Below, piece by piece: positions 1 to 64,000 of a DNA stretch of 64,000 nt. The stretch comes from a virus. The stretch is from IMG/VR virus record IMGVR_UViG_3300049783_001607. One strand, 5' to 3'. The notes below the pieces were generated by a model. That model made no database searches and was not told where the DNA came from. It saw only the letters and a program-made list of their open reading frames with translations. Numbering within the stretch: the first letter of the stretch is position 1; the number at the start of each line of letters is the position of its first letter. The position numbers were made by a program, and so were the translations under genes.

Positions 1-1
1 T

Positions 2-3000
2 GTAACTACTACATTTGAGTACGATAAATTTAGACAGGTTTTACAAAAAAAATCTGTTCAAATGCCTTTTTCAGAAGAGCAAATGAAAAAATTAGGTAGT
101 ATGGAGTTGTATAATACTCTCAAGTTATTGAATACTTCTATCCCTTTTACTAAGCGTAGAATGTCGTTTTTATCTCCTCTTGCTAGCGGTAGAACTATCA
201 CTGAAGAGTTTAATAATTTACAAGAATTATATGAATATGTGACAGATCACGAGTCTTATAAAATAGGCAGTGAAAAAGCTTGGGATTTAATTCTTGATAT
301 TTTGAGACAAAACCCTGAAAACTTATACAATTTTGTAGGGACGTTAACAGTTCCTTCTAATCAAAAAACAGGACATAAAAAATTCAATAAATTTAGCGAT
401 GTATTTACTAATAAACCTAACAAAGATTTAGATGTTAATATAGATTATATGGCTAACGAGTTTAATTTTGAAATTCTTAGTAAAGCGCATGAGTACGATG
501 TGTCTGGTAAACTACATGAAGCTTCTTCTTTAACTCTTTTATCTCAGTTAGTTAATGCGGTGTCGTTTGGAGGATTAAGTAATTTAACTTCTAAAAATTT
601 GCAGAATGCTATGATGAGTAAAATGATGCTTAATAGAGTTAGAATTGGTAAAGACTTAGCTCAAATAGCTAGAGATTTACATCCTACTGAAGAATGGACT
701 AAAAAATTAGTGGCTCGTTTGGAAAAAGGTGATGTATCTACTGAAGGATATTCTCCTGAAGAACAAGCTTTATATAGAGAAGTTATGCGTTTAGGTGTTC
801 ATGAAATGGCTAGACTAGCTTTTCAAAAATCTGATTCTGCCCTGATGGGTAAATTAATAAAAGGAACTGATATTATAGTAAATGAAGACGGTTTAGAAAT
901 TGAAGGGGATGAAATAGTTTATTCTTTAGATTCGCCTCAAATAAGAGCCAAAGTTTTAGGTACTTTACGTTCATCTTTCTTTAAAGATACCGTTAAAATG
1001 AAAATGTCTGGTTTTATAGGTACTGTTTCTGCAGCACACAAAGTAATAACTATGTTTACTGCTCCAGGACAATTACGAACAGGGAGACAAGGATATATTA
1101 AAGCTGTTTTTTTAAATAATTTTAAAGCGAAACCTTCTACTGATGAGACTACTTACATTGAGTTGCTTAGTGTAGTAGGCGCAGAAAAAATTATTAATGA
1201 ATATTTAATGCCTCAAGATTTAGTTGAAATTAGGACTAAAGGAGTTAAAACTAGTCAACCAGTTCTTAGGCCTTTATATTCTGTCGACTTAAAAGCGCTT
1301 GCAGCTGATCCTAATAAAGAAGTACTAGTTGTAGTTACTCCGGATTTAAAAGAAGAACCCCTTCTAGATATAAATAAATTTAACGCGTTAGATTCTAATG
1401 CTTTAATAAATATCGATGGTAAAACTATATATAAATGGTATTTACAAGAGCTGTATAATACAACTGAATCTATAAACGCTCTATTTGATAAATACGTTCT
1501 AGAAGAAAACATAGTAGAAAAGTATAACTTGAGATGGATGGATGTTGTTAAAGTATCTTCTCCAGACGACGGCATAAAAACTATAAAAGATACGGAAGCA
1601 TTTAAAAATTATTATAGACTTTCTTTTTCTTCTAAAACTACTGAAAAACAATTGGAAGGGGCTAGAGCAGAAATGATTTTAGAAACGCAAAGTAAAGATC
1701 AAGATGGCGATTCGATGTGGAAAGTAGTACAAGCTGAGGTTGTATTACCCACATACATTAAAAGTCAATTTAATATACCTAGCGGTACTTCTTTATCTGA
1801 GATAATAGGAACTGATTCAGGAAATCAACGTATTAACGCTACTAAATGGTTTGCAGCCAGACATAAAAGAAGAACTAAAATATATAATAAACACGTAGAT
1901 ACTACAAAAAGAATTTACGCTAATATAAGCGCTAAAAAAGGAGTAGAGTACGCTGAAGATATGCTTACTTATCTAGAGTCTTTTAATGACGACGATTTAT
2001 TAAATCCTGAAGCTATAAAAGTTATTAAAGCTAAAATGGAAAAAATTGAATTAGAAGAAATAGATTTTAAAGCGTCTAATTTTCTTAAAACTCTCGAAAC
2101 TGCTTTGACGCGTATACCGGGACAAAGTAAACAATCTGGTTTTATAGGTAACGTAGTAGAATTTTTAGATGCTCAAGGTAACGCTACTTTTGCAGCTACG
2201 GAGCATCTTGTGAATACAGGTGGAGATTTAGATATTGATACATTAAGTGTTCTTACTAAAACCGTAGGAAAATCAGGTGCCATAGAGGACCACACAATTT
2301 TTATAAAAGATGACGGAGGTTTTAATAATGACGATATGCTTGTTTCGTATGAGAAAGAAGTAAAAGATGTTAAAAACAGAGTTAAAAAAGGAGTGGCTCA
2401 ATTAAATGTTGAAGCTAGTAAATACATAGAAAAAAGAGCGTACAAGAAAAAAACTAATACCTCTTCGGAAAGAGCAGAAAGGCTTGAAGAACAATATCAA
2501 AGAGCTGTCAAAATATTTATAGATCCAGCAAAAGAAAAAGAATTAGTAGAAGCAGCTGTTAAAAGAGTTCATGAAAAATATGAAAATATTATATCTAATG
2601 CAATTGCAGACGGTGTGTTTAGAGCGTTAGATAATCCATCTACCGCTGTAGAATTAAACACTCCTATTTCTATGGGTATGTTTTTTCCTATTATGGATAG
2701 ATTAGCTAAATTAGATACTACTACTAAAACCAGATATTCAGGCGAAAATTACACTGCTATATTCCAGTATGAAAATCTTGCAGCTCAGGGTAAAGAAGCT
2801 ATTGGAATATACGCTACAGTATTAAAAATTAACTCGGCTATTCAAGCTGCTAAAATAAATTTTGATTACAATTATAAAAATAAACTTGGTAGACAGCAAT
2901 CTAACCCTTTTAATTTTGTTCATTCTATAACTTATACAAATACAGAAGGAGAACAAACTCTTAAACCAAGAAACGGATTTGCTGATTTAGATAGATTTCC

Positions 3001-6000
3001 TATAATGCAAAGTATTGAAAAATATGGCCCTTTACAAAATGCTTTAAAAAACATTATAGGTAGGACATCTACGTTTGATTCTACTACTGTAAATACTCTT
3101 GTAGCTTTATTAGAAGACAGTGTTGTTAAATCACTTCAGATAGAAAGTAATAGACATAAAGCTCTAGATTTACTTCAAAAGCAGGCTTTGGGTGAAATCA
3201 CAGGCCAAAATATTGATAATGAAGCGATTAAAGATTTTAGAGATAGAATAGATAATCATGCTTTTGTAATGGAAGAATCTGAAGCTGCTGAATTATTTGA
3301 ATTATTTAATGAAGACATAAATAGCTCTCAAGGACGGGGAAAAATTATAAGCGTATTAAATGATACAATAGTAGATTTAAATGAAATAAGTTTTACTGAC
3401 AGACAAAACGCTGTAAACACTGTTCTTACTTTATTTGATATTGAATTACCTGTTGAAGTAGCGGAATCTGATAATATTATAGCAGCATTTACTTCTTTCT
3501 TAAAAAAAGAAGGTAACGAAAAATTAATATCCAAAGCTTTTATAAACGTAATGGGTAAACAACTTAGTAATGATGTGCAGTCCCAGTTTTTATCGGCTGC
3601 AACAGATAACGCTAAAGCTTTAATTCTAGGTAAAATTAAATCTAACTCTCTTACTAATCCTGTAATTACTACAATGTTATTATTAGGCTACGATACAGAT
3701 GTTATAATTGATTTTTTATACGATCCTAAAATAGTTAAAGTATTTGATTATTTTTTAAAGCAGAAAAGTAAATTACAAAGAACTAGAGTTACATCTAGAG
3801 AAATTAAACTTTCTAAATTAGATATGAGCTCTGACTCTGTTAGAAGTTTAATTGATATTCTTGATATCAGTGAACGAGTTACTAAATTTAGAGCTTTAAG
3901 AAGTTTAAATGAAAATGCTCAAATAGAACAATACAAATTAGATAAGATATTATTTGATGTAGCAAGCGTAGATAAAAAAGGGAAAATACCTGGGTCACAT
4001 ATTCTTTATAAAGCTATTATAGATGATGACATCTCAGTATTATCAAAATTAAAAGGAGCTGAAGGATTAATATTTGATACTGCTTCTTTAATATTTTTAC
4101 ATCCTCAATCTAGATCGTTATTTATGAGTATTTATGAAAGCGAGAATTTTAAGTTACCGGCAGTATCAAATGTAGTAGGAGAATTAAGAAAAATGATTGA
4201 TAGTAAATCAGGAGGAATGGAAGCTTATAAAAACATTAATTCTTATATTTCTAAAATGCAAGTTGTTATGTTTTTAAATAGACGAGATGAGGACGGAAAA
4301 GTATATAAGTTTGGTAATGTTGTAAAATTACATGAAGATGGTTCATATACAACAAGTAAGGTACCTTTAAATAACCCTGATAAAAGAGCAGAATTTGTAG
4401 AGAATTTTGGAGATTACTTAAATAAAACTTTAAAAGATATAGCTCAAATTAAAGTTGACAACCCTAAATTTTTATTAGGAGATAATGCGGCTTTATCATC
4501 TTTAGGGTATATGAAAATATTCGGAGCTTCTAAACCTGTTTTTGGTTTCCCCAAACTTAAAAACGATTCGGTAGATAATATAGATGTTGCACTTATATTT
4601 GAAGGTATAAAAGAATTGCAGATAGGTACAGATATAGAAGAATTAGACATTAAACATTCAGAACTTTATAGAAATCTTTCTTTATACGCGCTTATTGTTA
4701 GTGCTGGTGAAATTAAAAAAGGGACTATGATAGAAGTGTATGAAGATTTAAATTTAGAATTATCTAAGTTTGTTAAAAGTATGACCATAGAAGATTATGA
4801 AAAATTTAGAGTTACCGATGAACTTACTATCCGTATTTTACAAAATAGAGTACCTACTGAAGAAGAGTTAAAAAAAGAGAAAGAATTAAACGACGCTAAA
4901 TTAGGGTATGGTGAAGAAGATCAACTTGATCCTGCAGAGTTTTATTCGGGAGAAGAAGATACACAAGTATCAGAAGAAGATATAGAAACTGGAGAAAATG
5001 AAGAAGAATTTGATATTCCTGTTAGTTATAATTACAGCTACAAAAGAGTTGTTTATTCTCCATTAGTTCTTGATAAACAATTTAAAGGTACTATGTCTAA
5101 TATTGGACAGGTATTTAAATCTGTTGATCCTTATTTAAAAGGATCTCTTTTTTACGCTCCTAAATATAATGAAATAGCGTATAGACTATTTCCCTCTAAT
5201 GCAGCAGAAACTCTTCCTAATACATTTAATCAAGCTGCTTTTACAAAAGAAGGAATTAAAATACCTGATAGTATAGCAAATACTCTTACTTTAATAGGTT
5301 TGCAAGTAGGTTTTTCTAGTATATACAACGGACAAGAAATTAGAATTATGGGATTCGCAGGTAATAAGAGGCCTGAAAACGCAAGTTCTTATGCAGATTA
5401 TTATATTGTACTCACTAGAGACGGGCTTAAAGAAATAGCTGGAGCGCATTTAATGAAATATAATGACGATCTTTTATTACAAGGAAATATTATAGAAGAA
5501 GTTAGTAGTACAAACATAGGTAATCTTGATAATTTAAAAGATATCTATTTAGATACTATTCAAGAAATTTCAGATATCCCAATTAATGTAGGTAAAGTTA
5601 TTGATAAAGATATTAAAAGTCTTTATAACAATGAAGACATTATTAATGACTCTATATTATCCCAAGAATTTGAAATGGCGGGTATAAAAGATATACTTAA
5701 AATAGACGATAAGAATTTGCTTAAAAACACTTTATCTTATAGTAAGTATTATAGTCAAGACGTATTTCCTACTGCTTCTTTTGGCAGTAAAGAAATTATG
5801 ATCCCTTCATTTAATTCTGCTGTTGATGGTGGAAAACTTCTTAAAGGCTCTATAATGAAAGAATTAATGTTTAAAGCTATGAATAGACTTAATGATCTTG
5901 ATAAGGGAGAGTCTATTACTTTTTACGGGATTAAAGCCAATACAGAGTTTAGAAAAAAAAGTAAAGAAACTTTAGTTGGAGGAATAGATACTCTTCTTCA

Positions 6001-6526
6001 GCTGTTTAAAGTCAAAGCGTTAAAAGCAAGTAAACCTGTAAGAGGGGTTATAAACTTTGGCAACGGGGCTTATTCTGCTTTAGTAGAGCAGGACACAGAT
6101 TATGGTGCTTATAGAGTTATTATTACTAAAAATGATTCCAATACTAAAATGCTTGTAGCTGATAATTCAGTAAGCGTGTTCAAAGTAAAAACAAATGACG
6201 AAAAAGTTTCAACTACAGATAAAATAGGTATTTCAGGAAACTTAAAAGCACTCGAATTAAATATAATAAATACAGCGGCTTTTAAATCTATTGAAGTTGC
6301 TAAATTAAAAGGTACCTTAATAGTTGTAGAAGCTAAAAATAACACTAATTTAGTATATTTTAAACAAGGAAGCAATTCCACTAATGAAATATATAAAGAA
6401 TTAGTTAATACAAAAGGACCTCTAGGACTTTCTAAGACTACCTTTAATGTTAATAATGATACTTATGAAGAATTAATGAGTATTATAGAAAAAGATAAAT
6501 CAGAGTTTATTAATAAATCTTGTTAA
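2..6526 (+). CDS. Virion-packaged DNA-dependent RNA polymerase (crAss-like, phi14:2 gp66-type); 5'-truncated by the window edge
   Basis: Catalytic DxDxD motif GGDLDID (nt 2219-2239) preceded by RIPGQSKQS (from nt 2111); frame is open from nt 2, so the ATG at 62 is probably internal; size >2170 aa. Confidence 0.9.
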   Translation, partial: VTTTFEYDKFRQVLQKKSVQMPFSEEQMKKLGSMELYNTLKLLNTSIPFTKRRMSFLSPLASGRTITEEFNNLQELYEYVTDHESYKIGSEKAWDLILDILRQNPENLYNFVGTLTVPSNQKTGHKKFNKFSDVFTNKPNKDLDVNIDYMANEFNFEILSKAHEYDVSGKLHEASSLTLLSQLVNAVSFGGLSNLTSKNLQNAMMSKMMLNRVRIGKDLAQIARDLHPTEEWTKKLVARLEKGDVSTEGYSPEEQALYREVMRLGVHEMARLAFQKSDSALMGKLIKGTDIIVNEDGLEIEGDEIVYSLDSPQIRAKVLGTLRSSFFKDTVKMKMSGFIGTVSAAHKVITMFTAPGQLRTGRQGYIKAVFLNNFKAKPSTDETTYIELLSVVGAEKIINEYLMPQDLVEIRTKGVKTSQPVLRPLYSVDLKALAADPNKEVLVVVTPDLKEEPLLDINKFNALDSNALINIDGKTIYKWYLQELYNTTESINALFDKYVLEENIVEKYNLRWMDVVKVSSPDDGIKTIKDTEAFKNYYRLSFSSKTTEKQLEGARAEMILETQSKDQDGDSMWKVVQAEVVLPTYIKSQFNIPSGTSLSEIIGTDSGNQRINATKWFAARHKRRTKIYNKHVDTTKRIYANISAKKGVEYAEDMLTYLESFNDDDLLNPEAIKVIKAKMEKIELEEIDFKASNFLKTLETALTRIPGQSKQSGFIGNVVEFLDAQGNATFAATEHLVNTGGDLDIDTLSVLTKTVGKSGAIEDHTIFIKDDGGFNNDDMLVSYEKEVKDVKNRVKKGVAQLNVEASKYIEKRAYKKKTNTSSERAERLEEQYQRAVKIFIDPAKEKELVEAAVKRVHEKYENIISNAIADGVFRALDNPSTAVELNTPISMGMFFPIMDRLAKLDTTTKTRYSGENYTAIFQYENLAAQGKEAIGIYATVLKINSAIQAAKINFDYNYKNKLGRQQSNPFNFVHSITYTNTEGEQTLKPRNGFADLDRFPIMQSIEKYGPLQNALKNIIGRTSTFDSTTVNTLVALLEDSVVKSLQIESNRHKALDLLQKQALGEITGQNIDNEAIKDFRDRIDNHAFVMEESEAAELFELFNEDINSSQGRGKIISVLNDTIVDLNEISFTDRQNAVNTVLTLFDIELPVEVAESDNIIAAFTSFLKKEGNEKLISKAFINVMGKQLSNDVQSQFLSAATDNAKALILGKIKSNSLTNPVITTMLLLGYDTDVIIDFLYDPKIVKVFDYFLKQKSKLQRTRVTSREIKLSKLDMSSDSVRSLIDILDISERVTKFRALRSLNENAQIEQYKLDKILFDVASVDKKGKIPGSHILYKAIIDDDISVLSKLKGAEGLIFDTASLIFLHPQSRSLFMSIYESENFKLPAVSNVVGELRKMIDSKSGGMEAYKNINSYISKMQVVMFLNRRDEDGKVYKFGNVVKLHEDGSYTTSKVPLNNPDKRAEFVENFGDYLNKTLKDIAQIKVDNPKFLLGDNAALSSLGYMKIFGASKPVFGFPKLKNDSVDNIDVALIFEGIKELQIGTDIEELDIKHSELYRNLSLYALIVSAGEIKKGTMIEVYEDLNLELSKFVKSMTIEDYEKFRVTDELTIRILQNRVPTEEELKKEKELNDAKLGYGEEDQLDPAEFYSGEEDTQVSEEDIETGENEEEFDIPVSYNYSYKRVVYSPLVLDKQFKGTMSNIGQVFKSVDPYLKGSLFYAPKYNEIAYRLFPSNAAETLPNTFNQAAFTKEGIKIPDSIANTLTLIGLQVGFSSIYNGQEIRIMGFAGNKRPENASSYADYYIVLTRDGLKEIAGAHLMKYNDDLLLQGNIIEEVSSTNIGNLDNLKDIYLDTIQEISDIPINVGKVIDKDIKSLYNNEDIINDSILSQEFEMAGIKDILKIDDKNLLKNTLSYSKYYSQDVFPTASFGSKEIMIPSFNSAVDGGKLLKGSIMKELMFKAMNRLNDLDKGESITFYGIKANTEFRKKSKETLVGGIDTLLQLFKVKALKASKPVRGVINFGNGAYSALVEQDTDYGAYRVIITKNDSNTKMLVADNSVSVFKVKTNDEKVSTTDKIGISGNLKALELNIINTAAFKSIEVAKLKGTLIVVEAKNNTNLVYFKQGSNSTNEIYKELVNTKGPLGLSKTTFNVNNDTYEELMSIIEKDKSEFINKSC

Positions 6527-9500
6527 ATATGAAGTGCGCTATATCAGTAAATATAAATAAAGGAACGGCTTTAAATGAAGTAAAAATGTATGGGGCTAAA
6601 AGTGTTCTAGATCTATCAGAAGTTAAGGTAGATAAAAACACTTTAAATTCTAAAATGTCGTTTCCTAGAAATACTAAATTAGCTAAAAATCCTGATTTAT
6701 TCAATAAAGGGGCTAGTTATATATTCTCTAATTCTGGAAAATTTATAGCCGATGATTTTAAAGCTTTGAACGTATTGAAGGACCCTAAAATTTTATCTGA
6801 ACTGGTATCAAGTGGCTCTAATTTATATAAAGGCATAGCGGAAGAGTTTTTTAAAAGAAAAAAAGACAGTCTTATTAGTAATACACCAAACAATACTTCT
6901 AATTATGTTATTAATAATTTACAAGGCAAACCGGTGCCTAGCAGTAATAGTAGAACTTATTTAACTATAACTAGAGAAGATTTAGCTAAAGCTAGAAAAA
7001 TAGTTAATAAAGAATTTAATAAAGTGGATGATCCGTATTTATTAGAAGCTACTAGAATATTTAATGAAGGACTAGAGTTTTTAATTATTTCAAGTCTTTA
7101 TAGAGGTTTTGATGTTGTTATAGAAGGCCCTATAGAAAGTACAATAGTAGATAAAGCTATAAATAAATACAATGTTAAATTAGGGTCTAAAAAAGACGTT
7201 ACTAAACTGACTACAGATAATATATTTTCAGGAGGTGCTAAAGTTTTAAATCCGGTTGCTCACATAGCTATAGAGGAGGCATATAAAAAAAATAAATTTA
7301 AAGGGTCTATTATAAATACTAGTAATTTAGTATTGAATATGTTTACAACTAAAAACGAGCGTAAAACTTTAGAAAAGCATAAAAAAGCTTCTACTAATTC
7401 TAGAATTTTAGTAGCTAATAGAATTATCAAAGTATTTAAAAATATTATACCTAATCTAGAATCTGAAATATTATCTACTTATGAAATTGCAATGATATAT
7501 GGCGATACTTTCGCTAATAAAAAAGGTTTTATAATCGGTAATAAAATTATACTTAACGCAGATACATTTTCTATGGACACAGTGTTTCATGAGTTCAGTC
7601 ATTATTATTCTGCCTGGCTTAAAGAAGACAACCCTGAGATGTTTTCAAAATTAATGGAAGTCACTGAAGAAAAACATGCGGATCTTATCTCTGGGTATAC
7701 AACTATGTATGAAAATACAGGACTTAAATTTAGTAAGAATGATATTATAGAAGAAATTTTTGCTGATCAAATAGGTATGAAAGCCGCTAAGGAATTAGAT
7801 CAAGCTATGGATGAATATGTAGACGATTCTTTTGAAGAAACTATAGATAAATTTTCTCAAGCTTTTCTTATTAAATTAACAGGTAATTCTAAAGCTTTAT
7901 TAAATAAATCAGGGTTAACACTTGATAGTACAATAGCTGACGTATTTAATATAGGGATTCTATATGCAGGTGAAAATACTTCAGAATTGTTAGAAAGAAT
8001 TTCTAGTGACGAGATAAATAGATTTAAAGATTTTTTTATAGATAAATACTCAGTAAGAGAAGTATATAACGGATTAGTAAATAGAGGTTTAATTACATTT
8101 GCAGGAAACAATAAAATAGTCCTTAGAGATATAAATGGTAATAGATACGATGAAAATGGAGTATTATCTAAAAACTCTAATAAGACAGTGACTTTTAAAC
8201 CTTGGGATACTTATGATAATATTAAATACAACAATAAAAAGTTAGATGAAATAACTGGGTATTTAAACAGATTTAAAAATTACGCGTCTGTAATGTTTTC
8301 TATAAAAAATACTGCTCATGAAGTTCAAGATATAATACAAAATCATTCTAATAACATTACTCTTGATATCATATTAAATAAATATAAAGACACTAATAAT
8401 AATATTTTTAATAGAACCACAGAGTACATTACTGATGAATTTACAGATGGTAAAGCTACAGAAGATTATATAGTTCTTAAAGTATACAATGAAAGAATAA
8501 CAGCTTATATTGAAAAAGAGCTTGCAAAAGAAGGTGTTGAAGATACGGTAGAACTTAGAGAAGCAGCAAAAGAATATGCTTTAGAGTATATAACTAGTCC
8601 TACATTTGCCAACTCGTTTAAAAAATCATATAATAAAGTAGGTGAATTATTTAAATTTAAAACAGAGGAAGGTACATATTTGCACACATTAGCTGAGCTT
8701 TATTTTAGAACTCTTAATTTTAGTAATAAAATACAATATAATACCAAAAGAGAAGGAGGTTTTATGCATTTTGCTAAAGGTATCTCTGAAGCTATTGGTT
8801 CTACTGATGTAGCAGAATTTGAAAAATATTTTGAAACTAATTTTTTTAATGAATTACAAGGACAAGAAGGTTCTCCAGAATATAAATCTTTTCTTGACGC
8901 ATATAATTTTATAAAAGAAACCAAGATAAAAAGAGATGTAAAATCTATTGCGGCATCTGCTAAATTTATAGCGTTGTTAGAAAAAGAAGTTATTCCACAT
9001 ATATTAGATCTTCCTGGTCCAATAGTACTTATGCCCGAAGTTAAATTATCTAGCAAATCTTTTGGTGTAGCAGGAACAATAGATTTAATAGTAATTGACG
9101 GTACTGGAAAAGCTAGAATATTTGATTTTAAAACTAAAGAAGAAAATAAACGACCTTTTTGGAATTACTCTAGGCATTTAAGAAGATTAAAAGGGGTTAT
9201 GTCAGGTTATTCAGACAATGCCATGATAAAAGCTAGTATTCAAACATCCATGTATAAAGTTATGCTTAAAGAAATGGGTATTGAAGTAGTAGGTTCAAAA
9301 ATATTTTACGTGGAAAGTTCTTTACAAAGTTCTGTACATACAGATGATCAGTTTGCAAAAGCAGAACAAATGCATTACAACCCTAAAAATATTTTTATAG
9401 AAGGTGTTCAAGATGTTTCAGCTGAACTTTTAGATCATTTTAAAAAAGAAGGTAAAGAAAGCGAGTTATTTACAGAAGTAAATTTACAAACTGCCGTATC

Positions 9501-12500
9501 AAATGCTATAATAACAGCTTCGGGAGGTATTAATATAGATGTAGACGATAATTTAGAAGCTAAAGCAAAAGGTATTTATGAAAGAGCTCTTAGAGATTTG
9601 AGTAAAATTAAAAACGGCTCCGTTGCAAGTAAAGCAGAAATAGATATTCTTAGCCAATTTAATTTAAGTAGAGGTTCAAAAGTCAGTGATAAAAATACAG
9701 GATTAAAAGTATTTTTAGGAGGTAGATTAACTGAAACTTTAGAGGCTGGTGTAATGGGTGATGACGCTATTCAAGCTATTGTAGACCTTCTTAAAAATAG
9801 AAAAGCGGTTAGAAATATGGCCAGCTCTTTAGAAACTGTGTTTAATTCTATGGACAGAAGTTCTAATGAATCAGAAGATTCCGGTTTATCTAGGGATTTA
9901 GATTCTGCTTTTAGAGGAGTTCTAGCTGACACTGATTCTACTACTCATGAATTAACTAGACTCGCTTCTAATATAAATTATGGTTTAGACTTTAGTGATG
10001 TATTATTTGTAAAAAATAAAATAACGCATGAAAATAGAGTAGTAATTTTAAATCACGATCGATCTAAACTATTACCTTTCGGCCCAGGACATAACAATAT
10101 TTTTGGTAAATATTTATCTAATAATGGCGCAAGAATAGCTTTACCCACAATAAATTGGAAAGGTACTAATCATAATATGAGACTTGTTAAAGCGGGCATA
10201 ATGATGGCTTTACAAAAATCTATAGATCCTTCTTTTAACGTTAATTTAATAGTATCTAATAAAGCTGAAGGCCAAGAAAATACTAATATGTCTGTACCTA
10301 ATTTATATGATATGAGTACTTTGTTATTAGTAACTAAAACTTTGTTAATTAATATGAAAGCTGCTGGAGAAGTGTTGCCTCCTGAAATTGAAGCTTTGTT
10401 AGATACTCCAAGTTTATTTGATTCTAAAAATTATATGGCTAATCCTATAACAGCTTTAAGCGAGTTTTTAAGTATGGCTACTGGAGATCTTGTTAAATCT
10501 AAAGATGTATATTTTGGTACTGGACTTAAACGTAAGAACGAGTTGATAAAAGTACTGGATAACTATCGGGGCAGACAAGATACTCAAGGTCTTATAGATT
10601 CTCTTTTAAATTTTCAGAAATCTGTAGAATATAAGCTTAAAACTGATGATGATAAATTAAGAAGTGACTTATGGACTTTATTAGATCATGTAATAATGGA
10701 TTTAATGGGACTTAATTATGCTATGAGCCCTAAAAATACTACTTTTAGTAATAATTTTTTAGGGACTACATCTAAAATGTCAAATCATTTAGGATCGTTT
10801 TTTAACAGGAAAATAGCAGCCAGTCAAACAGCAGAAAAAGAAGCGTTTATTGAATATAGAAATGAGCATGCTGTATGGCTGAATAAATTAGCTGAAGAAA
10901 AAGGAATTAGTCTAACAGGAGGTAGATCTTTATATATGGATAGTATGAAGTCAATTTTTAAAAATCTTTGGTCTACTGATAACAAAGACAGAGAGACAGC
11001 TTTTGTTTTAAAGAACTACAAAACAGGAGCTAATTTATCTTCTTTAGAACGAAAATATTTAAAATATCTTGAGGAAGTTTTTACAAAATTTGGAAATCAA
11101 TCCTCTTTTAGTAAAATAGAAATCCCTGCAGGATGGTCCCCTTTAGTTAAAAAATCTAAACTTAGTTATAGAAATGATACGTCGGCTTTTGAGAGAGCTA
11201 GAAAAACTGTAAAAGATTTGAATTTTAATCGTGCAATGAAAGATGAGGATAATATTTCTCCAATAGAGTCTGAATTTGCTGTAGAATCAAAGTTTAAAGG
11301 GCAATTACCTAATAGCAAATCTCATAAAGAAGAGCAGTTTTCAGATTCTAGAAGGAGTTTATTAGGTTTAGATAGTAATATGATTCCTTTTAATAATGTT
11401 GAGGATAATCATCCACTTGACATGTTAGAAGATAACGTAGAAAATATAGTAGACGCTTTTGTATCAGCTTCTTTAGATGCTTACCACTACAGAGAAATAT
11501 CAGCTTTTGGTAGATCTTTATATTATAATATAAAAAGATATGAGAGAGTAAGTAAATTACCTTATCATAAAATAATTGAAACAATTTCTCTTATACAAAA
11601 AAGAGTAATCAACCATGAAGAATCGGATGCCAATAATAAAGTAATGAATGTTGTAGATGGGTTTGCCACTAATGCAGCGATTGCAGGTACTGTTGGTCAA
11701 GCATTATTAGAGACATTTACTAACCCGTTAGTAACTACAGCTCATTACGTTTCTGATAAATTATATGGTACTCTATTTAAAGGTACTAGAGAATTTAGTC
11801 TTAAAAGTTATACTACCGCTGTTGGAATGGTTACAGGCGGTAATACAGAAACTAAATCTCTTATCAGAGCTATAGATAGTTTATATGGAATATCTAATTC
11901 AGATACTAGGGCTTTAAAGCAAATGCTTAAAATGATTGAAGGAAGAAGTTTATTTCAAAGCAGTAAGCTTATGTTTATTAATAAAATTATGATGCAAACA
12001 TGGCAAAAAGTAACTTTAGTAGCTTATATGTTAGAGCAAGGTACTTTTTTTGCTCATAGTCTTGATTCAGTAGGTAATCTTGTATACGATGAATCTAAAG
12101 ATAAAAGATTTAAAACTAAGGAGGGTAAAAAATTATACAGTGCTGTAAAACTAGAGCTTTCAAAACAAAAAAACGGGTTGACAGGTAACTCTACTGATGA
12201 ATATGAAGATAGAAAACTTAACAAAGCATGGACTGTATTTGATAGTAATCATGTAAAAGAATTAATAGTTGAGTTATACTCGTCTTTAGATGATACGTCT
12301 AAATCTCTTTCTATGTACTATACTTGGATGCAATTCATGATTAAATTTAGATCTTGGATATTTTCTAAAGTACCTAGATATTTTCAAAAACCCTTAACCG
12401 CAGAAGAAAATGAATCTGCTGGAAGACCTACTAAAGTATTGGATCCTAATGAAGAAGATGGTTATAGAATAGAATTTAAAGGAGAAGCTACTGAAGGAAT

Positions 12501-12984
12501 TTTATATACTTTAGTATCTATATCTAAACAACTCGCGGAATATAAATTACAGGTATTTAAAAAAGGATCTCTTACCCCCAAACAAAAAAAGAATATGTCT
12601 TTGTTAATGGGCGATGTTATAGTATCTACTACTATGGCAGCAGCGGCATCTGGAATATTTGCTCTTGCGTTTGATGACGATGATAAAATACCTAAGGTAG
12701 TTTTAATTGCAAAAGACAGATGGGATATGGCTTCATCAGATGTTGTTTTTATAAAATCTTTGGCAGATATAACTACAGGGAATTCTTCTATGTTTATAGG
12801 TGTTTCTATAGCTGCTAGAGCAGTAAAAGCTGCTTTTGATGCTGCTGTTATATTTCCTGTAGCATTAACTAATCCCGAAGTAGGTGTTAGCGATGTTCTT
12901 AGCGCACAAAATAAATTAATGGGTAGTTTAGCTGGGTGGTATAAATCTGTAGAGCTCGTGTACGATACTATAGAGTCAGAGTAA
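6520..12984 (+). CDS. Giant virion/ejection protein with zincin-like metallopeptidase, PD-(D/E)xK nuclease and C-terminal hydrophobic helices
   Basis: HEFSH (7588-7602) plus downstream EEIFAD; EEGTYLH and GTIDLIVIDGTGKARIFDFKT nuclease motifs; adjacent to the vRNAP as in crAss-like phages. Confidence 0.75.
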   Translation: MLNMKCAISVNINKGTALNEVKMYGAKSVLDLSEVKVDKNTLNSKMSFPRNTKLAKNPDLFNKGASYIFSNSGKFIADDFKALNVLKDPKILSELVSSGSNLYKGIAEEFFKRKKDSLISNTPNNTSNYVINNLQGKPVPSSNSRTYLTITREDLAKARKIVNKEFNKVDDPYLLEATRIFNEGLEFLIISSLYRGFDVVIEGPIESTIVDKAINKYNVKLGSKKDVTKLTTDNIFSGGAKVLNPVAHIAIEEAYKKNKFKGSIINTSNLVLNMFTTKNERKTLEKHKKASTNSRILVANRIIKVFKNIIPNLESEILSTYEIAMIYGDTFANKKGFIIGNKIILNADTFSMDTVFHEFSHYYSAWLKEDNPEMFSKLMEVTEEKHADLISGYTTMYENTGLKFSKNDIIEEIFADQIGMKAAKELDQAMDEYVDDSFEETIDKFSQAFLIKLTGNSKALLNKSGLTLDSTIADVFNIGILYAGENTSELLERISSDEINRFKDFFIDKYSVREVYNGLVNRGLITFAGNNKIVLRDINGNRYDENGVLSKNSNKTVTFKPWDTYDNIKYNNKKLDEITGYLNRFKNYASVMFSIKNTAHEVQDIIQNHSNNITLDIILNKYKDTNNNIFNRTTEYITDEFTDGKATEDYIVLKVYNERITAYIEKELAKEGVEDTVELREAAKEYALEYITSPTFANSFKKSYNKVGELFKFKTEEGTYLHTLAELYFRTLNFSNKIQYNTKREGGFMHFAKGISEAIGSTDVAEFEKYFETNFFNELQGQEGSPEYKSFLDAYNFIKETKIKRDVKSIAASAKFIALLEKEVIPHILDLPGPIVLMPEVKLSSKSFGVAGTIDLIVIDGTGKARIFDFKTKEENKRPFWNYSRHLRRLKGVMSGYSDNAMIKASIQTSMYKVMLKEMGIEVVGSKIFYVESSLQSSVHTDDQFAKAEQMHYNPKNIFIEGVQDVSAELLDHFKKEGKESELFTEVNLQTAVSNAIITASGGINIDVDDNLEAKAKGIYERALRDLSKIKNGSVASKAEIDILSQFNLSRGSKVSDKNTGLKVFLGGRLTETLEAGVMGDDAIQAIVDLLKNRKAVRNMASSLETVFNSMDRSSNESEDSGLSRDLDSAFRGVLADTDSTTHELTRLASNINYGLDFSDVLFVKNKITHENRVVILNHDRSKLLPFGPGHNNIFGKYLSNNGARIALPTINWKGTNHNMRLVKAGIMMALQKSIDPSFNVNLIVSNKAEGQENTNMSVPNLYDMSTLLLVTKTLLINMKAAGEVLPPEIEALLDTPSLFDSKNYMANPITALSEFLSMATGDLVKSKDVYFGTGLKRKNELIKVLDNYRGRQDTQGLIDSLLNFQKSVEYKLKTDDDKLRSDLWTLLDHVIMDLMGLNYAMSPKNTTFSNNFLGTTSKMSNHLGSFFNRKIAASQTAEKEAFIEYRNEHAVWLNKLAEEKGISLTGGRSLYMDSMKSIFKNLWSTDNKDRETAFVLKNYKTGANLSSLERKYLKYLEEVFTKFGNQSSFSKIEIPAGWSPLVKKSKLSYRNDTSAFERARKTVKDLNFNRAMKDEDNISPIESEFAVESKFKGQLPNSKSHKEEQFSDSRRSLLGLDSNMIPFNNVEDNHPLDMLEDNVENIVDAFVSASLDAYHYREISAFGRSLYYNIKRYERVSKLPYHKIIETISLIQKRVINHEESDANNKVMNVVDGFATNAAIAGTVGQALLETFTNPLVTTAHYVSDKLYGTLFKGTREFSLKSYTTAVGMVTGGNTETKSLIRAIDSLYGISNSDTRALKQMLKMIEGRSLFQSSKLMFINKIMMQTWQKVTLVAYMLEQGTFFAHSLDSVGNLVYDESKDKRFKTKEGKKLYSAVKLELSKQKNGLTGNSTDEYEDRKLNKAWTVFDSNHVKELIVELYSSLDDTSKSLSMYYTWMQFMIKFRSWIFSKVPRYFQKPLTAEENESAGRPTKVLDPNEEDGYRIEFKGEATEGILYTLVSISKQLAEYKLQVFKKGSLTPKQKKNMSLLMGDVIVSTTMAAAASGIFALAFDDDDKIPKVVLIAKDRWDMASSDVVFIKSLADITTGNSSMFIGVSIAARAVKAAFDAAVIFPVALTNPEVGVSDVLSAQNKLMGSLAGWYKSVELVYDTIESE

Positions 12985-12992
12985 ACATAACC

Positions 12993-13034
12993 AAAAAAAA
13001 ACCCCTAACATAAATTAATACGTTAGGGGTTTTT
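12993..13034. terminator. Bidirectional intrinsic terminator between the convergent gene blocks
   Basis: AAAAACCCCTAAC-loop-GTTAGGGGTTTTT perfect inverted repeat with A/T tracts on both sides. Confidence 0.9.
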
Positions 13035-13045
13035 AAATTTAAAAG

Positions 13046-13273
13046 TTACTTTTTTGAGCGTAGCTTATTAGCTGCTTTTATCGATAATTGTCTATATTCT
13101 TTAGTTAAGTTAGTAAGTTTTATACTAGCTACTCTAGCTCTTTTACTTGCTTGTTGATTTGATTTATTTATAAATAGGGAGTTCTCTTTCTTAAAAGCGT
13201 TAAAATACTCTTCTATTTTATCCGCACACTCCGTTATTAAATTCTTTTGTTTATCTGATAATTTATTGCTCAT
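13046..13273 (-). CDS. Histone H1-like (Hc1-family) nucleoid protein, Bacteroidota type
   Basis: 75 aa, basic; NQQASKRARVASIKLTNLTKEYRQLS resembles the NKAAxxRARKxSxxLxxxxKExRxxS family pattern. Confidence 0.7.
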   Translation of the reverse strand: MSNKLSDKQKNLITECADKIEEYFNAFKKENSLFINKSNQQASKRARVASIKLTNLTKEYRQLSIKAANKLRSKK

Positions 13274-13283
13274 TATATATTGT

Positions 13284-13841
13284 TTATAGTTCTACATAGT
13301 TTGTTGATATGAGTTTTTCATAGCAAAGTTTAATAATTATTGCGTCATATAAAGCCATATGTTTATTATCAGCATTCCCTTCTGTTTCAGCGTATTTTTC
13401 TCTGCTAATATCTGGATCGATACCTTTTGTTTTAAATAAAGTACATATATCGAATGGTATATAATATATACATTTAGGTATCTTAAACGCGTGACCCCAA
13501 ATATTGTTAAATAATACCCAATCATATGAAAGACAATCACTCCACATTTCTATTTCACCCATCCCGCTTAACCAGGTTTGAAGTGCTTTTCTAACAGTTT
13601 CAATGTCTCCTTTTACAGTAGTTAAATTGTGTTCTTTAATCTCAGTACCTAATTTCTTTAGCCATAGATTGTCAACTACATTAATTTGTAGCCATTCATC
13701 TATAGAGTTTTTATTATAATCAGTTAATTCGGCATAAAACTGATATCCAGTTTCTGTTATTAAACCTATAGAAATTAGAGATGTTTTTTGTTCAAGTCCT
13801 GTAAATTCAGTGTCAAAAAATATTTTTGTTTTATTTTTCAT
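13284..13841 (-). CDS. DEDDh 3'-5' exo(ribo)nuclease, Rv2179c-like
   Basis: IFFDTEFTGL, LISIGL, YDW and HMALYDA motifs. Confidence 0.85.
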   Translation of the reverse strand: MKNKTKIFFDTEFTGLEQKTSLISIGLITETGYQFYAELTDYNKNSIDEWLQINVVDNLWLKKLGTEIKEHNLTTVKGDIETVRKALQTWLSGMGEIEMWSDCLSYDWVLFNNIWGHAFKIPKCIYYIPFDICTLFKTKGIDPDISREKYAETEGNADNKHMALYDAIIIKLCYEKLISTNYVEL

Positions 13842-14367
13842 GGTTACTTATTGCTATGTCCATCAATTCTTTATTATTAGAAAGAAACTGTGTTATATAA
13901 TCATCTAGTATAACAGTGGATATTTCATTATAAGATTTATTAAATTCAAAAGTGTATTTTTCTAAGCTAGTTTTAGTTTTCGATTCAATATCTTTTTTTA
14001 ATATGTTATAAACATGATCACTATGATCAATCATAAAGGAAGTTAAAGCATCTCCTTTTGAAGCAATTTGATCAGACAGCATAAATCTATCAAATATTTT
14101 TAAAATTCCGTCATCTATAAGTATATCACCCTGTTCATTTTTTTTACCTAATGCTAAATTGTATATATTGTCATTGTACATAAAACCTTTAGCACTTAAC
14201 TTATTTTCTTTATAAAGATATCGTTTAACTCTAAATGAATAAAAGTCATTATTTAACATCTGAATAATTTTTTTTACTTTTGGATCTTTAAAAGCCTCCA
14301 TAAAATCTTTTTGTGTTAAAGTAGTTTTCTCTTTTAATTTTTTATCAAATCTATTTAATTCTCTCAT
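13831..14367 (-). CDS. Hypothetical protein
   Basis: 178-aa ORF in a tightly packed operon. Confidence 0.6.
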   Translation of the reverse strand: MRELNRFDKKLKEKTTLTQKDFMEAFKDPKVKKIIQMLNNDFYSFRVKRYLYKENKLSAKGFMYNDNIYNLALGKKNEQGDILIDDGILKIFDRFMLSDQIASKGDALTSFMIDHSDHVYNILKKDIESKTKTSLEKYTFEFNKSYNEISTVILDDYITQFLSNNKELMDIAISNHEK

Positions 14368-14621
14368 TATTTCTGTATTACTTTTACAATTTGTAATTTT
14401 TCTTCTATCGAGATAAATGTATTTATTAAAGTATCGGCATACGCTTTTTCTATACTCATTTCAGTATTTGAATTGTTTTTTAGTAAGCAGGCTCCAAATA
14501 ATATCATTACAGGATGTATTACCACGTCTAACTTTATCTCTTTATTTGTTTTTTCACAAACTACTACAGAAAAAGAGATGAAGCTTAGTCCGTTATGTTC
14601 TTTAGTTTTGCTCATATACAT
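14367..14621 (-). CDS. Hypothetical protein
   Basis: 84-aa ORF coupled to its downstream neighbour. Confidence 0.55.
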   Translation of the reverse strand: MYMSKTKEHNGLSFISFSVVVCEKTNKEIKLDVVIHPVMILFGACLLKNNSNTEMSIEKAYADTLINTFISIEEKLQIVKVIQK

Positions 14622-14671
14622 TATTTCTAAAGGGCCACTAATTATTTCTAATTAATGACCCAGTCTATTAA

Positions 14672-14998
14672 TTAAGCTTTAATTAAACTTAATGGAATAT
14701 AGATTATATTTTTTTCTCTCGCCGATACAAAATTACCTCCTTTTGCAATTTGAAGTATTTGTTCTGATGGTTTAACGCTTTGTAAGTAAGCATCTATTTT
14801 ATTTTCATCTAAAGTATATTTTGATTTAGCTTCAATAGCTTTTACGTCTTCAAATTCTACTTCTTCTACATCTAAATTAGTTGATGAACTGGAAGTGTTC
14901 AAATCAATGCCCAAAGCTTTGCCTATGATTTCTTTAAGAGGATCTTTTGAGCTACTGTTTGAGTCATTGTTTTCGTTAATATTTGATTTATCATTCAT
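14672..14998 (-). CDS. Hypothetical protein
   Basis: 108-aa ORF, co-oriented with the operon. Confidence 0.55.
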   Translation of the reverse strand: MNDKSNINENNDSNSSSKDPLKEIIGKALGIDLNTSSSSTNLDVEEVEFEDVKAIEAKSKYTLDENKIDAYLQSVKPSEQILQIAKGGNFVSAREKNIIYIPLSLIKA

Positions 14999-15003
14999 TT
15001 TTT

Positions 15004-15588
15004 TTAATATTTATTGTATTTAAATGTTAATACTAATTTTCTATCCTCTTCTTTTTCCACAAATTCATATCCGTAACTAGTTTTCATTCTAAATTGGGGG
15101 CTGTCATCTCTTAAAATACCTTCATTAACTATAGTGTCTTCTAGCATTTTAGAAAGTATCCACATATTAGTAATGTCTGGTGTATGTCTAGAATATGTGT
15201 CATACATCTTTAACTCCATATCAAGTTTATAGGATAAAAATACTGGAAACTGTTCTTTAAACTGTTCTTTCACGTACTTAGCAAAATATTTATGGTAAAA
15301 ATTTACTACTGTAGAACGTTGTTTCCAAGTTATATTATTACTATAAAAAGATTGGCCATTAAGATTCCAATATTCAGGATTACCCATTTTAGTCGGGTTT
15401 TTTATTACTTTTCTACCTCTCTCGTCTACATAGTAAGTTTTCTTACCTATTTTTTTCGTGTTAAAATTTTTATATTTTTCAGGTATTTTATCTCCTTTAG
15501 TATAATACGTAGTTATAACAGTTCCAACCCTAACTTTTTTGACCCAATCAGGAATAACTAAAGTAAAAATTGATTTTTCTGTTATCAT
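15004..15588 (-). CDS. RusA-like Holliday junction resolvase
   Basis: PDITNMWILSKMLEDTIVNEGILRDDS resembles the RusA PDxDN...K...D...G...DD motif. Confidence 0.7.
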   Translation of the reverse strand: MITEKSIFTLVIPDWVKKVRVGTVITTYYTKGDKIPEKYKNFNTKKIGKKTYYVDERGRKVIKNPTKMGNPEYWNLNGQSFYSNNITWKQRSTVVNFYHKYFAKYVKEQFKEQFPVFLSYKLDMELKMYDTYSRHTPDITNMWILSKMLEDTIVNEGILRDDSPQFRMKTSYGYEFVEKEEDRKLVLTFKYNKY

Positions 15589-15594
15589 TATTAT

Positions 15595-15906
15595 CTATTG
15601 TTTTTTATCTGCTTTTTGATCGGTTTTATTTATCATGTCTATAGTTTGTCTCCAATTACCAATTGCTTCAAGTTGTTTTTTAGCATGAAATAAAGCGTTT
15701 TCTCTTGCTCTACGTTTGCCTAAAGAAATGTCTAAATTTTCTGGGGATAAAGGGGAATATTGACCTAAAACTTCTGCACCTGTATTAAGTATTAATATGC
15801 AAATGGAAGTTTTAAAACCTACTTGAAGATATATTTCTTGTATGATAGCTTCATCTATCATGTTATCTGTAACAGTATAATCTATACTTTTATTTGTTTC
15901 GCTCAT
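15595..15906 (-). CDS. N4 gp49/Sf6 gp66-like phage protein
   Basis: SICILILNTGAEVLG...SPENLDISLGKRRARENA pattern. Confidence 0.7.
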   Translation of the reverse strand: MSETNKSIDYTVTDNMIDEAIIQEIYLQVGFKTSICILILNTGAEVLGQYSPLSPENLDISLGKRRARENALFHAKKQLEAIGNWRQTIDMINKTDQKADKKQ

Positions 15907-15995
15907 TTATTCTTATTATTATTATTTTACTTAAATCTTGTTTAAGTAATTTAGTTATGTAATATTACAAATTTTAATTGGTTTATACACTATTA

Positions 15996-16208
15996 TTACT
16001 TAATACTTTTATGAAAAGTTTCAGCTACTTTTTTAGCTTTCTCACATAAACTTTTAAATAACGCTGATTTTGAAACGGATAAACGTTCTATTTCTTTATA
16101 AATACCAAAAGGCAGTGATTTGTAAGTTTGATAGAATACTTTTTTATCTTTTTCAATTAATTTAATTAAATCATTTAAAGTTTCTTCTATATCTATATTT
16201 TCTATCAT
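15996..16208 (-). CDS. Hypothetical protein
   Basis: 70-aa ORF overlapping the primase stop. Confidence 0.5.
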   Translation of the reverse strand: MIENIDIEETLNDLIKLIEKDKKVFYQTYKSLPFGIYKEIERLSVSKSALFKSLCEKAKKVAETFHKSIK

Positions 16209-17266
16209 AGCCTCATGGTGTTTATTAAGTGATTGGTAACTTCTTCTTTACTTCGACCATCCGAGTAATCAGATATGTCTTTATCAAGAAGTTTCATTTG
16301 TTTATTGATTAATAATCTTTCTGTAGATACAAATTTGTATGTAAACTTGTCTTTATTTCGTTTTCTAAGTTTATTAACGCCTGTTACTCCGGCAAGATCA
16401 AAATCATATATTAATATTATTTCATCATATTTTTTATATAGGCTGTTTAAAAATTTATCGGAGAATATATAAGTTTCGCTATGCGGTGCAATAACGTCAT
16501 ATTTCTCATGCAAAAAAACATAAAAAACCATTACATCTTTTAAAGATTTAGTAATAATTATTTTTTTATTATTTGATTTTAATTTTTTAAGCTGCTCTAT
16601 TCCTTGAATATAATGGCCTGGACAAGTGTTTCTCCATTTAAATTCTAAGGATTCTTCAGGACGATATAATTTTACTTTGTTAAATATAACATAAACAAAT
16701 GTTAAGGTCCTTTGTGATACTGTCCATACTACTTCATCTCGCTCATTTAAAAGTTTGTGGACAGATCTTACATTAAATAGTTTTAAAATTTCTTCATTAA
16801 CATGATATTTACTCCAATACTTTAGATCTCTTACAGTATATTCTCTTGCTTTGAATTTGATTATTCTTTTTGATGCATAAAATGAAGTGTCAGCTACTCT
16901 TCTTATTATATCTTTTTTTACAGTGGAATCAAATAATCCTACCCCTAATCTTGAATCAATATATCTAACAATATCTATATGTGTCGATAAATTAATACTT
17001 TCTTGATATAACGCGAATAATTTTGCAAATTTGAATACATTCCCTCCAACCCATGCAAAATCTTTAAAGAATACTTCATCTTTATCTTCAGGTACGAATA
17101 AAAGAAAAGTAGGCTTTTTATCACTCCGTATTGGGCTATGATAAAATTTACCTACTTTAATTTCTTCTCCAATTAAGTTACAAAAGATATCGTATGAACT
17201 AACGTAATCAAATAATTTATCAGTCAAAGACCTTTTACTATTTAGAAATACTTTAGTTAAATTCAT
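16205..17266 (-). CDS. DNA primase (crAss-like Toprim type)
   Basis: SPIRSDKKPTF, FKDF, IITKSLKDVM, YDFDLAG and KDISDY motifs. Confidence 0.85.
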   Translation of the reverse strand: MNLTKVFLNSKRSLTDKLFDYVSSYDIFCNLIGEEIKVGKFYHSPIRSDKKPTFLLFVPEDKDEVFFKDFAWVGGNVFKFAKLFALYQESINLSTHIDIVRYIDSRLGVGLFDSTVKKDIIRRVADTSFYASKRIIKFKAREYTVRDLKYWSKYHVNEEILKLFNVRSVHKLLNERDEVVWTVSQRTLTFVYVIFNKVKLYRPEESLEFKWRNTCPGHYIQGIEQLKKLKSNNKKIIITKSLKDVMVFYVFLHEKYDVIAPHSETYIFSDKFLNSLYKKYDEIILIYDFDLAGVTGVNKLRKRNKDKFTYKFVSTERLLINKQMKLLDKDISDYSDGRSKEEVTNHLINTMRL

Positions 17267-17267
17267 A

Positions 17268-18005
17268 TTAAATATCGTCTAAGTCTTGGTCTTCATCTAC
17301 CATAACTTCTTCTTCTTCCATGACAGCATCATCTCCTATATCATCACTAGTATCTGTTTCAACCTTATCTTTTTCTTCAAACCATCGTACATATTTAGAA
17401 TCCAATAGTAATTTTCTACCTCCATCAACTTTAGAAATAAATCCTTTATCTTCTCTAGGAAGATCAAAAAATTGTCCTTTTGGACCGGTAACTACTATCA
17501 AATTAACCATGTCAGAAGTATCTTTAGTATACTTAGCCATAGTTTTTACAAAAGTATCTACTACTTTTATTTGAAGCTCTCCAATTTTTTTAGTTAATTT
17601 TACATCAGGAGAAGGGGATTTTTTAATTTCTGTAAATAAACTTACATCCTCAGATAAAACAGTCTGTAATTTTTTAACTACTGAAGAAAAATTATCTGCA
17701 GGTACCACTGCTTTTGCTATCTCTATCAGTTGATTAAATTGATGAATAAAGTTTTTTGTCGCGTATTGAGGCTTGCTAATATCAATATTAAAATAGCTAA
17801 AAGTACTTTCAGCTAAAACTTTGTTATTGTTTTTTACATCAACAGTTACAAAAGTAGTATAACAATTTTTATTGATTTTTACTCCATTTTTATCTCTTCG
17901 AATCTCGTTACTTACAGATTTTAAAAATACGTTTTTGTTAATTCCGAAAGATAGTTTGAATCTAGAAGGAGCTGAATCTAGAAATATTTGTGTTAAATTT
18001 TTCAT
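17268..18005 (-). CDS. Putative ssDNA-binding protein with acidic tail
   Basis: Strongly acidic C-terminus (DDIGDDAVMEEEEVMVDEDQDLDDI); lies between primase and annealase. Confidence 0.55.
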   Translation of the reverse strand: MKNLTQIFLDSAPSRFKLSFGINKNVFLKSVSNEIRRDKNGVKINKNCYTTFVTVDVKNNNKVLAESTFSYFNIDISKPQYATKNFIHQFNQLIEIAKAVVPADNFSSVVKKLQTVLSEDVSLFTEIKKSPSPDVKLTKKIGELQIKVVDTFVKTMAKYTKDTSDMVNLIVVTGPKGQFFDLPREDKGFISKVDGGRKLLLDSKYVRWFEEKDKVETDTSDDIGDDAVMEEEEVMVDEDQDLDDI

Positions 18006-18014
18006 ATTTATATA

Positions 18015-18677
18015 TTATTTTTTTATTTTGTTATACAATGCTGAAACTTCTTTTTCAACGTCTTCAGATTCTACAAACCTGTCATAACGAGGTATTTGTA
18101 CATATTTAGAATCTTTACTATCTTCTAATTTTAATCTAAACTCTTTAGATTCAAAACCTACATGGTCTTTTAATAATTTATCAAACTGCTTACAAATTTC
18201 TAATTCTATTTTAGTAAATAAAGACAATTTTTTAAGCTCTACTTTTTTTATGTTTTCAAAATCAAAATCATTTTTTAACTGCTCCTCAGAACGTTCATCT
18301 TCTTTACCAACTAAAACTTTTAAAGGGTCAAAATTCGCGTTGATCTGATCGTCTGATAAATATAAAGCCATTATCTCAGTTGTTTGAGCTAAGAACATGT
18401 GTAAATTAGATATTGCCGTATCTCTTGACGGATCAATTAAAAAGAAAGAAACTTCTTTTTCTCCAATATCTAATCCTTCTTTAGTAAACTTCTTAAATTT
18501 TAAAAATAATTGCTTTTTAATTAAATTGCCATTATTATCTTTTCTTCTTTTAGAATCTACTGATATAAGTTTTACACGTTCGTGTATTCCTGCTTTCAAT
18601 TCATTTGAAGACGACTGCTCATTAAATATATTTAAAATATCTAATCCTTCGTCCTGTACTTTAGTTTCTTCACTCAT
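18015..18677 (-). CDS. Putative SSB-like paralog of 17268-18005
   Basis: GIHERVKLISVDSKRRKDNNG aligns with GINKNVFLKSVSNEIRRDKNG of the neighbouring gene. Confidence 0.5.
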   Translation of the reverse strand: MSEETKVQDEGLDILNIFNEQSSSNELKAGIHERVKLISVDSKRRKDNNGNLIKKQLFLKFKKFTKEGLDIGEKEVSFFLIDPSRDTAISNLHMFLAQTTEIMALYLSDDQINANFDPLKVLVGKEDERSEEQLKNDFDFENIKKVELKKLSLFTKIELEICKQFDKLLKDHVGFESKEFRLKLEDSKDSKYVQIPRYDRFVESEDVEKEVSALYNKIKK

Positions 18678-18704
18678 TTTAATATGTTTATTGATTATTA
18701 ATTA

Positions 18705-19442
18705 TTAATTATTTTCTTTTAATGCCCCGTCCTCATCAACTGTATAAGGGTCTGATGATACATCTAACATCTCAGTTGTTTCATAAATACCCATGAAAAT
18801 ATCCGCTGCATATAGTCTTAGCGCTTCTGTAATACACCTAGTTCTAAGCATTAAAATAGGTCTTTTAATGTAATTATCTCTACCTTCTAACCCAGCTTTT
18901 TTAATTTCACTCCATCTTTTACTAAATCTATGGACTTTAACAGCGTTATTATATTCTTTGTATTTACGTGTAATTTCAACAGTGGTAATTATATCAGTTA
19001 GCTTCTTATCTTTATTGTATATTCGTACATAATCTTCCACTACATCTACTAAAATATTATTTTTTAGAGCTAATCCTAAATACATATGTACACCGATAAC
19101 TACTTTACCTTTAACAACATGCATACCATTTAAAGCTACCCATGGTGATATGTTTAATTCTCTTCCGTATTCTACAATAGCTATTACAGCTCCGATAGCT
19201 TTTTTACGGTATTCGTCGTCTTCAAGATGATCTGGTGTAGCTAGGGTTTCAGGTAACAAGCCTGATTGAATCATTTCTACAGCAAACATTTTTTTTTCGT
19301 CCATTGAAGTTGCCATATCAATTGAATTGGATATTTGTCTAGGAGTTAGCGGTTTCATTACAACTAATTCATGTTTAATATCCGTAGTTTCTTCATCGAA
19401 TTTTTTAGCCTCTTTTGAATTGTCTTTTTGTTTTTTATCCAT
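18705..19442 (-). CDS. RecT/Redbeta-like single-strand annealing protein
   Basis: YGRELNISPWVALNGMHVVKGK and NYIKRPILMLRTRCITEALRLYAADIFMGIY patterns. Confidence 0.75.
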   Translation of the reverse strand: MDKKQKDNSKEAKKFDEETTDIKHELVVMKPLTPRQISNSIDMATSMDEKKMFAVEMIQSGLLPETLATPDHLEDDEYRKKAIGAVIAIVEYGRELNISPWVALNGMHVVKGKVVIGVHMYLGLALKNNILVDVVEDYVRIYNKDKKLTDIITTVEITRKYKEYNNAVKVHRFSKRWSEIKKAGLEGRDNYIKRPILMLRTRCITEALRLYAADIFMGIYETTEMLDVSSDPYTVDEDGALKENN

Positions 19443-19468
19443 ATTTATTATCTATTATTTATTATTTA

Positions 19469-20539
19469 TTATTTATTATTTTTAGTAGCGATATTTGAAA
19501 ATACTTCTAATTCTTTTAAATTATCGGGTGTAGGCATTTCAATCATTACCCCATTTTCAGGGAACATAAAGCATCCAAAATATATACCACTAGGTCCCAT
19601 ATAATTAGAAGCTACGAATATCATTCTTAGATAGTTTACTCCAGTTGTATTATTAATAAAATCTGCAGTATCGTACCCCATCATTTGTTTTTCATACGTT
19701 TCTAACGGATTATGTGTTATAATCACTCTATCAGCATAAATACCATAAGGAGCTACTTCATCTAAATTACTTCTATGTCCAGAGCTTTTAGAAAAAACTT
19801 GCGAAGACGGAACGCCTAATATAATAAGGATATTATATGTTTTTGCTAAATCTTTTAGTTTTGAAGCTAATAAATGTGCGCTATCATTTTTAAAATTATT
19901 ACTACCCCCTTCTCCAAATATACCTGAAATATCGTCTATAGCTACTATTGTAATCAGATCTTTATGTTCTTCTTTAAATTTAAATACATCTTCATCGGCA
20001 TCATATTCACCGTATTCAGTCATAGTTTCTCTTATAATGCTGTCTATTTCAAACATAGATCTTTTAGCTGGTATAGTATTAAGAATACCTTTATCCGATA
20101 ACGTATTAAATACATTTAAAGCTTGCGAAATAATGACTTTAGATTTATCCGCAGTTACTTTACTATGAGTGCCTTCGTAACCATATAAACCTGGAACACT
20201 TGTTTTAGTACCATTATTTTTTTGAGATATATAATTTACAATCATTCTTTCAATAGTGGACTTAGCATTTTTTCTAGTGTTTAGATATACAACTTTAAGA
20301 TCAAAAGGCATTCCTTTTTTCTTGGCTTCAATTCTTTGAATGATTGGTGAAATTACGTAATTATTTAAGATTAAAGAGCTTTTTCCCGAAGTTTTTCTTC
20401 CTCCAACTACAATAAAATCGCCTCTAGTGTAATTATTTAATGCATCCCCCAATTTTTTCATGGGATACCTTAAATTATAATTCTGCTTTTTTTCAGCTAA
20501 TTCTAATAACGGATCACGAAATTTTTTAAATATGTTCAT
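19469..20539 (-). CDS. DnaB-like replicative helicase
   Basis: Walker A GGRKTSGKS, Walker B IVAIDD, LKDLAKTYNILII, ADRVI. Confidence 0.7.
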   Translation of the reverse strand: MNIFKKFRDPLLELAEKKQNYNLRYPMKKLGDALNNYTRGDFIVVGGRKTSGKSSLILNNYVISPIIQRIEAKKKGMPFDLKVVYLNTRKNAKSTIERMIVNYISQKNNGTKTSVPGLYGYEGTHSKVTADKSKVIISQALNVFNTLSDKGILNTIPAKRSMFEIDSIIRETMTEYGEYDADEDVFKFKEEHKDLITIVAIDDISGIFGEGGSNNFKNDSAHLLASKLKDLAKTYNILIILGVPSSQVFSKSSGHRSNLDEVAPYGIYADRVIITHNPLETYEKQMMGYDTADFINNTTGVNYLRMIFVASNYMGPSGIYFGCFMFPENGVMIEMPTPDNLKELEVFSNIATKNNK

Positions 20540-20560
20540 TTAATTTGATTTAATTTATTA

Positions 20561-21307
20561 TTATAATCCTATGTTTAATCTACCTTCTTTAGCCATTACT
20601 TTAGCTTTAAATAACTCATCTACTGAATCGGCTTTGTCTATAACTTCTTTAGCCATATCATACCAATCTTTATATTCTCTCAAATAGTTTCTAATTGTTT
20701 TAACGTAAGTTTTATTTTCTCTTATACATGATTTAATAAATAAATATGTACCGTATAGAAATATACCCATATCTCTGGTTTTAACAATTCTTTTGAAAGT
20801 GACTGCACTAGATCCGGATCTTACTCTTAATCTAGCGCCTTCATATTCTTTACCAGTAAAATGTCTTTCCCATCTTTTATTTCCTTCACCATAAGTAGGG
20901 AACATAAATAAAAATATGATGTATTGATAAGCAATAAGACCTTCATTATTTAGATAATTTTTGGCTGTATGTTCTATAGAATCTTCTGTACCTGGCAGTC
21001 TAAGCTTTCCTTTACTGTCTTTTTCACATAATAATCTACAAAGTTTTTTCGGTATTTCTGCAGATATTACTGAATTATATATAGGTTTTATTGTACCAGA
21101 TAAACTCATTACAACATCGTCCTCAGTAATCAATGTCTTACCTATTTTATTATTTACAATATATTTAAGTTTTGAAAGCTCTAACAATTTTAACGCTTCT
21201 ATTGGGTATTCTATCTTATTATAAGTATAGATTAAATACAATGCTTGAGAAGTGTCAATTAAGCATTCTTCTAAAGCTATTTTAATATTATCAAGTATTA
21301 TACTCAT
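20561..21307 (-). CDS. Hypothetical replication-cluster protein
   Basis: 248-aa ORF between PolA and the helicase. Confidence 0.55.
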   Translation of the reverse strand: MSIILDNIKIALEECLIDTSQALYLIYTYNKIEYPIEALKLLELSKLKYIVNNKIGKTLITEDDVVMSLSGTIKPIYNSVISAEIPKKLCRLLCEKDSKGKLRLPGTEDSIEHTAKNYLNNEGLIAYQYIIFLFMFPTYGEGNKRWERHFTGKEYEGARLRVRSGSSAVTFKRIVKTRDMGIFLYGTYLFIKSCIRENKTYVKTIRNYLREYKDWYDMAKEVIDKADSVDELFKAKVMAKEGRLNIGL

Positions 21308-21327
21308 TTGTTTAATTTAAATTATTA

Positions 21328-23478
21328 TTATCCTTTTGTCCAGTGCTCTAGCACATCTGATTCAGCTTTTAATACTCCTGACGGAATTACATGTTTTGCT
21401 GCTTTTTCCATTAATTCAGTTTGTTTTACTTTCCATAAATCTACAAAATCGTCTCTAACTTCTGATAATTGTTGATCATGAACTGTTAATGAAAGTTTAA
21501 CTACATCTTCTAAACTGTTTTCTTCTATATATTTTTTCATTAAACATAGAGCGTATTTCATTATAGAGCCGTTTGTAGCTTGAGGTTTGTAGTTCATCCC
21601 AGCATTTTTATTATGAGATGCTTCCATTCCATTTTTAGGTTTGTTAAAAAATCTAACCCTGCCAAAATACGGTTCTCTAATGTAATTATAAGTTAAAGCG
21701 TCTTGTCCTGACTGTTTAAAAAAAGAAGCCAGTTCTGGAAACGTTGCAAAATATGTAGCCATTAACACTTTGCCTTCTGAAGTAGGTATACCAGAATTTT
21801 CACTAAAAGCTACTACTCCTGTTCCGTACAATAAACTAAAACTTAATCCTTTAGAACTTTTTCTTAATTCATTAGCTTCTAATGTTTTAGGTTTTCCCAC
21901 AGGTGTAGCACTACCTCCAGCATCTAGCCATTTTTGCCCAAATATCTGGTAAGCACTATAACTATGTAAATCATATCCGTTTTCAATAGCGAATATAAGT
22001 TTTTTGTCGTTAGCTAAATAAGCTGATATATACAATTCTGCAGAAGAGTAATCTGAGTCTATAAATTTAAAACCCGGTGCCGGAACAATCATACTTCTAT
22101 ATTGCTCAGTAGATGGTGCTTGCTGCATGTTTGGTTTACTTGAACTCATTCTACTTCCTGTAGGAACTAATTGATTAAAATTAGTGTGTATTCTACCGTC
22201 AGGTTCTATATAGTTGTACATCTTTCTTCCAAATGATGAAACTAATTTATTGGCTTTCGTATATTTTTTATAAGCCATTATCACAGGTTTTTTTAACTTA
22301 CTAAGAGGTTTAACCCCTACACTTTTTAATTGTGGATACCACAGTTTAAAAAACTCTAATAATTGTGGCGGTGAATTAAAATTAAGATTTAAATCTCCTT
22401 TAGCTATAAACATTCCATTATCTATAAGAAATTGTTTGTGCCTGCTCGCTAATAAAATTTCTAAACTACTTGTTTCATCATTTAAAAGTTTTTCAAGAGT
22501 ACTTGGGTCGTCAACTTTTTCAGACAATTTTATTAAAATAGTTTTCGCTACAGAAGATATATTTTCACCGGGATAAAAAAGATTTAAAATGTTTCTTTTT
22601 TGAACAGAACTTCTCCAATTAATCACTACTTCGTCTTGTTCTTGAATAACATTCAGTTCTTTTATACGGGTTTTTATTTTAATATCAGTCTCATTCTTAA
22701 AAGCTAAAATCATCTCTTCTTTAGCATCATAGGCTTTTTGATCGTAATCTTTGATATTATTATCTAATTGCTGTGTATTTATTAAAACACCGTTAATAGT
22801 CATATCTCCAAGAGGTCTCAAAGTTTTATTTTCAAGTTTAAATACTTTAAGTAGTTTCCATTTTGTAAGTGGGCCCATTAAAGCGTCTAATAATTTACCT
22901 AAATACAGTACATCGGTATCCGCGTATAAAAGTTGTTCTGGAGACATCATTTCACCTGTAAAAGTTGTTTGAGAAGCTTTGCTAAGATCTACTCCAAATC
23001 TATGAAGAATTAAATTAGCCAGTCCATTATAACCTTTAGGTAAATCTAATCCCGCTGTTATTAGTTTAGAAGCTAAGAAAGTACATTTAAAGTTTTTTAT
23101 ACAGATTTTAAAATGCATATAAATCACAATATATTCAAATTTAGCGTTATGAGCTAGAAATATTGTTTCTGATCTAAATAAATCAGCTAGTAATTCTATA
23201 GTTTTTCCTTCTTTGTCTAGGTCCGTTATATCAAATATATGTTGTTCTAATCCTATATAATCTCCTAATTGAATTGTATATAGTACTCTATCAGTAGTTA
23301 AATCAGTCACGTTAGTTTCAACATCTAATTGAATCTTGTCATTTTCAGATATAAATCTTATTAATCCATTATCTGATCCTTTTTTTAAAATGGCATTTTT
23401 ATCTTTAAATATGTCTACGTATTCTTCACTAACATAATTTCGTGTAGAACTGTGTATATAAACTGTTCTTTTACTCAT
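21328..23478 (-). CDS. polA: Family A DNA polymerase with 3'-5' exonuclease domain
   Basis: Exo motifs LDVET, AHNAKFE, YADTD; motif A DYSSAEL; motif B RKSSKGLSFSLLYG; motif C TVHDQ. Confidence 0.95.
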   Translation of the reverse strand: MSKRTVYIHSSTRNYVSEEYVDIFKDKNAILKKGSDNGLIRFISENDKIQLDVETNVTDLTTDRVLYTIQLGDYIGLEQHIFDITDLDKEGKTIELLADLFRSETIFLAHNAKFEYIVIYMHFKICIKNFKCTFLASKLITAGLDLPKGYNGLANLILHRFGVDLSKASQTTFTGEMMSPEQLLYADTDVLYLGKLLDALMGPLTKWKLLKVFKLENKTLRPLGDMTINGVLINTQQLDNNIKDYDQKAYDAKEEMILAFKNETDIKIKTRIKELNVIQEQDEVVINWRSSVQKRNILNLFYPGENISSVAKTILIKLSEKVDDPSTLEKLLNDETSSLEILLASRHKQFLIDNGMFIAKGDLNLNFNSPPQLLEFFKLWYPQLKSVGVKPLSKLKKPVIMAYKKYTKANKLVSSFGRKMYNYIEPDGRIHTNFNQLVPTGSRMSSSKPNMQQAPSTEQYRSMIVPAPGFKFIDSDYSSAELYISAYLANDKKLIFAIENGYDLHSYSAYQIFGQKWLDAGGSATPVGKPKTLEANELRKSSKGLSFSLLYGTGVVAFSENSGIPTSEGKVLMATYFATFPELASFFKQSGQDALTYNYIREPYFGRVRFFNKPKNGMEASHNKNAGMNYKPQATNGSIMKYALCLMKKYIEENSLEDVVKLSLTVHDQQLSEVRDDFVDLWKVKQTELMEKAAKHVIPSGVLKAESDVLEHWTKG

Positions 23479-23935
23479 TTCCCATGTTTTTAATTATTTT
23501 TTCAAATTCGTTTATTTCGTTTAACATTGCACTTGAATGCAAATAAAGTTCAGGCTGAAATCTGGGTATTAGAGTAATATTAGTACATCTAAGAACCTCA
23601 TCTACGTAATCAAAAACAGCGATTAACTCCTCTCCTTTAGAAGGTAAGTCAACTGGTCCTTTTACTTGTTCTTCCCATATTACACCTGTCATCAGAAGAT
23701 GGCCCATATCGTAATAAGTTACGGGTTTTTTCTGTCGGTCTAGTTCGATTAATAAATTGATATTGGCTTTAGCTATGACCTTAAGATTTAATATCCATCT
23801 AGGGTTATTGTTTTCAGAATACAATTTATTAAAATCTAGTTTAGAGTTATTTTTAACTATTATTGTACAGGGTTTATCTACTATACAATATCTGTCAAGA
23901 TGTTCGAGTTCAAATTTAACGGACTTTTCCTTCAT
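23471..23935 (-). CDS. Hypothetical protein
   Basis: 154-aa ORF overlapping both neighbours. Confidence 0.55.
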   Translation of the reverse strand: MKEKSVKFELEHLDRYCIVDKPCTIIVKNNSKLDFNKLYSENNNPRWILNLKVIAKANINLLIELDRQKKPVTYYDMGHLLMTGVIWEEQVKGPVDLPSKGEELIAVFDYVDEVLRCTNITLIPRFQPELYLHSSAMLNEINEFEKIIKNMGNE

Positions 23936-25439
23936 CTACATCTATCTTAAGATATTCCCTATTTAAAAATTTATTTTGTACTTTGAAATCTTTGTTATAA
24001 ATATAGGCTCTGAATCCTGCTCTAGAAATAGCTACATACATAGATTGTAATTTTTGTTTTGTAGAGGTTAATTTTACAGCAAATACATCATCTTCTAATA
24101 TAAAAACATGGTTTATTGTACTTCCTTGAGCTTTATGTATAGATGCCGCATAACTATAATTGAAATACGCAAATGATTCTTTAAATGCAAATACATCTTT
24201 CCAATATTTACTTTCTCGTTTAGCCATACTAGTAAGCTCGCTTAATTTAGCTGTATACATATTTTTTCCTTCGTTAGCTACAGTAATAATATCACCTTCA
24301 AATTTTTGATCAATAAATTTTAGTTTTATACAAGGAATATTAAAAGGCCCTAAAATTGCTTTAGCTGATTTAACATTAAATAAAGACCCGTTAGAAATTA
24401 TAACCGGATTTTTTTGAGAGCCTGCTTTTTTTAAAGTATAACCTCCGTTATTTATTACTAATTCTCCTACTTCGTATTGAGCTGAATATTCTCCGTATAA
24501 ACCTAGCCTTATTCTGTTGTTTAATTTATCAATAGTTTTATTTCTATAAGCTAAAATTCTTACGTATTTTGTACCTTTATTTTTTTTAAATCGTTTAATA
24601 GCAGCGTTTAAAACAATGTTTAAAGAATTTAAAAATATATAGCCACTACCATCTTCCCTTATATTACTTACTCTATCTGTTGTTATGTTTATAATGTTTA
24701 AAGAAGGTACAATTCCGTTACGTATTTTAATTATTTCTTTTCTCAATAATAAACTTAAATCGTATATAGGACCAGTAAATCGCATAGGTATTGTAAGTTC
24801 TGCAGATATATTATTAAAAAATAGAGAATCAGTATCTTGATTAACTGGAGGCAATTGACAATAATCTCCTAATATAATAAGTGCTTTATTACTTCTTTTT
24901 GCATAATCAATTATTTCAGTGGCTGTCTCATCATCAATCATAGAGCCTTCATCAAGAATAATTATTTTAAAATTAGTGATAGGCGGAGGAAATTTAAAGT
25001 TTATTCTAGTAAGAATTTGTTTACCTGTGTCATCAAAAGTAACTTTTTTACCTAACAAAGCCGCTATTGTACATACTGAATATTTATTACCTAAAAAATC
25101 TTGCAACACATTTTTAGCAAAATGACTCGGCGCAGCAGCAATAATTTGATCAGCGTATATTCCATTTAAAGCTCTTACAACAGAAAAACTTTTACCTGTT
25201 CCTCCCCCTCCTTGAACCATAAAATAAGGTTTATCGAAAGGGTTTTCTATATATTTACTCATTTTATTGACCATTACTGCTTGTTCATCATTTAGCCCTT
25301 TCATTTGCTCTTCATAAAAATCAGACTTTTTTGTTGTATGTATTACAGGTTTAAAAACTTGATTTGTATTTTTACTTCCATTGTCAAATAGATCGTGAAT
25401 AGGGTTTCTTTTTTTGTTAGGTTTTGAAAAATCTACCAT
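23916..25439 (-). CDS. SF1B Dda/RecD-like DNA helicase
   Basis: GGGGTGKS, DEGSMI, GDYCQLPPV, YAASIHKAQGST, YVAISRA. Confidence 0.9.
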   Translation of the reverse strand: MVDFSKPNKKRNPIHDLFDNGSKNTNQVFKPVIHTTKKSDFYEEQMKGLNDEQAVMVNKMSKYIENPFDKPYFMVQGGGGTGKSFSVVRALNGIYADQIIAAAPSHFAKNVLQDFLGNKYSVCTIAALLGKKVTFDDTGKQILTRINFKFPPPITNFKIIILDEGSMIDDETATEIIDYAKRSNKALIILGDYCQLPPVNQDTDSLFFNNISAELTIPMRFTGPIYDLSLLLRKEIIKIRNGIVPSLNIINITTDRVSNIREDGSGYIFLNSLNIVLNAAIKRFKKNKGTKYVRILAYRNKTIDKLNNRIRLGLYGEYSAQYEVGELVINNGGYTLKKAGSQKNPVIISNGSLFNVKSAKAILGPFNIPCIKLKFIDQKFEGDIITVANEGKNMYTAKLSELTSMAKRESKYWKDVFAFKESFAYFNYSYAASIHKAQGSTINHVFILEDDVFAVKLTSTKQKLQSMYVAISRAGFRAYIYNKDFKVQNKFLNREYLKIDVDEGKVR

Positions 25440-26424
25440 AGTTTGATATTTTATTTTTTATTTTCGTATTATCATTAAAGCTGATTACATTAATATCTTT
25501 AGTTTTTGTTTTAAAAGGAAAGTCAAAAGAATCGGTTCCGTCTGTTATAATAACTACTTTTTTATTTTTAATTTCATTCGAGCTTAATATATCTCGTAAA
25601 TCAATCTTAAATCCTGAAAAAGTAAACGAAACTTTTTTATTTTTTATATTTTCTTTAGTATAAAACTCTCTGCTATTAATTTTATCAGATACAGCTAGCC
25701 ATTCAATTTCGTAATTATTTACAAAAGCCTCATTTAAAATAAAAGCTTTAATAGCTTTAAGTTCAGGTATAAATGCTTCCATAGATTTAGTAGAGTCTTG
25801 CAAGATAAATAATTTATTACCTTTTTCAACGTCAATTTCTAAATTTTTATTTATTTCAAGTTGTTTGGTAGCTAATTTGTACGGAAAGTCTGGTCTTACT
25901 ATGTCACTGAAAGAGCGAGCTCTGACTACATCACTATAAGAATATAACTTAACTACAGTTTTTACTGGTACTGAATTGAACAGTCCATTAAATAAAAGGA
26001 GGTTTGGTGATATGTCACCAATCCCCTCTTTATATAGATCATAGAGACTTTTGTATGAAAAATCACTCTCTTCTAATAGTTTATTGTCCCCCTCTTGATA
26101 TTCAGATATTAAACTTGATTCAGATAGTAATCTTAAATTTATAGTTCTATTTAATTTTTGATAAAACAATACTGATGAATAGCACAATGATTCTCCTTTA
26201 AATCTAAATAAATCAAATCGATTTATAAAAGCCTTTAATTTTGAATTATCAGAGCTATAAAAAGCTTCGTTAGTATTGCCCTCTATATATACCCATGAAA
26301 ATAAATTAAAAAATAATTTTAACGTTTTTTTAGATACATACCCGGAAAGATTAGCATTTTTTACAGCTTTTTCAATTTCTATATCAAAATTTTTGTCATC
26401 CACCATAGGGTGTAACTTAATCAT
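25417..26424 (-). CDS. VWA-domain protein (partner of AAA ATPase, pair 1)
   Basis: MIDAS-like ILQDSTKSM and IITDG; directly downstream of an AAA ATPase. Confidence 0.7.
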   Translation of the reverse strand: MIKLHPMVDDKNFDIEIEKAVKNANLSGYVSKKTLKLFFNLFSWVYIEGNTNEAFYSSDNSKLKAFINRFDLFRFKGESLCYSSVLFYQKLNRTINLRLLSESSLISEYQEGDNKLLEESDFSYKSLYDLYKEGIGDISPNLLLFNGLFNSVPVKTVVKLYSYSDVVRARSFSDIVRPDFPYKLATKQLEINKNLEIDVEKGNKLFILQDSTKSMEAFIPELKAIKAFILNEAFVNNYEIEWLAVSDKINSREFYTKENIKNKKVSFTFSGFKIDLRDILSSNEIKNKKVVIITDGTDSFDFPFKTKTKDINVISFNDNTKIKNKISNYGRFFKT

Positions 26425-27529
26425 TTTGAAGCTGATTAAACATTTGATCTATAGTTTTAAAATGACTGCTCTTAAATATTTTAGATTCAATAATATTAAT
26501 CAGATTTGTTCTAGTATTAATAACATCTTTTAATAAATCGTCTTCTATTTTTATATCTCTTATCTTTTTTTCAGCGTATAGAACTGCACTTTTATGATAC
26601 GCAGTACCTATCAAACTATCTAAAAATTCTTCTAAAGTTAATAAAATTTCTTTTACTGTTTTTTTATTGAATTCCTTTTTAGCTTCTAATTTAATATTAT
26701 CTATGGTATTTGTATTAATTGCAAAATGATCTATGAAATTAATACCTTTATTCAAATAAACATTTGTTATATCTAACGCTACTCTGGGAGATACAGTATT
26801 GTTGAATTCTTCATGATTAGTTGAAAATAATTTTGCCATAAAAAATAAAAGATTAGGATCTACATTTTTTTCTTTATACTTTATTCTAAGTAATTTAAAG
26901 TAATCTGATGTTTTGTAGCTAACCCATTTAACTTCTACTTGTATAGGAAACCTTTCTTGATAAAAAGCTCTTTTACTTTCATCGTCAATAACTTCAGAAG
27001 AAGATTTATTAGCAGCAATAATCATTGTAGATATCAAAGATTCTACTTTTCCATCTTTGTTTCTAAATCCTCTTTCAGTTAAAACGTCTTTAAGAGCAGC
27101 AGCTGTAGAAGGCAGTATGTCAGTAAACTCTTCTCCTATTAATATCCCAGGTTTACAAAAAATCGATTCTTTAAAATTAATTTCATATTTACTTTCTTTT
27201 AATAATTTATTCATGTCAGGAATACCTAATAAAGCATCAACCGGCATGTCTTTGTAGCCAATAACAGAGTGATAAGGGATGTTATATATGTCTAGTATAT
27301 GTTTTATCAACGTACTTTTTCCATAGCCTCCAGGACCGCTTAAAAAGACATTCATATTCATGCTTAATCCTGTGTATATAGCTTTTATAGCTTTAGTTTG
27401 AAATATAAAACTTTTTTCAACCTCTATAAGAAGTTTATTAAAAGGTATTTCTCTAATTCTATCAGTTACTAATTTAGATACTTCTTTATTAGTAGTACAT
27501 TCACTTAAATTTAATTTCTCCATGTTCAT
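26417..27529 (-). CDS. MoxR/RavA-like AAA+ ATPase (pair 1)
   Basis: GPGGYGKS, variant Walker B ILIGEEF, IIAAN, ERF. Confidence 0.8.
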   Translation of the reverse strand: MNMEKLNLSECTTNKEVSKLVTDRIREIPFNKLLIEVEKSFIFQTKAIKAIYTGLSMNMNVFLSGPGGYGKSTLIKHILDIYNIPYHSVIGYKDMPVDALLGIPDMNKLLKESKYEINFKESIFCKPGILIGEEFTDILPSTAAALKDVLTERGFRNKDGKVESLISTMIIAANKSSSEVIDDESKRAFYQERFPIQVEVKWVSYKTSDYFKLLRIKYKEKNVDPNLLFFMAKLFSTNHEEFNNTVSPRVALDITNVYLNKGINFIDHFAINTNTIDNIKLEAKKEFNKKTVKEILLTLEEFLDSLIGTAYHKSAVLYAEKKIRDIKIEDDLLKDVINTRTNLINIIESKIFKSSHFKTIDQMFNQLQND

Positions 27530-27543
27530 TTATTTTATTTAAG

Positions 27544-28554
27544 TTATAGGTCATCTTCAAAATCGAAGTCTTGTTCTTCAGGCATCATTTCCATTTCAGC
27601 TTCAAACACATTTATTGAACTCCAATCAATACTTTTATCTTTTATTGGTTCTCCTAATACAAAATCATGCTCTGCAGCTTCTTCTTCTGTATTTATTAAT
27701 GTTATTAATTTAAATTGTTCTTCAAATAATATTAAAGATTCTTCGACAGTTAGTAACATACTAACATCTATTTCAAAGTCTTTTAAAGCAACGCTTTTTA
27801 CTTTAGCTAAAAGTCTTTTTATACCATTAGCAGCTTTATAATCATCTAAATATTTTTTTTCTTGTTTTTTACCTTGTTTAGTTCGAAGAGTAATAGTGTT
27901 CCACTCAACATAGAAATTTTTAATTACTTCTATTGCTTCAGCAAATCCTAGTCCTTTATTCACTATAGGTGCAATTACTTTTTCTGCAGCACTTTCTCCA
28001 GCTCCAAAACATCCAGGAATATTATCCGTAGAATCTCCTATAATTAATTGATAACAATATTTTTCTATTGAAACACTAGCAGAACAAAAAAGATTTGTTC
28101 CTTTAGTATAATCATAAAACCAAGTATCTGGTATTTGAAGTAAATCTTTATCTGGAGAAGCTACAATAACTTTATTATATTTACCTCTGTATTTTTTAGC
28201 TGCAATAGCGCATGCGTCATCTGCTTCTATATTTAAACAAGGTTCAAATCCCCAATGATCTTTCATTCTTTTTTTCAATATTGGGGCCCAAAATTCATGC
28301 CATTCAGGTTTAGGCGGTCTCTGTCCTTTATATTTTTTTGTAATAGCTATGTCTTTTCTAAAGTTACGTCCTCCTTTATCACCAAAAAATCCATGGTAGT
28401 ATTTAGAGTTGTTAGCTATAAGAATACTTGTTATAAATTCATCTAGTTTAATTGCTCCCAAAGGCTCTAAAGGCATATCTGCTAGTTCGTATCCAATCAC
28501 ATAAATTATAGAATCTGCATCTATTATCGATATATTTTCATCTATTTTTTTCAT
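27544..28554 (-). CDS. 5'-3' exonuclease (FEN / phage RNase H type)
   Basis: IIDADS, YKGQR, EADD, SPDKDLLQIP, GDSTDNIPG. Confidence 0.9.
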   Translation of the reverse strand: MKKIDENISIIDADSIIYVIGYELADMPLEPLGAIKLDEFITSILIANNSKYYHGFFGDKGGRNFRKDIAITKKYKGQRPPKPEWHEFWAPILKKRMKDHWGFEPCLNIEADDACAIAAKKYRGKYNKVIVASPDKDLLQIPDTWFYDYTKGTNLFCSASVSIEKYCYQLIIGDSTDNIPGCFGAGESAAEKVIAPIVNKGLGFAEAIEVIKNFYVEWNTITLRTKQGKKQEKKYLDDYKAANGIKRLLAKVKSVALKDFEIDVSMLLTVEESLILFEEQFKLITLINTEEEAAEHDFVLGEPIKDKSIDWSSINVFEAEMEMMPEEQDFDFEDDL

Positions 28555-29234
28555 TAGGCAGTAAGTATTTCTCGTCCTATATAATCATAAAGAGTATCTT
28601 TAATTGATAATTGTCCTGCAGCATCAATTACCATAGTCCCGTCAATTAATTCATCTTCGTCTACAGTCTCTATTTTAGTATTAAATTTCCAAAATACATA
28701 CACATTTACGTCATCCACATGATCAAGAGCTATAAATTCAGCTATTCCTAATACACCGTTTATACCAACTAATCGTTTAGAAACGACAACATTAATAGTT
28801 TTATTTTTTTCTAGTGCTAATTCTCCAGCTTTTTCTAATGCTTCTGCTTTAGTACCAGTATCTTCAAAAACTATTTCGTTAGTATCATATCTATAAGAAT
28901 TGACTGTTTCCCATTGTTTAGTCCCTCTATTTATTACATTATGTAATATTACTCTAGACGAATCTTTAATAATTGGTTTATGATTATAAAGCGCTCCTTT
29001 AACAGTGTATTCTGATAATTTATTATTTATAAATAGACCGTATAATTTTTTTGAGTGTTTTAATATTTCTCCATTACTGATATTTTCTATTTTAAGTTCC
29101 TGTTCTTTTTCCGGCTCTAAATTGTAATGATCTAGAGAATTTGATTGCTTAAAATTTTTAAAGGCTATTTCCATAGTCTCTCCTTTAACCTTAAAAACCT
29201 CCACTGAGGAGGTAGTTACTTTTCTATTTGCCAT
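28554..29234 (-). CDS. Hypothetical protein
   Basis: 226-aa ORF. Confidence 0.55.
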   Translation of the reverse strand: MANRKVTTSSVEVFKVKGETMEIAFKNFKQSNSLDHYNLEPEKEQELKIENISNGEILKHSKKLYGLFINNKLSEYTVKGALYNHKPIIKDSSRVILHNVINRGTKQWETVNSYRYDTNEIVFEDTGTKAEALEKAGELALEKNKTINVVVSKRLVGINGVLGIAEFIALDHVDDVNVYVFWKFNTKIETVDEDELIDGTMVIDAAGQLSIKDTLYDYIGREILTA

Positions 29235-29252
29235 ATTATTTTATTTAATTAG

Positions 29253-30032
29253 TTAAATACTATCAAGTAGTTTATTACTAAGTGAAGCATGCCGCATCAT
29301 TTTTATTACTCTATTTTTAGTAAAAGTAATATTTACTTTAGTTACATTTAAATTTTTAGCAATTTGTTCTGAACAAAGTCTTTCAACTTTATTTAATCCA
29401 AATAAATGTTCTATAATATACTTTTCTTTTTTATTGAATTTTTTAAGTACTTTATTAATATTAGTTTTTAGTACATTAATTGATAAACTGTCTTCAATAT
29501 TATTAAAAGCGTTGTTGTTTCTGTGATATAATAATTTTTCTGGGAGTTCATATAATCCAGAAATAGAATCATAAGTAGAAAGTTCTGTAAAATAGGTTGT
29601 AGACGTATTATCTACAGTCATAAAACGCTGTAATTCTGCTTCTGTCATATCTATTTCCCATTCTTCTTTTTCTTTTTTATTTTTTATATAAGTATCATAA
29701 AAAATCTTTTGATTTACAGGAATCCTAATAAAACGATAAGTTGGCTCTTCTAAAAATATTCTCTTCTTCATCCATATATAGGCGAAATACATAAAACTAA
29801 CATTTCTGTTAGGGTCAAATTTTCGTATACTATCTAACATCCCTAAAAAAATACAAGACCTTAAGTCGTCGTCATCTTTAATTTCTGTTTTTTTAGAATA
29901 CTTTTTGACCATAAATTCTACATATGGAGTGTACATTTTTATAACGTCATTCTCTGCACGAGAACTTCCTTTTTGAGCTAATGCTATTAACTCAAGAGTT
30001 TTCTTATTCGTTTTATTAGGGTCTGAACTCAT
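29253..30032 (-). CDS. Sigma70-family RNA polymerase sigma factor
   Basis: Region 2 GMLDSIRKFDPNRNVSFMYFAYIWM, then FIRIPV; region 4 EKYIIEHLFGL...QIAKNLNVT. Confidence 0.85.
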   Translation of the reverse strand: MSSDPNKTNKKTLELIALAQKGSSRAENDVIKMYTPYVEFMVKKYSKKTEIKDDDDLRSCIFLGMLDSIRKFDPNRNVSFMYFAYIWMKKRIFLEEPTYRFIRIPVNQKIFYDTYIKNKKEKEEWEIDMTEAELQRFMTVDNTSTTYFTELSTYDSISGLYELPEKLLYHRNNNAFNNIEDSLSINVLKTNINKVLKKFNKKEKYIIEHLFGLNKVERLCSEQIAKNLNVTKVNITFTKNRVIKMMRHASLSNKLLDSI

Positions 30033-30044
30033 TTTTAAATAATG

Positions 30045-31262
30045 TTACAATCTTTTATTAACTTCTTCAATTTGACTATTTAAATTAGATATAACTTCTT
30101 TTTTAATAGTCTCCCACTCACTATCTAAAAGTGAAGCATAATCAGATGGGTGATACATTCCTTTACTTACTGCAAAATGACCTCCAGTAACCATGTAACG
30201 TCTACATCTTAAAGCTCCATCAGAGCTGTATAAATCACAAACTGCGCCTATATCTTCAGGGGCTACTAAACAATCTACTAAAAATGAAGTCTTTTTTCCA
30301 AAATTTTGTACATAATAATAGCCACCTACATGCAATCCTTTAACTCCACTCATATCGTCATTAGTATTTACCTGCTTAAAACCTTTAGATAACTCGTGAA
30401 TTCTGCCTATTTTAATAACATGTCCTAAAGCAGGAGTTTCATTAGTATCATTTATATCTTTACAAGAAAAAGAATCTCCGGTTCTACGCATTATTGGAGG
30501 TTGAAATAAAAAATCTTCCGCTTCTTTTGGTAAATCTAATTCATCTTTAATTATTTCTCCGGTTACTTCATCAACTTCAAGAACTTTTGTGTATCTATCT
30601 ACTTCTTCAATAACTTGTTCTCCAGCTTCATTTTTTACTACTATGAACTTTGTATTTAAAAGTTCTACGTATTTAAAAGCAGCTAATATACCTTGTTCTG
30701 TAATACTAATTTGATCAAAGGTAGATAAATTTTTTGCTATCTGATCAGAATACCCTTCTTTTTCTATCAGTCTAGCTTTATTTTCTTCATCTACGTATTG
30801 AGTTTTAAGGTATGTAATTAATTGCTCAACTTTTGAATTACTATTAGCATACAATTTATTTCTCATTAATCTCACCCAAAAAATTAACCATGGCTTACAA
30901 GATAATTCTTTATCGTTAGCTTCAATCATTTTGTTAATAAAAAAAGTATGTACAGGTTTTACACTGGCTACTTTGTTACTAACTATATGATAAGCATTAG
31001 TTTTTTCATTATAGATAAGATTTCCTTTTAAAGTTTCTACAAGAGAGTTGCTATCTACGTCTCTCAAATCTTTTACAAATTCAAATGCTGTAGTAAGTAC
31101 TGAAGCAGCTTCTTTGCTAGTTTTAGAATTGTTATAGTTTTTTGACGCGCTTACTAAGAACGATTTAAGTTCCGGGGTTAATTTACTTGAGTAGGGATTT
31201 TTACCTATTTTACCTGATAAATACTCGATTTCATTTACTTTAATAACATTGATTGTAATCAT
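30045..31262 (-). CDS. rIIB: rIIB-like protein
   Basis: GLHVGGYYY, LVAPEDIGAV and LRCRRY motifs; downstream of rIIA. Confidence 0.8.
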   Translation of the reverse strand: MITINVIKVNEIEYLSGKIGKNPYSSKLTPELKSFLVSASKNYNNSKTSKEAASVLTTAFEFVKDLRDVDSNSLVETLKGNLIYNEKTNAYHIVSNKVASVKPVHTFFINKMIEANDKELSCKPWLIFWVRLMRNKLYANSNSKVEQLITYLKTQYVDEENKARLIEKEGYSDQIAKNLSTFDQISITEQGILAAFKYVELLNTKFIVVKNEAGEQVIEEVDRYTKVLEVDEVTGEIIKDELDLPKEAEDFLFQPPIMRRTGDSFSCKDINDTNETPALGHVIKIGRIHELSKGFKQVNTNDDMSGVKGLHVGGYYYVQNFGKKTSFLVDCLVAPEDIGAVCDLYSSDGALRCRRYMVTGGHFAVSKGMYHPSDYASLLDSEWETIKKEVISNLNSQIEEVNKRL

Positions 31263-31280
31263 ATTTAGTTTATTTAATTA

Positions 31281-33635
31281 TTATTTATATTTGATACTGG
31301 ATTCTAATTTTCTTTGTTTTGTTTGTTTTTTTAAATATTTTTTATTGTCTTCTCTTATACTTTTTATTTTTGGATTAGCTGTTAAATCTATATCTTTTTT
31401 ATCTAATTTGTAATCTTTAAAAGAATGGTTAAGATACGAAAAACCGTTTATATCAAAGCTATCTAACGATTTTTTTTCATTATGAAGATTTAGCATTACT
31501 TCTTTTGATCCCCTGTCGATTATAAGTTTACCCAAATGAGTAAAATTTAATTGCCCGAAGTTTATTGTATACATCGAATCTATTAATAATTTTACTCCTG
31601 GAACTTTATAAAAGCGTTTAAAATTTTCCATAGAAAAACCTACTATCTTTATGGCATCTGGAAATTTAACGTATTTACCTTCTTCAAATAATTTATCGAT
31701 GTTAGGATCACCGCTCACATAAATTATTATCTTATCTTCAGATGCTTTTTTTTCATCGTAGTAATTTCTATAAGTATACATTCCAGTAGAATGTAAATTA
31801 CCTATAACTTTTCCCGAAGCTTTAGCTCTTTCTGCTCTAGTCATATATTTTCCACCGCTTTCTTTTTCTTCTTCTTGCTTTTTTGATAAAGCAGTCATCA
31901 GTGTTTTATCTATATCTTCTTCAAATAAAAGCCTTCTATTTTCATGTCTTTCAGAGTAACTTATTACTTCATACATTAAAACATCCTTCCAATTTTTTTT
32001 CTTGTATGCTTCTGATTGTAAATGTAACAGTGTAAAACCTATTTTTGAATCGTCAATTTTATCTATATAACTATTGTATAAACTTTCTTTAATATAAATT
32101 ACTTCGATAGTAGTGTTACTAATACCATTATGATCAGCAATATATCTGCCTATACCTACTGACTTAGTATCGCCAACATAGATGTGTACGTTTGAATTAG
32201 AATTTTTATCGCTTAAACACGCTATATAGTCTTTACTTAAAGCGCTTTTATATTCTGTATTATTGTATACATTTTCACTAGAATAAGTATTAGCACGTTG
32301 TGTAGAAGTGAATATAAATTCTTTTTTCATAGTGTCATCATTCAATTGAATAGCAGCTTCTCCAATATTAAATCCTCTAAAATTATTGTTTATTTTAGAT
32401 ATATCAATAATTTTATATAGCTCTGATAAACCATTAATACTATTATTACTTTTAAATTTATCAAGAAGTGTAAGAAAATCAGGTAAGCTTTTTTCATCTT
32501 TAATTTTGTCTTGGATAATATTTTCAACAGTTTTTTGAGCTGTTAAAAACATTTCTTTTATAGCGTTCCGTGTTTTACTATTCCATATAACATTTTCTCT
32601 TGATGGAGTAACATCTACTGAATTAATATTAGCAATAAAAGATACATTCCCGGAATATTTTTTCATTTCAAGCTCTTCAAAATTAATTGGTCCGTAAGAT
32701 ATTAATACATCTGAGGAATCTCCGGGACGTAACAAAATTTGAGGGGTCGCATAATAATTAGATTCTCCAACAATTATAGAATCTGAAGAGTATAAAATTT
32801 CATTTGCTATATTTCTTTTTGACGGTTCGCCTTTATATAGCATATCTTTCATTAATAACTCAACGTTAGATATAAAACCCAGTTGATTTTCTACGCTATT
32901 AATAAAATCCATTTTTCTATGTCTTTTTACTTCTGCTTCTACTATAACACTATTTTTTTTATCGGATTTTCTATAAAATATTGTGTATTCTTTATCAACT
33001 TCTCCTTTAAAAAATGTTTCTTCTTCGTTTATTATTTCGTCTTCAAATTTAGAAACTGCAGATATTAAATGATCTTTATATACATCAAAAGAATACTCTC
33101 TTCCGTTATATATAGATGTAACAGTATAAAAATCTATACCGGTTGCTAACAATGATTTAGCCCCTAATCCAAAAGAACCTAATTGACTTTTATTTAATCT
33201 TTTAGTGCTGTAACCAAGATCGAAATAATTTATAAGTCTAGTTCCTCCTAAACCTACACCTCTATCAATAAATTTAATTCTGTCTCTTGTAGCTGTATCA
33301 TTTTCAATATATAAAATAGTTACATTTTTATCATCACTTAGATATTTTTTATCATAGTATTCAGGTTTAAATCTAGATCCAGAAAATTCTGACCCTTCTT
33401 TTTCTATGTAAATATCTTCTACTTTAATTTCTCCATTTATTATTTTAAGAGCGTTATCTCTTTCTGTAATTGAATCTAAACAATTAGATACAATTTCTCT
33501 AACAGAAGATTTGAATGGATACATGTACTGGGTTTCTTGCAAAACACTAAACATGATAGATTCCGATCCTTTATGAATCCCTTTCTTACGCGTACTGTTT
33601 CCAATACCTTCTGTGGCTTTAATATTTGATATCAT
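31281..33635 (-). CDS. rIIA: rIIA-like protein with GHKL/Hsp90-type ATPase N-terminus
   Basis: REIVSNCLDS, DRGVGL, GYSTK, GSFGLGAKS, VTPSRE. Confidence 0.85.
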   Translation of the reverse strand: MISNIKATEGIGNSTRKKGIHKGSESIMFSVLQETQYMYPFKSSVREIVSNCLDSITERDNALKIINGEIKVEDIYIEKEGSEFSGSRFKPEYYDKKYLSDDKNVTILYIENDTATRDRIKFIDRGVGLGGTRLINYFDLGYSTKRLNKSQLGSFGLGAKSLLATGIDFYTVTSIYNGREYSFDVYKDHLISAVSKFEDEIINEEETFFKGEVDKEYTIFYRKSDKKNSVIVEAEVKRHRKMDFINSVENQLGFISNVELLMKDMLYKGEPSKRNIANEILYSSDSIIVGESNYYATPQILLRPGDSSDVLISYGPINFEELEMKKYSGNVSFIANINSVDVTPSRENVIWNSKTRNAIKEMFLTAQKTVENIIQDKIKDEKSLPDFLTLLDKFKSNNSINGLSELYKIIDISKINNNFRGFNIGEAAIQLNDDTMKKEFIFTSTQRANTYSSENVYNNTEYKSALSKDYIACLSDKNSNSNVHIYVGDTKSVGIGRYIADHNGISNTTIEVIYIKESLYNSYIDKIDDSKIGFTLLHLQSEAYKKKNWKDVLMYEVISYSERHENRRLLFEEDIDKTLMTALSKKQEEEKESGGKYMTRAERAKASGKVIGNLHSTGMYTYRNYYDEKKASEDKIIIYVSGDPNIDKLFEEGKYVKFPDAIKIVGFSMENFKRFYKVPGVKLLIDSMYTINFGQLNFTHLGKLIIDRGSKEVMLNLHNEKKSLDSFDINGFSYLNHSFKDYKLDKKDIDLTANPKIKSIREDNKKYLKKQTKQRKLESSIKYK

Positions 33636-33654
33636 ATTATGTTAAGTTTAAATT

Positions 33655-34209
33655 TTATAGTTTTGTTTTTTGTTTATCTTTAAGAGAATAAAAATTTAAA
33701 ATATGCATTGATATGTTAAAAGCCATTTGATAGCTTTCCCATCTATATTCTTGTATATTAAAAGTTTCCTTGCTTAGATTGACATAAAAACCAAAAATAG
33801 CTTCTCCTATTTCAAATCTACCGTTTTCTAACCATTTTACATCTTTTGTATTAAAGGCCCCAGCTTTTATTTTAAAAGAGTCTTTTATAAACTCTTTTAT
33901 TTTTTCTAGTCCTTCCCCTCTAATTTTTTCTAAAAGAGGTACTTGTTTCATTTTAGAGAATATTCTTTTTTTTATTTTAAATAATTGCTCTGTATGTAAA
34001 GTTGTCCCTAGTTCTACAAGTCCTATGTAAGAACTTTGAGTTATACTGGAATAAAAATAATCTTTATGTTCAACATGAATAATAACATTTGTTGAAAATT
34101 CACTAAAGTTTATAAATATATTTGAACTGTAATCTATTTCCTCGCTTTTTAAAAATTCATCAATTTGATCTGTTAATTTTATTTTTAAATCTTTTATAGT
34201 TTCTTTCAT
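33655..34209 (-). CDS. Hypothetical protein
   Basis: 184-aa ORF. Confidence 0.55.
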   Translation of the reverse strand: MKETIKDLKIKLTDQIDEFLKSEEIDYSSNIFINFSEFSTNVIIHVEHKDYFYSSITQSSYIGLVELGTTLHTEQLFKIKKRIFSKMKQVPLLEKIRGEGLEKIKEFIKDSFKIKAGAFNTKDVKWLENGRFEIGEAIFGFYVNLSKETFNIQEYRWESYQMAFNISMHILNFYSLKDKQKTKL

Positions 34210-34577
34210 TACTCGTTTCTTTTAAGTCTGTATCTAAGTTTTCTTGCTTCAATATCCCCTGAATGTCTTAAAAGTCTAAAAAAAGGATCTGACATAAATG
34301 ATTTATCCCCTATGGCAGCTTTTTCATAAAATACGTTTAAAATTTCGCTTGGTCTAACAGACTCTTCACAAGCATCGCAATACCTAGCATCGAAAATAGA
34401 TTCAGCTATAAATCTTGCCAGCATTTTTTCATTTTCTGTGTATTTATATGCTTTTAAAATATTTAATCTTATGTTTTCCTCATGCACTTCTAATACGTAT
34501 TTTTTAGGTGTAATTGCAGATAGCGCGTTAAGTAGTTTATGTAGTAATTTTTGTTTTAATTTGTTTAGTTTATTCAT
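34209..34577 (-). CDS. Hypothetical protein (CxxC)
   Basis: 122-aa ORF with YCDACE. Confidence 0.5.
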   Translation of the reverse strand: MNKLNKLKQKLLHKLLNALSAITPKKYVLEVHEENIRLNILKAYKYTENEKMLARFIAESIFDARYCDACEESVRPSEILNVFYEKAAIGDKSFMSDPFFRLLRHSGDIEARKLRYRLKRNE

Positions 34578-35478
34578 TATATTTATCTTTTATTTCTAGA
34601 TAGATTATTTTTAGTTTAGTAATTAAATCAGATAAAGAGCCATCATTATAAACACTATAATCGAATAAACTATTATCTAATCCTGTTTCAGACTCATGCT
34701 CTAATATTACACCTAAATCTATTTCTTCTGGAACATCTGATTTTTTTAATGCTTTAATAAAAGAAATTTCTATAGTTTTATTAGTACCGGTCGTTTTAAT
34801 AACCGGTAAAAATTTATTGTAAAGATCTGGAAATCTATATTTTATAGGTCTATTAATTCTTATTGTAATTCCCGAATTATTTTCAATGGCTCTTTTTTCA
34901 CTTGGAAATCGAAGGTCTGTAATTAACCAATTAGGGTATTTATTATTATTTTTTACATAATCTTTAAATAAACTTGTTACCCATATATTAGGATGTATAA
35001 TGTCTCTTCCACACTCTGTCCCTATTAATACCATTAAAATTCTTGGTGTCATACGAACTTTTTCTATTTTATAATTTTTAAAAGATAAAGGTCCCCTTAG
35101 TCTTTGCTTTTTTGTGTAATCAAGAGCTTCTGGCAGAGTTCCAAAATATTTATATTCTTTGTTTTCTAATGGAGTTAAATTTGTATTATTGTATACAGTA
35201 ATTACTTTGTATTTAGTCCATTCAGAACCTAAATAAGTATTTTTAAAGGCTCTATTTTCTAATTGTCTTCTAGTACAATTTAAAAGAACGCAAACAAAAT
35301 TTTTTATTTTATCGGCAAATTTTCTATACTCAAATAGATTAAGTTTTGATGGAAATTCAAAAGCTGAATCTAAGAATTGTTTTTCAGTCAGTTCTCCCTT
35401 GTTTAAAAATAGTAAATGCAATAAATCCGCGGAAACATCTTTTCCCGCTCTTAGTTTTCCTGAAATACCTATTATCAT
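34570..35478 (-). CDS. Deoxynucleoside monophosphate kinase
   Basis: IIGISGKLRAGKD, FADKIK, TPRILMVLIGTE, ITDLRFPSE, HESE. Confidence 0.88.
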   Translation of the reverse strand: MIIGISGKLRAGKDVSADLLHLLFLNKGELTEKQFLDSAFEFPSKLNLFEYRKFADKIKNFVCVLLNCTRRQLENRAFKNTYLGSEWTKYKVITVYNNTNLTPLENKEYKYFGTLPEALDYTKKQRLRGPLSFKNYKIEKVRMTPRILMVLIGTECGRDIIHPNIWVTSLFKDYVKNNNKYPNWLITDLRFPSEKRAIENNSGITIRINRPIKYRFPDLYNKFLPVIKTTGTNKTIEISFIKALKKSDVPEEIDLGVILEHESETGLDNSLFDYSVYNDGSLSDLITKLKIIYLEIKDKYNE

Positions 35479-35519
35479 GTTTTCTTATTTAATTATTATT
35501 AATGCTGTGCAAAATTGCA

Positions 35520-35978
35520 TTATTTATCGTACCCTAAACGAATTGCTGTGTTTTTCATAATATTACAAAGCTGTTCAGATAATTCAAACCGCTCTTTATT
35601 TATTTCAATAGACTTCATTATGTTGCCGTCAGAGTGGCGTTCTGTCGCCGCTTTCCAATCAAAGAACATTTCTATTAAATCAAATAAATCAAAGCCATTT
35701 ACACCATTCTTGTAATGTTCAGGATGGTGACTATTATTTTCGTAATGATGGTCAAGGGCTACTTTCATCAATTTAAAGAACTTATTATAACTTTCAGTCC
35801 CATATTTAGAATCTTTTAAAAGAGGTGTGTATTTATCAAACAATTCCTTTTCAGGGCTTTCAAGTTTTGAATCATCGTGAACATTGGCACGTTTTATTAA
35901 TTCACTTGCTGCTTCTGTCATTAATTGATTTACTCTTTTAATATGCAGTAGAGTATCTGCTTTGCTATCGTATCTCAT
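35520..35978 (-). CDS. HD-like phosphohydrolase (DUF5662-like)
   Basis: HDDSK, HHYENNSHHPEHY, IEMFFDW. Confidence 0.7.
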   Translation of the reverse strand: MRYDSKADTLLHIKRVNQLMTEAASELIKRANVHDDSKLESPEKELFDKYTPLLKDSKYGTESYNKFFKLMKVALDHHYENNSHHPEHYKNGVNGFDLFDLIEMFFDWKAATERHSDGNIMKSIEINKERFELSEQLCNIMKNTAIRLGYDK

Positions 35979-36495
35979 AATTTTTGTTGAGTTTGTTTAA
36001 CAGGCCGGTTATTTTTTTACTTTTAAATTAAATGGTTTAACATGCCCTTCTTTAGCAGAATACCACTTCCCTTGATAATTAAATTCAAATCCACTATCTC
36101 TCATACAAATAACCATTTTTTCTCCGTCACTTGTTTTTAATACAACAGAGTTAAATACTTCTTCAAGGTGCATTGTGTTTTCTTCGTTTACTGTAATTCT
36201 CATTTTTATTTATTAAATTATGTGTCGACACTTGTTCTACACTTGTCATTAGAATTAATACTACTTTACGTTTATTTCAACAATACTGACCATTTCATCT
36301 TCTTGCACTTCTTGTAAAGTGTAATCTGTGTAATTTTCCCATTCTTCATTATCAATGGCTTCTTGTGCTTTTTCTCTTGTCTTAAAAGTTCCTTTTGCTT
36401 TTGGCATTTCCCACTCGCATTTAATTTTGTAAATTTTCATACTTTTTATATTTATTGAACCAATGTTTTTATTTACGCAACTAATTTTATTTTCA

Positions 36496-36876
36496 TTATA
36501 TGTGACTCCATTCACCGTACTTTTTAGAAAGTTTATCTAACTGTTCTAATTCGATTCTCTTAATTCTGTCTTGCTCTTTTTTTTGCTCTTCCTCCTCCCG
36601 CTTTTTATAACGTAATTTTTCTTTTTCACAGGCATTTTCATACTCTTGTTTTGTTATCAAACCTAATTCAAGTAAAGTAGGTTCTGTTTCGTCTTTACTA
36701 TATTGATTTAAATTAACCTCTTCTCTTTTATGTCCAAAACTTTCTGTAATATCATTCACTATAAAAACAGCAAAAGTATTGTCAGAGAATTTAACCCAAA
36801 GATCACCAAAATACATTTTTGTATCGGCTATTGTTTTTCCTTTTAAGCCTTTTAAATTTGTTATTTCATTTTTCAT
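36496..36876 (-). CDS. Hypothetical protein
   Basis: 126-aa ORF with a coiled-coil-like tail. Confidence 0.55.
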   Translation of the reverse strand: MKNEITNLKGLKGKTIADTKMYFGDLWVKFSDNTFAVFIVNDITESFGHKREEVNLNQYSKDETEPTLLELGLITKQEYENACEKEKLRYKKREEEEQKKEQDRIKRIELEQLDKLSKKYGEWSHI

Positions 36877-36904
36877 TTTAATATAGTTTTGTTATTAATT
36901 AAAA

Positions 36905-36967
36905 ACTGCAACTAACACTATGCAAAGTGCATTAAAACGCACCTTGCACTTGATTGTTCTAAACAAT
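36905..36967 (+). repeat. Complete short attC-like hairpin site
   Basis: ACTAAC-acta-TGCAAAGTGC-attaaaac-GCACCTTGCA-cttgatt-GTT; 9/10 stem with asymmetric 4/7-nt spacers. Confidence 0.6.
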
Positions 36968-37276
36968 AAAAGGGCTTTCATTCATTGCTTTTGTGTAGTA
37001 CTTGCAAAGTTGTTTGTGTGTAAACTCTCTTTTTCCATCTTTAGAAACCCATTGGTAAACTTTTGGTCTGTACTTAAAAAATTTCTCTATATAATCATTA
37101 AAGGCTTGTGTGTACTTATCGCCCTTTAACTGTGTAGAACAATGTGTAAAATCAATGGCTTTATCTCGCCTATCTATAAGAGTTTGTACCATATTAAATA
37201 TTCTTATTTCATTAACACCGCTATCAAATATATGCTGTATCTCTACTTTTAAGTCTGTCTTTTCTTGTTCTGTCAT
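36959..37276 (-). CDS. Hypothetical protein that translates through an attC-like left arm (AIDFTHCSTQL)
   Basis: 105-aa ORF; its start codon lies inside the loop of the 37128-37336 hairpin. Confidence 0.55.
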   Translation of the reverse strand: MTEQEKTDLKVEIQHIFDSGVNEIRIFNMVQTLIDRRDKAIDFTHCSTQLKGDKYTQAFNDYIEKFFKYRPKVYQWVSKDGKREFTHKQLCKYYTKAMNESPFIV

Positions 37277-37336
37277 TATCTATTTTGTTTAGTTATTAAT
37301 TCACGCCACTAATCTTACACTCAACGTTACCTTCAA
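37128..37336 (+). repeat. Long-loop attC-like site
   Basis: AAC-aat-GTGTAAAATCAATGGC pairs 13/16 with GCCACTAATCTTACAC-tcaac-GTT across a ~145-nt loop. Confidence 0.6.
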
Positions 37337-37338
37337 TA

Positions 37339-37650
37339 CTACTTTAGTACATCATAAGCACTTTTAAAGTAGCTTGGTTTTACAGGCCAGCAATGTTTAC
37401 CTAATTCTTTTGTATATCCAAATACGATATAATCACCGATACTTGCTATTTGTGTTTCACCGCCAATTTCAGGTGTTTTAAGTTTCAGGCCTTCACGTTT
37501 CACAATATTTTCGTAATCATCCCATTTATCGGATGCTATGTTATGTGATAAATCAGGCTTACTAAATACTTCTGTGTAAACCTCAAAAATGTTGTTTTCT
37601 TTTAGCTGAATAAATTCAATTATTACAGGCTTCTTTTGTGCTTTTTCCAT
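37339..37650 (-). CDS. Conserved small phage protein (KKPV...GDYIV...PVKP family)
   Basis: KKPVIIEFIQ, ASIGDYIV, WPVKPSYFKSAY. Confidence 0.6.
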   Translation of the reverse strand: MEKAQKKPVIIEFIQLKENNIFEVYTEVFSKPDLSHNIASDKWDDYENIVKREGLKLKTPEIGGETQIASIGDYIVFGYTKELGKHCWPVKPSYFKSAYDVLK

Positions 37651-37668
37651 CCGATTAATTTATTTGGT

Positions 37669-37976
37669 TTCATAATTTATAAAGGTTTATTAAATCTGCC
37701 TAAAAAGCATACTATATCATTAATTAGAAATAACTCATATTAAAATCCCCTTTTTTAAATGTTTTCTGCATTTCTAATTTTTCTCGCCAGCCTTTTCCGT
37801 ATTTTTTATTTATTTCACATCTTGCTTTTCCGTGATAGTCTTTTACTCCTTGCAACTTTAGGTTTTTAGATAAAGTTTTTAACTCTTTGCTTATATCTTT
37901 TTGTTTTTTTTCTATTTCTTTATTATTCATAATTTATAGAAGTTTATTAAATCTACCTAAAAAGCATACTATTTCA
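37669..37976. repeat. 51-bp direct repeat (47/51 identical) flanking ORF 37724-37930
   Basis: 37669-37719 versus 37926-37976. Confidence 0.85.
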
Positions 37977-38494
37977 CAATCTAATGTCCCATTACATAAA
38001 AGCTTTTTAATAGCTGGATTTTCATCTTTATGCAAAGAACTTACTATTTTTTTAACTCGTCTATTGCTTAAAGAAGTGTCTTGATATTTCAAACCGCATT
38101 TTGTTTTCCAATCAAATAATATTTTATTGTTATTTTTATTTCTATAAACAAACTTCACTTCATACCAGTAATATTTTTTAGACAGCACTTTGTATAATAA
38201 GGCGTACATCATATTTGCTTCTCTATTTTTGCCTAAGTACTCTATTAATTTATTCATTTGTTTTTATTTATTTAATTACTATTTATCTCTCCAATTTTTA
38301 ATTTTTCTCTTTTCATTTTAACTTCATTCTCAAAGTTTATAAAAAAATCAATTAAATTTTTATCGTCATCATCTGTTTCTAAAGCTTCAATTAATAAGTC
38401 TTTAGTATTTTTAAGTAAAAAAGGGATGTATGATTTTGTTATTATATTTTCTGTTATTTTGCTCATCTTATATTAGTGACTTTATGTGCAATGA

Positions 38495-38938
38495 CTACAT
38501 TTCGTTTTGAGAAAACTTATCTCCTAATAACTCTAGTCTTTGTCCTAATACTTGCAAATACTCATTCATTAATCTTGATTGTGTATAAAGTAAATCTTTG
38601 TTTACTCTATCTAAATCAACGAAATTTTTAGTGCGCATAAAATCGTTTAAAGAGTTTGTTTTAGTCGCTAATTCTCTAGTTTGATTTAGTAATCTATCAT
38701 AAAAAGTTTCAGATTGCTTGTAAATTTTATCAAAAACATCTTTTGGACTCCAAGAAATATAGCCATCGTGGTTTTTGTGGTTAGGTTTTCCACTTTCGAT
38801 ATATTCAACTAACATACCATCTTCGTTACTATCCTCATTAGATGGCTGCTCCCATCCTCTATAAGAATTGTACTCTTCTTTTTTCATGGATACAGCTTTT
38901 AAAGTCTTTGTCCCTGTGTAATTAATCATTCCTTTCAT
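38495..38938 (-). CDS. Conserved phage protein (crAss001_48-like, YISWSPKDVF family)
   Basis: YTGTKTLKA, GYISWSPKDVF, QSRLMNEYLQVLGQR. Confidence 0.65.
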   Translation of the reverse strand: MKGMINYTGTKTLKAVSMKKEEYNSYRGWEQPSNEDSNEDGMLVEYIESGKPNHKNHDGYISWSPKDVFDKIYKQSETFYDRLLNQTRELATKTNSLNDFMRTKNFVDLDRVNKDLLYTQSRLMNEYLQVLGQRLELLGDKFSQNEM

Positions 38939-39570
38939 TATGTAAAATTTAAAATATTTGCTTACTCTATTTTAAGGTTTTCAGCTTATCCTTTAATTTA
39001 ATAATTCGTCAAATCTACGCTTAACGGTAGTTCATAAACTTGAAATTCACTGAATGTTTCAGTTTTTCTATCTTCATCCGTATAACCACTCAAACCAATT
39101 TCATTATATTTTCCATGAGGAAATAGTTTTATAAAAGTTACTTCGTGAATACAATCTTTTCTTTCGTTTAGGTCGGTGTGATTTTCAATTTCAGAAACAA
39201 AATCTCCTACTTTTAATTTTTTTACATTTACTGACATAATAGTTTCAGTTTTTTTTTATTTTAAATTAACATTATCATAAGAAATTTTAGGAGTAAACTT
39301 AAAATCTTCAGATAGCCAATATTCCCACATCTCATCATCAGTTATAAGACCTTCTTTTCCAAGCTTTTTTATTATACTGGATTTTTCTTGTGTTATATTG
39401 TTTATAGTTTCATTAGAGTATATTTGTTCTATCGATTTTGTTTCTATAGGACCTATCATTTTTTTAACAATTTTAGTTCTATTTATTAACATTTCATCAA
39501 TGGTGTTTAATCTTTTTAAAATATAATTTATTTCCATAATCTACTTCTTTTTAATTAAATAATTCAATTT

Positions 39571-39598
39571 TAACTAACACGTAATATAAAACATACAC
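39571..39598 (+). repeat. attC-like left half-site
   Basis: AACTAACACGTAATATAAAACATAC matches the YAACA-n-TAAA consensus of the other sites. Confidence 0.4.
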
Positions 39599-39977
39599 TC
39601 ATTTAGTTCTGTGGTCTAAACAATCATTTCCGTATATTTCAGTAGGTATATTTCCACAAACCTTACATTTAATTACAAAGTATTTAGAACCAAATATCCT
39701 TGCTAATAATCTTGTAATTGGGCCATAAAATAATACGTTTTCGGGTCTGCTATAATATTTTGCTTTCATAATTATATTTTTTAGTTTAATAATATTAAGT
39801 AAATTAACTTCTACCCAAGTTGGTTAACACGCCATGAGCGGTTTTTACTATCTCGCCAAATACTCCTACAATTAAGTGTGTTTATTTCATCACCCCACAC
39901 ATTACCAATAAAAGAAAAGCCACGCTCTCTTGCTTCTTCAATGTCAATGCTTATAAATAATTGTCTATACTTATCAC

Positions 39978-40011
39978 GCACAGAATACAACAATGTATAA
40001 AATGCATTGCT
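39978..40011 (+). repeat. attC-like left half-site translated inside ORF 39811-40038 (SNAFYTLLYSV)
   Basis: TACAACAATGTATAAAATGCATTGC. Confidence 0.55.
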
Positions 40012-40461
40012 TTTTGTTTTTTGCCAATATTCAGCCATAATTTTAATTTTAGTTTTATTGAATTATTTTTTTCATATCATTGTCTTTATTTTAAAAATTA
40101 TTCAGTTTCCCAATAAATCCTACTGCTTGTCCAAGGATATATGACTCTTGCTTGTTTTTTATTACATTTTATACATTTTCTTTCACTTGGTATTGTTTCT
40201 CTCCATTTGTGTAATCCTATAAAACATTTAATTCTATCAATCATAATTCTCTATTTTTCGCATTTATAACAATCTTCACCTACTTCACCATTTTCTGTTA
40301 TTAAATAACCTGTTAATGAAACGCATATTAGTCCCAACTTTTCATATAATATTCTAAGTCACTATGTATAAACCCATCATTATTTTTATTTCTGTGTTTT
40401 TCTCGTAAAGCTCCTTCGTATATTCCTTCTTCGTATGCACTTTTCATATTTTCAAAAGAAT

Positions 40462-40496
40462 AACTATTTTTAACACCTGATAAAAGTAATTGCTCG
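40462..40496 (+). repeat. attC-like left half-site translated inside ORF 40328-40615 (EQLLLSGVKNS)
   Basis: TTTAACACCTGATAAAAGTAATTGCTCG. Confidence 0.55.
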
Positions 40497-40617
40497 GTTT
40501 GGTAACTGTCTAATAATTCAACTAATTCCTCAAAAGTAAAGGACTGCCTAAAATTAGGGTGTTTAACTTTTTTGCCATTACTGTACTTGTCTATTAAGTA
40601 TTTTTTATTGTCCATTT

Positions 40618-41016
40618 TTATTTAATTTTAACTTTGTCAACAACGTATATACTCCCTGTAATTGTTACGTCATTTAAACTTTTAGTGCCGATATCTCTAA
40701 TTTCTCCTTTTAAATTAGCTCCTGTAGAAGATTCAACATCATCTAATATTTTATACGCTAAACATTTACCTTTTTCATTCCAAACAATCTCTCTATTTTT
40801 ACCTACGTAACCGTCATTAACAAAAACAGTATCTCCTATAAATACTTTAACTTTGTTTATATCTTCAAAACCTGCATATTGCCTAGTGTAAATAAGATTT
40901 AAACTATCCCATACATCACACCTGTGCTTTATTTTTGGTATTTCAGAAATATGGTATTGTTTTTTTACTATTCCGTTTACACTTTCAAATCCGTACTCAA
41001 ATATATTTTCGTTCAT
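40618..41016 (-). CDS. YopX-family protein
   Basis: RQYAGFEDINKVKVFIGDTV and ITGSIY resemble the YopX pattern. Confidence 0.65.
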   Translation of the reverse strand: MNENIFEYGFESVNGIVKKQYHISEIPKIKHRCDVWDSLNLIYTRQYAGFEDINKVKVFIGDTVFVNDGYVGKNREIVWNEKGKCLAYKILDDVESSTGANLKGEIRDIGTKSLNDVTITGSIYVVDKVKIK

Positions 41017-42326
41017 AATTATATTTTTAGTTTGATAATACTAAGTAAATTAACTTCTACCTAAAGTCCAATTAATCCACCTTTCTTGTTGTGTTAATGG
41101 CTTCGGTTCAAATCGTTTTCCGTAATCATTTAAAACTTTTGTGGCTTGGTCAGGAGTTGCTTTATAAGCGTTTTTATATCCCTCTTTTATTATTTTAAAT
41201 AATTGCTCGTCTTGTCTCTTTTCAGAAGAACAATCTATTACAGTTGGTGAATTGTTTTTGTGTAATTTATATACTATGCAATGAGTTATTTTTTTCATTT
41301 TGTTTAATTAATAATTATTTACTAGTCAAAAATATTATTCAACTTTATTAATATCCTCAAAGTGTGTTTTTAGAACTTTCATAGCATTATCAAAGTTTTT
41401 GTCTACTGTATTAACTTCATCTTTATATTCAGAAGAACTATCATCGTATAAGATAGTCCATCCGTTCTCACCAGATTGTATTGTTACTACTAATTGGCTC
41501 GTACCAACTTTAAATAATTCTTTTCTTTTTACCTCACTTGAAGGCATCATTCCCATAAATCTATCCATACTTTTAAATTTAATTTGTTTTATTATTGCCT
41601 TTTAATTCTGTATACTTTGTTTTATCTAATTGTTTATATGCAGTTGGGACATAGCTCTAACGCTTGTTTTAACCCTTTTTCTAAAGCCTCTTCATAAATA
41701 TATTTAATCAAACTAATTGATGGTATTTTATTAAAATATTCATCTTGAAAAAGGGTGTAACATTGCCATCCTGTTTGTTTTTCTCCCATTTTATCATCTC
41801 CATAAACAGGTTTTAAACACAAGTTTATATTTTTTGTTTCTCTCAACCATTTTTGTAAATAACTTTGAGAAGGCCTTATGTAAAGTGATTGTTTGCTATG
41901 CATATACCCTTTTTTCTTTGCTAAATTAAATACTTTAAGCGTAACTAATTTGTCGTTTGTATCCGTAGTTTTTTGTATCGTATTTTTAGTATGTGTATTG
42001 CTTATCTTGTGTTTTTTATCGTCTGTATTCATACTTTTTAATTTAATTTGTTTTTTAGTTGGTATTTAAAATATTCATTGCCATCACCATCTATAAATAT
42101 TATTTCATAGTATCCAGTCCACACTGTACCGCCTAACATATTTTTAATATTAAATATTTTATTACCTCTTCTAGTTCTTTTTGGCGAAAATATTTTTTTA
42201 TCTTCTGTTAAGTATGTTTTATTTAAAGCTATTTTCATATTATTGTCTTTTAATTCTTTCCATTCCGTTACAACCTAAACATTGCGTACCGCATCTCAAA
42301 CCATTTGATTCCTCAGAATGACAATA

Positions 42327-42569
42327 AAACGGTTTAACAACATCAGGTAAAGTCAATGCTATTTTATAGTCTTCGAATACACATAGCGCTGTACCCCAGA
42401 ATCTATCAACTCCATTGCTGTCTCTATCGTGGCTTGGGTTTCTTTTATCCCATAAGTTTTGTAATAACTTCTGTTTTTGTTCTTCAGTTCTTTCCATTTT
42501 TGTATCTTAATTAACTTAGTTGCTTTTTAAATATCGCAACGAAACTTTATATCATATGTTAGTAGCAAT
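42327..42569 (+). repeat. Long-loop attC-like site enclosing the start of ORF 42240-42497
   Basis: Left arm AACAACATCAGGTAAAGTCAATGC (42336-42359); right arm GCAACGAAACTTTATATCATATGTTAGTAGCAAT (42536-42569); pairing only partial. Confidence 0.5.
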
Positions 42570-42599
42570 AATTTTTTAGCCGCCTACACGTGCCAATCA

Positions 42600-43199
42600 T
42601 TACGCTTTAAACTCGTGGTTTATTGGTAATGTAATTCTATACATAACTCTATGTATGTCTTTATCTAAAGGCAAACTTTCGTGTATAAATTGCGAGTTTC
42701 CATAATAAACTTTATTTGCATCAAGTTTAAATCCTTTCCCTAATTCAATGTGTCTACAATCTCCACCTATTCCAGCGTTGCCCTTAAAATCACCATTCCA
42801 TCCTTTAGAAGAAGAATAATTTGAAGCAATTAACATCCCGCCTTTTTCATTTTCATAAGATAATTTATGTTCAATTGTATTTAATTGGTTTCCATTTTCG
42901 CCAATCTTCCATCCATTCCCTCCGCCGTCAGAACCCCATTTTAAAGATTCTAAAAAGTTGCCGTCAATATGTGGCGAACCACGTCTTAAAGTATTTGCTT
43001 TTTTAACAAACTTTCCGTGTACAGTTAAAAATGCTTCACCTATTTTGTTAGGTAAGTTTTTAATCATTTCTTTTGCCGTCTCTCTAAATTCTATAGGCAA
43101 TGTCATTAAGTTGCTTAAATCAAATGCTAGCATACTTGTCTCTCCATTGTAAAAAGGTATTTCAATACTATTCATTTTTTTTGATATACTTGTAATCAT
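42600..43199 (-). CDS. Putative 2OG-Fe(II) oxygenase-fold protein
   Basis: RRGSPHIDG (HxD), distal HESLP and a C-terminal R..YR; phage dioxygenase-like. Confidence 0.6.
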   Translation of the reverse strand: MITSISKKMNSIEIPFYNGETSMLAFDLSNLMTLPIEFRETAKEMIKNLPNKIGEAFLTVHGKFVKKANTLRRGSPHIDGNFLESLKWGSDGGGNGWKIGENGNQLNTIEHKLSYENEKGGMLIASNYSSSKGWNGDFKGNAGIGGDCRHIELGKGFKLDANKVYYGNSQFIHESLPLDKDIHRVMYRITLPINHEFKA

Positions 43200-43371
43200 A
43201 ATTTATGCATTTATTAATTTCTTGTTTTTTTATTAATTAATTCTTGGTCTAGGGCATTGTAAAATTCTTCATCTAGGTATTTTTTATTTATTCTTTTAAC
43301 ACAGCTTAAAGGTATGTCATAAGCCTCTGCCGTTTCTTTTAGTATTCCAATTGATCTAGTCATAATTAAAA

Positions 43372-43474
43372 GTGCCTAACAATAGCTAAAATTAATAACG
43401 TTAATAGGTCTTTGTTTTTTATTTTGGTTAGCAATTAAAGGCTACTAATTTTAGCCTTGGGCGTTTTAAGTAAT
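43372..43474 (+). repeat. Complete attC-like site with a canonical RYYYAAC inverse core
   Basis: GCCTAAC-aata-GCTAAAATTAATAAC ... GCTACTAATTTTAGC-cttgggc-GTT; 13/15 stem, 4/7-nt spacers. Confidence 0.65.
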
Positions 43475-43733
43475 TAAACGTTATAAACAAATAAAATTAT
43501 TTCCACATTCTTTCAAACCAAGTTGTGTACTTAACATTAAAATCAGTATCTAACAAAATTGCAGGTTCAGTGTAATTTGTTTTCTTCCAACCCTCTTTTA
43601 AAAGGGTTTTTTCAACTTTTCTGTATTCTTTTTGGTTTTCTAAAGTCCAGTTTATTTTAAATGATGTTTTTACCATGATTTTTTAGTTATTAAATCGTTT
43701 TACGCATATACAAATAATTAAAAACATTAAACG

Positions 43734-44132
43734 CTATTGTTTATGTCTACTTTCACCGCTTATATGAATTTCTCTATCTTTAGGCGGTGTCGGTGGTAAA
43801 GGTTTGTTTTTGCTAACAAACGCATCCCAATAACTGACGTGCTTAGTAATAACATTGCCACCGCCGCAGCAGTAGACATTTCTCTCTTGGCATCCATTAG
43901 GCTCAAGCTCTTTATCACAAAGTTCTTTGACAATAAATACCTTATCATCTTTAAACCAATCTTTTTGACACACGTTATGCGTCCCACCAGAAAAGTCACC
44001 TTCTAATTCAATTTCATTTTGACGTATTCCTACCACTTTAAATGGTTCTTTTCCTTGATAAACATCTTCAATATAAACAGGGTACATATTAAGTATTTTA
44101 TACCCTTTAATCGGTAATTTTTTGTATTTCAT
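43734..44132 (-). CDS. Hypothetical protein
   Basis: 132-aa ORF with ELEGDFSGGTHNVCQKDW. Confidence 0.55.
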   Translation of the reverse strand: MKYKKLPIKGYKILNMYPVYIEDVYQGKEPFKVVGIRQNEIELEGDFSGGTHNVCQKDWFKDDKVFIVKELCDKELEPNGCQERNVYCCGGGNVITKHVSYWDAFVSKNKPLPPTPPKDREIHISGESRHKQ

Positions 44133-44376
44133 TTAGCGTTATTTAATAGCGTTAATTTTATCTGTGATTTGTTAACATTAATTAATGCTTTATTGTAGCC
44201 TTCTATCCAACATTCTCTATATTGTTCGTTTTCATCCCATAGTTCAGGGTTATCACCTACTGTCACCAACTTTTCAGGGTAGGCTTCTAATGCTAATTTC
44301 TGTATATCTATCATAATTTATTAATTTAAGTCGCACTACTAATACTACCACAAAAACAAACTAACTGTTTTTTTGT

Positions 44377-44646
44377 CGTACAACATTATGTAAATTTAAT
44401 TGCTCGACTACGTAGTTATCTAGTAACTTTTCCATGTCATTTACAATCATGATGCATTCGATACGTTTATCTGTTTTATCAAGTTCCTGTGCTAATTTAA
44501 GAAGTTTAAGTATTATTTCTTTATGTGCCATTCAATTAAAGTATTTTAATATTTGTTAGCATAGTAATTTTATCACAGCACTATGAATATCCATCACATT
44601 AGAGTGCATTAAAACGCACAATAACATTATGTATAGGTAATATTAC
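44377..44646 (+). repeat. Two attC-like left arms and a degenerate right arm
   Basis: TACAACATTATGTAAATTTAATTGCTCG (44379-44406); AATAACATTATGTATAGG (44620-44637); 17-mer AGTGCATTAAAACGCAC at 44603-44619 is identical to 36926-36942. Confidence 0.55.
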
Positions 44647-45127
44647 CCTTTCTTTAGTGCTTCTAATTGTCTGTGTAAATCAAGTATTACTTTTTCTTCA
44701 TTAGTTAAAGGGTCTTGACTTGCTGTATCTGGTTCAAGTCTTGCCACATACACAGACCCGTCCGTTAGTTCAATAAATATTGCGTTCATAATTATATTTT
44801 TAGTTGTTTAATTAAATTTACAACTTTACGCAAGAATATAATTTTTTCACTTCTATAAGGTGTTATTGTTTTACCAAGCTTTGTATTTGTTGCTTGTTTT
44901 AATTCGCTTTTTGCCCAATTTAGCAAATCAAGTGTATTTTTTGTAGATGCCAAAAGCGCTTTATTTTTTAAAATTAATTCTTGATTTGCGTATTCTTGCA
45001 TTTGTATTGTTATCCAATCATCATTTATTGTTTCATGTGAATCCCATTTATCTCCTCTCATTTGAGGATATTTATCTTGTAAAAATTTTTTTGCTGACAT
45101 TATTTGATGTTTTATTTATAAAAGATT

Positions 45128-45162
45128 AAAAAAGCACTTAATATATAATCAAGCGCTTTTTT
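45128..45162. terminator. Intrinsic terminator-like hairpin at the edge of the small-gene array
   Basis: AAAAAAGCACTT...AAGCGCTTTTTT. Confidence 0.65.
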
Positions 45163-45169
45163 ATATCTA

Positions 45170-45535
45170 TTATTTTTTTACTTCTGATCCTACTTTTCTT
45201 GAGCCTTTTTCTAAAAACCATTTACTTAGATAAGGTACATTTATTTTACCTAGCATTAATTTCATCATAAATACAGATCCTTCAGTAGTGAATAATATGT
45301 ATATAATAGAAGCAATTGCCACATGGCCATAATTATTTCCTTCCATGATAGGTTTCCAAATAATTTTTACAAGGAATATTTGATTAAGTAACCATATACC
45401 ATTAGATCCCCAAGCAGCTTTTCTATGGTAATCTGGATCTCCGCTATTTCTTGATCTACTTGTAAATGTAAATGCCATGTTTTGAATAAAAGAGACTATT
45501 GCTAATGCTATGTATATTAAAATTTGTGATTTCAT
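45170..45535 (-). CDS. Membrane protein (about three TM helices)
   Basis: Three hydrophobic segments; SRSRNSGDPDYH loop. Confidence 0.6.
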   Translation of the reverse strand: MKSQILIYIALAIVSFIQNMAFTFTSRSRNSGDPDYHRKAAWGSNGIWLLNQIFLVKIIWKPIMEGNNYGHVAIASIIYILFTTEGSVFMMKLMLGKINVPYLSKWFLEKGSRKVGSEVKK

Positions 45536-45961
45536 TTATTTATGTTTAAATTTATTAAAATTATTAAGTAATCCATTTATATTATCGGCTCCTACAGGAT
45601 TATGGGAGTGAACATAGAAATTAGGTAAATTTAGATTGTTATCTAAACATAACTCTATTAACCATTTAGCGCAATCTAATCCGGTTTTTTCTGTGTAATT
45701 TCTACTGTCTTGATAGGCTTTGCTGGCTGCGTAATCATCCCAATATTTTTCTGGGGTATAATGCTCGTCTGCTAAATCATGATCAAAAGATATAAAATCT
45801 GGCCTTATACTTGGTTGTTTAACCATACAAGCTACAAATTCCTGGTAATTTTTTACCCATATTATATCAAATAATTTATGATCTCCTATCTTTTCGTCAA
45901 TTAATTTAACCCAAATTTCTTCTGATGGGTCTCTTATGTCATCTATCCAAATTAATTTCAT
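45536..45961 (-). CDS. Cyclic-phosphate-processing receiver-domain protein
   Basis: IWIDDIRDP, ISFDHDL, TGLDCAKWL, HSHNPVG. Confidence 0.8.
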   Translation of the reverse strand: MKLIWIDDIRDPSEEIWVKLIDEKIGDHKLFDIIWVKNYQEFVACMVKQPSIRPDFISFDHDLADEHYTPEKYWDDYAASKAYQDSRNYTEKTGLDCAKWLIELCLDNNLNLPNFYVHSHNPVGADNINGLLNNFNKFKHK

Positions 45962-46234
45962 ATTATTGTTTTTTACTTAAATTATAAAAAGTCCAAAAAC
46001 TACTTTCAGCAAATGCTATAAAGGATTTTCCTAGTATATAATTTTCTATAGCTTCCTTTTTTGTGAAGTGATCTTTTTTAAGGCTATAGCTAATAGTTTC
46101 TTTATAGCCATTAATAATAATTTCCCCGTTATCATTTATTTCTATTTTAAAATTAGTGATTGCAAAATCATACACAGATTTAAAAATAGTACCTGTAACC
46201 GGATCACTAATATCTTCCATATAACACGCTAATA

Positions 46235-47422
46235 TCATACTGTGTTACCTTTAGTAAAATGACATTGGCTAGGAACAGCGTCGTTTCTACTGCTTACAGG
46301 TAATTTACCAGTAAACTTAATTCTTTTGCCAAGTAGTAATTCTTGGTTTTCAAATAATTCCTTTCTTTCCGCATGATTATAACCATTAAAAGACACTGTT
46401 AAAACATTTCCGTTATCCATAGTAACTTGCAAACCTTTAGCCATCCCACTTTCTTCTCTATCGGTTTTTAATTTAGAAGTTTTGCTTCTACCAAATGCAT
46501 TGACAGTTTTTTCTACTCCTTTTTTAACCACTGTAGATTCTTCAATAGCAGTGACAACTCCTTCCCATTCCTTATTAGAATTAACTACTTTATAACCTTG
46601 TCCAGATGCTATACTATATCTTCCAGATTTATATTTAGCGTCTTTACGTATTACAACTAAACCTTCTTCTTCATCTAACATAGCTTGATCAAAAGCTTGA
46701 TACATATTATCTACATGCTCAAATTCATGTTGTACTAAAAGTTCGGCATTAGGCAATCCGTTTTTAAACATTTTAACAAGTCCTTTGTATCTATCAAATT
46801 TTCCTCGTTTATCTAAATCACTGAGATAATGATCAAATACATACAATTTAAGAGAATCGTGCCAACTAGTCAACCATTCAACAGAACGTCCGGGATATCC
46901 CCATTTAACAGCTATTTTTCCTTCTAATCCAATATGGGTACCCAAAGGATATTCTTTACCTTTAAATATTTCTACAGTTCCCTGTTTAGTTTTTTCCCAT
47001 AATCTAGTGTAAGCTTTTATTTTTTTATTCGAAGTAACATCTTCCGACCTAAAAAAATGCATTATTTCAGAACGATTCATTTCTTCAGAGTATAATTCTG
47101 CTTCTATAATACCTAAATGATTTGATTTAGAATTAAACTCTCGAACCATTTCTTGTATATTTACACTAGGTATTAGTTTTAATTCTCTACTATAAGCAGG
47201 AAAATCAAACATAGCTGGTTCTTTTGCATCATAATCTAAAAGATCACCGTTTGCAATTATTTCTACTCTTCCACCGTCTCTTTTGATAGAATAAATCCAT
47301 TCACTAGGATTTTCTATTCTTTCTTCATAATCAGGAGTTATTCCTGAAGGTTCGTTAGGTAATAAACAAGGCTTCCACTGAGAAAGATAATCTATTCCTA
47401 AATTATTTTTTGGTTTTATCAT
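46235..47422 (-). CDS. ATP-dependent DNA ligase
   Basis: Motif I YSIKRDGGR (KxDG), EAELY, LYVFD, EEGLVV, C-terminal OB-like region. Confidence 0.8.
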   Translation of the reverse strand: MIKPKNNLGIDYLSQWKPCLLPNEPSGITPDYEERIENPSEWIYSIKRDGGRVEIIANGDLLDYDAKEPAMFDFPAYSRELKLIPSVNIQEMVREFNSKSNHLGIIEAELYSEEMNRSEIMHFFRSEDVTSNKKIKAYTRLWEKTKQGTVEIFKGKEYPLGTHIGLEGKIAVKWGYPGRSVEWLTSWHDSLKLYVFDHYLSDLDKRGKFDRYKGLVKMFKNGLPNAELLVQHEFEHVDNMYQAFDQAMLDEEEGLVVIRKDAKYKSGRYSIASGQGYKVVNSNKEWEGVVTAIEESTVVKKGVEKTVNAFGRSKTSKLKTDREESGMAKGLQVTMDNGNVLTVSFNGYNHAERKELFENQELLLGKRIKFTGKLPVSSRNDAVPSQCHFTKGNTV

Positions 47423-47427
47423 ATTAT

Positions 47428-48465
47428 TTAAAGATTTTTAGGTGCTAACATTTCAACTTTAATTGCTTTAAAAGAAGAGTAATTAATTAATTTAAAATGT
47501 GCGGACGTTAATTTGTTAAAACAATAATCTATAGGAAATTCAGGGTACAAATCTTTTATTGGAGCCAGCTCACAATTACCGTGAAGCATTGTATCTCTTG
47601 ATATTAATTCTTTTACTGCTTCGTATTGATTATCATAAAAATGAACGCATTTAAGAGTTCCTTCAATTCCTAAAGCTGGAAAACCAGTTAAACCCTCAAG
47701 AATTTTTGCTAAAAATCCATAAGATGCTATATTAAAAGGAAGGCCTAAAAAAGTATCTACACTACGTTGATTCCAATGTAATTCAAAACCAAACTCAGGT
47801 ATATTTTCTTCATTTAAATAGGCCGTAGCTTCTTCGTAAGATTTCGTTAGAAAAACAGAAATTGAAATCCTGTTTTCCACGCTACATTTTTTACTATATA
47901 AAGCTAATCTTTCTTCTAAATTTAAAGGTATTCCAACTACTTGAAACTCAGAATGGCAAGGAGGTAACGCTGTTAATTTAGTTTCAGACGGATTCCAAGC
48001 ATTTACTTTTAATCCGGTTCCCATTATATTAGATTTCATGTTTTTTATAATGTCATCTATTTGATCTGTTACCCCATTAAATTTTCTCCATTGAACAGAA
48101 TAGTTTTGACCTACAGAACCTTTTCCTATATGTGAAAATTCTTCTAAAGTAAGGAATTTAGTTTGAAGTCTAGCAGCGTTTTTAAGATACCAATTATAGG
48201 CGTCTTTGTTCCATATTAAAACATTGTTTTTATTTAAAAATTCAATGTCATTATCTCCTCTAAGAAACCATATTAATTCTGTTGTAATACCTTTTTGGTA
48301 TAATTTTTTACTTGTAATTGCTGGAAAACCGTCTGAAAAAGAATGTTTAAATGTATAACTAGGGATTTGTAATCTTTTTACATCTCTTCTTTTATCTTCA
48401 TATTCTCTCCCTTCTTCCATTATTTTAACACATAATTTTCGAAACTCTTTGTCTATTATTGCCAT
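47428..48465 (-). CDS. thyA: Thymidylate synthase
   Basis: ELIWFLRG, ALPPCH, QRSVDTFLGLPFNIASY, HFYDNQ. Confidence 0.95.
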   Translation of the reverse strand: MAIIDKEFRKLCVKIMEEGREYEDKRRDVKRLQIPSYTFKHSFSDGFPAITSKKLYQKGITTELIWFLRGDNDIEFLNKNNVLIWNKDAYNWYLKNAARLQTKFLTLEEFSHIGKGSVGQNYSVQWRKFNGVTDQIDDIIKNMKSNIMGTGLKVNAWNPSETKLTALPPCHSEFQVVGIPLNLEERLALYSKKCSVENRISISVFLTKSYEEATAYLNEENIPEFGFELHWNQRSVDTFLGLPFNIASYGFLAKILEGLTGFPALGIEGTLKCVHFYDNQYEAVKELISRDTMLHGNCELAPIKDLYPEFPIDYCFNKLTSAHFKLINYSSFKAIKVEMLAPKNL

Positions 48466-48499
48466 CGGCTTTGTTTAAATTAATTTTTATTTTGTTTGT

Positions 48500-48895
48500 T
48501 TACTTTCTATATATACGAAATATATCTTTTTCAGCAGGCTTTATTAAAGGAGTGTTATAATTTATATTATCGGCAATATTGTTAAATACACCAGGCATTT
48601 TTTTATAAGCTAATAAGATATTGTTTATCTCTCCAAATTCTGCTAAAGGTACTTTAGATAAAGTTTCTGTTGTGTCTGATACAGCGGAATAAAGCAAAGA
48701 TAAAGGTGAAATATCTAATAAAGGATCAAAATCTTTGTTTTCTAATTCAACTAAAAAATCTAGCATTTTATTTAGAAAGTTTTTTAATTTTCCTTTATAT
48801 TCTTTGGTAAATTTAATATCTTGATTACAATTTAAAGCTAATTGATTAGTTATAATTGATTTAATAATTTTTATCTCGTCTTTTTCTTTTTGCAT
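48500..48895 (-). CDS. Hypothetical protein
   Basis: 131-aa ORF. Confidence 0.5.
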   Translation of the reverse strand: MQKEKDEIKIIKSIITNQLALNCNQDIKFTKEYKGKLKNFLNKMLDFLVELENKDFDPLLDISPLSLLYSAVSDTTETLSKVPLAEFGEINNILLAYKKMPGVFNNIADNINYNTPLIKPAEKDIFRIYRK

Positions 48896-48897
48896 AA

Positions 48898-49347
48898 TTA
48901 GTTTGTTTTTTTATTTTTATATGAAAATAGCTCTACTAACCAGTCATTTAAATCATTACTAGTAACATTTATACTATCTAAATTATCTCTTATATCATAA
49001 GAAGGATACCATATTACATACCCTTTATTATTTACTCTTATATCTATACCAAATTTAGAAGCTTTATTACCTAAAACTTTTTTATCTTTATATCTAAACC
49101 AGAAATGTCTCCCATTATTTTTAGTAGGGTAATTTAATGTTTTATAAAGTTCTTCTTTATGTTCTTTAGGAATATTATTAAATCCGTCTACATTTCCGTG
49201 TCTATCTACATCAATAACTATGTATCCGTCTCCAGGAACTATAGCTAAAGAATACCCTTTAGGTAAAGGACCTTCAAAATATATTTCTTGAGGTAAACGA
49301 CTCCATTTTATAATAGGATATTTACCTTTGCATAAAAAACTCTTCAT
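48898..49347 (-). CDS. Stand-alone bifunctional primase/polymerase (Prim-Pol, AEP) catalytic domain
   Basis: IVIDVDRH, TKNNGRHFWF, IDIRVNNKGYV. Confidence 0.8.
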   Translation of the reverse strand: MKSFLCKGKYPIIKWSRLPQEIYFEGPLPKGYSLAIVPGDGYIVIDVDRHGNVDGFNNIPKEHKEELYKTLNYPTKNNGRHFWFRYKDKKVLGNKASKFGIDIRVNNKGYVIWYPSYDIRDNLDSINVTSNDLNDWLVELFSYKNKKTN

Positions 49348-49683
49348 TTAAAAAGAATACTGCTCTTTAGCCTGAGCTGTTTTCCAAAAATTCGCGTAAT
49401 TATTGTGTTTTGCATACGTGAATACTTTTTCAAATTCATTTTCTACTTCGTTATCTATGTTACATTTAATTCGTGGAATTTCTTTCATTATTTTTAATAT
49501 TTCATCAGGTTCTGTATATCCTAAAAATAAGCTGTAACCGGATAACACTGTAGATTCAGAATTTCTATATCCAATTGAAAAATCAAGATCGTTTTTATTT
49601 ATAAAAGTAATCAATAAAGATTTTATATTGTTTTTTTTGTCTTCCATTTTTATATATTTGAGTAAGGATTTGCTTGTTTCCAT
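49348..49683 (-). CDS. Possible PriCT-like helical protein (likely start near 49647, MEDKK)
   Basis: FSIGYRNSESTVLSGY resembles the PriCT-1 GxRN motif; abuts the Prim-Pol gene. Confidence 0.4.
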   Translation of the reverse strand: METSKSLLKYIKMEDKKNNIKSLLITFINKNDLDFSIGYRNSESTVLSGYSLFLGYTEPDEILKIMKEIPRIKCNIDNEVENEFEKVFTYAKHNNYANFWKTAQAKEQYSF

Positions 49684-49854
49684 TCACTTAAGAATGATTC
49701 TAATTCAGTTTTACTTAGATTTAATTCGTCAAAAGAATCTTTATTTCCTATTCTTTCCCAAGTATCAGCACTATTAATTAATGACGTCACGTTTTCAGCT
49801 GGTTTTCTTAATGATTTAAGAAGGTCATCAATAGTTTTGTTTGTTTCTGCCATT

Positions 49855-50604
49855 TTATAATTCTTTTATTTTTAATTTTAATAATTCTAATTGGTCGTCA
49901 TTTATTTCATGAGTTTTAAGCCATAAAACACATATTTCTTTAACTACAGAAGTATTTTCTTTAGTTATTTTTAATCTGTCATTAAATTTATCAGAAGAAA
50001 ATATACTTTCAAAAACCGATAATTTATCTAAAATATCCATGTATTTAAGAACTATCAAGTCTGTATTATATCCTCTTTTATGATATTTAAAACAACGTTC
50101 TAATTGTCTAAGTACTCTACTCATTTTCCACACTTCTTCTGAATAGTAAGTAGTATTCCATTTATTCCAAGTAGCTGTTTTGTCGGGAAGGTTTTCAGAT
50201 AAATCTAAAGTTTGTTTTGTTTCTATGTCATAACCTTTGCATATTATATCTATGTCAAAGCTAGACAATACTGAAAAAACGTCTTGACATTTCTTTTTTA
50301 ATATTATATTTATAGGTATACAAGTATTCCAATCAAACTTAATAGTTATTAACCCGAATTTATAAAATGTAGACTCATCTACGTCTATGTACTTATTAAA
50401 TTTCCAATTTTCTAAAGGGTCCATAATAGTAAACATTTTATTATGGTACATAGCAAATAATATTTTATTAAAAGATTTTTCATCGTAAACAAAAACATCT
50501 ATGTCTTGTCCTTCATAATAATTTAGCAGACAACTACCTGTTATACATCCTTTTATAGGTTGTTCTTTTATCCACTTTATTGCGTTCTTGATTTGTTCTT
50601 CCAT
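49855..50604 (-). CDS. Pol-beta-superfamily nucleotidyltransferase (CCA/poly(A) polymerase head-like)
   Basis: ITGSCLL...QDIDVFV (GS...DxD), SSFDIDIICKGYD, RCFKYHKRGY. Confidence 0.7.
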   Translation of the reverse strand: MEEQIKNAIKWIKEQPIKGCITGSCLLNYYEGQDIDVFVYDEKSFNKILFAMYHNKMFTIMDPLENWKFNKYIDVDESTFYKFGLITIKFDWNTCIPINIILKKKCQDVFSVLSSFDIDIICKGYDIETKQTLDLSENLPDKTATWNKWNTTYYSEEVWKMSRVLRQLERCFKYHKRGYNTDLIVLKYMDILDKLSVFESIFSSDKFNDRLKITKENTSVVKEICVLWLKTHEINDDQLELLKLKIKEL

Positions 50605-50617
50605 AATTTTAAAATAT

Positions 50618-50651
50618 AAAAAACCTTCTCCTTGATTAAAGAGAAGGTTTT
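50618..50651 (-). terminator. Intrinsic terminator
   Basis: AAAAAACCTTCTC...GAGAAGGTTTT. Confidence 0.75.
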
Positions 50652-50677
50652 AAAAATGTTATTGATAAATATACTTT

Positions 50678-51163
50678 TTATAATAAATTAATAGTTTCTT
50701 CTACAGCTGATACTACTTCTTCTAAAGTATAAATTTTATTTAATTTTACAATTCCGTCCTTGAAAAACAATCCATGATTCTCAAAATCTTTTAGCACAAC
50801 AAACTCCTGCATGAAACTGTTTATTTTTTCTGCTTTGTCTTCTTCTTTATGAAAAGCAACAAAAGATAAAGCTTCTTTAGCTAAACCGTCGTTGATTTTT
50901 TGAATTGGAGCTTTAGGGGTTGGTACAAAAGAAGCTTTTTTAGCTTGTAAACTTTTATGTACTTCTAATCTTAGTTCATTTAAAGAATCACCTTTTCTAT
51001 CATTAAAATTTTTACCTTTAGCTGCTTTAGCAAAAGTTAATATGTACTCAGCTTTACTTTGCGCTGCTATAAACTCTTCATTCATTATTGGTGCACCTTT
51101 GTTATCTGATAAATACCCACCGTTAATTAATTGAATTTCTGTCGCTTTTAAAAATTTACTCAT
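50678..51163 (-). CDS. Hypothetical protein
   Basis: 161-aa ORF. Confidence 0.55.
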   Translation of the reverse strand: MSKFLKATEIQLINGGYLSDNKGAPIMNEEFIAAQSKAEYILTFAKAAKGKNFNDRKGDSLNELRLEVHKSLQAKKASFVPTPKAPIQKINDGLAKEALSFVAFHKEEDKAEKINSFMQEFVVLKDFENHGLFFKDGIVKLNKIYTLEEVVSAVEETINLL

Positions 51164-51180
51164 CTTTTTTACTTATTTAA

Positions 51181-51207
51181 TTATTATTATTATTATTATT
51201 ATTATTA
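51181..51207. repeat. (TTA)9 microsatellite, read as nine tandem TAA on the coding strand
   Basis: ttattattattattattattattatta, beginning at the stop of the VWA gene. Confidence 0.9.
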
Positions 51208-52227
51208 TTTGTCTAAATATTTTACCCAATCAGCTATTTTAACTATTTCTTTAGGTTCAAACCATTCGGAATATCCAGCTATTCTATATGAATTATCTGT
51301 GTGAAAAGAAATTAATTTATTTATTTCCCATTTACATAATTCTTTACCTTTTTCTGTAGAAATACTACTAGTGTTTTTGTTATATTCATTTCCCCAAGCA
51401 TAACTAGGACTATGATTATCGCCAAAAACGATAGCAGTTTCATATTTCATCTCAGTTTCCATAACCAATTTTTTAAACACTGCTTGATCATTTCCCATAC
51501 CATTTTCATCATAAATAGTATTAATATCTAAAGTATATAAATTTTCATATAAATATAAAGTAGATTTAGAGCCTGTTATCATTATATCTGCGTAAAAAGA
51601 TTCAGCTAAATTTTTAGCTAAAGTCAAAGCTACTGCTGATACACCTCTAGGAATAGAACCTGATATATCTATAATAATTAAATTTTTACGGGGTGAAGTA
51701 AGGGTCATTGATCCAAACATCCCACCTAATTTTTTATTATACATATTAGAATCATAAGTAGCAAAATTATTGAGATTAGTACTAATAGCTTTTTCAAGTA
51801 CATCTAACCAGACAGGAAACACATTTAACGCTTTTAATTTTTCTACGTTTACATATACAGTTGAATCCCTTATAAAATCTTTTAATTTATCTGCTTTGTC
51901 GCAAATATCAGTAAGTTCTATATCTTCTACATTTTCTGGAATTCCTTCAGTAGTAAACTCCATGAACACACTTTTATTATGACCCCATTTAATTAAATCA
52001 AGATAACCATTATCTAATAAAATTTGTTTGAAATTAAAAGGTAAATTTGATTTTACAGCTTCTTGATATAGAACTTCGTATTCTAATATTCTTATAACAT
52101 TTTTTTCGTTATATTTTGAAGCTAATATAAAAGGTATGCCTTTAGGTAACTTTTTTATATCGTTTTTATCTGAAATAAAGAACACGTCAGGTATTCTCAT
52201 TTTAGTACTTTTAAGTAATTTTAACAT
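51205..52227 (-). CDS. VWA-like protein (pair 2)
   Basis: MIDAS IIIDISGSI, GMGND, IVFGD; downstream of an AAA ATPase. Confidence 0.7.
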   Translation of the reverse strand: MLKLLKSTKMRIPDVFFISDKNDIKKLPKGIPFILASKYNEKNVIRILEYEVLYQEAVKSNLPFNFKQILLDNGYLDLIKWGHNKSVFMEFTTEGIPENVEDIELTDICDKADKLKDFIRDSTVYVNVEKLKALNVFPVWLDVLEKAISTNLNNFATYDSNMYNKKLGGMFGSMTLTSPRKNLIIIDISGSIPRGVSAVALTLAKNLAESFYADIMITGSKSTLYLYENLYTLDINTIYDENGMGNDQAVFKKLVMETEMKYETAIVFGDNHSPSYAWGNEYNKNTSSISTEKGKELCKWEINKLISFHTDNSYRIAGYSEWFEPKEIVKIADWVKYLDK

Positions 52228-53008
52228 TGTTGATATTTTTTAAATTTAATTTAACTAGTTCTAACCAAGGTATCATTTCGTCAGGCAATAATTCCCTAGA
52301 TTCAGATAATTTTATAGCGTCTTTAAAAGGATTTTTTACAAGTTCTTTTAATATATGTCCAATAGTATCTTCATATGGAGTTGGAGCAGAGTGTATTATC
52401 ATATCCACAGCCTTATCTAAGCTTCTAGGAGTCATAAAATTACGTTCTGCGAACTTTTCGTTTTTAATAAGAACACTTAATGAACGTACTATTGTATAAG
52501 ATAACCCATATTTTTCCATCATAAAATTACTCCACATTTCTTCATCAAATCTAACATCATACCATACAAATCTTTCTTTAATTTGAGGTGTAAGAGGTAC
52601 CATTCCTTGAGGATTAGCAGCTGCTACAATCATAATGTCAGGCAATTTTTTACCTGATACCATTATTCGTTGTTCTAGTAATGTAAGACAAGCATTCAAT
52701 ACTACAACATTACCGTTTAAAACTTCATCAAAAAATAATATATCCCCGTCTTTTAAATCATTCATTCTATCGTAGTTGTAATAAATCATTTTTTTAGTTT
52801 CTTTATCAGGCATAGCTATACCTGATATTTCATAAGGAGGTACTTGAGATGTTATTACTTCTATTAATGAAGCTTTAACACTATCTGCAAAAGCTTGTAT
52901 TAGATGTGTTTTCCCTAATCCTGGATTTCCAATAAATAAAGGTACAACACTTTTTCTTAGAGAGGGTACATTATATATTCTTTCTAATGTATCTGTAATA
53001 GTTTTCAT
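52211..53008 (-). CDS. MoxR/dynein-related AAA+ ATPase (pair 2)
   Basis: GNPGLGKT, ILFFDE, IVAAANP, ERF, TPRS. Confidence 0.85.
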   Translation of the reverse strand: MKTITDTLERIYNVPSLRKSVVPLFIGNPGLGKTHLIQAFADSVKASLIEVITSQVPPYEISGIAMPDKETKKMIYYNYDRMNDLKDGDILFFDEVLNGNVVVLNACLTLLEQRIMVSGKKLPDIMIVAAANPQGMVPLTPQIKERFVWYDVRFDEEMWSNFMMEKYGLSYTIVRSLSVLIKNEKFAERNFMTPRSLDKAVDMIIHSAPTPYEDTIGHILKELVKNPFKDAIKLSESRELLPDEMIPWLELVKLNLKNINNVKIT

Positions 53009-53020
53009 TTTAATTTTTGT

Positions 53021-53626
53021 TTATTTATGTTTATTTATTAGATCTTCCATTTCTTGATTAAATATAGAAGCCATTACTCTCATACTGCTAACTCTTGTTG
53101 GGTCAGAAGAAAATGTGCTGTATTTATCTTTAAGCACTAGTATACCCTTCAGCAATTTACTTTTTTCTTTTGAAGAATCTGAATTAGCATTAAGATGGCT
53201 GTTTATAGCCAGAGCTAATCGCTGTTTGTTTTTTATTTCTAAATTGGTCATATTAATAGCATCTTCTAATCCCCTTAATAATTCTTTTAAAACACCTCTT
53301 TCATGAGTTGCCTCGTTATAATCTTCAACATTTTTAGTAGGGTTTAATAATATGTCTTTTAAAATGGCTATTTCATTTTGCGCTTTAATTTTCTTAAATA
53401 CTAATCCAGATTTTCGTGCTTTTAAGTTATTTATAGATGAATCAAGATCTATTTTATTTTCTTCAGTAGGATTAAAAGTAGTTTCTTTCATATTATTATT
53501 TTTAGATTTATTAATGTTTAAAATCTTTTGTTTTTTAGATTTTTTCTTGTCTTTGATTTTTATTTCTTCCCAATTATTGTTAAAACTGTCTAATACATTA
53601 CTATCTACAGTTATTTTAGTTTTCAT
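53021..53626 (-). CDS. Coiled-coil hypothetical protein
   Basis: 201-aa ORF, heptad-rich. Confidence 0.5.
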   Translation of the reverse strand: MKTKITVDSNVLDSFNNNWEEIKIKDKKKSKKQKILNINKSKNNNMKETTFNPTEENKIDLDSSINNLKARKSGLVFKKIKAQNEIAILKDILLNPTKNVEDYNEATHERGVLKELLRGLEDAINMTNLEIKNKQRLALAINSHLNANSDSSKEKSKLLKGILVLKDKYSTFSSDPTRVSSMRVMASIFNQEMEDLINKHK

Positions 53627-53743
53627 ACACTAGCAGAAAAAAGTTTGTACGCTATCAAGGTAAAAATTATTACTAATACAGCTATTTTTCTATGTAAAGA
53701 AATCGAGTCTTTTTTTTTCATATTTCATGTTTTGAATAAATAA

Positions 53744-53775
53744 AATAGCTTTTACCAATTAAGATAAAAGCTATT
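53744..53775 (-). terminator. Terminator-like hairpin downstream of the metallophosphoesterase gene
   Basis: AATAGCTTTTA...TAAAAGCTATT, 11-bp stem. Confidence 0.55.
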
Positions 53776-53805
53776 AATAAATATTTTAAGTTAGTTATTT
53801 TAATT

Positions 53806-55113
53806 TTATATCACCACTTTAAAAATTACTTGTTCTGGAATAGTTTTAGATAAACTTTTAGCATTATAAGCTTCTAGTTCTTCTACTATATCATATCCTT
53901 CTATATGATCGGCGTTTTGTACGTCTATTACAATAGGTTGAATATATCCATTTCTAGTTATATAACACATTTGTTGTGCTCTACTTCCAAGATTTAAAGC
54001 AATTTCATTGTATGAATTTGAACCAGCTAAACTTGAACTTCTTGCAAAATTGACTCCTACATTAGTATAATGAATATGTCCGCCAATAGTATAATCTATT
54101 TTAATTCCGTTCTGACTAAATCTCCCTACCGCACTTTGATTTTTATGCTGATTAGAAGTATACCTGCTAACATCGTGAGATACTAACCAGTTTAAACCTT
54201 CTATCTCTACAATTGTTTCAACTTTGTCAATGCTACCCCAAGTAATACCTTTAATTTTAGAGAATTGCAAGATTTTTTTAACACCGGCTACTATGGTAAA
54301 ATCATAATTATCGCTTAAACCCATGTCACTGAAAGTCATCTCTTTATTAACTCTACTTTCATTACCTAATACAGATACTATGCTTATTTTATAGCCTCTA
54401 TTTCTAACATCTAATATCGCTTGTAATAATAAATGTTGAACTAAAAGACTTGCTTTAGAACGGTTTGTAGCTTGATTTAAAAGCTCGTCTAAACGCCTAT
54501 CTGAATTTAATAAATCTCCTGTAATCATAATTACAACTTCTTTAACTTTTTCAGAATCGAATAAATCTAAAGATTTGTTAACATGTAGTTTTAATCTTTT
54601 TGCTCCTATTTTAAAATCATATCTATTATTAGGCAAATCTATAAGTTCATTGAAATGCGGATCAGATATTTGAAGGACCCCTACACCAGATGTTGTAGTT
54701 CTTCTTTTTAAAGGAGTTATATTTAATTTTTTAAGGTCTTTTGCATACAATTTAAATTGACCACTTAATTCTTTAGCGTATTGTGTAACTGCATTTTCAA
54801 TTCTAGCTTGAGATCTAAAGCTTTTTCTTTCGATTCGATTAATATCTTGATATTTTTGTTTTGATTTAGCTAATTTAACGTTATCAATTACAAGATCTCT
54901 ATCAACTAAATTTTTTAATATTTGAGTATTAAGCCTTTTTCTAAATGTTTTAACTGTAATATAAGGTTCTAATCCATCTCTTTGATGAATATATCTGGCT
55001 ACAGCTGATTTATTACCTATTAGTTCACTATCATTTAAAAATAGATCTGCGGCTTCTTCACCATATTCACTACAATCAACAACTTTATTTCTTGCATTCA
55101 GTTCATCTATCAT
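53806..55113 (-). CDS. Calcineurin-like metallophosphoesterase/nuclease with N-terminal helical region
   Basis: ISDPH, TGDLL, LGNE, SHD, GGHIH. Confidence 0.8.
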   Translation of the reverse strand: MIDELNARNKVVDCSEYGEEAADLFLNDSELIGNKSAVARYIHQRDGLEPYITVKTFRKRLNTQILKNLVDRDLVIDNVKLAKSKQKYQDINRIERKSFRSQARIENAVTQYAKELSGQFKLYAKDLKKLNITPLKRRTTTSGVGVLQISDPHFNELIDLPNNRYDFKIGAKRLKLHVNKSLDLFDSEKVKEVVIMITGDLLNSDRRLDELLNQATNRSKASLLVQHLLLQAILDVRNRGYKISIVSVLGNESRVNKEMTFSDMGLSDNYDFTIVAGVKKILQFSKIKGITWGSIDKVETIVEIEGLNWLVSHDVSRYTSNQHKNQSAVGRFSQNGIKIDYTIGGHIHYTNVGVNFARSSSLAGSNSYNEIALNLGSRAQQMCYITRNGYIQPIVIDVQNADHIEGYDIVEELEAYNAKSLSKTIPEQVIFKVVI

Positions 55114-55541
55114 AATATTTTTTAAGGTTAAATTTCATATAATTAATGAAATACGTTTATGACCTCTATAATACGACAATATTACGTTTAAATAAAGAAA
55201 AGAGCGACTTATTTTGATTTTAATCTGTTTTAAAGATACTTTATTCTAATATAATTAAACTATTGGGGTTTTTAATATGAGATATTGTATTAGAATCATT
55301 AAGTACTTCAGCAGAAAATTTTACATTCCACCAAGTCTTTTTGTCGGGGCCATCTCTTCCTTTGACCCATACACATGTAAAATGCTGTAATACTCCTTTT
55401 CTTATAGAACCTGCAAAATTAAAAGCGACATTGCTTTTTCTTTTAAACTCTTTATTATAGCAATCAGTAGTTATTATGCCAGGTTTTTTTATTGCTAGTA
55501 CTGTTATTCTTATATTTCCTTTCATACTGTTTGTAGTTATA

Positions 55542-55799
55542 TTACTCAGTCTTTAAATCTATTGTCTTTTTATTTTCTTTAAGATTCATTATTTGATTAT
55601 CAATCATTGCGGCACTTATTTCAGCTCTAATTGTATCTGCTATTAGTCTTTGTGCTACTCTAGCTTGATCTAGACTTATACGCTTATTTTCTAATGCATC
55701 TAATACAAGTATAGCGTGATTAGATACTGTTTTTAAATTTTTAGATACTGTCTTTAATTTTTTTTCAATTTTATCTGAATTTGTTTTTTTAAGCTTCAT
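55542..55799 (-). CDS. Hypothetical protein
   Basis: 85-aa helical ORF coupled to the upstream Zn-finger gene. Confidence 0.5.
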   Translation of the reverse strand: MKLKKTNSDKIEKKLKTVSKNLKTVSNHAILVLDALENKRISLDQARVAQRLIADTIRAEISAAMIDNQIMNLKENKKTIDLKTE

Positions 55800-56259
55800 T
55801 TATTTTTAATTTTCTAGTTAATAAAATAAGATTTTTTTTAGCTTCTTCCATATCAGGTGTTATGCAATCATGGATTAAAGAATATTCTGGAGTATTTAAA
55901 TTAATACGTATAAGATATTGTCTAAATCCTGTAGCTAGAGTATCTCTTATATACCCTTTTCTAAGAGAATGTATTCCTTTTACTGTATCTATTTTTTTAG
56001 TTGTTAAAAATTTATTTTTGTCTGTTTTTAATTGTTTTTTAACATATTCTTGTCTGCTGTCTGCTGAACAACTATAACAATGAGAAGAAAAAAATTTTCT
56101 ATTATTATTTTTGTTTAAACTCAAGCTAAAACGGTTTAATTTTTTTACAACTTTGCATTTAGAGCACCGCCTGATTTTTTTTTCTAAACACTCTTTAAGG
56201 TATGCTCTAGGAGTTTTACTAGTTGTTATTAATTCAGGTAATTCATCTATATTTATCAT
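55789..56259 (-). CDS. Zn-finger DNA-binding protein (CxxC...CxxC)
   Basis: RRCSKCKVVK...SHCYSC. Confidence 0.55.
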   Translation of the reverse strand: MINIDELPELITTSKTPRAYLKECLEKKIRRCSKCKVVKKLNRFSLSLNKNNNRKFFSSHCYSCSADSRQEYVKKQLKTDKNKFLTTKKIDTVKGIHSLRKGYIRDTLATGFRQYLIRINLNTPEYSLIHDCITPDMEEAKKNLILLTRKLKINEA

Positions 56260-56621
56260 AAACTTAATTAATCTATTTTATCTATAATACGATTGATATT
56301 AAGCTTAATTTCAATTATATTGCGTGCTATTTTATCTGATACAAGGTTAAAAAGTGCTATAAGATCATAATGCTCACGGTCTTCAAAATCTATTTTTTCC
56401 TGGCCACGGTCGTCATCTTTAATATGATGTTCTGTTCTATCAAATTTTTTATTTAATACTTCGCTTTTATTTTTTAATTCGTTAAGATTTAATGATAGTC
56501 TTTCAAGATTTTCATAAGCTCCTATTAATGTATTTGAAGCGCTCAGGGATTCGCCTTCTTCCATAGGAATGGGATTATAAGTTTTTTGTTTTTGATCCAT
56601 ATTTATATTTTTAATTGGTTA

Positions 56622-57002
56622 TTAATATTTTTTAAGTAAATCAGATTTTCTTTCTTTTTCAAGTGCCCTTCTTTGCATAATAGAAAATTTTTCTTTCTCT
56701 TGTTTAATTTTAATTTCTTCCTTTCTAAAAAGGACTAGTTTTTCAAAGTCTTCTTGCCATTTTCCTTTATGTATCCATCCATATTCTTCTGTCCACCCAG
56801 CGTTCCCTGAAATAATTCCATAGACTTCTACGGCATTTGAATTTAAACATGTATTTACACTTCCATTATACTTTGCTTCTTCCCCTTCAGGTAATATCTG
56901 TATTCTAAATGTTGTACCTCTTGCATGGTGACCGCTTGTAATGTAAAGTTTTCCGTATTGTCCAGTGCTAAATAACATGGCATATTCGCTTGCTCCTTTC
57001 AT
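56622..57002 (-). CDS. Hypothetical protein
   Basis: 126-aa ORF with GNAGWTEEYGWIHKGKW. Confidence 0.55.
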   Translation of the reverse strand: MKGASEYAMLFSTGQYGKLYITSGHHARGTTFRIQILPEGEEAKYNGSVNTCLNSNAVEVYGIISGNAGWTEEYGWIHKGKWQEDFEKLVLFRKEEIKIKQEKEKFSIMQRRALEKERKSDLLKKY

Positions 57003-57892
57003 ATTTTTGAATTATTTATTTGTTAAATTTAAAACTCTACATTGTTTTTATTTCGTTTACGTTTTTAAAGTTAAAACAAAAACATATCCATTCAGCATGT
57101 TCTAGAGCTTCCGCTTTTGCTTTAATATTTAGAAAGCCATTTCCTTTTTTATTATTTTGAGAATACGGTATTATTGCAATTTTATATTTAGTTCCAGTGC
57201 TCATACTAAGAATGTTCCATGCGTAAATACTTTTACTATGCTCAATTTTTACTTTTATATTAATAGGTTTCATAAGCTTTATTGTTAGTAATTATTGTTT
57301 TTATCCAAAAGATTTACGGGCGTCTTCTTCGTTGTCAAATATTCTACAACCCCAAATATTGTGTTCTTTTTTACCTGAACCATCCCAATTTACTTCACTT
57401 TTATTTTCTTTCATATATTGTATAACTGCATCATCAAAATTTTTTGCTTCATAATTTCCTAGCATTACTGCTCCGCTGCTTTCTCCTGTAGCAGAAAATC
57501 CTTCCAACCATAAAAAAATACTTTTGTTACCTGTTAATTCTTCAGTGTTATTTCCTATGCAATCAGTGCCTAATACAAAATTTTTTTTGCGATTTTGACA
57601 ACCGTTATCATCACAGTAATTCATTGTACATTTTTCTTCAGGTGTTTCACAAAACGACCATGGTGTTTTATTTTCCATATTTTAATCAATTAAATTATTT
57701 TCTTTTAGATAATCTTTAAACTCTGGCTTTAAAGATGTTTGTTCTATTTCTGTCCAACCCCAATGCCTATATTGTTTAACTACAGTACTTCCAAATGAAC
57801 GGCAATATATTTTTTTATTTTCTATTTTAATTTCTACTCCTTTATAATTAATTAGAGTGCTTATTACATTCATTAGTATTGTAATTAAATTA

Positions 57893-58096
57893 TTATTTCT
57901 CGTTTTTATTTGAAAAAGATTCAATAATCATATTATCAGCTAATTTAAATGCTCTTGTAGTTATTAAATCTTCTCTAATCATATTTTCATCGCAGGAAAA
58001 ATATTTTGGATTAGACAATAACCCTTGTAACGCTTTGCCAGCAAAATAATTTCTCAATTTCTTTTTTTTCTTCATGCTCGTTATTTTATTATTCAA
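57893..58096 (-). CDS. Small phage protein of the LRDYFAAKAMQG-like family
   Basis: LRNYFAGKALQGLLSN...AFKLADNMI. Confidence 0.6.
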   Translation of the reverse strand: MNNKITSMKKKKKLRNYFAGKALQGLLSNPKYFSCDENMIREDLITTRAFKLADNMIIESFSNKNEK

Positions 58097-58110
58097 TTAG
58101 TTCTACTACC

Positions 58111-58428
58111 TCAATTACTTTCTTCCCAATCATCATCGTGCCATGGTCCAAAAACTTCCCAAGCTTTCGGTCTTTGTCTTTGCGGTTCTCTTTCAGGTCT
58201 ACTTGCTAAATAAGCAGCGGACGCAGGAGATATTCTAGTTGTATTGTTTTGTTTTTCAGGTGTTACAGTATTCCAGTATTTATCTTTACATTTTGTTTTG
58301 CCTCTAGTTTTACAAAAAGCTTGCTGATAATTTGTTTTTTTAAACTCGGTTCCGCAAGAAGGGCAAATACAAATGTCATTAACTTTTGCAGCTTTAGCTA
58401 ATTTATATTTTTCCTTTATTTTTTTCAT
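58111..58428 (-). CDS. Cys-rich Zn-binding protein
   Basis: CPSCGTEF...QAFC...KCKD. Confidence 0.55.
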   Translation of the reverse strand: MKKIKEKYKLAKAAKVNDICICPSCGTEFKKTNYQQAFCKTRGKTKCKDKYWNTVTPEKQNNTTRISPASAAYLASRPEREPQRQRPKAWEVFGPWHDDDWEESN

Positions 58429-59430
58429 ATAATTTGTTATTTAATTTTTCTAAGGCGTCAAATCTTTCTTGGCCAAACCATAAAGTATTATCTTTTTGTA
58501 ATTCTATCAATCTTTCTCTTTGTAAATGTTCAGGTTTAGTTAATCCACGATAAACCTGTATTTCACATTTGTGACCGGCTTTTGTTCCACAATTTATACA
58601 TCTGTTATTAGCGTGACTGTTTACTCTATCTATACAGTCAATAAATTTTTTTGAATTTTGTTTCGTATCCATAGCGTAATTATTATAAAATATTAGTATT
58701 TGTAAATTATTAAATAAATTAATAATTACCTGTTGCACCCATAACTATTTCTAAAGTATTACTTGAAGGAATTCTATTTTTAGGTAATCTTTTAATTTCA
58801 TTTACTGTATAGCCTTGACTTTTCATAAGAATTTTAAAGCTTTCAAATGATGTGCTGTGCGTACCCGCTCCAGGAAGTTTGTAACTTATATTTTTCATTT
58901 GTACAGAACTGATTTTTGCATCTGTTTCAAAAACAACAGGAATAAAATAATATCCTTGGTTGTCTTCTTTATAAATAAATCTTTCCATGGTTTTTAATTT
59001 TTTATAAGGTATTCACAACGAGGGCATTGTTTTAAACAGCGTCTTCCTTGTCCTCTTAGTTTGTAACCTTCACAATAATATTTATTGGTAGCTTTTAATT
59101 TTTTAAGTGCACGCTTTAAAAGTTTAATTTTTTTTGCCATAGAAATAATAAAGTCTGAATTTGATTCTATTTTTAAAAAAATCAGTTGTTTTTCAATATC
59201 CTGTTTTAGCAAACGGATTTTTTCTTTCATGCTTTTCCTCAGTAATTTTTAATTATTATTTATTATAAAATATTCTTCGTTAGATTTAAAACCAGAGTAT
59301 TTTAAATAATTTTTTACTTATTGAACACTTTCCTTTTTTTAGTATCAAAACTAACATGAGTATTCTTTTTCGTCGGATTTTATTAATGCCCTAGTTTTAA
59401 ATTAATAGTTTAAATTATAAATAGTATTTA

Positions 59431-59526
59431 AATATAAGTAATGTAGTGATGTAGAAGTTAAATGCGCTCTACATTTCTAGAAGCATCTAGACACTACCCC
59501 CCCTGTAGTGCTACATTACTTATATT
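59431..59526. ncRNA. Candidate structured element (four-way junction; RNA or ssDNA)
   Basis: 16-bp perfect closing stem enclosing three perfect hairpins of 7, 6 and 6 bp. Confidence 0.55.
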
Positions 59527-59533
59527 ATTAATA

Positions 59534-59692
59534 TTAGAAAGATTGTCTCTTATCTGTAAGAACTTCACGATTTTCATTAACAGTCCTGTAATTTAAATTA
59601 TCTGTTCCTACACTTGCCCAAGCAATCGCCTCATTTCCCCAAGTACTAACTGTAATCCATTCTGTACCATTGAAATATTGTAATTCAATCAT
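59534..59692 (-). CDS. 52-aa hypothetical protein (MIELQYFNGTEWITVSTWGNE...) below the ORF-track cutoff
   Basis: ATG...TAA read by eye; ends just upstream of the cloverleaf on the minus strand. Confidence 0.55.
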   Translation of the reverse strand: MIELQYFNGTEWITVSTWGNEAIAWASVGTDNLNYRTVNENREVLTDKRQSF

Positions 59693-59703
59693 TTTTTTTT
59701 ACT

Positions 59704-60069
59704 TTAATATTTTACATTTTTTACCCAACTAAGTAATTTAGCGTCTGTAATAAATTTATCTTCGTTAAAATCTGCTAACGATAAAGACAATATATTTTCA
59801 ATTCCTTTTTTACATTGTTCATCCTCACATAATTTCCATTCTTTATATGACGTTATAATTTCTTGTCTTTTTGCTTTAGTAAAACTATTGGTCTCTTCAA
59901 AAATTTCTCTATCTGCGTTTTTTAAAGCTTTCCCAACAGTTTTTTTATAACCTACTCCAAACCAACCAAAACCATAACTTAAAGTCAACAACAGTATTAT
60001 CCCTAATAAAAGTAATCCTATGTTTTTAAATATGCTTTTCATATTAATGAAGTTTGATTGGTGAAACAA
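59704..60069 (-). CDS. Single-TM membrane protein, partner of the lipoprotein
   Basis: N-terminal hydrophobic helix followed by NADREIFEET. Confidence 0.6.
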   Translation of the reverse strand: MFHQSNFINMKSIFKNIGLLLLGIILLLTLSYGFGWFGVGYKKTVGKALKNADREIFEETNSFTKAKRQEIITSYKEWKLCEDEQCKKGIENILSLSLADFNEDKFITDAKLLSWVKNVKY

Positions 60070-60568
60070 TAATTAACGGCTCAATATAAACTGGATGCGG
60101 CTTTCCTTTTTCATCTAAAAGCATATACCACGTTGCGCTTGTAGAAGTAGGCATAAATAAACCATTAGGGTCTGCTTGAGGTACAATAGCTGCGTCATTT
60201 GAATGATAACTAGTAATTCCATAATCAGTAACATCAACTAGCTTTTGAGGGCTTGTAAATTGCGTTGCTGCCGGTATTCCAAAACCGATTCCCCTACCTA
60301 GAAATTGACCTACTTTGCCGTTCATTTCGTTAACTAGATAGCAGTAAGTAATTAAATTTTCTTGATCTCTTAATTCTAAGATCATTTTCATTAATTTACG
60401 TTCTTTAAAGTTAATAATAGCCGGCATTCCAACTTGTTTTTGCATTTCGCTTAAACTTTGTTCAGTTTGAAGTTGCTGGGTTTTATCCGCCGTGTTTTTT
60501 GGTAATTGTGCATCACAACTTGTAAATAACCCAATAGCAATAATTAAAATAGTCAGTAATTTTTTCAT
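60044..60568 (-). CDS. Phage lipoprotein
   Basis: Signal peptide II lipobox LFTSC; PQADPNGLF and VYIEP motifs. Confidence 0.75.
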   Translation of the reverse strand: MKKLLTILIIAIGLFTSCDAQLPKNTADKTQQLQTEQSLSEMQKQVGMPAIINFKERKLMKMILELRDQENLITYCYLVNEMNGKVGQFLGRGIGFGIPAATQFTSPQKLVDVTDYGITSYHSNDAAIVPQADPNGLFMPTSTSATWYMLLDEKGKPHPVYIEPLIIVSPIKLH

Positions 60569-60909
60569 TTTTAATATTTAATTTAATTTTTGCTTACTCT
60601 ACTAGGTTTTCAGCGACCCCTTCTTTTATATGTGTTGTTAATATTTCTTCAAAAACTTTTATCCACTCATTTCTAAATAAAATTTTGCTTTTTGAGCTTA
60701 ACAAAAACCAATAATTATTATTAATTAGTTGTCTGCTCATACTAGTTACTTTTAATCCGTCAAATATTTTATCATCTAGATTTTTTCTTTTATCTTTTAC
60801 GTATCTATAAAATTTTTTTTCTTCGTTATTTAAAATAGATTTAGGGTACATTTCATCTACATTTAAATTTGAATCAAGATGTTTCTCTAAGTTCTTTTTC
60901 ATATTTATC

Positions 60910-61230
60910 TAAGGCTTCTAAATAGTTTTTACATTGTAAAATTTAAACTCTATATAAGATTCTAATGCTTCTGATTTGTAAGACGCATTGAATTCTTTTG
61001 ATGTCACACTTCCAAAATTCCGGCTTCTAGAATAAAAAAAATATTACTTTTAATTTTTCAACCTTGTGAAAATAGCCTCCTCCAATAATTCCTGAATGTT
61101 CTTTTACAAGATCTCTATGTAAAGATACATTTCCCATTATAAGAATATTATCTTTAATTATCCATTTATTATGGGCTATGTAACATTTTTCATCACTGTT
61201 AAAACTGAAATTGTTTGATAAATACACCAT
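60910..61230 (-). pseudogene. Hypothetical gene apparently split by a T8 homopolymer frameshift
   Basis: Removing one base from the A8 run at 61034-61041 extends ...GGGYFHKVEKLKVIFF into YSRSRNFGSVTSKEF... Confidence 0.4.
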
Positions 61231-61399
61231 AAAAGCATTTGTTTTCTTGCTTTTTTATCTAAATTATAGACAAAAATCATGTAAAAAGCTACTAATATAC
61301 CTATTACAGGAAGCCATAAAATAATTTCTAAAATTTTTTGGGTATCTCCAAGGTTTTTAAAGTTTTTAAATTTAATTTTCATTTTGTTTGTTTTAATTA

Positions 61400-62059
61400 T
61401 TAATCAACTTTTTTTACATATAATTCAAGAAACTCTTTATCTATATAAAATAAAATGTTGTAATCTTCAAATTGTATTTTAACATTTGCTTCATGATGTT
61501 CTGAACATTCTTCACATAAATAAGGGGTTTTACAATCTAGCTCGACAACTAAAGCAGGTATATTCAGTAATTCTGGAGTCATACTTTTTAATTGTACTCC
61601 ATCTGAACTTACTAACATATAAGTAAATATTTCATGTGAAATCATAACTAGATCTCCTATAACTAAATCTAAATCATCATTTAATGAGGGAGATTTAGTT
61701 ACATCAAATCCAAAAATATCTTCCATATTATTTATAGCTAAAGATCTATTGCCTATATCTATATCTAAAGATTCAAAATAAGCTTTGAAGTTGGCTGCTG
61801 TATCTAGTGTTTTTAAAGGTAATAGATTGTCAGTACATTCATCCATTGCCAAAGTTAAAACTAATAAAGGTATACAATTAAGGTATAATATTCTTTCTTC
61901 TTTACTTATTCTATTAAAGATGTCATATTTAGCTATTTTTGTTAGGAAAGCAGTGCTGTCTTCTACAGAAGTTAAACCAGCTCTAAACAACATAGCAGTT
62001 TTTATAGTTATTATTAAAAGTTTTTTACGCTCTTCATTTAATTTTTTTTCTTCGTCCAT
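61400..62059 (-). CDS. Hypothetical protein (CxxC near the C-terminus)
   Basis: 219-aa ORF with LCEECSEHH. Confidence 0.55.
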   Translation of the reverse strand: MDEEKKLNEERKKLLIITIKTAMLFRAGLTSVEDSTAFLTKIAKYDIFNRISKEERILYLNCIPLLVLTLAMDECTDNLLPLKTLDTAANFKAYFESLDIDIGNRSLAINNMEDIFGFDVTKSPSLNDDLDLVIGDLVMISHEIFTYMLVSSDGVQLKSMTPELLNIPALVVELDCKTPYLCEECSEHHEANVKIQFEDYNILFYIDKEFLELYVKKVD

Positions 62060-62572
62060 AATAATTTATTTAATTAGTTTTGCTTGGTAATATATACATA
62101 CAAAACAATAATACTATTAAAGGCGATGCTAAAATACTTACTATCATAGCTAATATTGCTGAGATAGTGTTATAGCCTTTGTCTTTTACTGCGGCGTATA
62201 CTAGTATAAATAAATATAATAATACTCCTAATACTACAAGTTCTATCATAGTTATTTTATTTTTTGTATTTGAGTTATTAAAAAATAGATAAAAAGAGAT
62301 GTTATTAATAAATAAAAATAATATTTCATAAGCATTTTAACATCGTTTATATTATCTCTAAGAGGTTTTAAAGTTACAACATTTAAAATAAATAGCAATA
62401 TACCTAAACCAATAGGAGTTGTTAATAATATAAGAAATTCAGTTACAGGCATAAGTATATATTTTAGTTGTGTTATTCATTTATTTTTTGTTTCTTTACG
62501 TATGTTTATTTAATTACTTTAACGTAAAGTGGTCTTTGCTTTAAATTTTTAATGATTTTATTTGGTTAATTT

Positions 62573-62604
62573 ACCTCTCTAACATTAAGCTAGAGAGGTT
62601 TTTT
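62573..62604 (+). terminator. Hairpin with its U-tract on the + (antisense) strand
   Basis: ACCTCTCTA-loop-TAGAGAGGT followed by TTTTT. Confidence 0.6.
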
Positions 62605-63209
62605 ATTTAAAACGGCCTTGGCTTAAATAAAATTTTTTTTACTTCTACTTTTCCACCCATGGTTACAATACTAGTATACTTTTTACATGCTTTAGCTTCA
62701 ATAGCTTTAACATCTTCTATGTCAACTACATCTATAGATATTTTTCGTTCTACTGACTCAGTGCTTAAAGAAATTAAAGCAATTACACTAATTCGAATTG
62801 TTTTTTTTAACGCTTGTTTCATTTTTAGAATTGTTTATTAGTAATTTATTAGTAAATTCGTTTGTAGTTAAAAAGTAGGGTAGTGTAGTTACTCTTTCAT
62901 TTTTTCCTTTAATGTCAGTTATTTTAAATACTCCAGGTATTTTTAATCCGTTTATAGCGGCAAAATTAACAGATACAAAATAAGTACTAATTAATTTTTT
63001 AAATTGATATACTTTTATTTCAGCTAAAGCCCTAAATTTATTATATTTAATATCGATTGTGTATTTACTCAGGTCTTTAATATCAATATTTTTAACTTCA
63101 TGGAAAGGGGGAACTGTTTGAGCTCCTAAATTATTATTTACCATTAAAAAAATTGTTGTAGCTACTGTAAGTTTTATTTCATTTTCCATAACGTTTATTT
63201 TTAATAGTT

Positions 63210-63515
63210 TTATATATAAAGATCAATTATATTCTTTATTTCAATTATTTTATTTTCTTCTTTGTAAGTCCTGTATTTAAGCTTGTTTTTTTGATATATA
63301 AACATAGCTGGAGTGGAAGTTATTTTTAATGCTTTACGTAAAACATTGTTATTATCGACATTTATTTTAGTTAGGATAATATTCGAAGTATAGTTGTCCA
63401 CCAATTTTTCTAACTGGGGTTGAACTTTATCTTCTTGATTTAATTTTCTAGAGTAAAAACAAATTACATTTAATGTATCTGATTTTATTATGTCTCCAAA
63501 AGGTTTTTGTGTCAT
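63210..63515 (-). CDS. Thioredoxin-fold protein lacking CxxC
   Basis: VICFYS...PQLEKL...KINVDNN...ITSTPAMFIY; WCxxC replaced by KLNQE, cis-Pro (STP) retained. Confidence 0.7.
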   Translation of the reverse strand: MTQKPFGDIIKSDTLNVICFYSRKLNQEDKVQPQLEKLVDNYTSNIILTKINVDNNNVLRKALKITSTPAMFIYQKNKLKYRTYKEENKIIEIKNIIDLYI

Positions 63516-64000
63516 TTATATTTGTTTTATTAGGTACATTTTATTTCTTTGGCATCTTTTCATTAAAAGACGGTATCATTACAGGTATAAAGAAAAAACA
63601 CTAATATTAGTACAATGTTATATCTACAGTTTATTGCGGAAACTTTTGAAAGATATTATAGTGTTAAAGAAATTTGCTGCATCATACGCCGCAACTTATA
63701 TTAAATTGGTATATTTCATAGATTTTTAATAGTGTCTTACCTCTTATTGATTCCATCTACTAGTTTCAGCTCTCCAATTAATTCAGATTAACCGTATAGG
63801 CGTTTTCTTACTTTGCTTACTTACTAGTCTCTTCAGATTCAAAGACACTTTTAAATTCGATATGATTTTATTATTAATGCTCATATCTATTTTTACATTA
63901 GTCTTATTAAACTCTTAGACATTGAGTAATATTAACAGTATTGTCCTGGTTTAGTTTGAGAACTAATCTAGGTTTTACATTTTTTGGGAATGATTGTTTT

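Follow-up and report, generated by a model that had tools for sequence, protein, structure and literature searches.

The window analysed here, a 64-kb stretch of viral DNA, probably carries a partly decayed array from an integron-like system of Flavobacteriia, whose gene cassettes and protein modules are exchanged at the cores of hairpin sites by an enzyme supplied in trans. As judged from sequence, the system appears to behave like an integron but to fall outside IntI integrons and their attC sites.

The source was described as a sea-ice phage. The original prediction also labelled it crAss-like, which is plausible, as the best full-length matches of its PolA are Crassvirales (about 24% identity), but not proven, neither capsid nor terminase being identified among the window proteins. 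Two 2154-aa proteins have no match to solved structures. Close relatives were sought in viral contigs via the dNMP kinase, the ligase, and ORF 36959-37276, and none was found.

Hairpin sites of the window

Training of the left-arm and right-arm profiles used 123 viral loci other than the window. Nine left and four right arms were detected in the small-ORF region at 36-45 kb, all on the + strand (Table 1), while the opposite strand and the other 55 kb of the window gave none; order-3 Markov simulations yielded an expected 0.115 (left) and 0.065 (right) arms per strand, with a maximum of two. The array elements are therefore real, confirming the claim of related elements in a single orientation, restricted to this region and scoring better than background. 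The nine top left arms of the 64 kb are the nine that had been listed by eye, the four top right arms belong to the four sites listed as complete, and GCCTAAC is present at 43374. All five proposed left half-sites are among the nine best left arms; the one at 44377, however, is probably half of a single 227-nt site together with the degenerate right end at 44577-44610. As for the other degenerate right ends, 36227-36264 is weak, while 38477-38498 (score 7.8) belongs to background noise. An additional weak left arm with its AAC at 40639 had been absent from that list.

Folding energy of one site is not a good test of such sites, z being -3.7 for 36908-36968 and -0.6 for 43372-43478. The sites have no counterpart in Rfam, a blastn comparison with phages found only short matches to the region, and blastn of one array against plasmids gave nothing useful.

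Table 1. Elements of the hairpin-site array in the window.
Feature	Coordinates	Strand	Remarks
Probable degenerate right arm, core ATT 36248	36222-36259	+	Score 9.3, near background
Cassette gene, 126 aa, phrog_33653	36496-36876	-	Present in arrays of two unrelated phages
Complete short site, 53 nt	36905-36967	+	AAC 36914, GTT 36956; loop is the common GTGCATTAAAACGCAC hairpin
Whole cassette (inter-site segment and next site, TT...G)	36957-37326	+	Breakpoints at both GTT cores
Chimeric ORF, 105 aa, reads through left arm	36959-37276	-	Modules re-paired elsewhere
Complete long site, 199 nt	37128-37336	+	AAC 37138, GTT 37326; loop contains 5' half of ORF 36959-37276
Orphan left arm, right arm lost	39567-39598	+	AAC 39576; by profile score
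Orphan left arm	39978-40011	+	AAC 39989, within ORF 39811-40038; by profile score
Orphan left arm	40462-40494	+	AAC 40472, within ORF 40328-40615; core GTT is in-frame Val
Weak left arm	40630-40661	+	AAC 40639, C-terminus of YopX-like ORF 40618-41016; score 6.7
Chimeric ORF, 85 aa	42240-42497	-	Modules re-paired elsewhere; switch at core Val
Complete long site, 230 nt, stem partly decayed	42327-42569	+	AAC 42339, GTT 42558
Complete site, 96 nt, loop non-coding	43372-43474	+	AAC 43378, GTT 43463
Decayed site, 227 nt	44373-44609	+	AAC 44382; right core GTT to ATT at 44598; ORF 44361-44531 in loop
Empty inter-site spacer, 28 nt	44598-44625	+	Common to about 17 other phage contexts
Orphan left arm	44614-44645	+	AAC 44623; ORF 44643-44789 (-) ends just before arm

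Across the family, a site is an imperfect inverted repeat consisting of an AAC core, 3 nt, a stem of ~14-17 bp, a loop, the returning stem, 5-6 nt, and a GTT core, and the right spacer exceeds the left by +2/+3 in 373/415 sites, as had been noticed in the window. On the bottom strand, each stem has two G.T wobbles at fixed positions, with a top-strand A.C at stem position 7 in 323/415 sites and at position 12 in 327/415, and the bottom strand is the more stable in 240/269. The arms pair at 6.6 of 8 positions against 4.7 with random partners, and all four Watson-Crick pair types occur at several stem positions, figures that derive from profiles and pair counts rather than from a covariance model; the covariation proposed as a check is thus borne out. 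Clustered RYYYAAC ... GTTRRRY sites in the same orientation, forming hairpins with a covarying stem, an unpaired central spacer, and bottom-strand preference, are what is expected of attC sites and of CALIN.

Exchange of cassettes and protein modules

Comparison of related phages shows that units of the array are exchanged at the GTT core. Cassettes, each comprising an inter-site segment and the following site, have been inserted, lost, and reordered with breakpoints between the G and the TT of the core (G/TT), and identity steps sharply at GTT in 18 + 18 pairs of loci, which are not phylogenetically independent. For instance, L201 and L202 are 98-100% identical, while their cassette blocks are reordered with junctions at G/TT. 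The window unit at about 36956-37329 recurs in phage L208 with 94% identity and different flanks, both breakpoints lying at GTT cores, and the homology of the empty spacer at 44598-44625 with L002 begins right at the core TT. The phrog_33653 gene lies between sites in one unrelated phage and within a loop in the other. Moreover, inter-site segments are complementary to their own ends at 6.1 of 9 positions, compared with 3.08 to the present partner and 3.09 at random (n = 206). Synteny breakpoints had been expected at both cores; this holds for GTT, while the identity step at the left AAC core is blurred.

The window array looks decayed or slow, because it lacks a recombinase, has several broken arms, and is found unrearranged in strains that are nearly identical (99.9% over 11.4 kb and 99.3% over 4.4 kb). 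Five left arms are orphaned, three of them within ORFs, two right cores are mutated to ATT, and own-end complementarity is 4-7 of 9 in the window, whereas arrays linked to a recombinase come close to perfect. The array could accordingly be a dead relic that came in as one block, its arms persisting only as protein-coding or leader sequence, a reading to which we give a little under an even chance. Against it, four sites remain intact, and a copy of cassette 36957-37326 that sits in another context is 94% identical, so that exchange was fairly recent. It is also compatible with the preferred explanation of the site family. For the orphan arm at 39978-40011, a homologue in L030 occupies a complete 130-nt site. 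A search for lost right arms by own-complement gave chance level, and reads of four runs gave fragmented low-depth contigs with no informative joint.

Phage array genes are antisense to the sites, with 127 on the bottom strand and 7 on the top, whereas host arrays have 31 on the top and 3 on the bottom, so that a top-strand cassette gene ending before its attC is seen in host arrays only. A reversed reading, with the minus strand taken as top, was rejected because host genes in the + sense are top-strand and attI-like sites end in GTT. Many phage ORFs begin ~50 nt inside the loop and then cross the left arm, one frame being kept in 117/149 read-through ORFs. At the AAC core, or slightly inside it, loop modules are joined to different inter-site modules and vice versa, with no partner module in common among 9 N-homologous and 14 C-homologous pairs. 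In two window proteins, such comparisons show that N- and C-terminal halves are swapped near the left core. The N-module of ORF 36959-37276 occurs with five other C-ends and its C-module with at least nine other N-ends, while ORF 42240-42497 has an N-module seen with other C-ends in P0014, P0015, and Tenacibaculum phage JQ and a C-module seen with another N-end in P0016. As well, the N-module of ORF 44361-44531 carries another C-end in L065. The antisense genes, the starts within loops, the left-arm read-through, the N/C swaps, and the signs of decay had no place in the original prediction, and no description of an architecture with coding loops, antisense genes, and chimeric proteins was found in the literature searched.

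The left-core swaps may result from RecT/Rad52-type homologous recombination within similar left arms, with selection keeping frame and stem and site-specific exchange confined to G/TT; roughly one chance in three seems appropriate for this. A RecT-like annealing protein is encoded at 18705-19442 in the window, which is counted against the preferred explanation, and P12002L has a Rad52-like gene. In L203 versus the window, only the loop interior is replaced and both arms are retained, which a core crossover cannot account for; some modules change frame and arm together, and identity is slightly raised just inside the left core in pairs with the same segment and different loops. However, variable arm positions track the loop (0.77) rather than the upstream segment (0.45; random 0.39), and identity between L130 and L131 starts exactly at AAC. 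A bolder proposal, which we hold as rather doubtful, is that a Xer-like recombinase uses both hairpin strands, loops and inter-site segments being two independently mobile module types; phages would thus generate small proteins combinatorially, and AAC-side joining would build new cassettes.

Recombinase, hosts, and proposed mechanism

The site family is widespread in Flavobacteriia, and host arrays were reached via metagenome contigs. Arrays of host chromosomes and of some temperate phages start at an attI-like site adjoining a Xer-like tyrosine recombinase, and recombinase, attI-like site, and array occur together in L193, L195 (Galbibacter), L197, phage L085, and phage Leef_1. L198 has the recombinase and attI-like site only, and the L190 host array has no recombinase within 10 kb. 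Gene neighbourhood thus shows the recombinase as associated with the site family, suggesting a functional link. The enzyme is colinear with XerA, lacks the IntI insertion, and gives a split match of 184 bits on TIGR02249 (cut-off 265). A tyrosine recombinase profile had no match in six frames of the 64-kb window, in agreement with the earlier remark that it holds no integrase; likewise, neither the 431-aa integrase of G001 nor gp61 beside the P12002L array matched the recombinase profile, and gp61 has no Pfam match.

In the preferred explanation of the integron-like cassette system, the Xer-like enzyme would recombine a folded single strand, the bottom strand giving G/TT events and the top strand, or a cassette-building step, giving AAC-side events. 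Since the window has no recombinase gene, the enzyme would be supplied in trans by the host or a co-infecting phage, allowing the window phage to gain and edit cassettes, assisted by homologous recombination, before the array lost arms.

This would put a system resembling integrons into a phylum in which they were thought rare; it was probably overlooked so far because its long sites and Xer-like enzyme may fall outside standard models. It would account for many small Flavobacteriia-phage proteins with a common central linker and unrelated halves, and would be a route to new phage proteins by site-directed domain shuffling. The making of cassettes has been called largely unknown (PMC5371416), and self-complementary segment ends, AAC-side re-pairing, and fixed loop sizes bear on it; if the both-strand reading is true, it would open the still unsolved origin of gene cassettes to experiment. 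TnpF, a related enzyme (50% identical), is found immediately upstream of tet(X3) in an arrangement like the present one, and the system may therefore bear on the exit of resistance genes from Flavobacteria.

Relation to known systems

In the shufflon of R64 (Rci/pilV), a tyrosine recombinase inverts segments at double-stranded repeats in one locus and so exchanges the C-termini of a protein in frame. Unlike shufflons, here both halves vary, sites share orientation, and modules cross genomes.

Sedentary chromosomal integrons (IntI, attI, attC; Vibrio VCR arrays; PMC5371416) share with this family the AAC...GTT hairpins, bottom-strand bias, G/TT crossover, own-end-complementary cassettes, and homogeneous repeats, the last being ~131-nt in the present host arrays. 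Unlike them, the present family has no extrahelical base, a covarying outer stem of 6-9 nt, sites reaching 300 nt or more, a recombinase without the IntI insertion and co-oriented with the host array, and phage genes antisense and overlapping the site. In Riemerella anatipestifer, also of the Flavobacteriia, a gene and 140 bp of attC-like DNA downstream of it integrate together with no flanking homology, in a study that names no enzyme (PMC13148043).

According to a published study, attC-like clusters are present in virulent phages, including Polaribacter phage P12002L (Qi et al. 2023, PMC9892861), whose CALIN, like the window, is a cluster of attC-like sites without an integrase; P12002L_attC1 is a member of the present family. 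Two sites were published there, versus about 14 complete by our profile, and the accessible part of that paper contains no account of coding loops, antisense genes, chimeric proteins, or a Xer-like enzyme. The window might, by analogy, be an ordinary CALIN, with canonical attC sites on which a classical IntI integrase from the host acts, as the original prediction had in part supposed. Its phage-borne cassette array, with units exchanged at GTT and no integrase in the window, stands, while its IntI-type attC sites do not. The order of core and boxes is the same, phage CALINs are already known, and P12002L_attC2, with only a left arm of this family, was recombined by IntI1; the complete attC1, however, was negative in the same assay (PMC9892861). 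No extrahelical L-box base was found; the pairing spans 14 positions without a gap and has, in place of such a base, two conserved A.C/G.T positions, and the right spacer is longer by +2/+3. Moreover, 91/301 sites exceed 141 nt, beyond the 57-141 bp of attC, and loops of up to 200-300 nt carry ORF starts, unlike the non-coding loops of attC. With the antisense genes, the XerA-like enzyme, and the rarity of complete integrons in Bacteroidetes (PMC9024848), this makes an ordinary CALIN improbable.

PeSL cassettes of T4-type phages are likewise repeated hairpins in small-ORF regions marking modular shuffling, described as promoter/terminator repeats that recombine mutually, with no fixed 3-nt core or attI-linked recombinase in the text available (PMC2839356). 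That the present sites are such regulatory homology islands, shuffled by homologous recombination without a site-specific enzyme, is very improbable: although the window has no recombinase and the hairpin at 36920-36949, the only such site, was called terminator-like on the coding strand, stem sequences vary while the 3-nt cores are fixed, breakpoints lie at G/TT, there is no enrichment of sigma-70-type promoter matches (42 vs 52.8, in a scan that does not cover Bacteroidota promoters), and neither self-complementary segment ends nor an attI-like site and recombinase at array heads are predicted. Many of the present arms lie within ORFs and are read through as protein, unlike PeSLs as far as they are described.

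Hairpin arms and site anatomy

A 16-nt motif of the window is present in 114 viral stretches, where it mainly forms the loop of short AAC...GTT sites or an empty spacer from a GTT core to the next AAC core. Left- and right-arm profiles were trained on 123 other viral loci carrying this motif, and in the window the top-ranked matches proved to be the arms listed in the original prediction, nine left and four right, all on the plus strand. As had been suggested, the arms are confined to the array region, with no profile match in the remaining 55 kb, against an expectation of about 0.1 per strand. The predicted left half at 44377 and right end at ~44577-44610 are probably not separate elements but one fifth site, with its left arm at 44382 and a mutated right core at 44598. 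The element proposed at 38477 scored within noise.

The longer right spacer first seen in the window holds over 415 sites, in which it exceeds the left one by 2-3 nt and stem pairing is gap-free. In ~78% of these sites the top strand has A.C at stem positions 7 and 12, and the bottom strand therefore G.T. Bottom-strand folding is the more favourable in 240 of 269 sites. Among non-homologous sites, several stem positions show all four Watson-Crick pair types, and true partners pair at 6.6 of 8 positions versus 4.7 for random partners. Non-homologous sites fall into length classes of about 52-67, 94, 131, 200, 230, and 285 nt. Over loci L010-L209, non-homologous loop sites are quantised in length, with almost none at 140-185 and a best period of ~37 nt, and the 94, 131, and 200 nt classes are common to phage loci and hosts. 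As a guess, wrapping by single-strand-binding protein could be the ruler.

Cassette exchange at GTT and re-paired modules near AAC

The bases following GTT pair with those preceding the next AAC at 6.1 of 9 positions, while their pairing with the site that they now close (3.08) equals that of random sequence (3.09; n = 206 for both). Because segment ends are complementary to each other and not to the present site, each inter-site segment was once closed on itself. In locus pairs with a common loop but different downstream segments, and vice versa, identity switches at GTT, so cassette breakpoints fall at the right core. In two phage contigs with 98-100% identity, the shared cassette blocks are reordered relative to each other, the junctions lying at G|TT. 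Taken at the family level, the cassette reading is strong.

On the left side the exchange point is at or just inside AAC, because left-arm DNA tracks the loop (0.77) and not the upstream segment (0.45; random 0.39); the switch is blurrier than that at GTT. Locus L203 is a clear exception, in which the loop interior alone differs and both arms are retained, indicating that homologous recombination contributes. Left-core exchange may represent site-specific recombination or homologous recombination in the arms.

Phage cassette genes run antisense and cross the hairpin sites. Among 134 phage inter-site segments, 127 have their longest ORF on the bottom strand, and among 34 host-array segments 31 have it on the top strand. 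ORFs start ~50 nt inside the right core. An ORF crosses 149 of 476 left arms, with GTT in frame as Val in 117 of the 149. The halves of the encoded proteins are re-paired: besides two window ORFs whose halves have separate homologues, BLAST returned 9 N-homologous and 14 C-homologous locus pairs without a common partner module, although short modules can go undetected.

The window array and its phage

The window derives from a low-GC phage of ice metagenomes, which encodes a RecT-like protein and a replication block (PolA, DnaB-like, RecD-like helicase, ligase, and ThyA). The top full-length matches of its PolA are crAss phages at ~24% identity, and Crassvirales is an unproven candidate placement. 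All gene-like ORFs at 35.5-45 kb are on the minus strand. The PF21825 gene is possibly an anti-defence gene, and the direct repeats may have arisen by homologous recombination or be gene ends that were duplicated.

Five left arms in the window lack a right arm, and two cores carry ATT. Own-end complementarity (pairing between the two ends of one segment) reaches only 4-7 of 9, and the layout is unchanged among strains of 99.3-99.9% identity. The array looks aged and either slow or inactive, and the window copy is a decayed example of a cassette array. The cassette at 36957-37326 was nevertheless exchanged recently enough for 94% identity to persist.

Locations of features in the window and in compared loci
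Feature	Location	Strand	Observation
rIIA/rIIB-like gene pair	window 30045-33635	-	
Shared block	window 36956-37329		found again in locus L208, 94% identity, both flanks unrelated
ORF	window 36959-37276		N-half alone common to five homologues, C-half alone to at least 9
ORF	window 42240-42497		N-half only in proteins P0014, P0015 and Tenacibaculum phage JQ protein, C-half only in P0016; switch point at core
Direct repeats, 83-93%	window 37669-37719 / 37926-37976; 39757-39818 / 41004-41064 / 44777-44812		over gene-end/gene-start junctions; no relation to hairpin sites
147-aa gene, PF21825 (crAss001_48 in one library, Sequestin in a second)	window 38495-38938	-	inside array region
DUF805b RNA motif, Rfam RF02914	window 38959-38994	-	score above gathering; directly upstream of PF21825 gene
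Two ORFs (61 + 132 aa)	window 43734-44314		single 196-aa ORF in other strains (versus L211)
10-nt insertion	window 44124-44130		in strains with fused 196-aa ORF; strain polymorphism
P12002L (L124) sites	14266-14624, 29239, 37265		opposite in strand to main arrays
Galbibacter array	L195:9700-15800		one 333-nt gene-less-looking cassette, identical ends, present four times
Acinetobacter plasmid NZ_CP041297	L212:4028-6210		xerD/tnpF (50% identical to host enzyme), hairpin ending in GTT, tet(X3), CTAAC-type left arm

Associated recombinase and known systems

The same arm profiles match ~131-nt sites between top-strand genes on Flavobacteriia-type chromosomal contigs. A tyrosine recombinase of 365-373 aa is directly followed by a half-hairpin ending in GTT in L193, L195 (Galbibacter), L197 (Aureibaculum), and L198, and in the first three of these loci the array comes next. 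The recombinase scores 184 bits on the IntI model TIGR02249 (cut-off 265) and aligns to XerA without gaps, and therefore lacks the IntI insertion. Phage L085 and Polaribacter phage Leef_1 have arrays headed by a shorter homologue. These recombinase-linked arrays mostly reach 6/6 in own-end complementarity. By this association, the Xer-like recombinase is probably the enzyme of these sites. No array-linked recombinase gene is present in the window, in agreement with the original prediction, and PF00589 had no matches in two near-complete viral genomes bearing sites or the motif. The 2.5-kb contig L125, assigned to a Mycoplasma MAG, bears an array of phage type and is probably mis-binned.

Judged by eye, the tet(X3) region of the Acinetobacter plasmid resembles an enzyme, an attI-like site and a first cassette, though it received no score from the arm profile, which is marine-trained. 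In Riemerella, homology-free integration of a gene with 140 bp of attC-like DNA has been described, the enzyme not being named (PMC13148043). Bacteroidetes integrons are rare according to IntegronFinder (PMC9024848). Qi et al. 2023 (PMC9892861) reported 17 phage CALINs (attC clusters without integrase) and gave P12002L_attC1 as the sole site not recombined by IntI1, while P12002L_attC2 was recombined. We found that P12002L_attC1 is a complete member of the window's site family and P12002L_attC2 a left arm only; Polaribacter phage P12002L has ~14 complete sites by arm profile, with several DNA methyltransferase genes between sites. No description of the present architecture was found in the literature searched, where most subscription papers were missing.

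Canonical attC sites possess extrahelical bases and measure 57-141 bp (PMC5371416), whereas Flavobacteriia-family sites have no extrahelical bases and 91 of 301 are longer than 141 nt. The CALIN-like reading stands for a cassette array without an integrase in the window, but not for membership of the IntI/attC family: the array works like an integron cassette array and lies outside that family by four tested features.

Follow-up and report, generated by a model that had tools for sequence, protein, structure and literature searches.

The window, as we call the whole 64-kb stretch of viral DNA analysed here, carries what we judge, at a probability of about 0.6, to be a decaying integron-like cassette array in which AAC cores move whole cassettes and a translated arm splices protein halves. 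It would belong to a kind that occurs in Bacteroidota and in their phages, with genes pointing the other way from those of bacterial arrays. Read along the gene strand, a site consists of AAC arm, loop and GTT arm, and since the loop often contains the start codon and the head of the protein, the GTT arm is then translated. Alignments of related units demonstrate that cassettes normally move at the AAC core, head and tail travelling together, and that exchange of heads and tails has also taken place at the translated arm, nearly always within a frame class.

Sites and genes of the array

The preliminary description had placed related peptides inside five minus-strand ORFs. All five were located, each spanning an arm that ends in a GTT core on the gene (minus) strand. 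These ORFs, their arms and the other sites of the array are as follows (core positions are plus coordinates, for the translated GTT cores that of the G).

36907-36965, minus strand: short complete attC-like site, untranslated, adjoining the stop codon of ORF 36959-37276 (cores 36958 and 36916; fold z -3.6)
36959-37276, minus strand: 105-aa ORF, head of 45 codons and tail of 60 codons (AAC arm 37328, GTT core 37140, closing AAC 36958)
37138-37161, minus strand: translated GTT arm, phase 1, core 37140 within Cys46 (24.0 bits; 11 Watson-Crick and 3 G:T pairs with arm 37328)
37300-37328, minus strand: partner AAC arm, 52 nt 5' of start codon 37276 (19.7 bits, top in the window)
39811-40038, minus strand: 75-aa ORF with a 15-codon head
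39989-40012, minus strand: translated GTT arm, phase 2, core 39991, orphan (25.3 bits; neither side has a scoring partner arm)
40328-40615, minus strand: 95-aa ORF, head of 47 codons and tail of 48 codons
40472-40495, minus strand: translated GTT arm, phase 0 (Val48), core 40474, orphan (21.4 bits; the AAC at 40314 downstream scores -1.7)
42240-42497, minus strand: 85-aa ORF, head of 52 codons and Cys-rich tail of 33 codons
42339-42361, minus strand: translated GTT arm, phase 0 (Val53), core 42341 (18.8 bits)
42532-42560, minus strand: partner AAC arm, 63 nt 5' of start codon 42497 (11.1 bits; 8 Watson-Crick and 2 G:T pairs)
43371-43472, minus strand: complete attC-like site, untranslated, absent from the preliminary list (cores 43465, 9.4 bits, and 43380, 17.8 bits; 13 Watson-Crick and 2 G:T pairs)
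44361-44531, minus strand: 56-aa ORF, head of 49 codons and a 7-codon stub past the core
44382-44405, minus strand: translated GTT arm, phase 0 (Val50), core 44384 (19.2 bits; candidate partner 44557, -1.6 bits)
44598-44646, minus strand: untranslated GTT arm, core 44625 (11.1 bits); the body behind it is almost empty (read from the sequence)

A weight matrix, for which 214 cassette bodies of independent viral contigs served as the training set, puts the five translated arms at the top when all sites of the window are ranked, both strands included. The region 36800-44700 holds six sites of at least 16 bits, where 300 dinucleotide shuffles gave a mean of 0.017 (maximum 1), and two more lie elsewhere in the window (the other 120 kb scanned). 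All arms have one orientation. There are four complete arm pairs (37328/37140, 42560/42341, 43465/43380 and 36958/36916), and two of the translated arms, as had been claimed, have a partner arm just upstream of the start codon (37328 and 42560); the plus strand of the latter resembles the right arm of Flavobacteriaceae sites. Unconstrained folding does not bear out the word "hairpin" for these two sites, whose long loops do not fold unaided (z +0.9 to +1.7); the short site 36907-36965 does fold, and co-variation of the arms supports pairing. ORF 36959-37276 is the sole complete cassette unit of the five, and its body, 37140-36958, in which 6 of 7 flank bases are complementary, is the only closed one left; the closing AAC of the body after core 44625 appears to be mutated. 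Candidate arms at 42269, 40314, 39825 and 44557 were dropped for too low a matrix score.

The translated arms correspond to the reversed left arm of attC-like sites in chromosomal cassette arrays of Flavobacteriaceae, where the same arm lies with the genes in sense (69 versus 7) and is non-coding. The core frame differs among the five ORFs, as had been noted: the core G is at codon position 1 in ORFs 40328, 42240 and 44361 (Val), 2 in ORF 36959 (Cys) and 3 in ORF 39811 (Leu), so that one DNA motif yields three peptides in three frames. Searches of Pfam, PHROGs and Atlas assigned no function to any of the five proteins. An AlphaFold model of the ORF 36959 protein, of modest confidence (pLDDT 71.5, pTM 0.49), places the arm within a continuous helix and not in a linker.

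Chimeric relatives

Judged from alignments, arm-type sites have shuffled half-proteins in nature: when homology was followed across the motif it broke there in four of the five ORFs, each of which has natural chimeric relatives, reciprocal ones in three cases. The tail of ORF 36959 occurs in 10 homologues with different heads of at least eight families and its head on five different tails, with breaks at the DNA level too; homology to locus L158 starts at the AAC of arm 37328, and homology to L159 and L030 stops at the AAC of the short site 36907-36965. The head of ORF 40328 sits on another tail in P0018 and L029, the latter being similar to the window up to the GTT and unrelated from the next base on, and a related tail lies under a different head in LR756500.1 and L032. 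Similarly, the head of ORF 42240 is found on different tails in P0013, P0014, P0015 and Tenacibaculum phage JQ, and its tail under a different head in P0016. Thirteen homologues of the ORF 44361 head (71-101 aa) run on into mostly unrelated tails; here the candidate partner arm 44557 looks decayed when set against the intact-looking partner arm of homologue L157. Only for ORF 39811 was no chimera found: it is unbroken across the arm in all four spanning homologues (L034, L035, L036 and Cellulophaga phage Nekkels_1), of which L034 retains both AAC arms and complementary flanks. Phage phi4:1 gp102, which lacks the front of this ORF, was not counted as a chimera, its match beginning 12 residues past the core. 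A related-locus search of viral contigs returned nothing for ORFs 42240 and 39811, the 44361 alignment or the polymerase.

In 21 of 32 partial homologues the protein change-point falls between -9 and +4 codons from the core, versus 5.7 expected if change-points were uniform (ORF 44361, whose tail is too short, is left out by this method). The core frame is not random, the three classes numbering 95, 26 and 19 in related phages (3, 1 and 1 in the window); these are unseeded sites, a first count of 40/1/14 having been discarded because the final base of its search pattern disfavours phase 1. The frame is kept in 27 of 28 swaps, a figure to be read with the caveat that chimeras are found as proteins and are thus in frame by ascertainment. 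In swapped pairs the arm goes with the head (17.3 of 19 bases identical, background 11.1) and the flank with the tail (5.9 of 7, background 2.6); the number of pairs is small and they are partly non-independent. Swaps exactly at the GTT do occur: in L042/L159 and L174/L177 the tails are 97-99% identical and start exactly at the GTT, with arms only 9/19 and 11/19 alike. Not every one does, however: the window and L159 have the entire arm (19/19) in common along with the tail, which places that swap upstream of the core, beside a shared 8-nt word, and in two more pairs the head is kept and the arm changed.

Main crossover point and strand

The head-tail exchange postulated in the preliminary description is thus real for four ORFs, and both of the tests named there failed to refute it. 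The main crossover, however, lies elsewhere than in the translated core. In 11 of 11 intact pairs, from five families, what moved was the entire cassette with its head and its tail, at the untranslated AAC arm, and all of these pairs break at the downstream AAC. The untranslated AAC arm is the chief cassette crossover, at which genes move whole, and swaps at the translated core are a second route. Among 381 units from 120 loci, the bases after the GTT complement those preceding the next AAC (225 units at 6-7 of 7), versus only 7 units for the AAC flank of their own site; an earlier, unselected pairing of flanks gave 125 versus 4 of 182. Arms co-vary with their own partner (10.8 versus 7.5 pairs), and this holds across long heads. 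Integron attC sites are strand-selective (Nivina et al. 2016, PMC5027507); in them a G:T skew marks the recombining strand (1.24 versus 0.39), and when the top strand recombines the cut falls in the other R box (PMC5027507). In the phage sites G:T pairs favour the gene strand (2.1 versus 0.4).

Recombinase and present state of the array

No recombinase, and specifically no tyrosine recombinase, was found within the window, which covers 64 kb of a contig that may reach 163 kb, nor is there an equivalent there of the terminal arm that lies beside a recombinase in related arrays. In five related contigs a 267-271-aa recombinase adjoins the array, with a terminal arm 55-300 nt from its start; this enzyme is short and Xer-like and is not IntI. 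Against TIGR02249, which has a cut-off of 265, the enzymes beside arrays reach 92-156 bits in phages and 203-211 bits in bacteria, and the L337 enzyme has 37 residues where IntI4 has 85. Such a gene is present in only 3 of 15 near-complete array phages, and JQ, Nekkels_1, LR756500.1 and phi4:1 have none.

Eight strain contigs are colinear with the window and have no rearranged junction, and contigs of four runs contain no joint at any core, though contigs drop rare variants and do not imply absence. A 10-nt strain indel near 44130 is away from any core. With two partner arms left, long loops that do not fold unaided, no recombinase in the window and colinear strains, the array looks largely fossil, most of its sites now being broken. 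For the earlier idea of a protein-diversifying mechanism, the evidence therefore speaks for past shuffling in the phage gene pool and not for an active device here, most partner arms being lost and no rearranged junction seen.

Possible explanations

In the decaying-array reading that we prefer, the enzyme would be a short Xer-like tyrosine recombinase (or a host relative) acting on a folded single strand. The gene strand would be preferred and cut at the AAC; now and then the other strand would be used instead, with a cut in the translated core that splices halves; a minority of swaps would come from homologous exchange within the conserved arm, and selection would retain in-frame products. 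Coding arms would have been kept in this phage for the protein they encode, most non-coding partners having decayed, hence the half-site look. We regard it as possible, tentatively, that the second strand provides a selected protein-diversifying route, with a tyrosine recombinase joining heads and tails freely within a frame class in a viral counterpart of exon shuffling in three phases, and supplying at a useful rate small proteins that are new, early and possibly anti-defence. That the translated core is instead the principal crossover, with the phage actively shuffling its five genes, is very improbable: a start codon in the loop of 55% of sites in related arrays, the dominance of phase 0 and the abundance of chimeras would suit it, but intact units move at the AAC arm, the strand skew points to the AAC, here partner arms are lost, no enzyme was seen in the window and strains are colinear, and of the 20 ordered head-tail swaps possible between the five ORFs just 6 would keep the frame.

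A rather doubtful alternative is that the recombinase only moves whole cassettes and that chimeras are a by-product of homology, the 20-25-nt arm being the only sequence common to unrelated cassette genes and a place where single-strand annealing proteins would recombine. The window does encode a RecT-like annealing protein (18705-19442) and a RusA-like resolvase (15004-15588), L159 and L173 have one head with arms of different phase, same-tail pairs have more alike arms than background (13.7/19 versus 11.1), and most array phages have no recombinase. The window/L159 swap, being upstream of the core, indicates that RecT-type homologous exchange contributes; yet tails that begin at the GTT behind dissimilar arms, the sharp end of L029/window similarity at the GTT and arm pairing maintained across long heads argue against it as a general cause. 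Improbable, too, is that heads belong to a few site families and were attached to new bodies when cassettes were made, shared heads then not reflecting recombination of finished genes. Shared heads do outnumber shared tails (14 versus 4 families, 32 versus 7 pairs) and short heads recur as families, and this process may explain part of that excess; as sole cause it is contradicted by one tail under at least eight unrelated heads and by the reciprocal chimeras of three window ORFs. That the motif arose by chance in AT-rich genes, or marks an ordinary domain boundary and no recombination site, is hardly credible: the two high-scoring sites elsewhere in the window and the shortness and divergence of the proteins could be cited for it, but the shuffle control and the non-coding state of the arm in bacteria refute it, and the reading of the motif in three frames as different peptides and, with modest confidence, the helix of the AlphaFold model also speak against it.

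Relation to known systems

R64-type shufflons, in which Rci inverts segments between inverted double-stranded sfx sites within one gene and so changes the PilV C-termini, are like the phage system in that a tyrosine recombinase (Rci, in the shufflon) joins a constant N-terminus to alternative C-termini inside the frame. Unlike in shufflons, all phage arms point in the same direction, variation affects heads as well as tails, in many genes and genomes, and no inversion was seen; the window has a single arm orientation, colinear strains and no tyrosine recombinase.

Like integron attC sites, the phage sites have paired arms with AAC/GTT cores and complementary inner L-type boxes, complementary flanks of the cassette body, one preferred strand with more G:T pairs and a main crossover in one core. 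Unlike in integrons, where genes end before the attC and the site is outside the ORF, the genes face the opposite way and are read through one arm, the loop, which reaches 190-280 nt, contains the start codon and as many as about 50 codons, the other core often serves for in-frame exchange between halves of proteins, and the adjoining enzyme of related phages lacks the IntI insertion. The system would give a direct test of strand choice by a recombinase without that insertion. The part of Qi et al. (2023, PMC9892861) drawn on here reports attC cassette arrays in virulent phages, including integrase-less clusters (CALINs), which the present array resembles in belonging to a lytic phage and having no integrase close by; none of the differences just listed is described in that part, and our literature search found no description of this phage system. 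Synthetic attC sites embedded in coding sequence have been proposed for shuffling protein modules in vivo (Nivina et al. 2020, PMC7439510). There too the site is translated, but those sites are engineered, lie wholly within the protein and are driven by IntI1, whereas here the site is natural, with one arm in the protein and the head in the loop.

Integrons are understood to shuffle whole genes, and it is for engineered sites alone that attC-based shuffling of protein modules has been proposed (PMC7439510). Head-tail exchange in nature at such an arm, if true, would be a phage route to new small proteins, and would explain why many ORFs of Bacteroidota phages have homologues over half their length only. 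We note that members of the system occur in the cultured Tenacibaculum phage JQ and Cellulophaga phage Nekkels_1 and are therefore testable.

Translated arms in the cassette block

The window has a G+C content of 28%. It encodes a family A polymerase, for which crAss-like phages give the best cultured matches (24% identity), as well as a sigma factor, a helicase, a primase, an exonuclease and proteins resembling RecT and RusA. The runs containing it are ice metagenomes, and the family to which its recombination sites belong suggests that the source is a large lytic phage of Bacteroidota. Two adjoining plus-strand ORFs (62-6526 and 6520-12984) are 2154 amino acids each; a weak PD-(D/E)XK match in the second is the sole match for the pair. 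The ORFs of interest sit within a block of small minus-strand genes, and the features discussed here are as follows.

Features of the window
15004-15588, minus strand, RusA-like resolvase
18705-19442, minus strand, RecT-like annealing protein
Cores 36958/36916, complete untranslated site in the cassette block
36959-37276, minus strand, ORF with translated arm
39811-40038, minus strand, ORF with translated arm
40328-40615, minus strand, ORF with translated arm
42240-42497, minus strand, ORF with translated arm
Cores 43465/43380, complete untranslated site in the cassette block
44361-44531, minus strand, ORF with translated arm

On the gene strand a site consists of an AAC arm, a loop and a GTT arm; the protein part before the GTT core is called the head, the part after it the tail, and the cassette between cores the body. 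Each of the five ORFs covers, on that strand, an arm of about 24 nt ending in GTT, and the five peptides of the preliminary description were found where it had placed them. A frame-blind DNA pattern was used to gather 120 viral contigs, and matrices for both arms were trained on 214 bodies, all from loci with no relation to the homologue searches made for the window. Because arms of the window and of its homologues guided the design of the pattern, the model's training sites are independent but its seed is not. In a matrix scan of the window the five translated arms ranked 1 to 5 among sites, and six sites in the region reached at least 16 bits, versus 0.017 in shuffles. Only at 37328 and 42560 does a partner AAC arm score, in line with the two cases of a partner just upstream of a start codon in the preliminary description.

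Homology breaks at the arm

If heads and tails are exchanged, homology should break at the motif, and this is so for four of the five ORFs. The tail of ORF 36959-37276 occurs under at least eight head families and its head on five other tails. The head of ORF 42240-42497 precedes unrelated tails in the homologous proteins P0013, P0014 and P0015 and in the cultured Tenacibaculum phage JQ, while its tail lies under a different head in P0016. ORF 40328-40615 is near-identical to locus L029 until GTT and unrelated from the following base, and a related tail is found beneath a different short head in LR756500.1. The head of ORF 44361-44531, an ORF that in the window ends seven codons past the core, is common to 13 homologues that extend into longer, mostly unrelated tails. 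The exception is ORF 39811-40038, which is intact in all four homologues spanning the arm. Of 32 protein change-points, 21 lie between -9 and +4 codons from the core, where 5.7 would be expected, and differences favour third codon positions in heads and tails alike, which supports translation of both halves. Head-tail exchange at the translated arm is thus real; translated attC sites are known as engineered tools (PMC7439510), and we found no report of such a natural exchange in the open literature. The window contributes three genes with reciprocal chimeras, an example from a cultured phage, a test of strand skew and one exception whose position is mapped.

Position of the crossover

The proposal that crossover at the translated core shuffles the modules holds in that head-tail swaps exist, but it is at the AAC core that genes move whole. 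Eleven pairs from five cassette families share both head and tail, and their neighbours differ on both sides in all; since the downstream AAC is the break point in all 11, with a clean upstream AAC break as well in six, this core is where whole genes move, each taking along the loop in which it starts. The gene strand is the one that carries G:T pairs; in PMC5027507 these mark the recombining strand, which is cut in its AAC. Use of the other strand leads to a cut in the opposite R box (PMC5027507); here that box is the translated core, where such use would cut.

Among 39 swapped pairs the arm on average goes with the head and the flank with the tail, and in two pairs tails 97–99% identical start exactly at GTT behind dissimilar arms, which together make the case that heads and tails are probably swapped by site-specific splicing at the translated core. 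Homologous exchange within the arm competes seriously with this explanation and probably contributes to the swaps, and the window genome has a RecT-like gene. The heads of ORF 36959-37276 and its L159 counterpart differ while arm and tail start are identical, and their closest head relatives, L158 and L198, have the common arm variant; this swap therefore took place 17 nt or more upstream of the core, close to an 8-nt word that both share. In two further pairs the head is kept but the arm differs, in one case along with the phase.

The core frame differs among the five ORFs (phase 0 in three, phases 1 and 2 in one each), and only six of their 20 ordered swaps would be in frame, in keeping with the preliminary description. 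Unseeded translated arms, which are not fully independent sites, number 95, 26 and 19 by phase, where stop-codon content would predict about 51, 42 and 48. Phase is kept in 27 of 28 swapped pairs with both arms translated, versus 51% for random pairs, and both selection and ascertainment push toward phase-keeping pairs. Phases are mixed in 18 of the 26 loci that have at least three translated arms, which puts many possible swaps out of frame.

Relationship to bacterial arrays and integrons

Searching with the reverse complement of the translated arm brings up large numbers of Flavobacteriaceae genomes, where this sequence forms the left arm of complete attC-like sites and a same-strand gene ends just before it (69 sites with a same-strand gene, 7 antisense, 54 unassigned). 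These sites often lie downstream of a tyrosine recombinase of 280–405 amino acids. L218, L232, L277, L282, L311 and other loci among L214-L333 are chromosomal arrays of uniform attC-like sites, in which the recombinase is co-oriented, upstream and below the IntI cut-off; we found no description of such arrays in the literature. The phage arrays are the same sites with genes reversed. The complement of the bases after GTT is found ahead of the next AAC rather than in the same site (381 units, 120 loci), as expected for cassette bodies, and the start codon is in the loop in about half of sites (101 of 182; 140 of 301 unseeded).

The array works similarly to an integron cassette array, but is not classed as an integron because two defining features are missing: the gene orientation that keeps the site outside the ORF, and IntI. 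Phage CALINs are already described (PMC9892861). The 64-kb window has no recombinase, whereas five related contigs carry one of 267–271 amino acids directly after the array, below the IntI cut-off and without the IntI insertion. In the JGI 3300045300 contig encoding P0023, an array with an ORF 36959-37276 tail homologue runs up to a methyltransferase and an integrase-family gene of 273 aa, which stands just before the terminase.

State of the array

Three of the five translated arms are orphans, a single closed body remains and the long loops show no unaided folding; eight same-phage contigs (99.3–100% identical) are colinear. Partner arms lost here are retained by homologues L034, L157 and L014, and coding arms may be kept by protein-level selection while non-coding arms decay. 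The five genes are a record of past shuffling and mostly no longer substrates.

A 10-nt indel near 44130 fuses the 61- and 132-aa ORFs at 43734-44314 (minus strand) into a 196-aa ORF in L022, L023, L024 and run X9, so split and fused forms coexist in the population. One 16-nt palindrome occurs twice, at about 36926-36941 within the loop of the short complete site and at about 44605-44620 within the almost empty body that follows core 44625; a contig of run X5 breaks at 36914-36942. Direct repeats of 41 nt (39778-39818 and 41024-41064, 93% identical) and 51 nt (37669-37719 and 37926-37976, 92%) lie at gene junctions (gene end plus next start) and are possibly another shared joint or decayed arms. 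ORF 38495-38938 (minus strand, 147 aa) matches PF21825, which one Pfam copy calls crAss001_48 and another Sequestin, and is likely an anti-defence protein inside the cassette block. Just upstream of it lies a DUF805b RNA motif (RF02914; 38959-38994, minus strand) scoring 40.2 bits against a gathering score of 35.6.

Follow-up and report, generated by a model that had tools for sequence, protein, structure and literature searches.

A perfectly paired cloverleaf in a phage intergenic gap and the stem-clamped elements related to it

What is a fully paired four-way junction, which is not a tRNA, doing between two small genes of a phage? The question is raised by positions 59431-59526 of a 64,000-nt stretch of viral DNA (IMG/VR record IMGVR_UViG_3300049783_001607), referred to below as the window. 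A sequence-only reading of this locus had suggested an uncharacterised non-coding RNA, a tRNA mimic, a single-stranded DNA structure such as an origin, or a hairpin promoter of the type used by the N4 virion RNA polymerase. We examined the element itself, its neighbourhood and its homologues in viral, metagenome and MAG sequences.

Structure and setting of the window element

Inspection of the sequence showed a 96-nt cloverleaf (59431-59526) in which a perfect 16-bp closing helix encloses three perfect hairpins, and all structural details given by the sequence-only reading (helix, hairpins, loops, linkers of 0-2 nt and adjacency to a 52-aa ORF) were found to hold. On the + strand, the hairpins read ATGTAGA/TCTACAT with a 12-nt loop, TCTAGA/TCTAGA with an AGCA loop and CACTAC/GTAGTG with a CCCCCCT loop, and the junction linkers are 2, 1, 0 and 0 nt in this order. 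All genes from approximately 13 kb to 64 kb of the window are on the - strand, and the sense reading of the element is therefore the - strand. In the sense orientation, the 5' arm of the closing helix, AAUAUAAGUAAUGUAG (59511-59526, -), which matches the family helix described below at 13 pattern positions, pairs perfectly with the 3' arm, CUACAUUACUUAUAUU (59431-59446, -). Between the arms lie a first hairpin, CACUAC/GUAGUG with an AGGGGGG loop (59492-59510, -), a second, UCUAGA/UCUAGA with a UGCU loop (59476-59491, -), and a third, AUGUAGA(G)/(C)UCUACAU (59449-59474, -). For both strands the RNA minimum-free-energy fold was exactly this four-way junction, with energies of -36.1 kcal/mol for the + strand (z = -8.2) and -35.1 for the - strand (z = -6.05); DNA parameters gave -22.1 (z = -7.8), and none of 200 shuffles equalled these energies. 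The closing helix is also the sole perfect inverted repeat of at least 16 nt with a long spacer in the window. The cloverleaf structure is thus real and far beyond chance.

The interior is built of repeated GTAG/CTAC and TCTAGA words. Neither ATGTAG, considered as an iteron (42 occurrences in the window and 33 expected), nor AATATAAG, considered as a general promoter word (15 and 13), was enriched. Metagenome copies of the same phage have either G7 or G6 in the loop of the first sense hairpin, and in the variant L148 a 10-nt insertion together with two substitutions remodels the third hairpin, whose 3' arm pairs with a newly inserted GUAGA. These differences indicate that the interior evolves fast yet stays hairpinned. 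The closing helix of the window copy contains Watson-Crick pairs only, without any wobble, so that the sequence of this copy gives no indication of its strand.

With a tRNA the element shares a four-way junction of similar size. However, its closing helix has 16 bp instead of 7, and it lacks a T-loop, the GG of a D-loop, a 7-nt anticodon loop and a CCA end; consistent with the view that it is not a tRNA, ARAGORN found no tRNA or tmRNA gene in the window, and no family member tested was matched by ARAGORN or by the Rfam tRNA model. No Rfam family reached the gathering threshold at the element. The window's only Rfam match above that threshold was elsewhere, a DUF805b RNA motif at 38959-38994 (-) (40.2 bits, E = 6e-8).

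The window (28% GC) is phage DNA, with genes for a family A DNA polymerase, a Dda-like helicase, rIIA/rIIB, an exonuclease, a ligase and thymidylate synthase. The 303-nt gap that holds the element (59231-59533) is the largest intergenic gap in its gene-dense part. Upstream, the element starts 7 nt past the stop codon of the 52-aa ORF (59534-59692, -), which belongs to no known family and is missing at the syntenic site of two related phages, L001 and L150; it is preceded by a conserved gene pair (174 aa and 112/121 aa; 59704-60568, -) that serves as the synteny anchor with both relatives. Downstream, an AT-rich spacer of 200 nt (59231-59430, -), with one sigma-70-like match (TTTAAA-17-TATAAT, 59290 to 59262), leads to a 78-aa ORF (58994-59230, -) not shared with the relatives, and synteny therefore breaks at the element. 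Among 49 homologues of the 112-aa protein, one was found in a Tenacibaculum piscium assembly. Since the MAG matches of the element family are also mostly from Bacteroidota, the host is probably a marine member of this phylum.

Such a position, on the sense strand and directly behind a stop codon, would suit a 3'-end structure of the upstream mRNA, either an unusual terminator or an exonuclease block, with the A-/U-rich lower helix acting as A- and U-tracts. The 3' arm and its flank are U-rich, the sigma-70-like promoter stands downstream for the next gene, and plain terminator hairpins occupy the same site in the relatives L197, L150 and L151. However, a terminator scan of 58900-59800 returned no site, an interior of 64-78 nt is far from a terminator loop, and the constant length, fixed G.U pairs and class A conservation described below would be left unexplained, so that we consider this explanation very doubtful.

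N4 promoters are hairpins of 5-7 bp with 3-nt loops located upstream of early operons. The stable DNA fold, the presence of rIIA/rIIB and the large, virion-size ORFs on the opposite strand were the features in favour of such a promoter, in which a single-stranded hairpin would be recognised by a virion RNA polymerase. The window hairpins are of the wrong type: within a 16-bp clamp, they have stems of 6-8 bp and loops of 4, 7 and 10-12 nt. Besides, the element comes after a gene and not ahead of an early operon. An N4-like or crAss-like virion RNA polymerase could not be confirmed in the window, whose ORFs of at least 400 aa encode PolA, helicase, rIIA/B or exonuclease, or are the two ORFs of 2154 aa; the latter showed neither a polymerase match nor the DFDxD motif characteristic of crAss-type virion RNA polymerases. 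The promoter suggested by the sequence-only reading was thus unsupported, and a chance palindrome is excluded by the z-scores and by the existence of homologues; together these two explanations are scarcely credible.

The two large ORFs just mentioned are adjacent (62-6526, + and 6520-12984, +) and each is exactly 2154 aa long; they had no informative PHROG match, apart from one weak exonuclease-like stretch, and no match in Cellulophaga phage phi14:2. Where the + and - gene blocks converge, a GC-rich hairpin between A- and T-runs (12997-13034) is probably a bidirectional terminator.

A common closing helix around different interiors

Homologues of the element were found. The closest IMG/VR relative of the window, L001 (74% identical to it in the DNA of the two upstream genes), carries a 108-nt element closed by a stem just after its homologue of the 112-aa gene, with the same helix start (AATATAAG...CTTATATT) and an unrelated interior. 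L150, the closest relative by the 112-aa protein, carries a weak 109-nt member at the syntenic site, whose helix forms only on the sense strand. As the window copy is syntenic with both, three related phages have three different interiors at one locus. Other relatives that have the 112-aa gene (L196-L200 and L151) were without the element.

The position behind the 112-aa gene is a hot spot of accessory or anti-defence genes. A DNA methylase/Tad2-like protein is encoded there in L199 (1863-2339) and an RVT_1 reverse transcriptase in L200 (2949-3339), the latter preceded by a 13-bp inverted repeat (L200:2757-2859).

Additional members were obtained by a first loose scan, which added L067, and by a helix search pattern of 13 + 13 positions placed 60-90 nt apart. 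The pattern matched 5 viral, 28 metagenome and 6 MAG loci, the last mostly from Bacteroidota, and the reversed control pattern gave no match in the viral collection. Five matches (L166, L181, L190, L193 and L195) were set aside; these were giant foldback palindromes that differed in length and had no flanking frame, and are probable chance matches of a palindromic pattern. The family helix closes elements in about 30 phage and metagenome contigs and in two Bacteroidota MAGs. The remaining members fall into approximately 12 classes with unrelated interiors, have a closing helix of 14-18 bp and are strikingly constant in length (106-109 nt). Most are also framed by TAAC(G), 3-8 nt before the element, and by GTTAT(AAGTATG), 4 nt after it. 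At 96 nt, the window copy falls 10-13 nt short of the other members and has no TAAC...GTTAT frame, and its helix matches all 13 pattern positions. The best explanation is that it belongs, as a divergent and unusually compact member, to an undescribed phage family of stem-clamped elements.

Homology between the interiors of different classes was not general (mean z = 0.25). The only shared parts were a T-arm, in classes C and J, and one hairpin, in classes A and E. Most class interiors also fold no better than shuffled sequences (z of about 0); the window interior, with z of -2 to -2.8, is the exception. Canonical T-arm hairpins of the GGUUCGAUUCC type occur twice in class C and once in class J, all three in the sense orientation, and that of class J abuts the 3' arm of the closing helix, as in tRNA. 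These classes are not tRNAs (ARAGORN found none at the elements in 20 loci, and there was no tRNA match at E <= 10). The idea of a tRNA mimic is not borne out for the window copy, which has no T-loop; the T-arm hairpins belong to its sister classes. When the window element, 14 family loci, class C and class A were searched against Rfam 15, nothing reached the gathering threshold and only insignificant matches to miRNA and CRISPR-repeat families appeared; a local search with the window element gave nothing below E = 0.5. Neither the locus, the element nor class A showed DNA similarity to cultured phages, and the exact loop hairpin of the window element was not found in IMG/VR.

Class A was retrieved from the viral collection with two conserved interior blocks, the helix being ignored. 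This search yielded 21 viral contigs with interiors about 90% identical and unrelated neighbouring genes; these are L211 (element at 6106-6213) and 20 others, which carry the 107-nt element in unrelated phage contexts. The usual helix of this class, AAUAUGAGAAGUGGGG/CCCCAUUUCUUAUAUU, contains G.U pairs at positions 6 and 11, whose G is invariably in the 5' arm. All three states (G.U, A-U and G-C) are present at position 11, which is the classic path of an RNA helix. In one member, L203, the closing helix is different and still pairs. GC content is 0.44 in class A elements vs 0.30-0.39 in their flanks. No Rfam family matched the class at E <= 10, no copy was detected in cultured phages, and a short ORF in the interior showed no coding-type conservation. 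Judged by its sequences, class A behaves like a conserved RNA gene and is a candidate for a new RNA family in its own right.

Pairing on the gene strand and possible functions

Covariation was analysed in 21 distinct members in the sense orientation. The conserved helix is AU-rich and comprises 13-16 bp, with the consensus AAUAUAAG-W-A-R-UG / CA-Y-U-W-CUUAUAUU, i.e., a purine-rich 5' arm, AAUAU(A/G)AG-W-A-(G/A)-UG..., and a pyrimidine-rich 3' arm, ...CA-(U/C)-U-W-CUUAUAUU; conservation at positions 1-8, 10, 12 and 13 was partly imposed by the search in the pattern-derived set, and only class A is unbiased in this respect. In the 21 members, 97% of helix cells were paired, and pairing collapsed to 36-56% when the helix register was slid. 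The closing helix covaried at positions 9, 14 and 15: position 9 is A-U in 11 members and U-A in 10, and positions 14 and 15, which were unconstrained by the search pattern, show three pair types each. None of 500 column shuffles matched the observed covariation score. Position 11 was informative with regard to strand, being G.U in 15 of the 21 members, A-U in three, G-C in three and never A.C. In 21 of 22 oriented cases, which represent nine independent classes, the strand on which G.U forms coincided with the one that encodes the adjacent genes. A strand-symmetric site in double-stranded DNA would show A.C as often as G.T; hence, the element acts as a folded single strand of the sense sequence. 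The helix is shown to be under selection to pair in the gene strand only. RNA is the simplest reading of this pairing, and folded non-template DNA is the alternative.

Among the suggestions made from the sequence, an uncharacterised non-coding RNA fits best, with homologues, a covarying helix and wobbles that are G.U solely on the gene-sense strand. Our best reading, for which we estimate a probability of about one half, is a stem-clamped small RNA in which the helix is a common handle and the interior provides specificity. The element would be transcribed with or within early or replication-module transcripts and would work as RNA. A double-strand-specific factor, such as RNase III or a phage protein, may recognise or cleave its conserved, G.U-bearing helix, which could also act as a clamp that protects the RNA ends. 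The specific activity would then be carried by the 64-78-nt interior (about 75 nt), which is unrelated in sequence from class to class and consists of three perfect hairpins in the window copy, a conserved irregular fold in class A and T-arm mimics in classes C and J. As a precedent, abundant and stable non-coding RNAs are produced from early intergenic regions of Cellulophaga phage phi14:2 (bioRxiv 10.1101/2020.03.07.982082); that genome contained no convincing member of the family.

Several observations weaken the small-RNA reading. The window copy is all Watson-Crick, shorter than other members and frameless, and most class interiors fold like shuffled sequence. Folded single-stranded DNA would explain the preference for G.T over A.C equally well, and perfect stems made of repeated GTAG/CTAC words would also fit palindrome growth at the DNA level. 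Besides, no partner protein was found among the proteins examined near the elements.

In a broader version of this reading, the elements would form an unrecognised class of phage small-RNA cassettes, with a universal, G.U-marked handle by which a conserved factor of the host or the phage would process, load or protect them, and with interiors exchanged like alleles, some being T-arm mimics and that of class A matching a housekeeping RNA in its conservation. This proposal is speculative and we give it low odds. The interiors could also be decoys or regulators directed against host defence or RNA-targeting enzymes, an idea based on the Tad2-like domain, reverse transcriptase or methyltransferases carried at the same locus in relatives.

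With approximately 12 interior classes, found on more than 45 contigs whose samples were marine, freshwater or sediment, and with links to Bacteroidota, the family is testable. Most non-coding RNAs of uncultured phages are unknown, and neither Rfam nor the cultured phages provided a match to this family. Its architecture, in which interchangeable interiors are enclosed by a single conserved helix at mosaic junctions, is unusual; it could lead to a common factor for RNA processing or binding, and to a novel way in which RNA functions pass between phages.

The alternative at the DNA level is a single-stranded replication structure, such as an ssi-type priming signal or an origin element. Folding would take place on the lagging-strand template, which corresponds to the sense strand if replication forks and transcription run in the same direction. 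It is a live rival, as a G.T wobble on one strand suits folded single-stranded DNA as well as RNA. The number of copies is usually one or two per contig, and, in favour of this reading, a complete 73-kb phage genome has exactly one. Several copies adjoin replication genes: that of L172 lies upstream of a DnaB-like helicase gene, those of L162 and L176 upstream of a DNA helicase gene, and that of L183 after a primase/helicase gene. The window element also occupies the widest gap between genes and borders 200 nt of AT-rich DNA. In two relatives, the same gene pair that precedes the window element is followed by an AT-rich intergenic stretch packed with GTTCAAC/GTTGAAC (L151:3340-3880 and L199:2340-2920) that looks like an iteron-type origin; one of the two is inside a Tenacibaculum piscium assembly, and the stretch is near the gene of a 1150-aa DnaG-type primase. 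On the other hand, GTTCAAC iterons are absent from the window and no DnaA-type repeats were seen at the element either. Many other copies lie among small ORFs, methyltransferase genes or an HNH gene, away from replication genes, and some genomes have two copies (about 1.1 kb apart in L179 and 10.9 kb apart in L171/L176). Neither the T-arm motifs nor the conserved irregular interior of class A has an obvious role in DNA. Taken together, these observations make a replication structure unlikely. If this were nonetheless the function, the family would mark replication starts in a large phage group without a cultured model.

Mosaic junctions and comparison with known systems

Family elements are located at mosaic junctions in early or replication modules, with one flank shared and the other not. 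Such junctions were seen between the window and L001, between L157 and L163, and in two further sets (L162, L176 and L171; L164, L175 and L178). Two identical class B elements with different immediate flanks occur 10.9 kb apart on one 30.7-kb contig (L171:319-426 and L176:11202-11309), and L152 has another combination of the flanks. No consistently adjacent gene or common protein family was found across classes or within class A.

These findings raise the question of whether the element is a DNA recombination linker or a small mobile element (PeSL- or MITE-like), whose inverted termini would promote module exchange and whose interior would be cargo. Besides the junctions and the identical copies in different contexts, the near-identity of class A in unrelated neighbourhoods and the sporadic presence of elements among close relatives are consistent with this view. 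Also, the TAACG...GTTATA frame is not limited to family elements. In L179, which has two stem-clamped elements of different classes at the spacing given above, nearly all small ORFs are followed by plain hairpins that have the loop UCGUUUUAAUG and lie within this frame. Two plain hairpins of the window (36905-36967, - and 44577-44620, -), with the loop GCGUUUUAAUG and the frame AACAA...GTTA, match these generic hairpins of L179, a type also present at the flanks of most stem-clamped elements. By comparison of this kind, the plain framed hairpins may be PeSL-like regulatory or recombination cassettes.

A linker or mobile element is nevertheless distinctly unlikely. Symmetric DNA sites would give A.C as often as G.T, which is not the case. 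Terminal inverted repeats are present, but the flanks add further inverted and not direct repeats, so that they continue the palindrome; TA is found on both sides in some classes only, and there are no consistent target-site duplications. Genomes usually have one copy instead of many, and no transposase or recombinase is nearby. Finally, this explanation accounts for the location of the elements but not for the conservation of the class A interior. It does not exclude the RNA reading, with which it agrees at least in part.

PeSL cassettes of T4-type phages are short, conserved intergenic stem-loops found in variable regions rich in small ORFs and at the borders of swapped modules (PMC2839356, PMC4122927). 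The family elements resemble them in being intergenic stem-loops at module borders among small ORFs. However, PeSLs are described as motifs composed of a terminator and a promoter, which mediate such swaps and occur many times per genome (PMC4122927), whereas the family element is about 100 nt long and usually single-copy. Unlike PeSLs, it is strand-specific in pairing and has a large interior, variable or conserved. The simple TAACG...GTTATA hairpins beside family elements are the closer analogue of PeSLs.

The attC sites of integrons are imperfect inverted repeats that follow an ORF, have conserved ends and a variable centre, and act as a folded single strand in one orientation. A post-ORF inverted repeat with conserved ends and strand-oriented folding is common to both systems. 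However, the R''/R' cores of attC (RYYYAAC/GTTRRRY) are absent and the window helix ends in AATATAAG/CTTATATT; other members have an AAC...GTT frame at their flanks, which the window copy lacks. In the family elements it is the top (coding) strand that folds, the conserved unit is the element and not the adjacent gene, and no integrase was found among the proteins scanned.

RNase III processing stems are found around rRNAs, phage T7 cistrons and some tRNA precursors. As in the family elements, a long helix is formed between cistrons by sequences on either side of a structured RNA. The sequences of such stems are not conserved between unrelated phages, unlike the family helix.

The nearest architectural analogue is Y RNA. 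Y RNAs and YrlA are 80-130 nt long; their 5' and 3' ends pair into a long stem that contains a conserved recognition site, and their large interior is variable (PMC4201824). Family elements, with lengths of 96-109 nt and a terminal helix of 14-18 bp, agree with this description in length and stem, and the T-arms in some members and the several distinct species per genome are further likenesses. However, neither the window element nor the helix consensus contains the GNCGAA(N0-1)G motif of the Ro/Rsr site, and the GACGAAC of class A, in the middle of the interior, fits neither this motif nor its position near the 5' end. The family helix is AU-rich with G.U wobbles, the window copy has neither T nor D arm, and there was no Rfam match. 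A TROVE (Ro60/Rsr) gene, which would be expected within about 4 kb on the same strand, was not found within the window, and the window ORFs scanned included no TROVE/Ro protein, RNA ligase or RNase. A separate observation concerns the same phage approximately 6-7 kb past the high end of the window, where an ORF-free island of 1.4 kb (L201:708-2099) without Rfam matches contains complex stem-closed elements, a T-arm-like hairpin (GGTTCGAAACC) and three GAATATAAG words.
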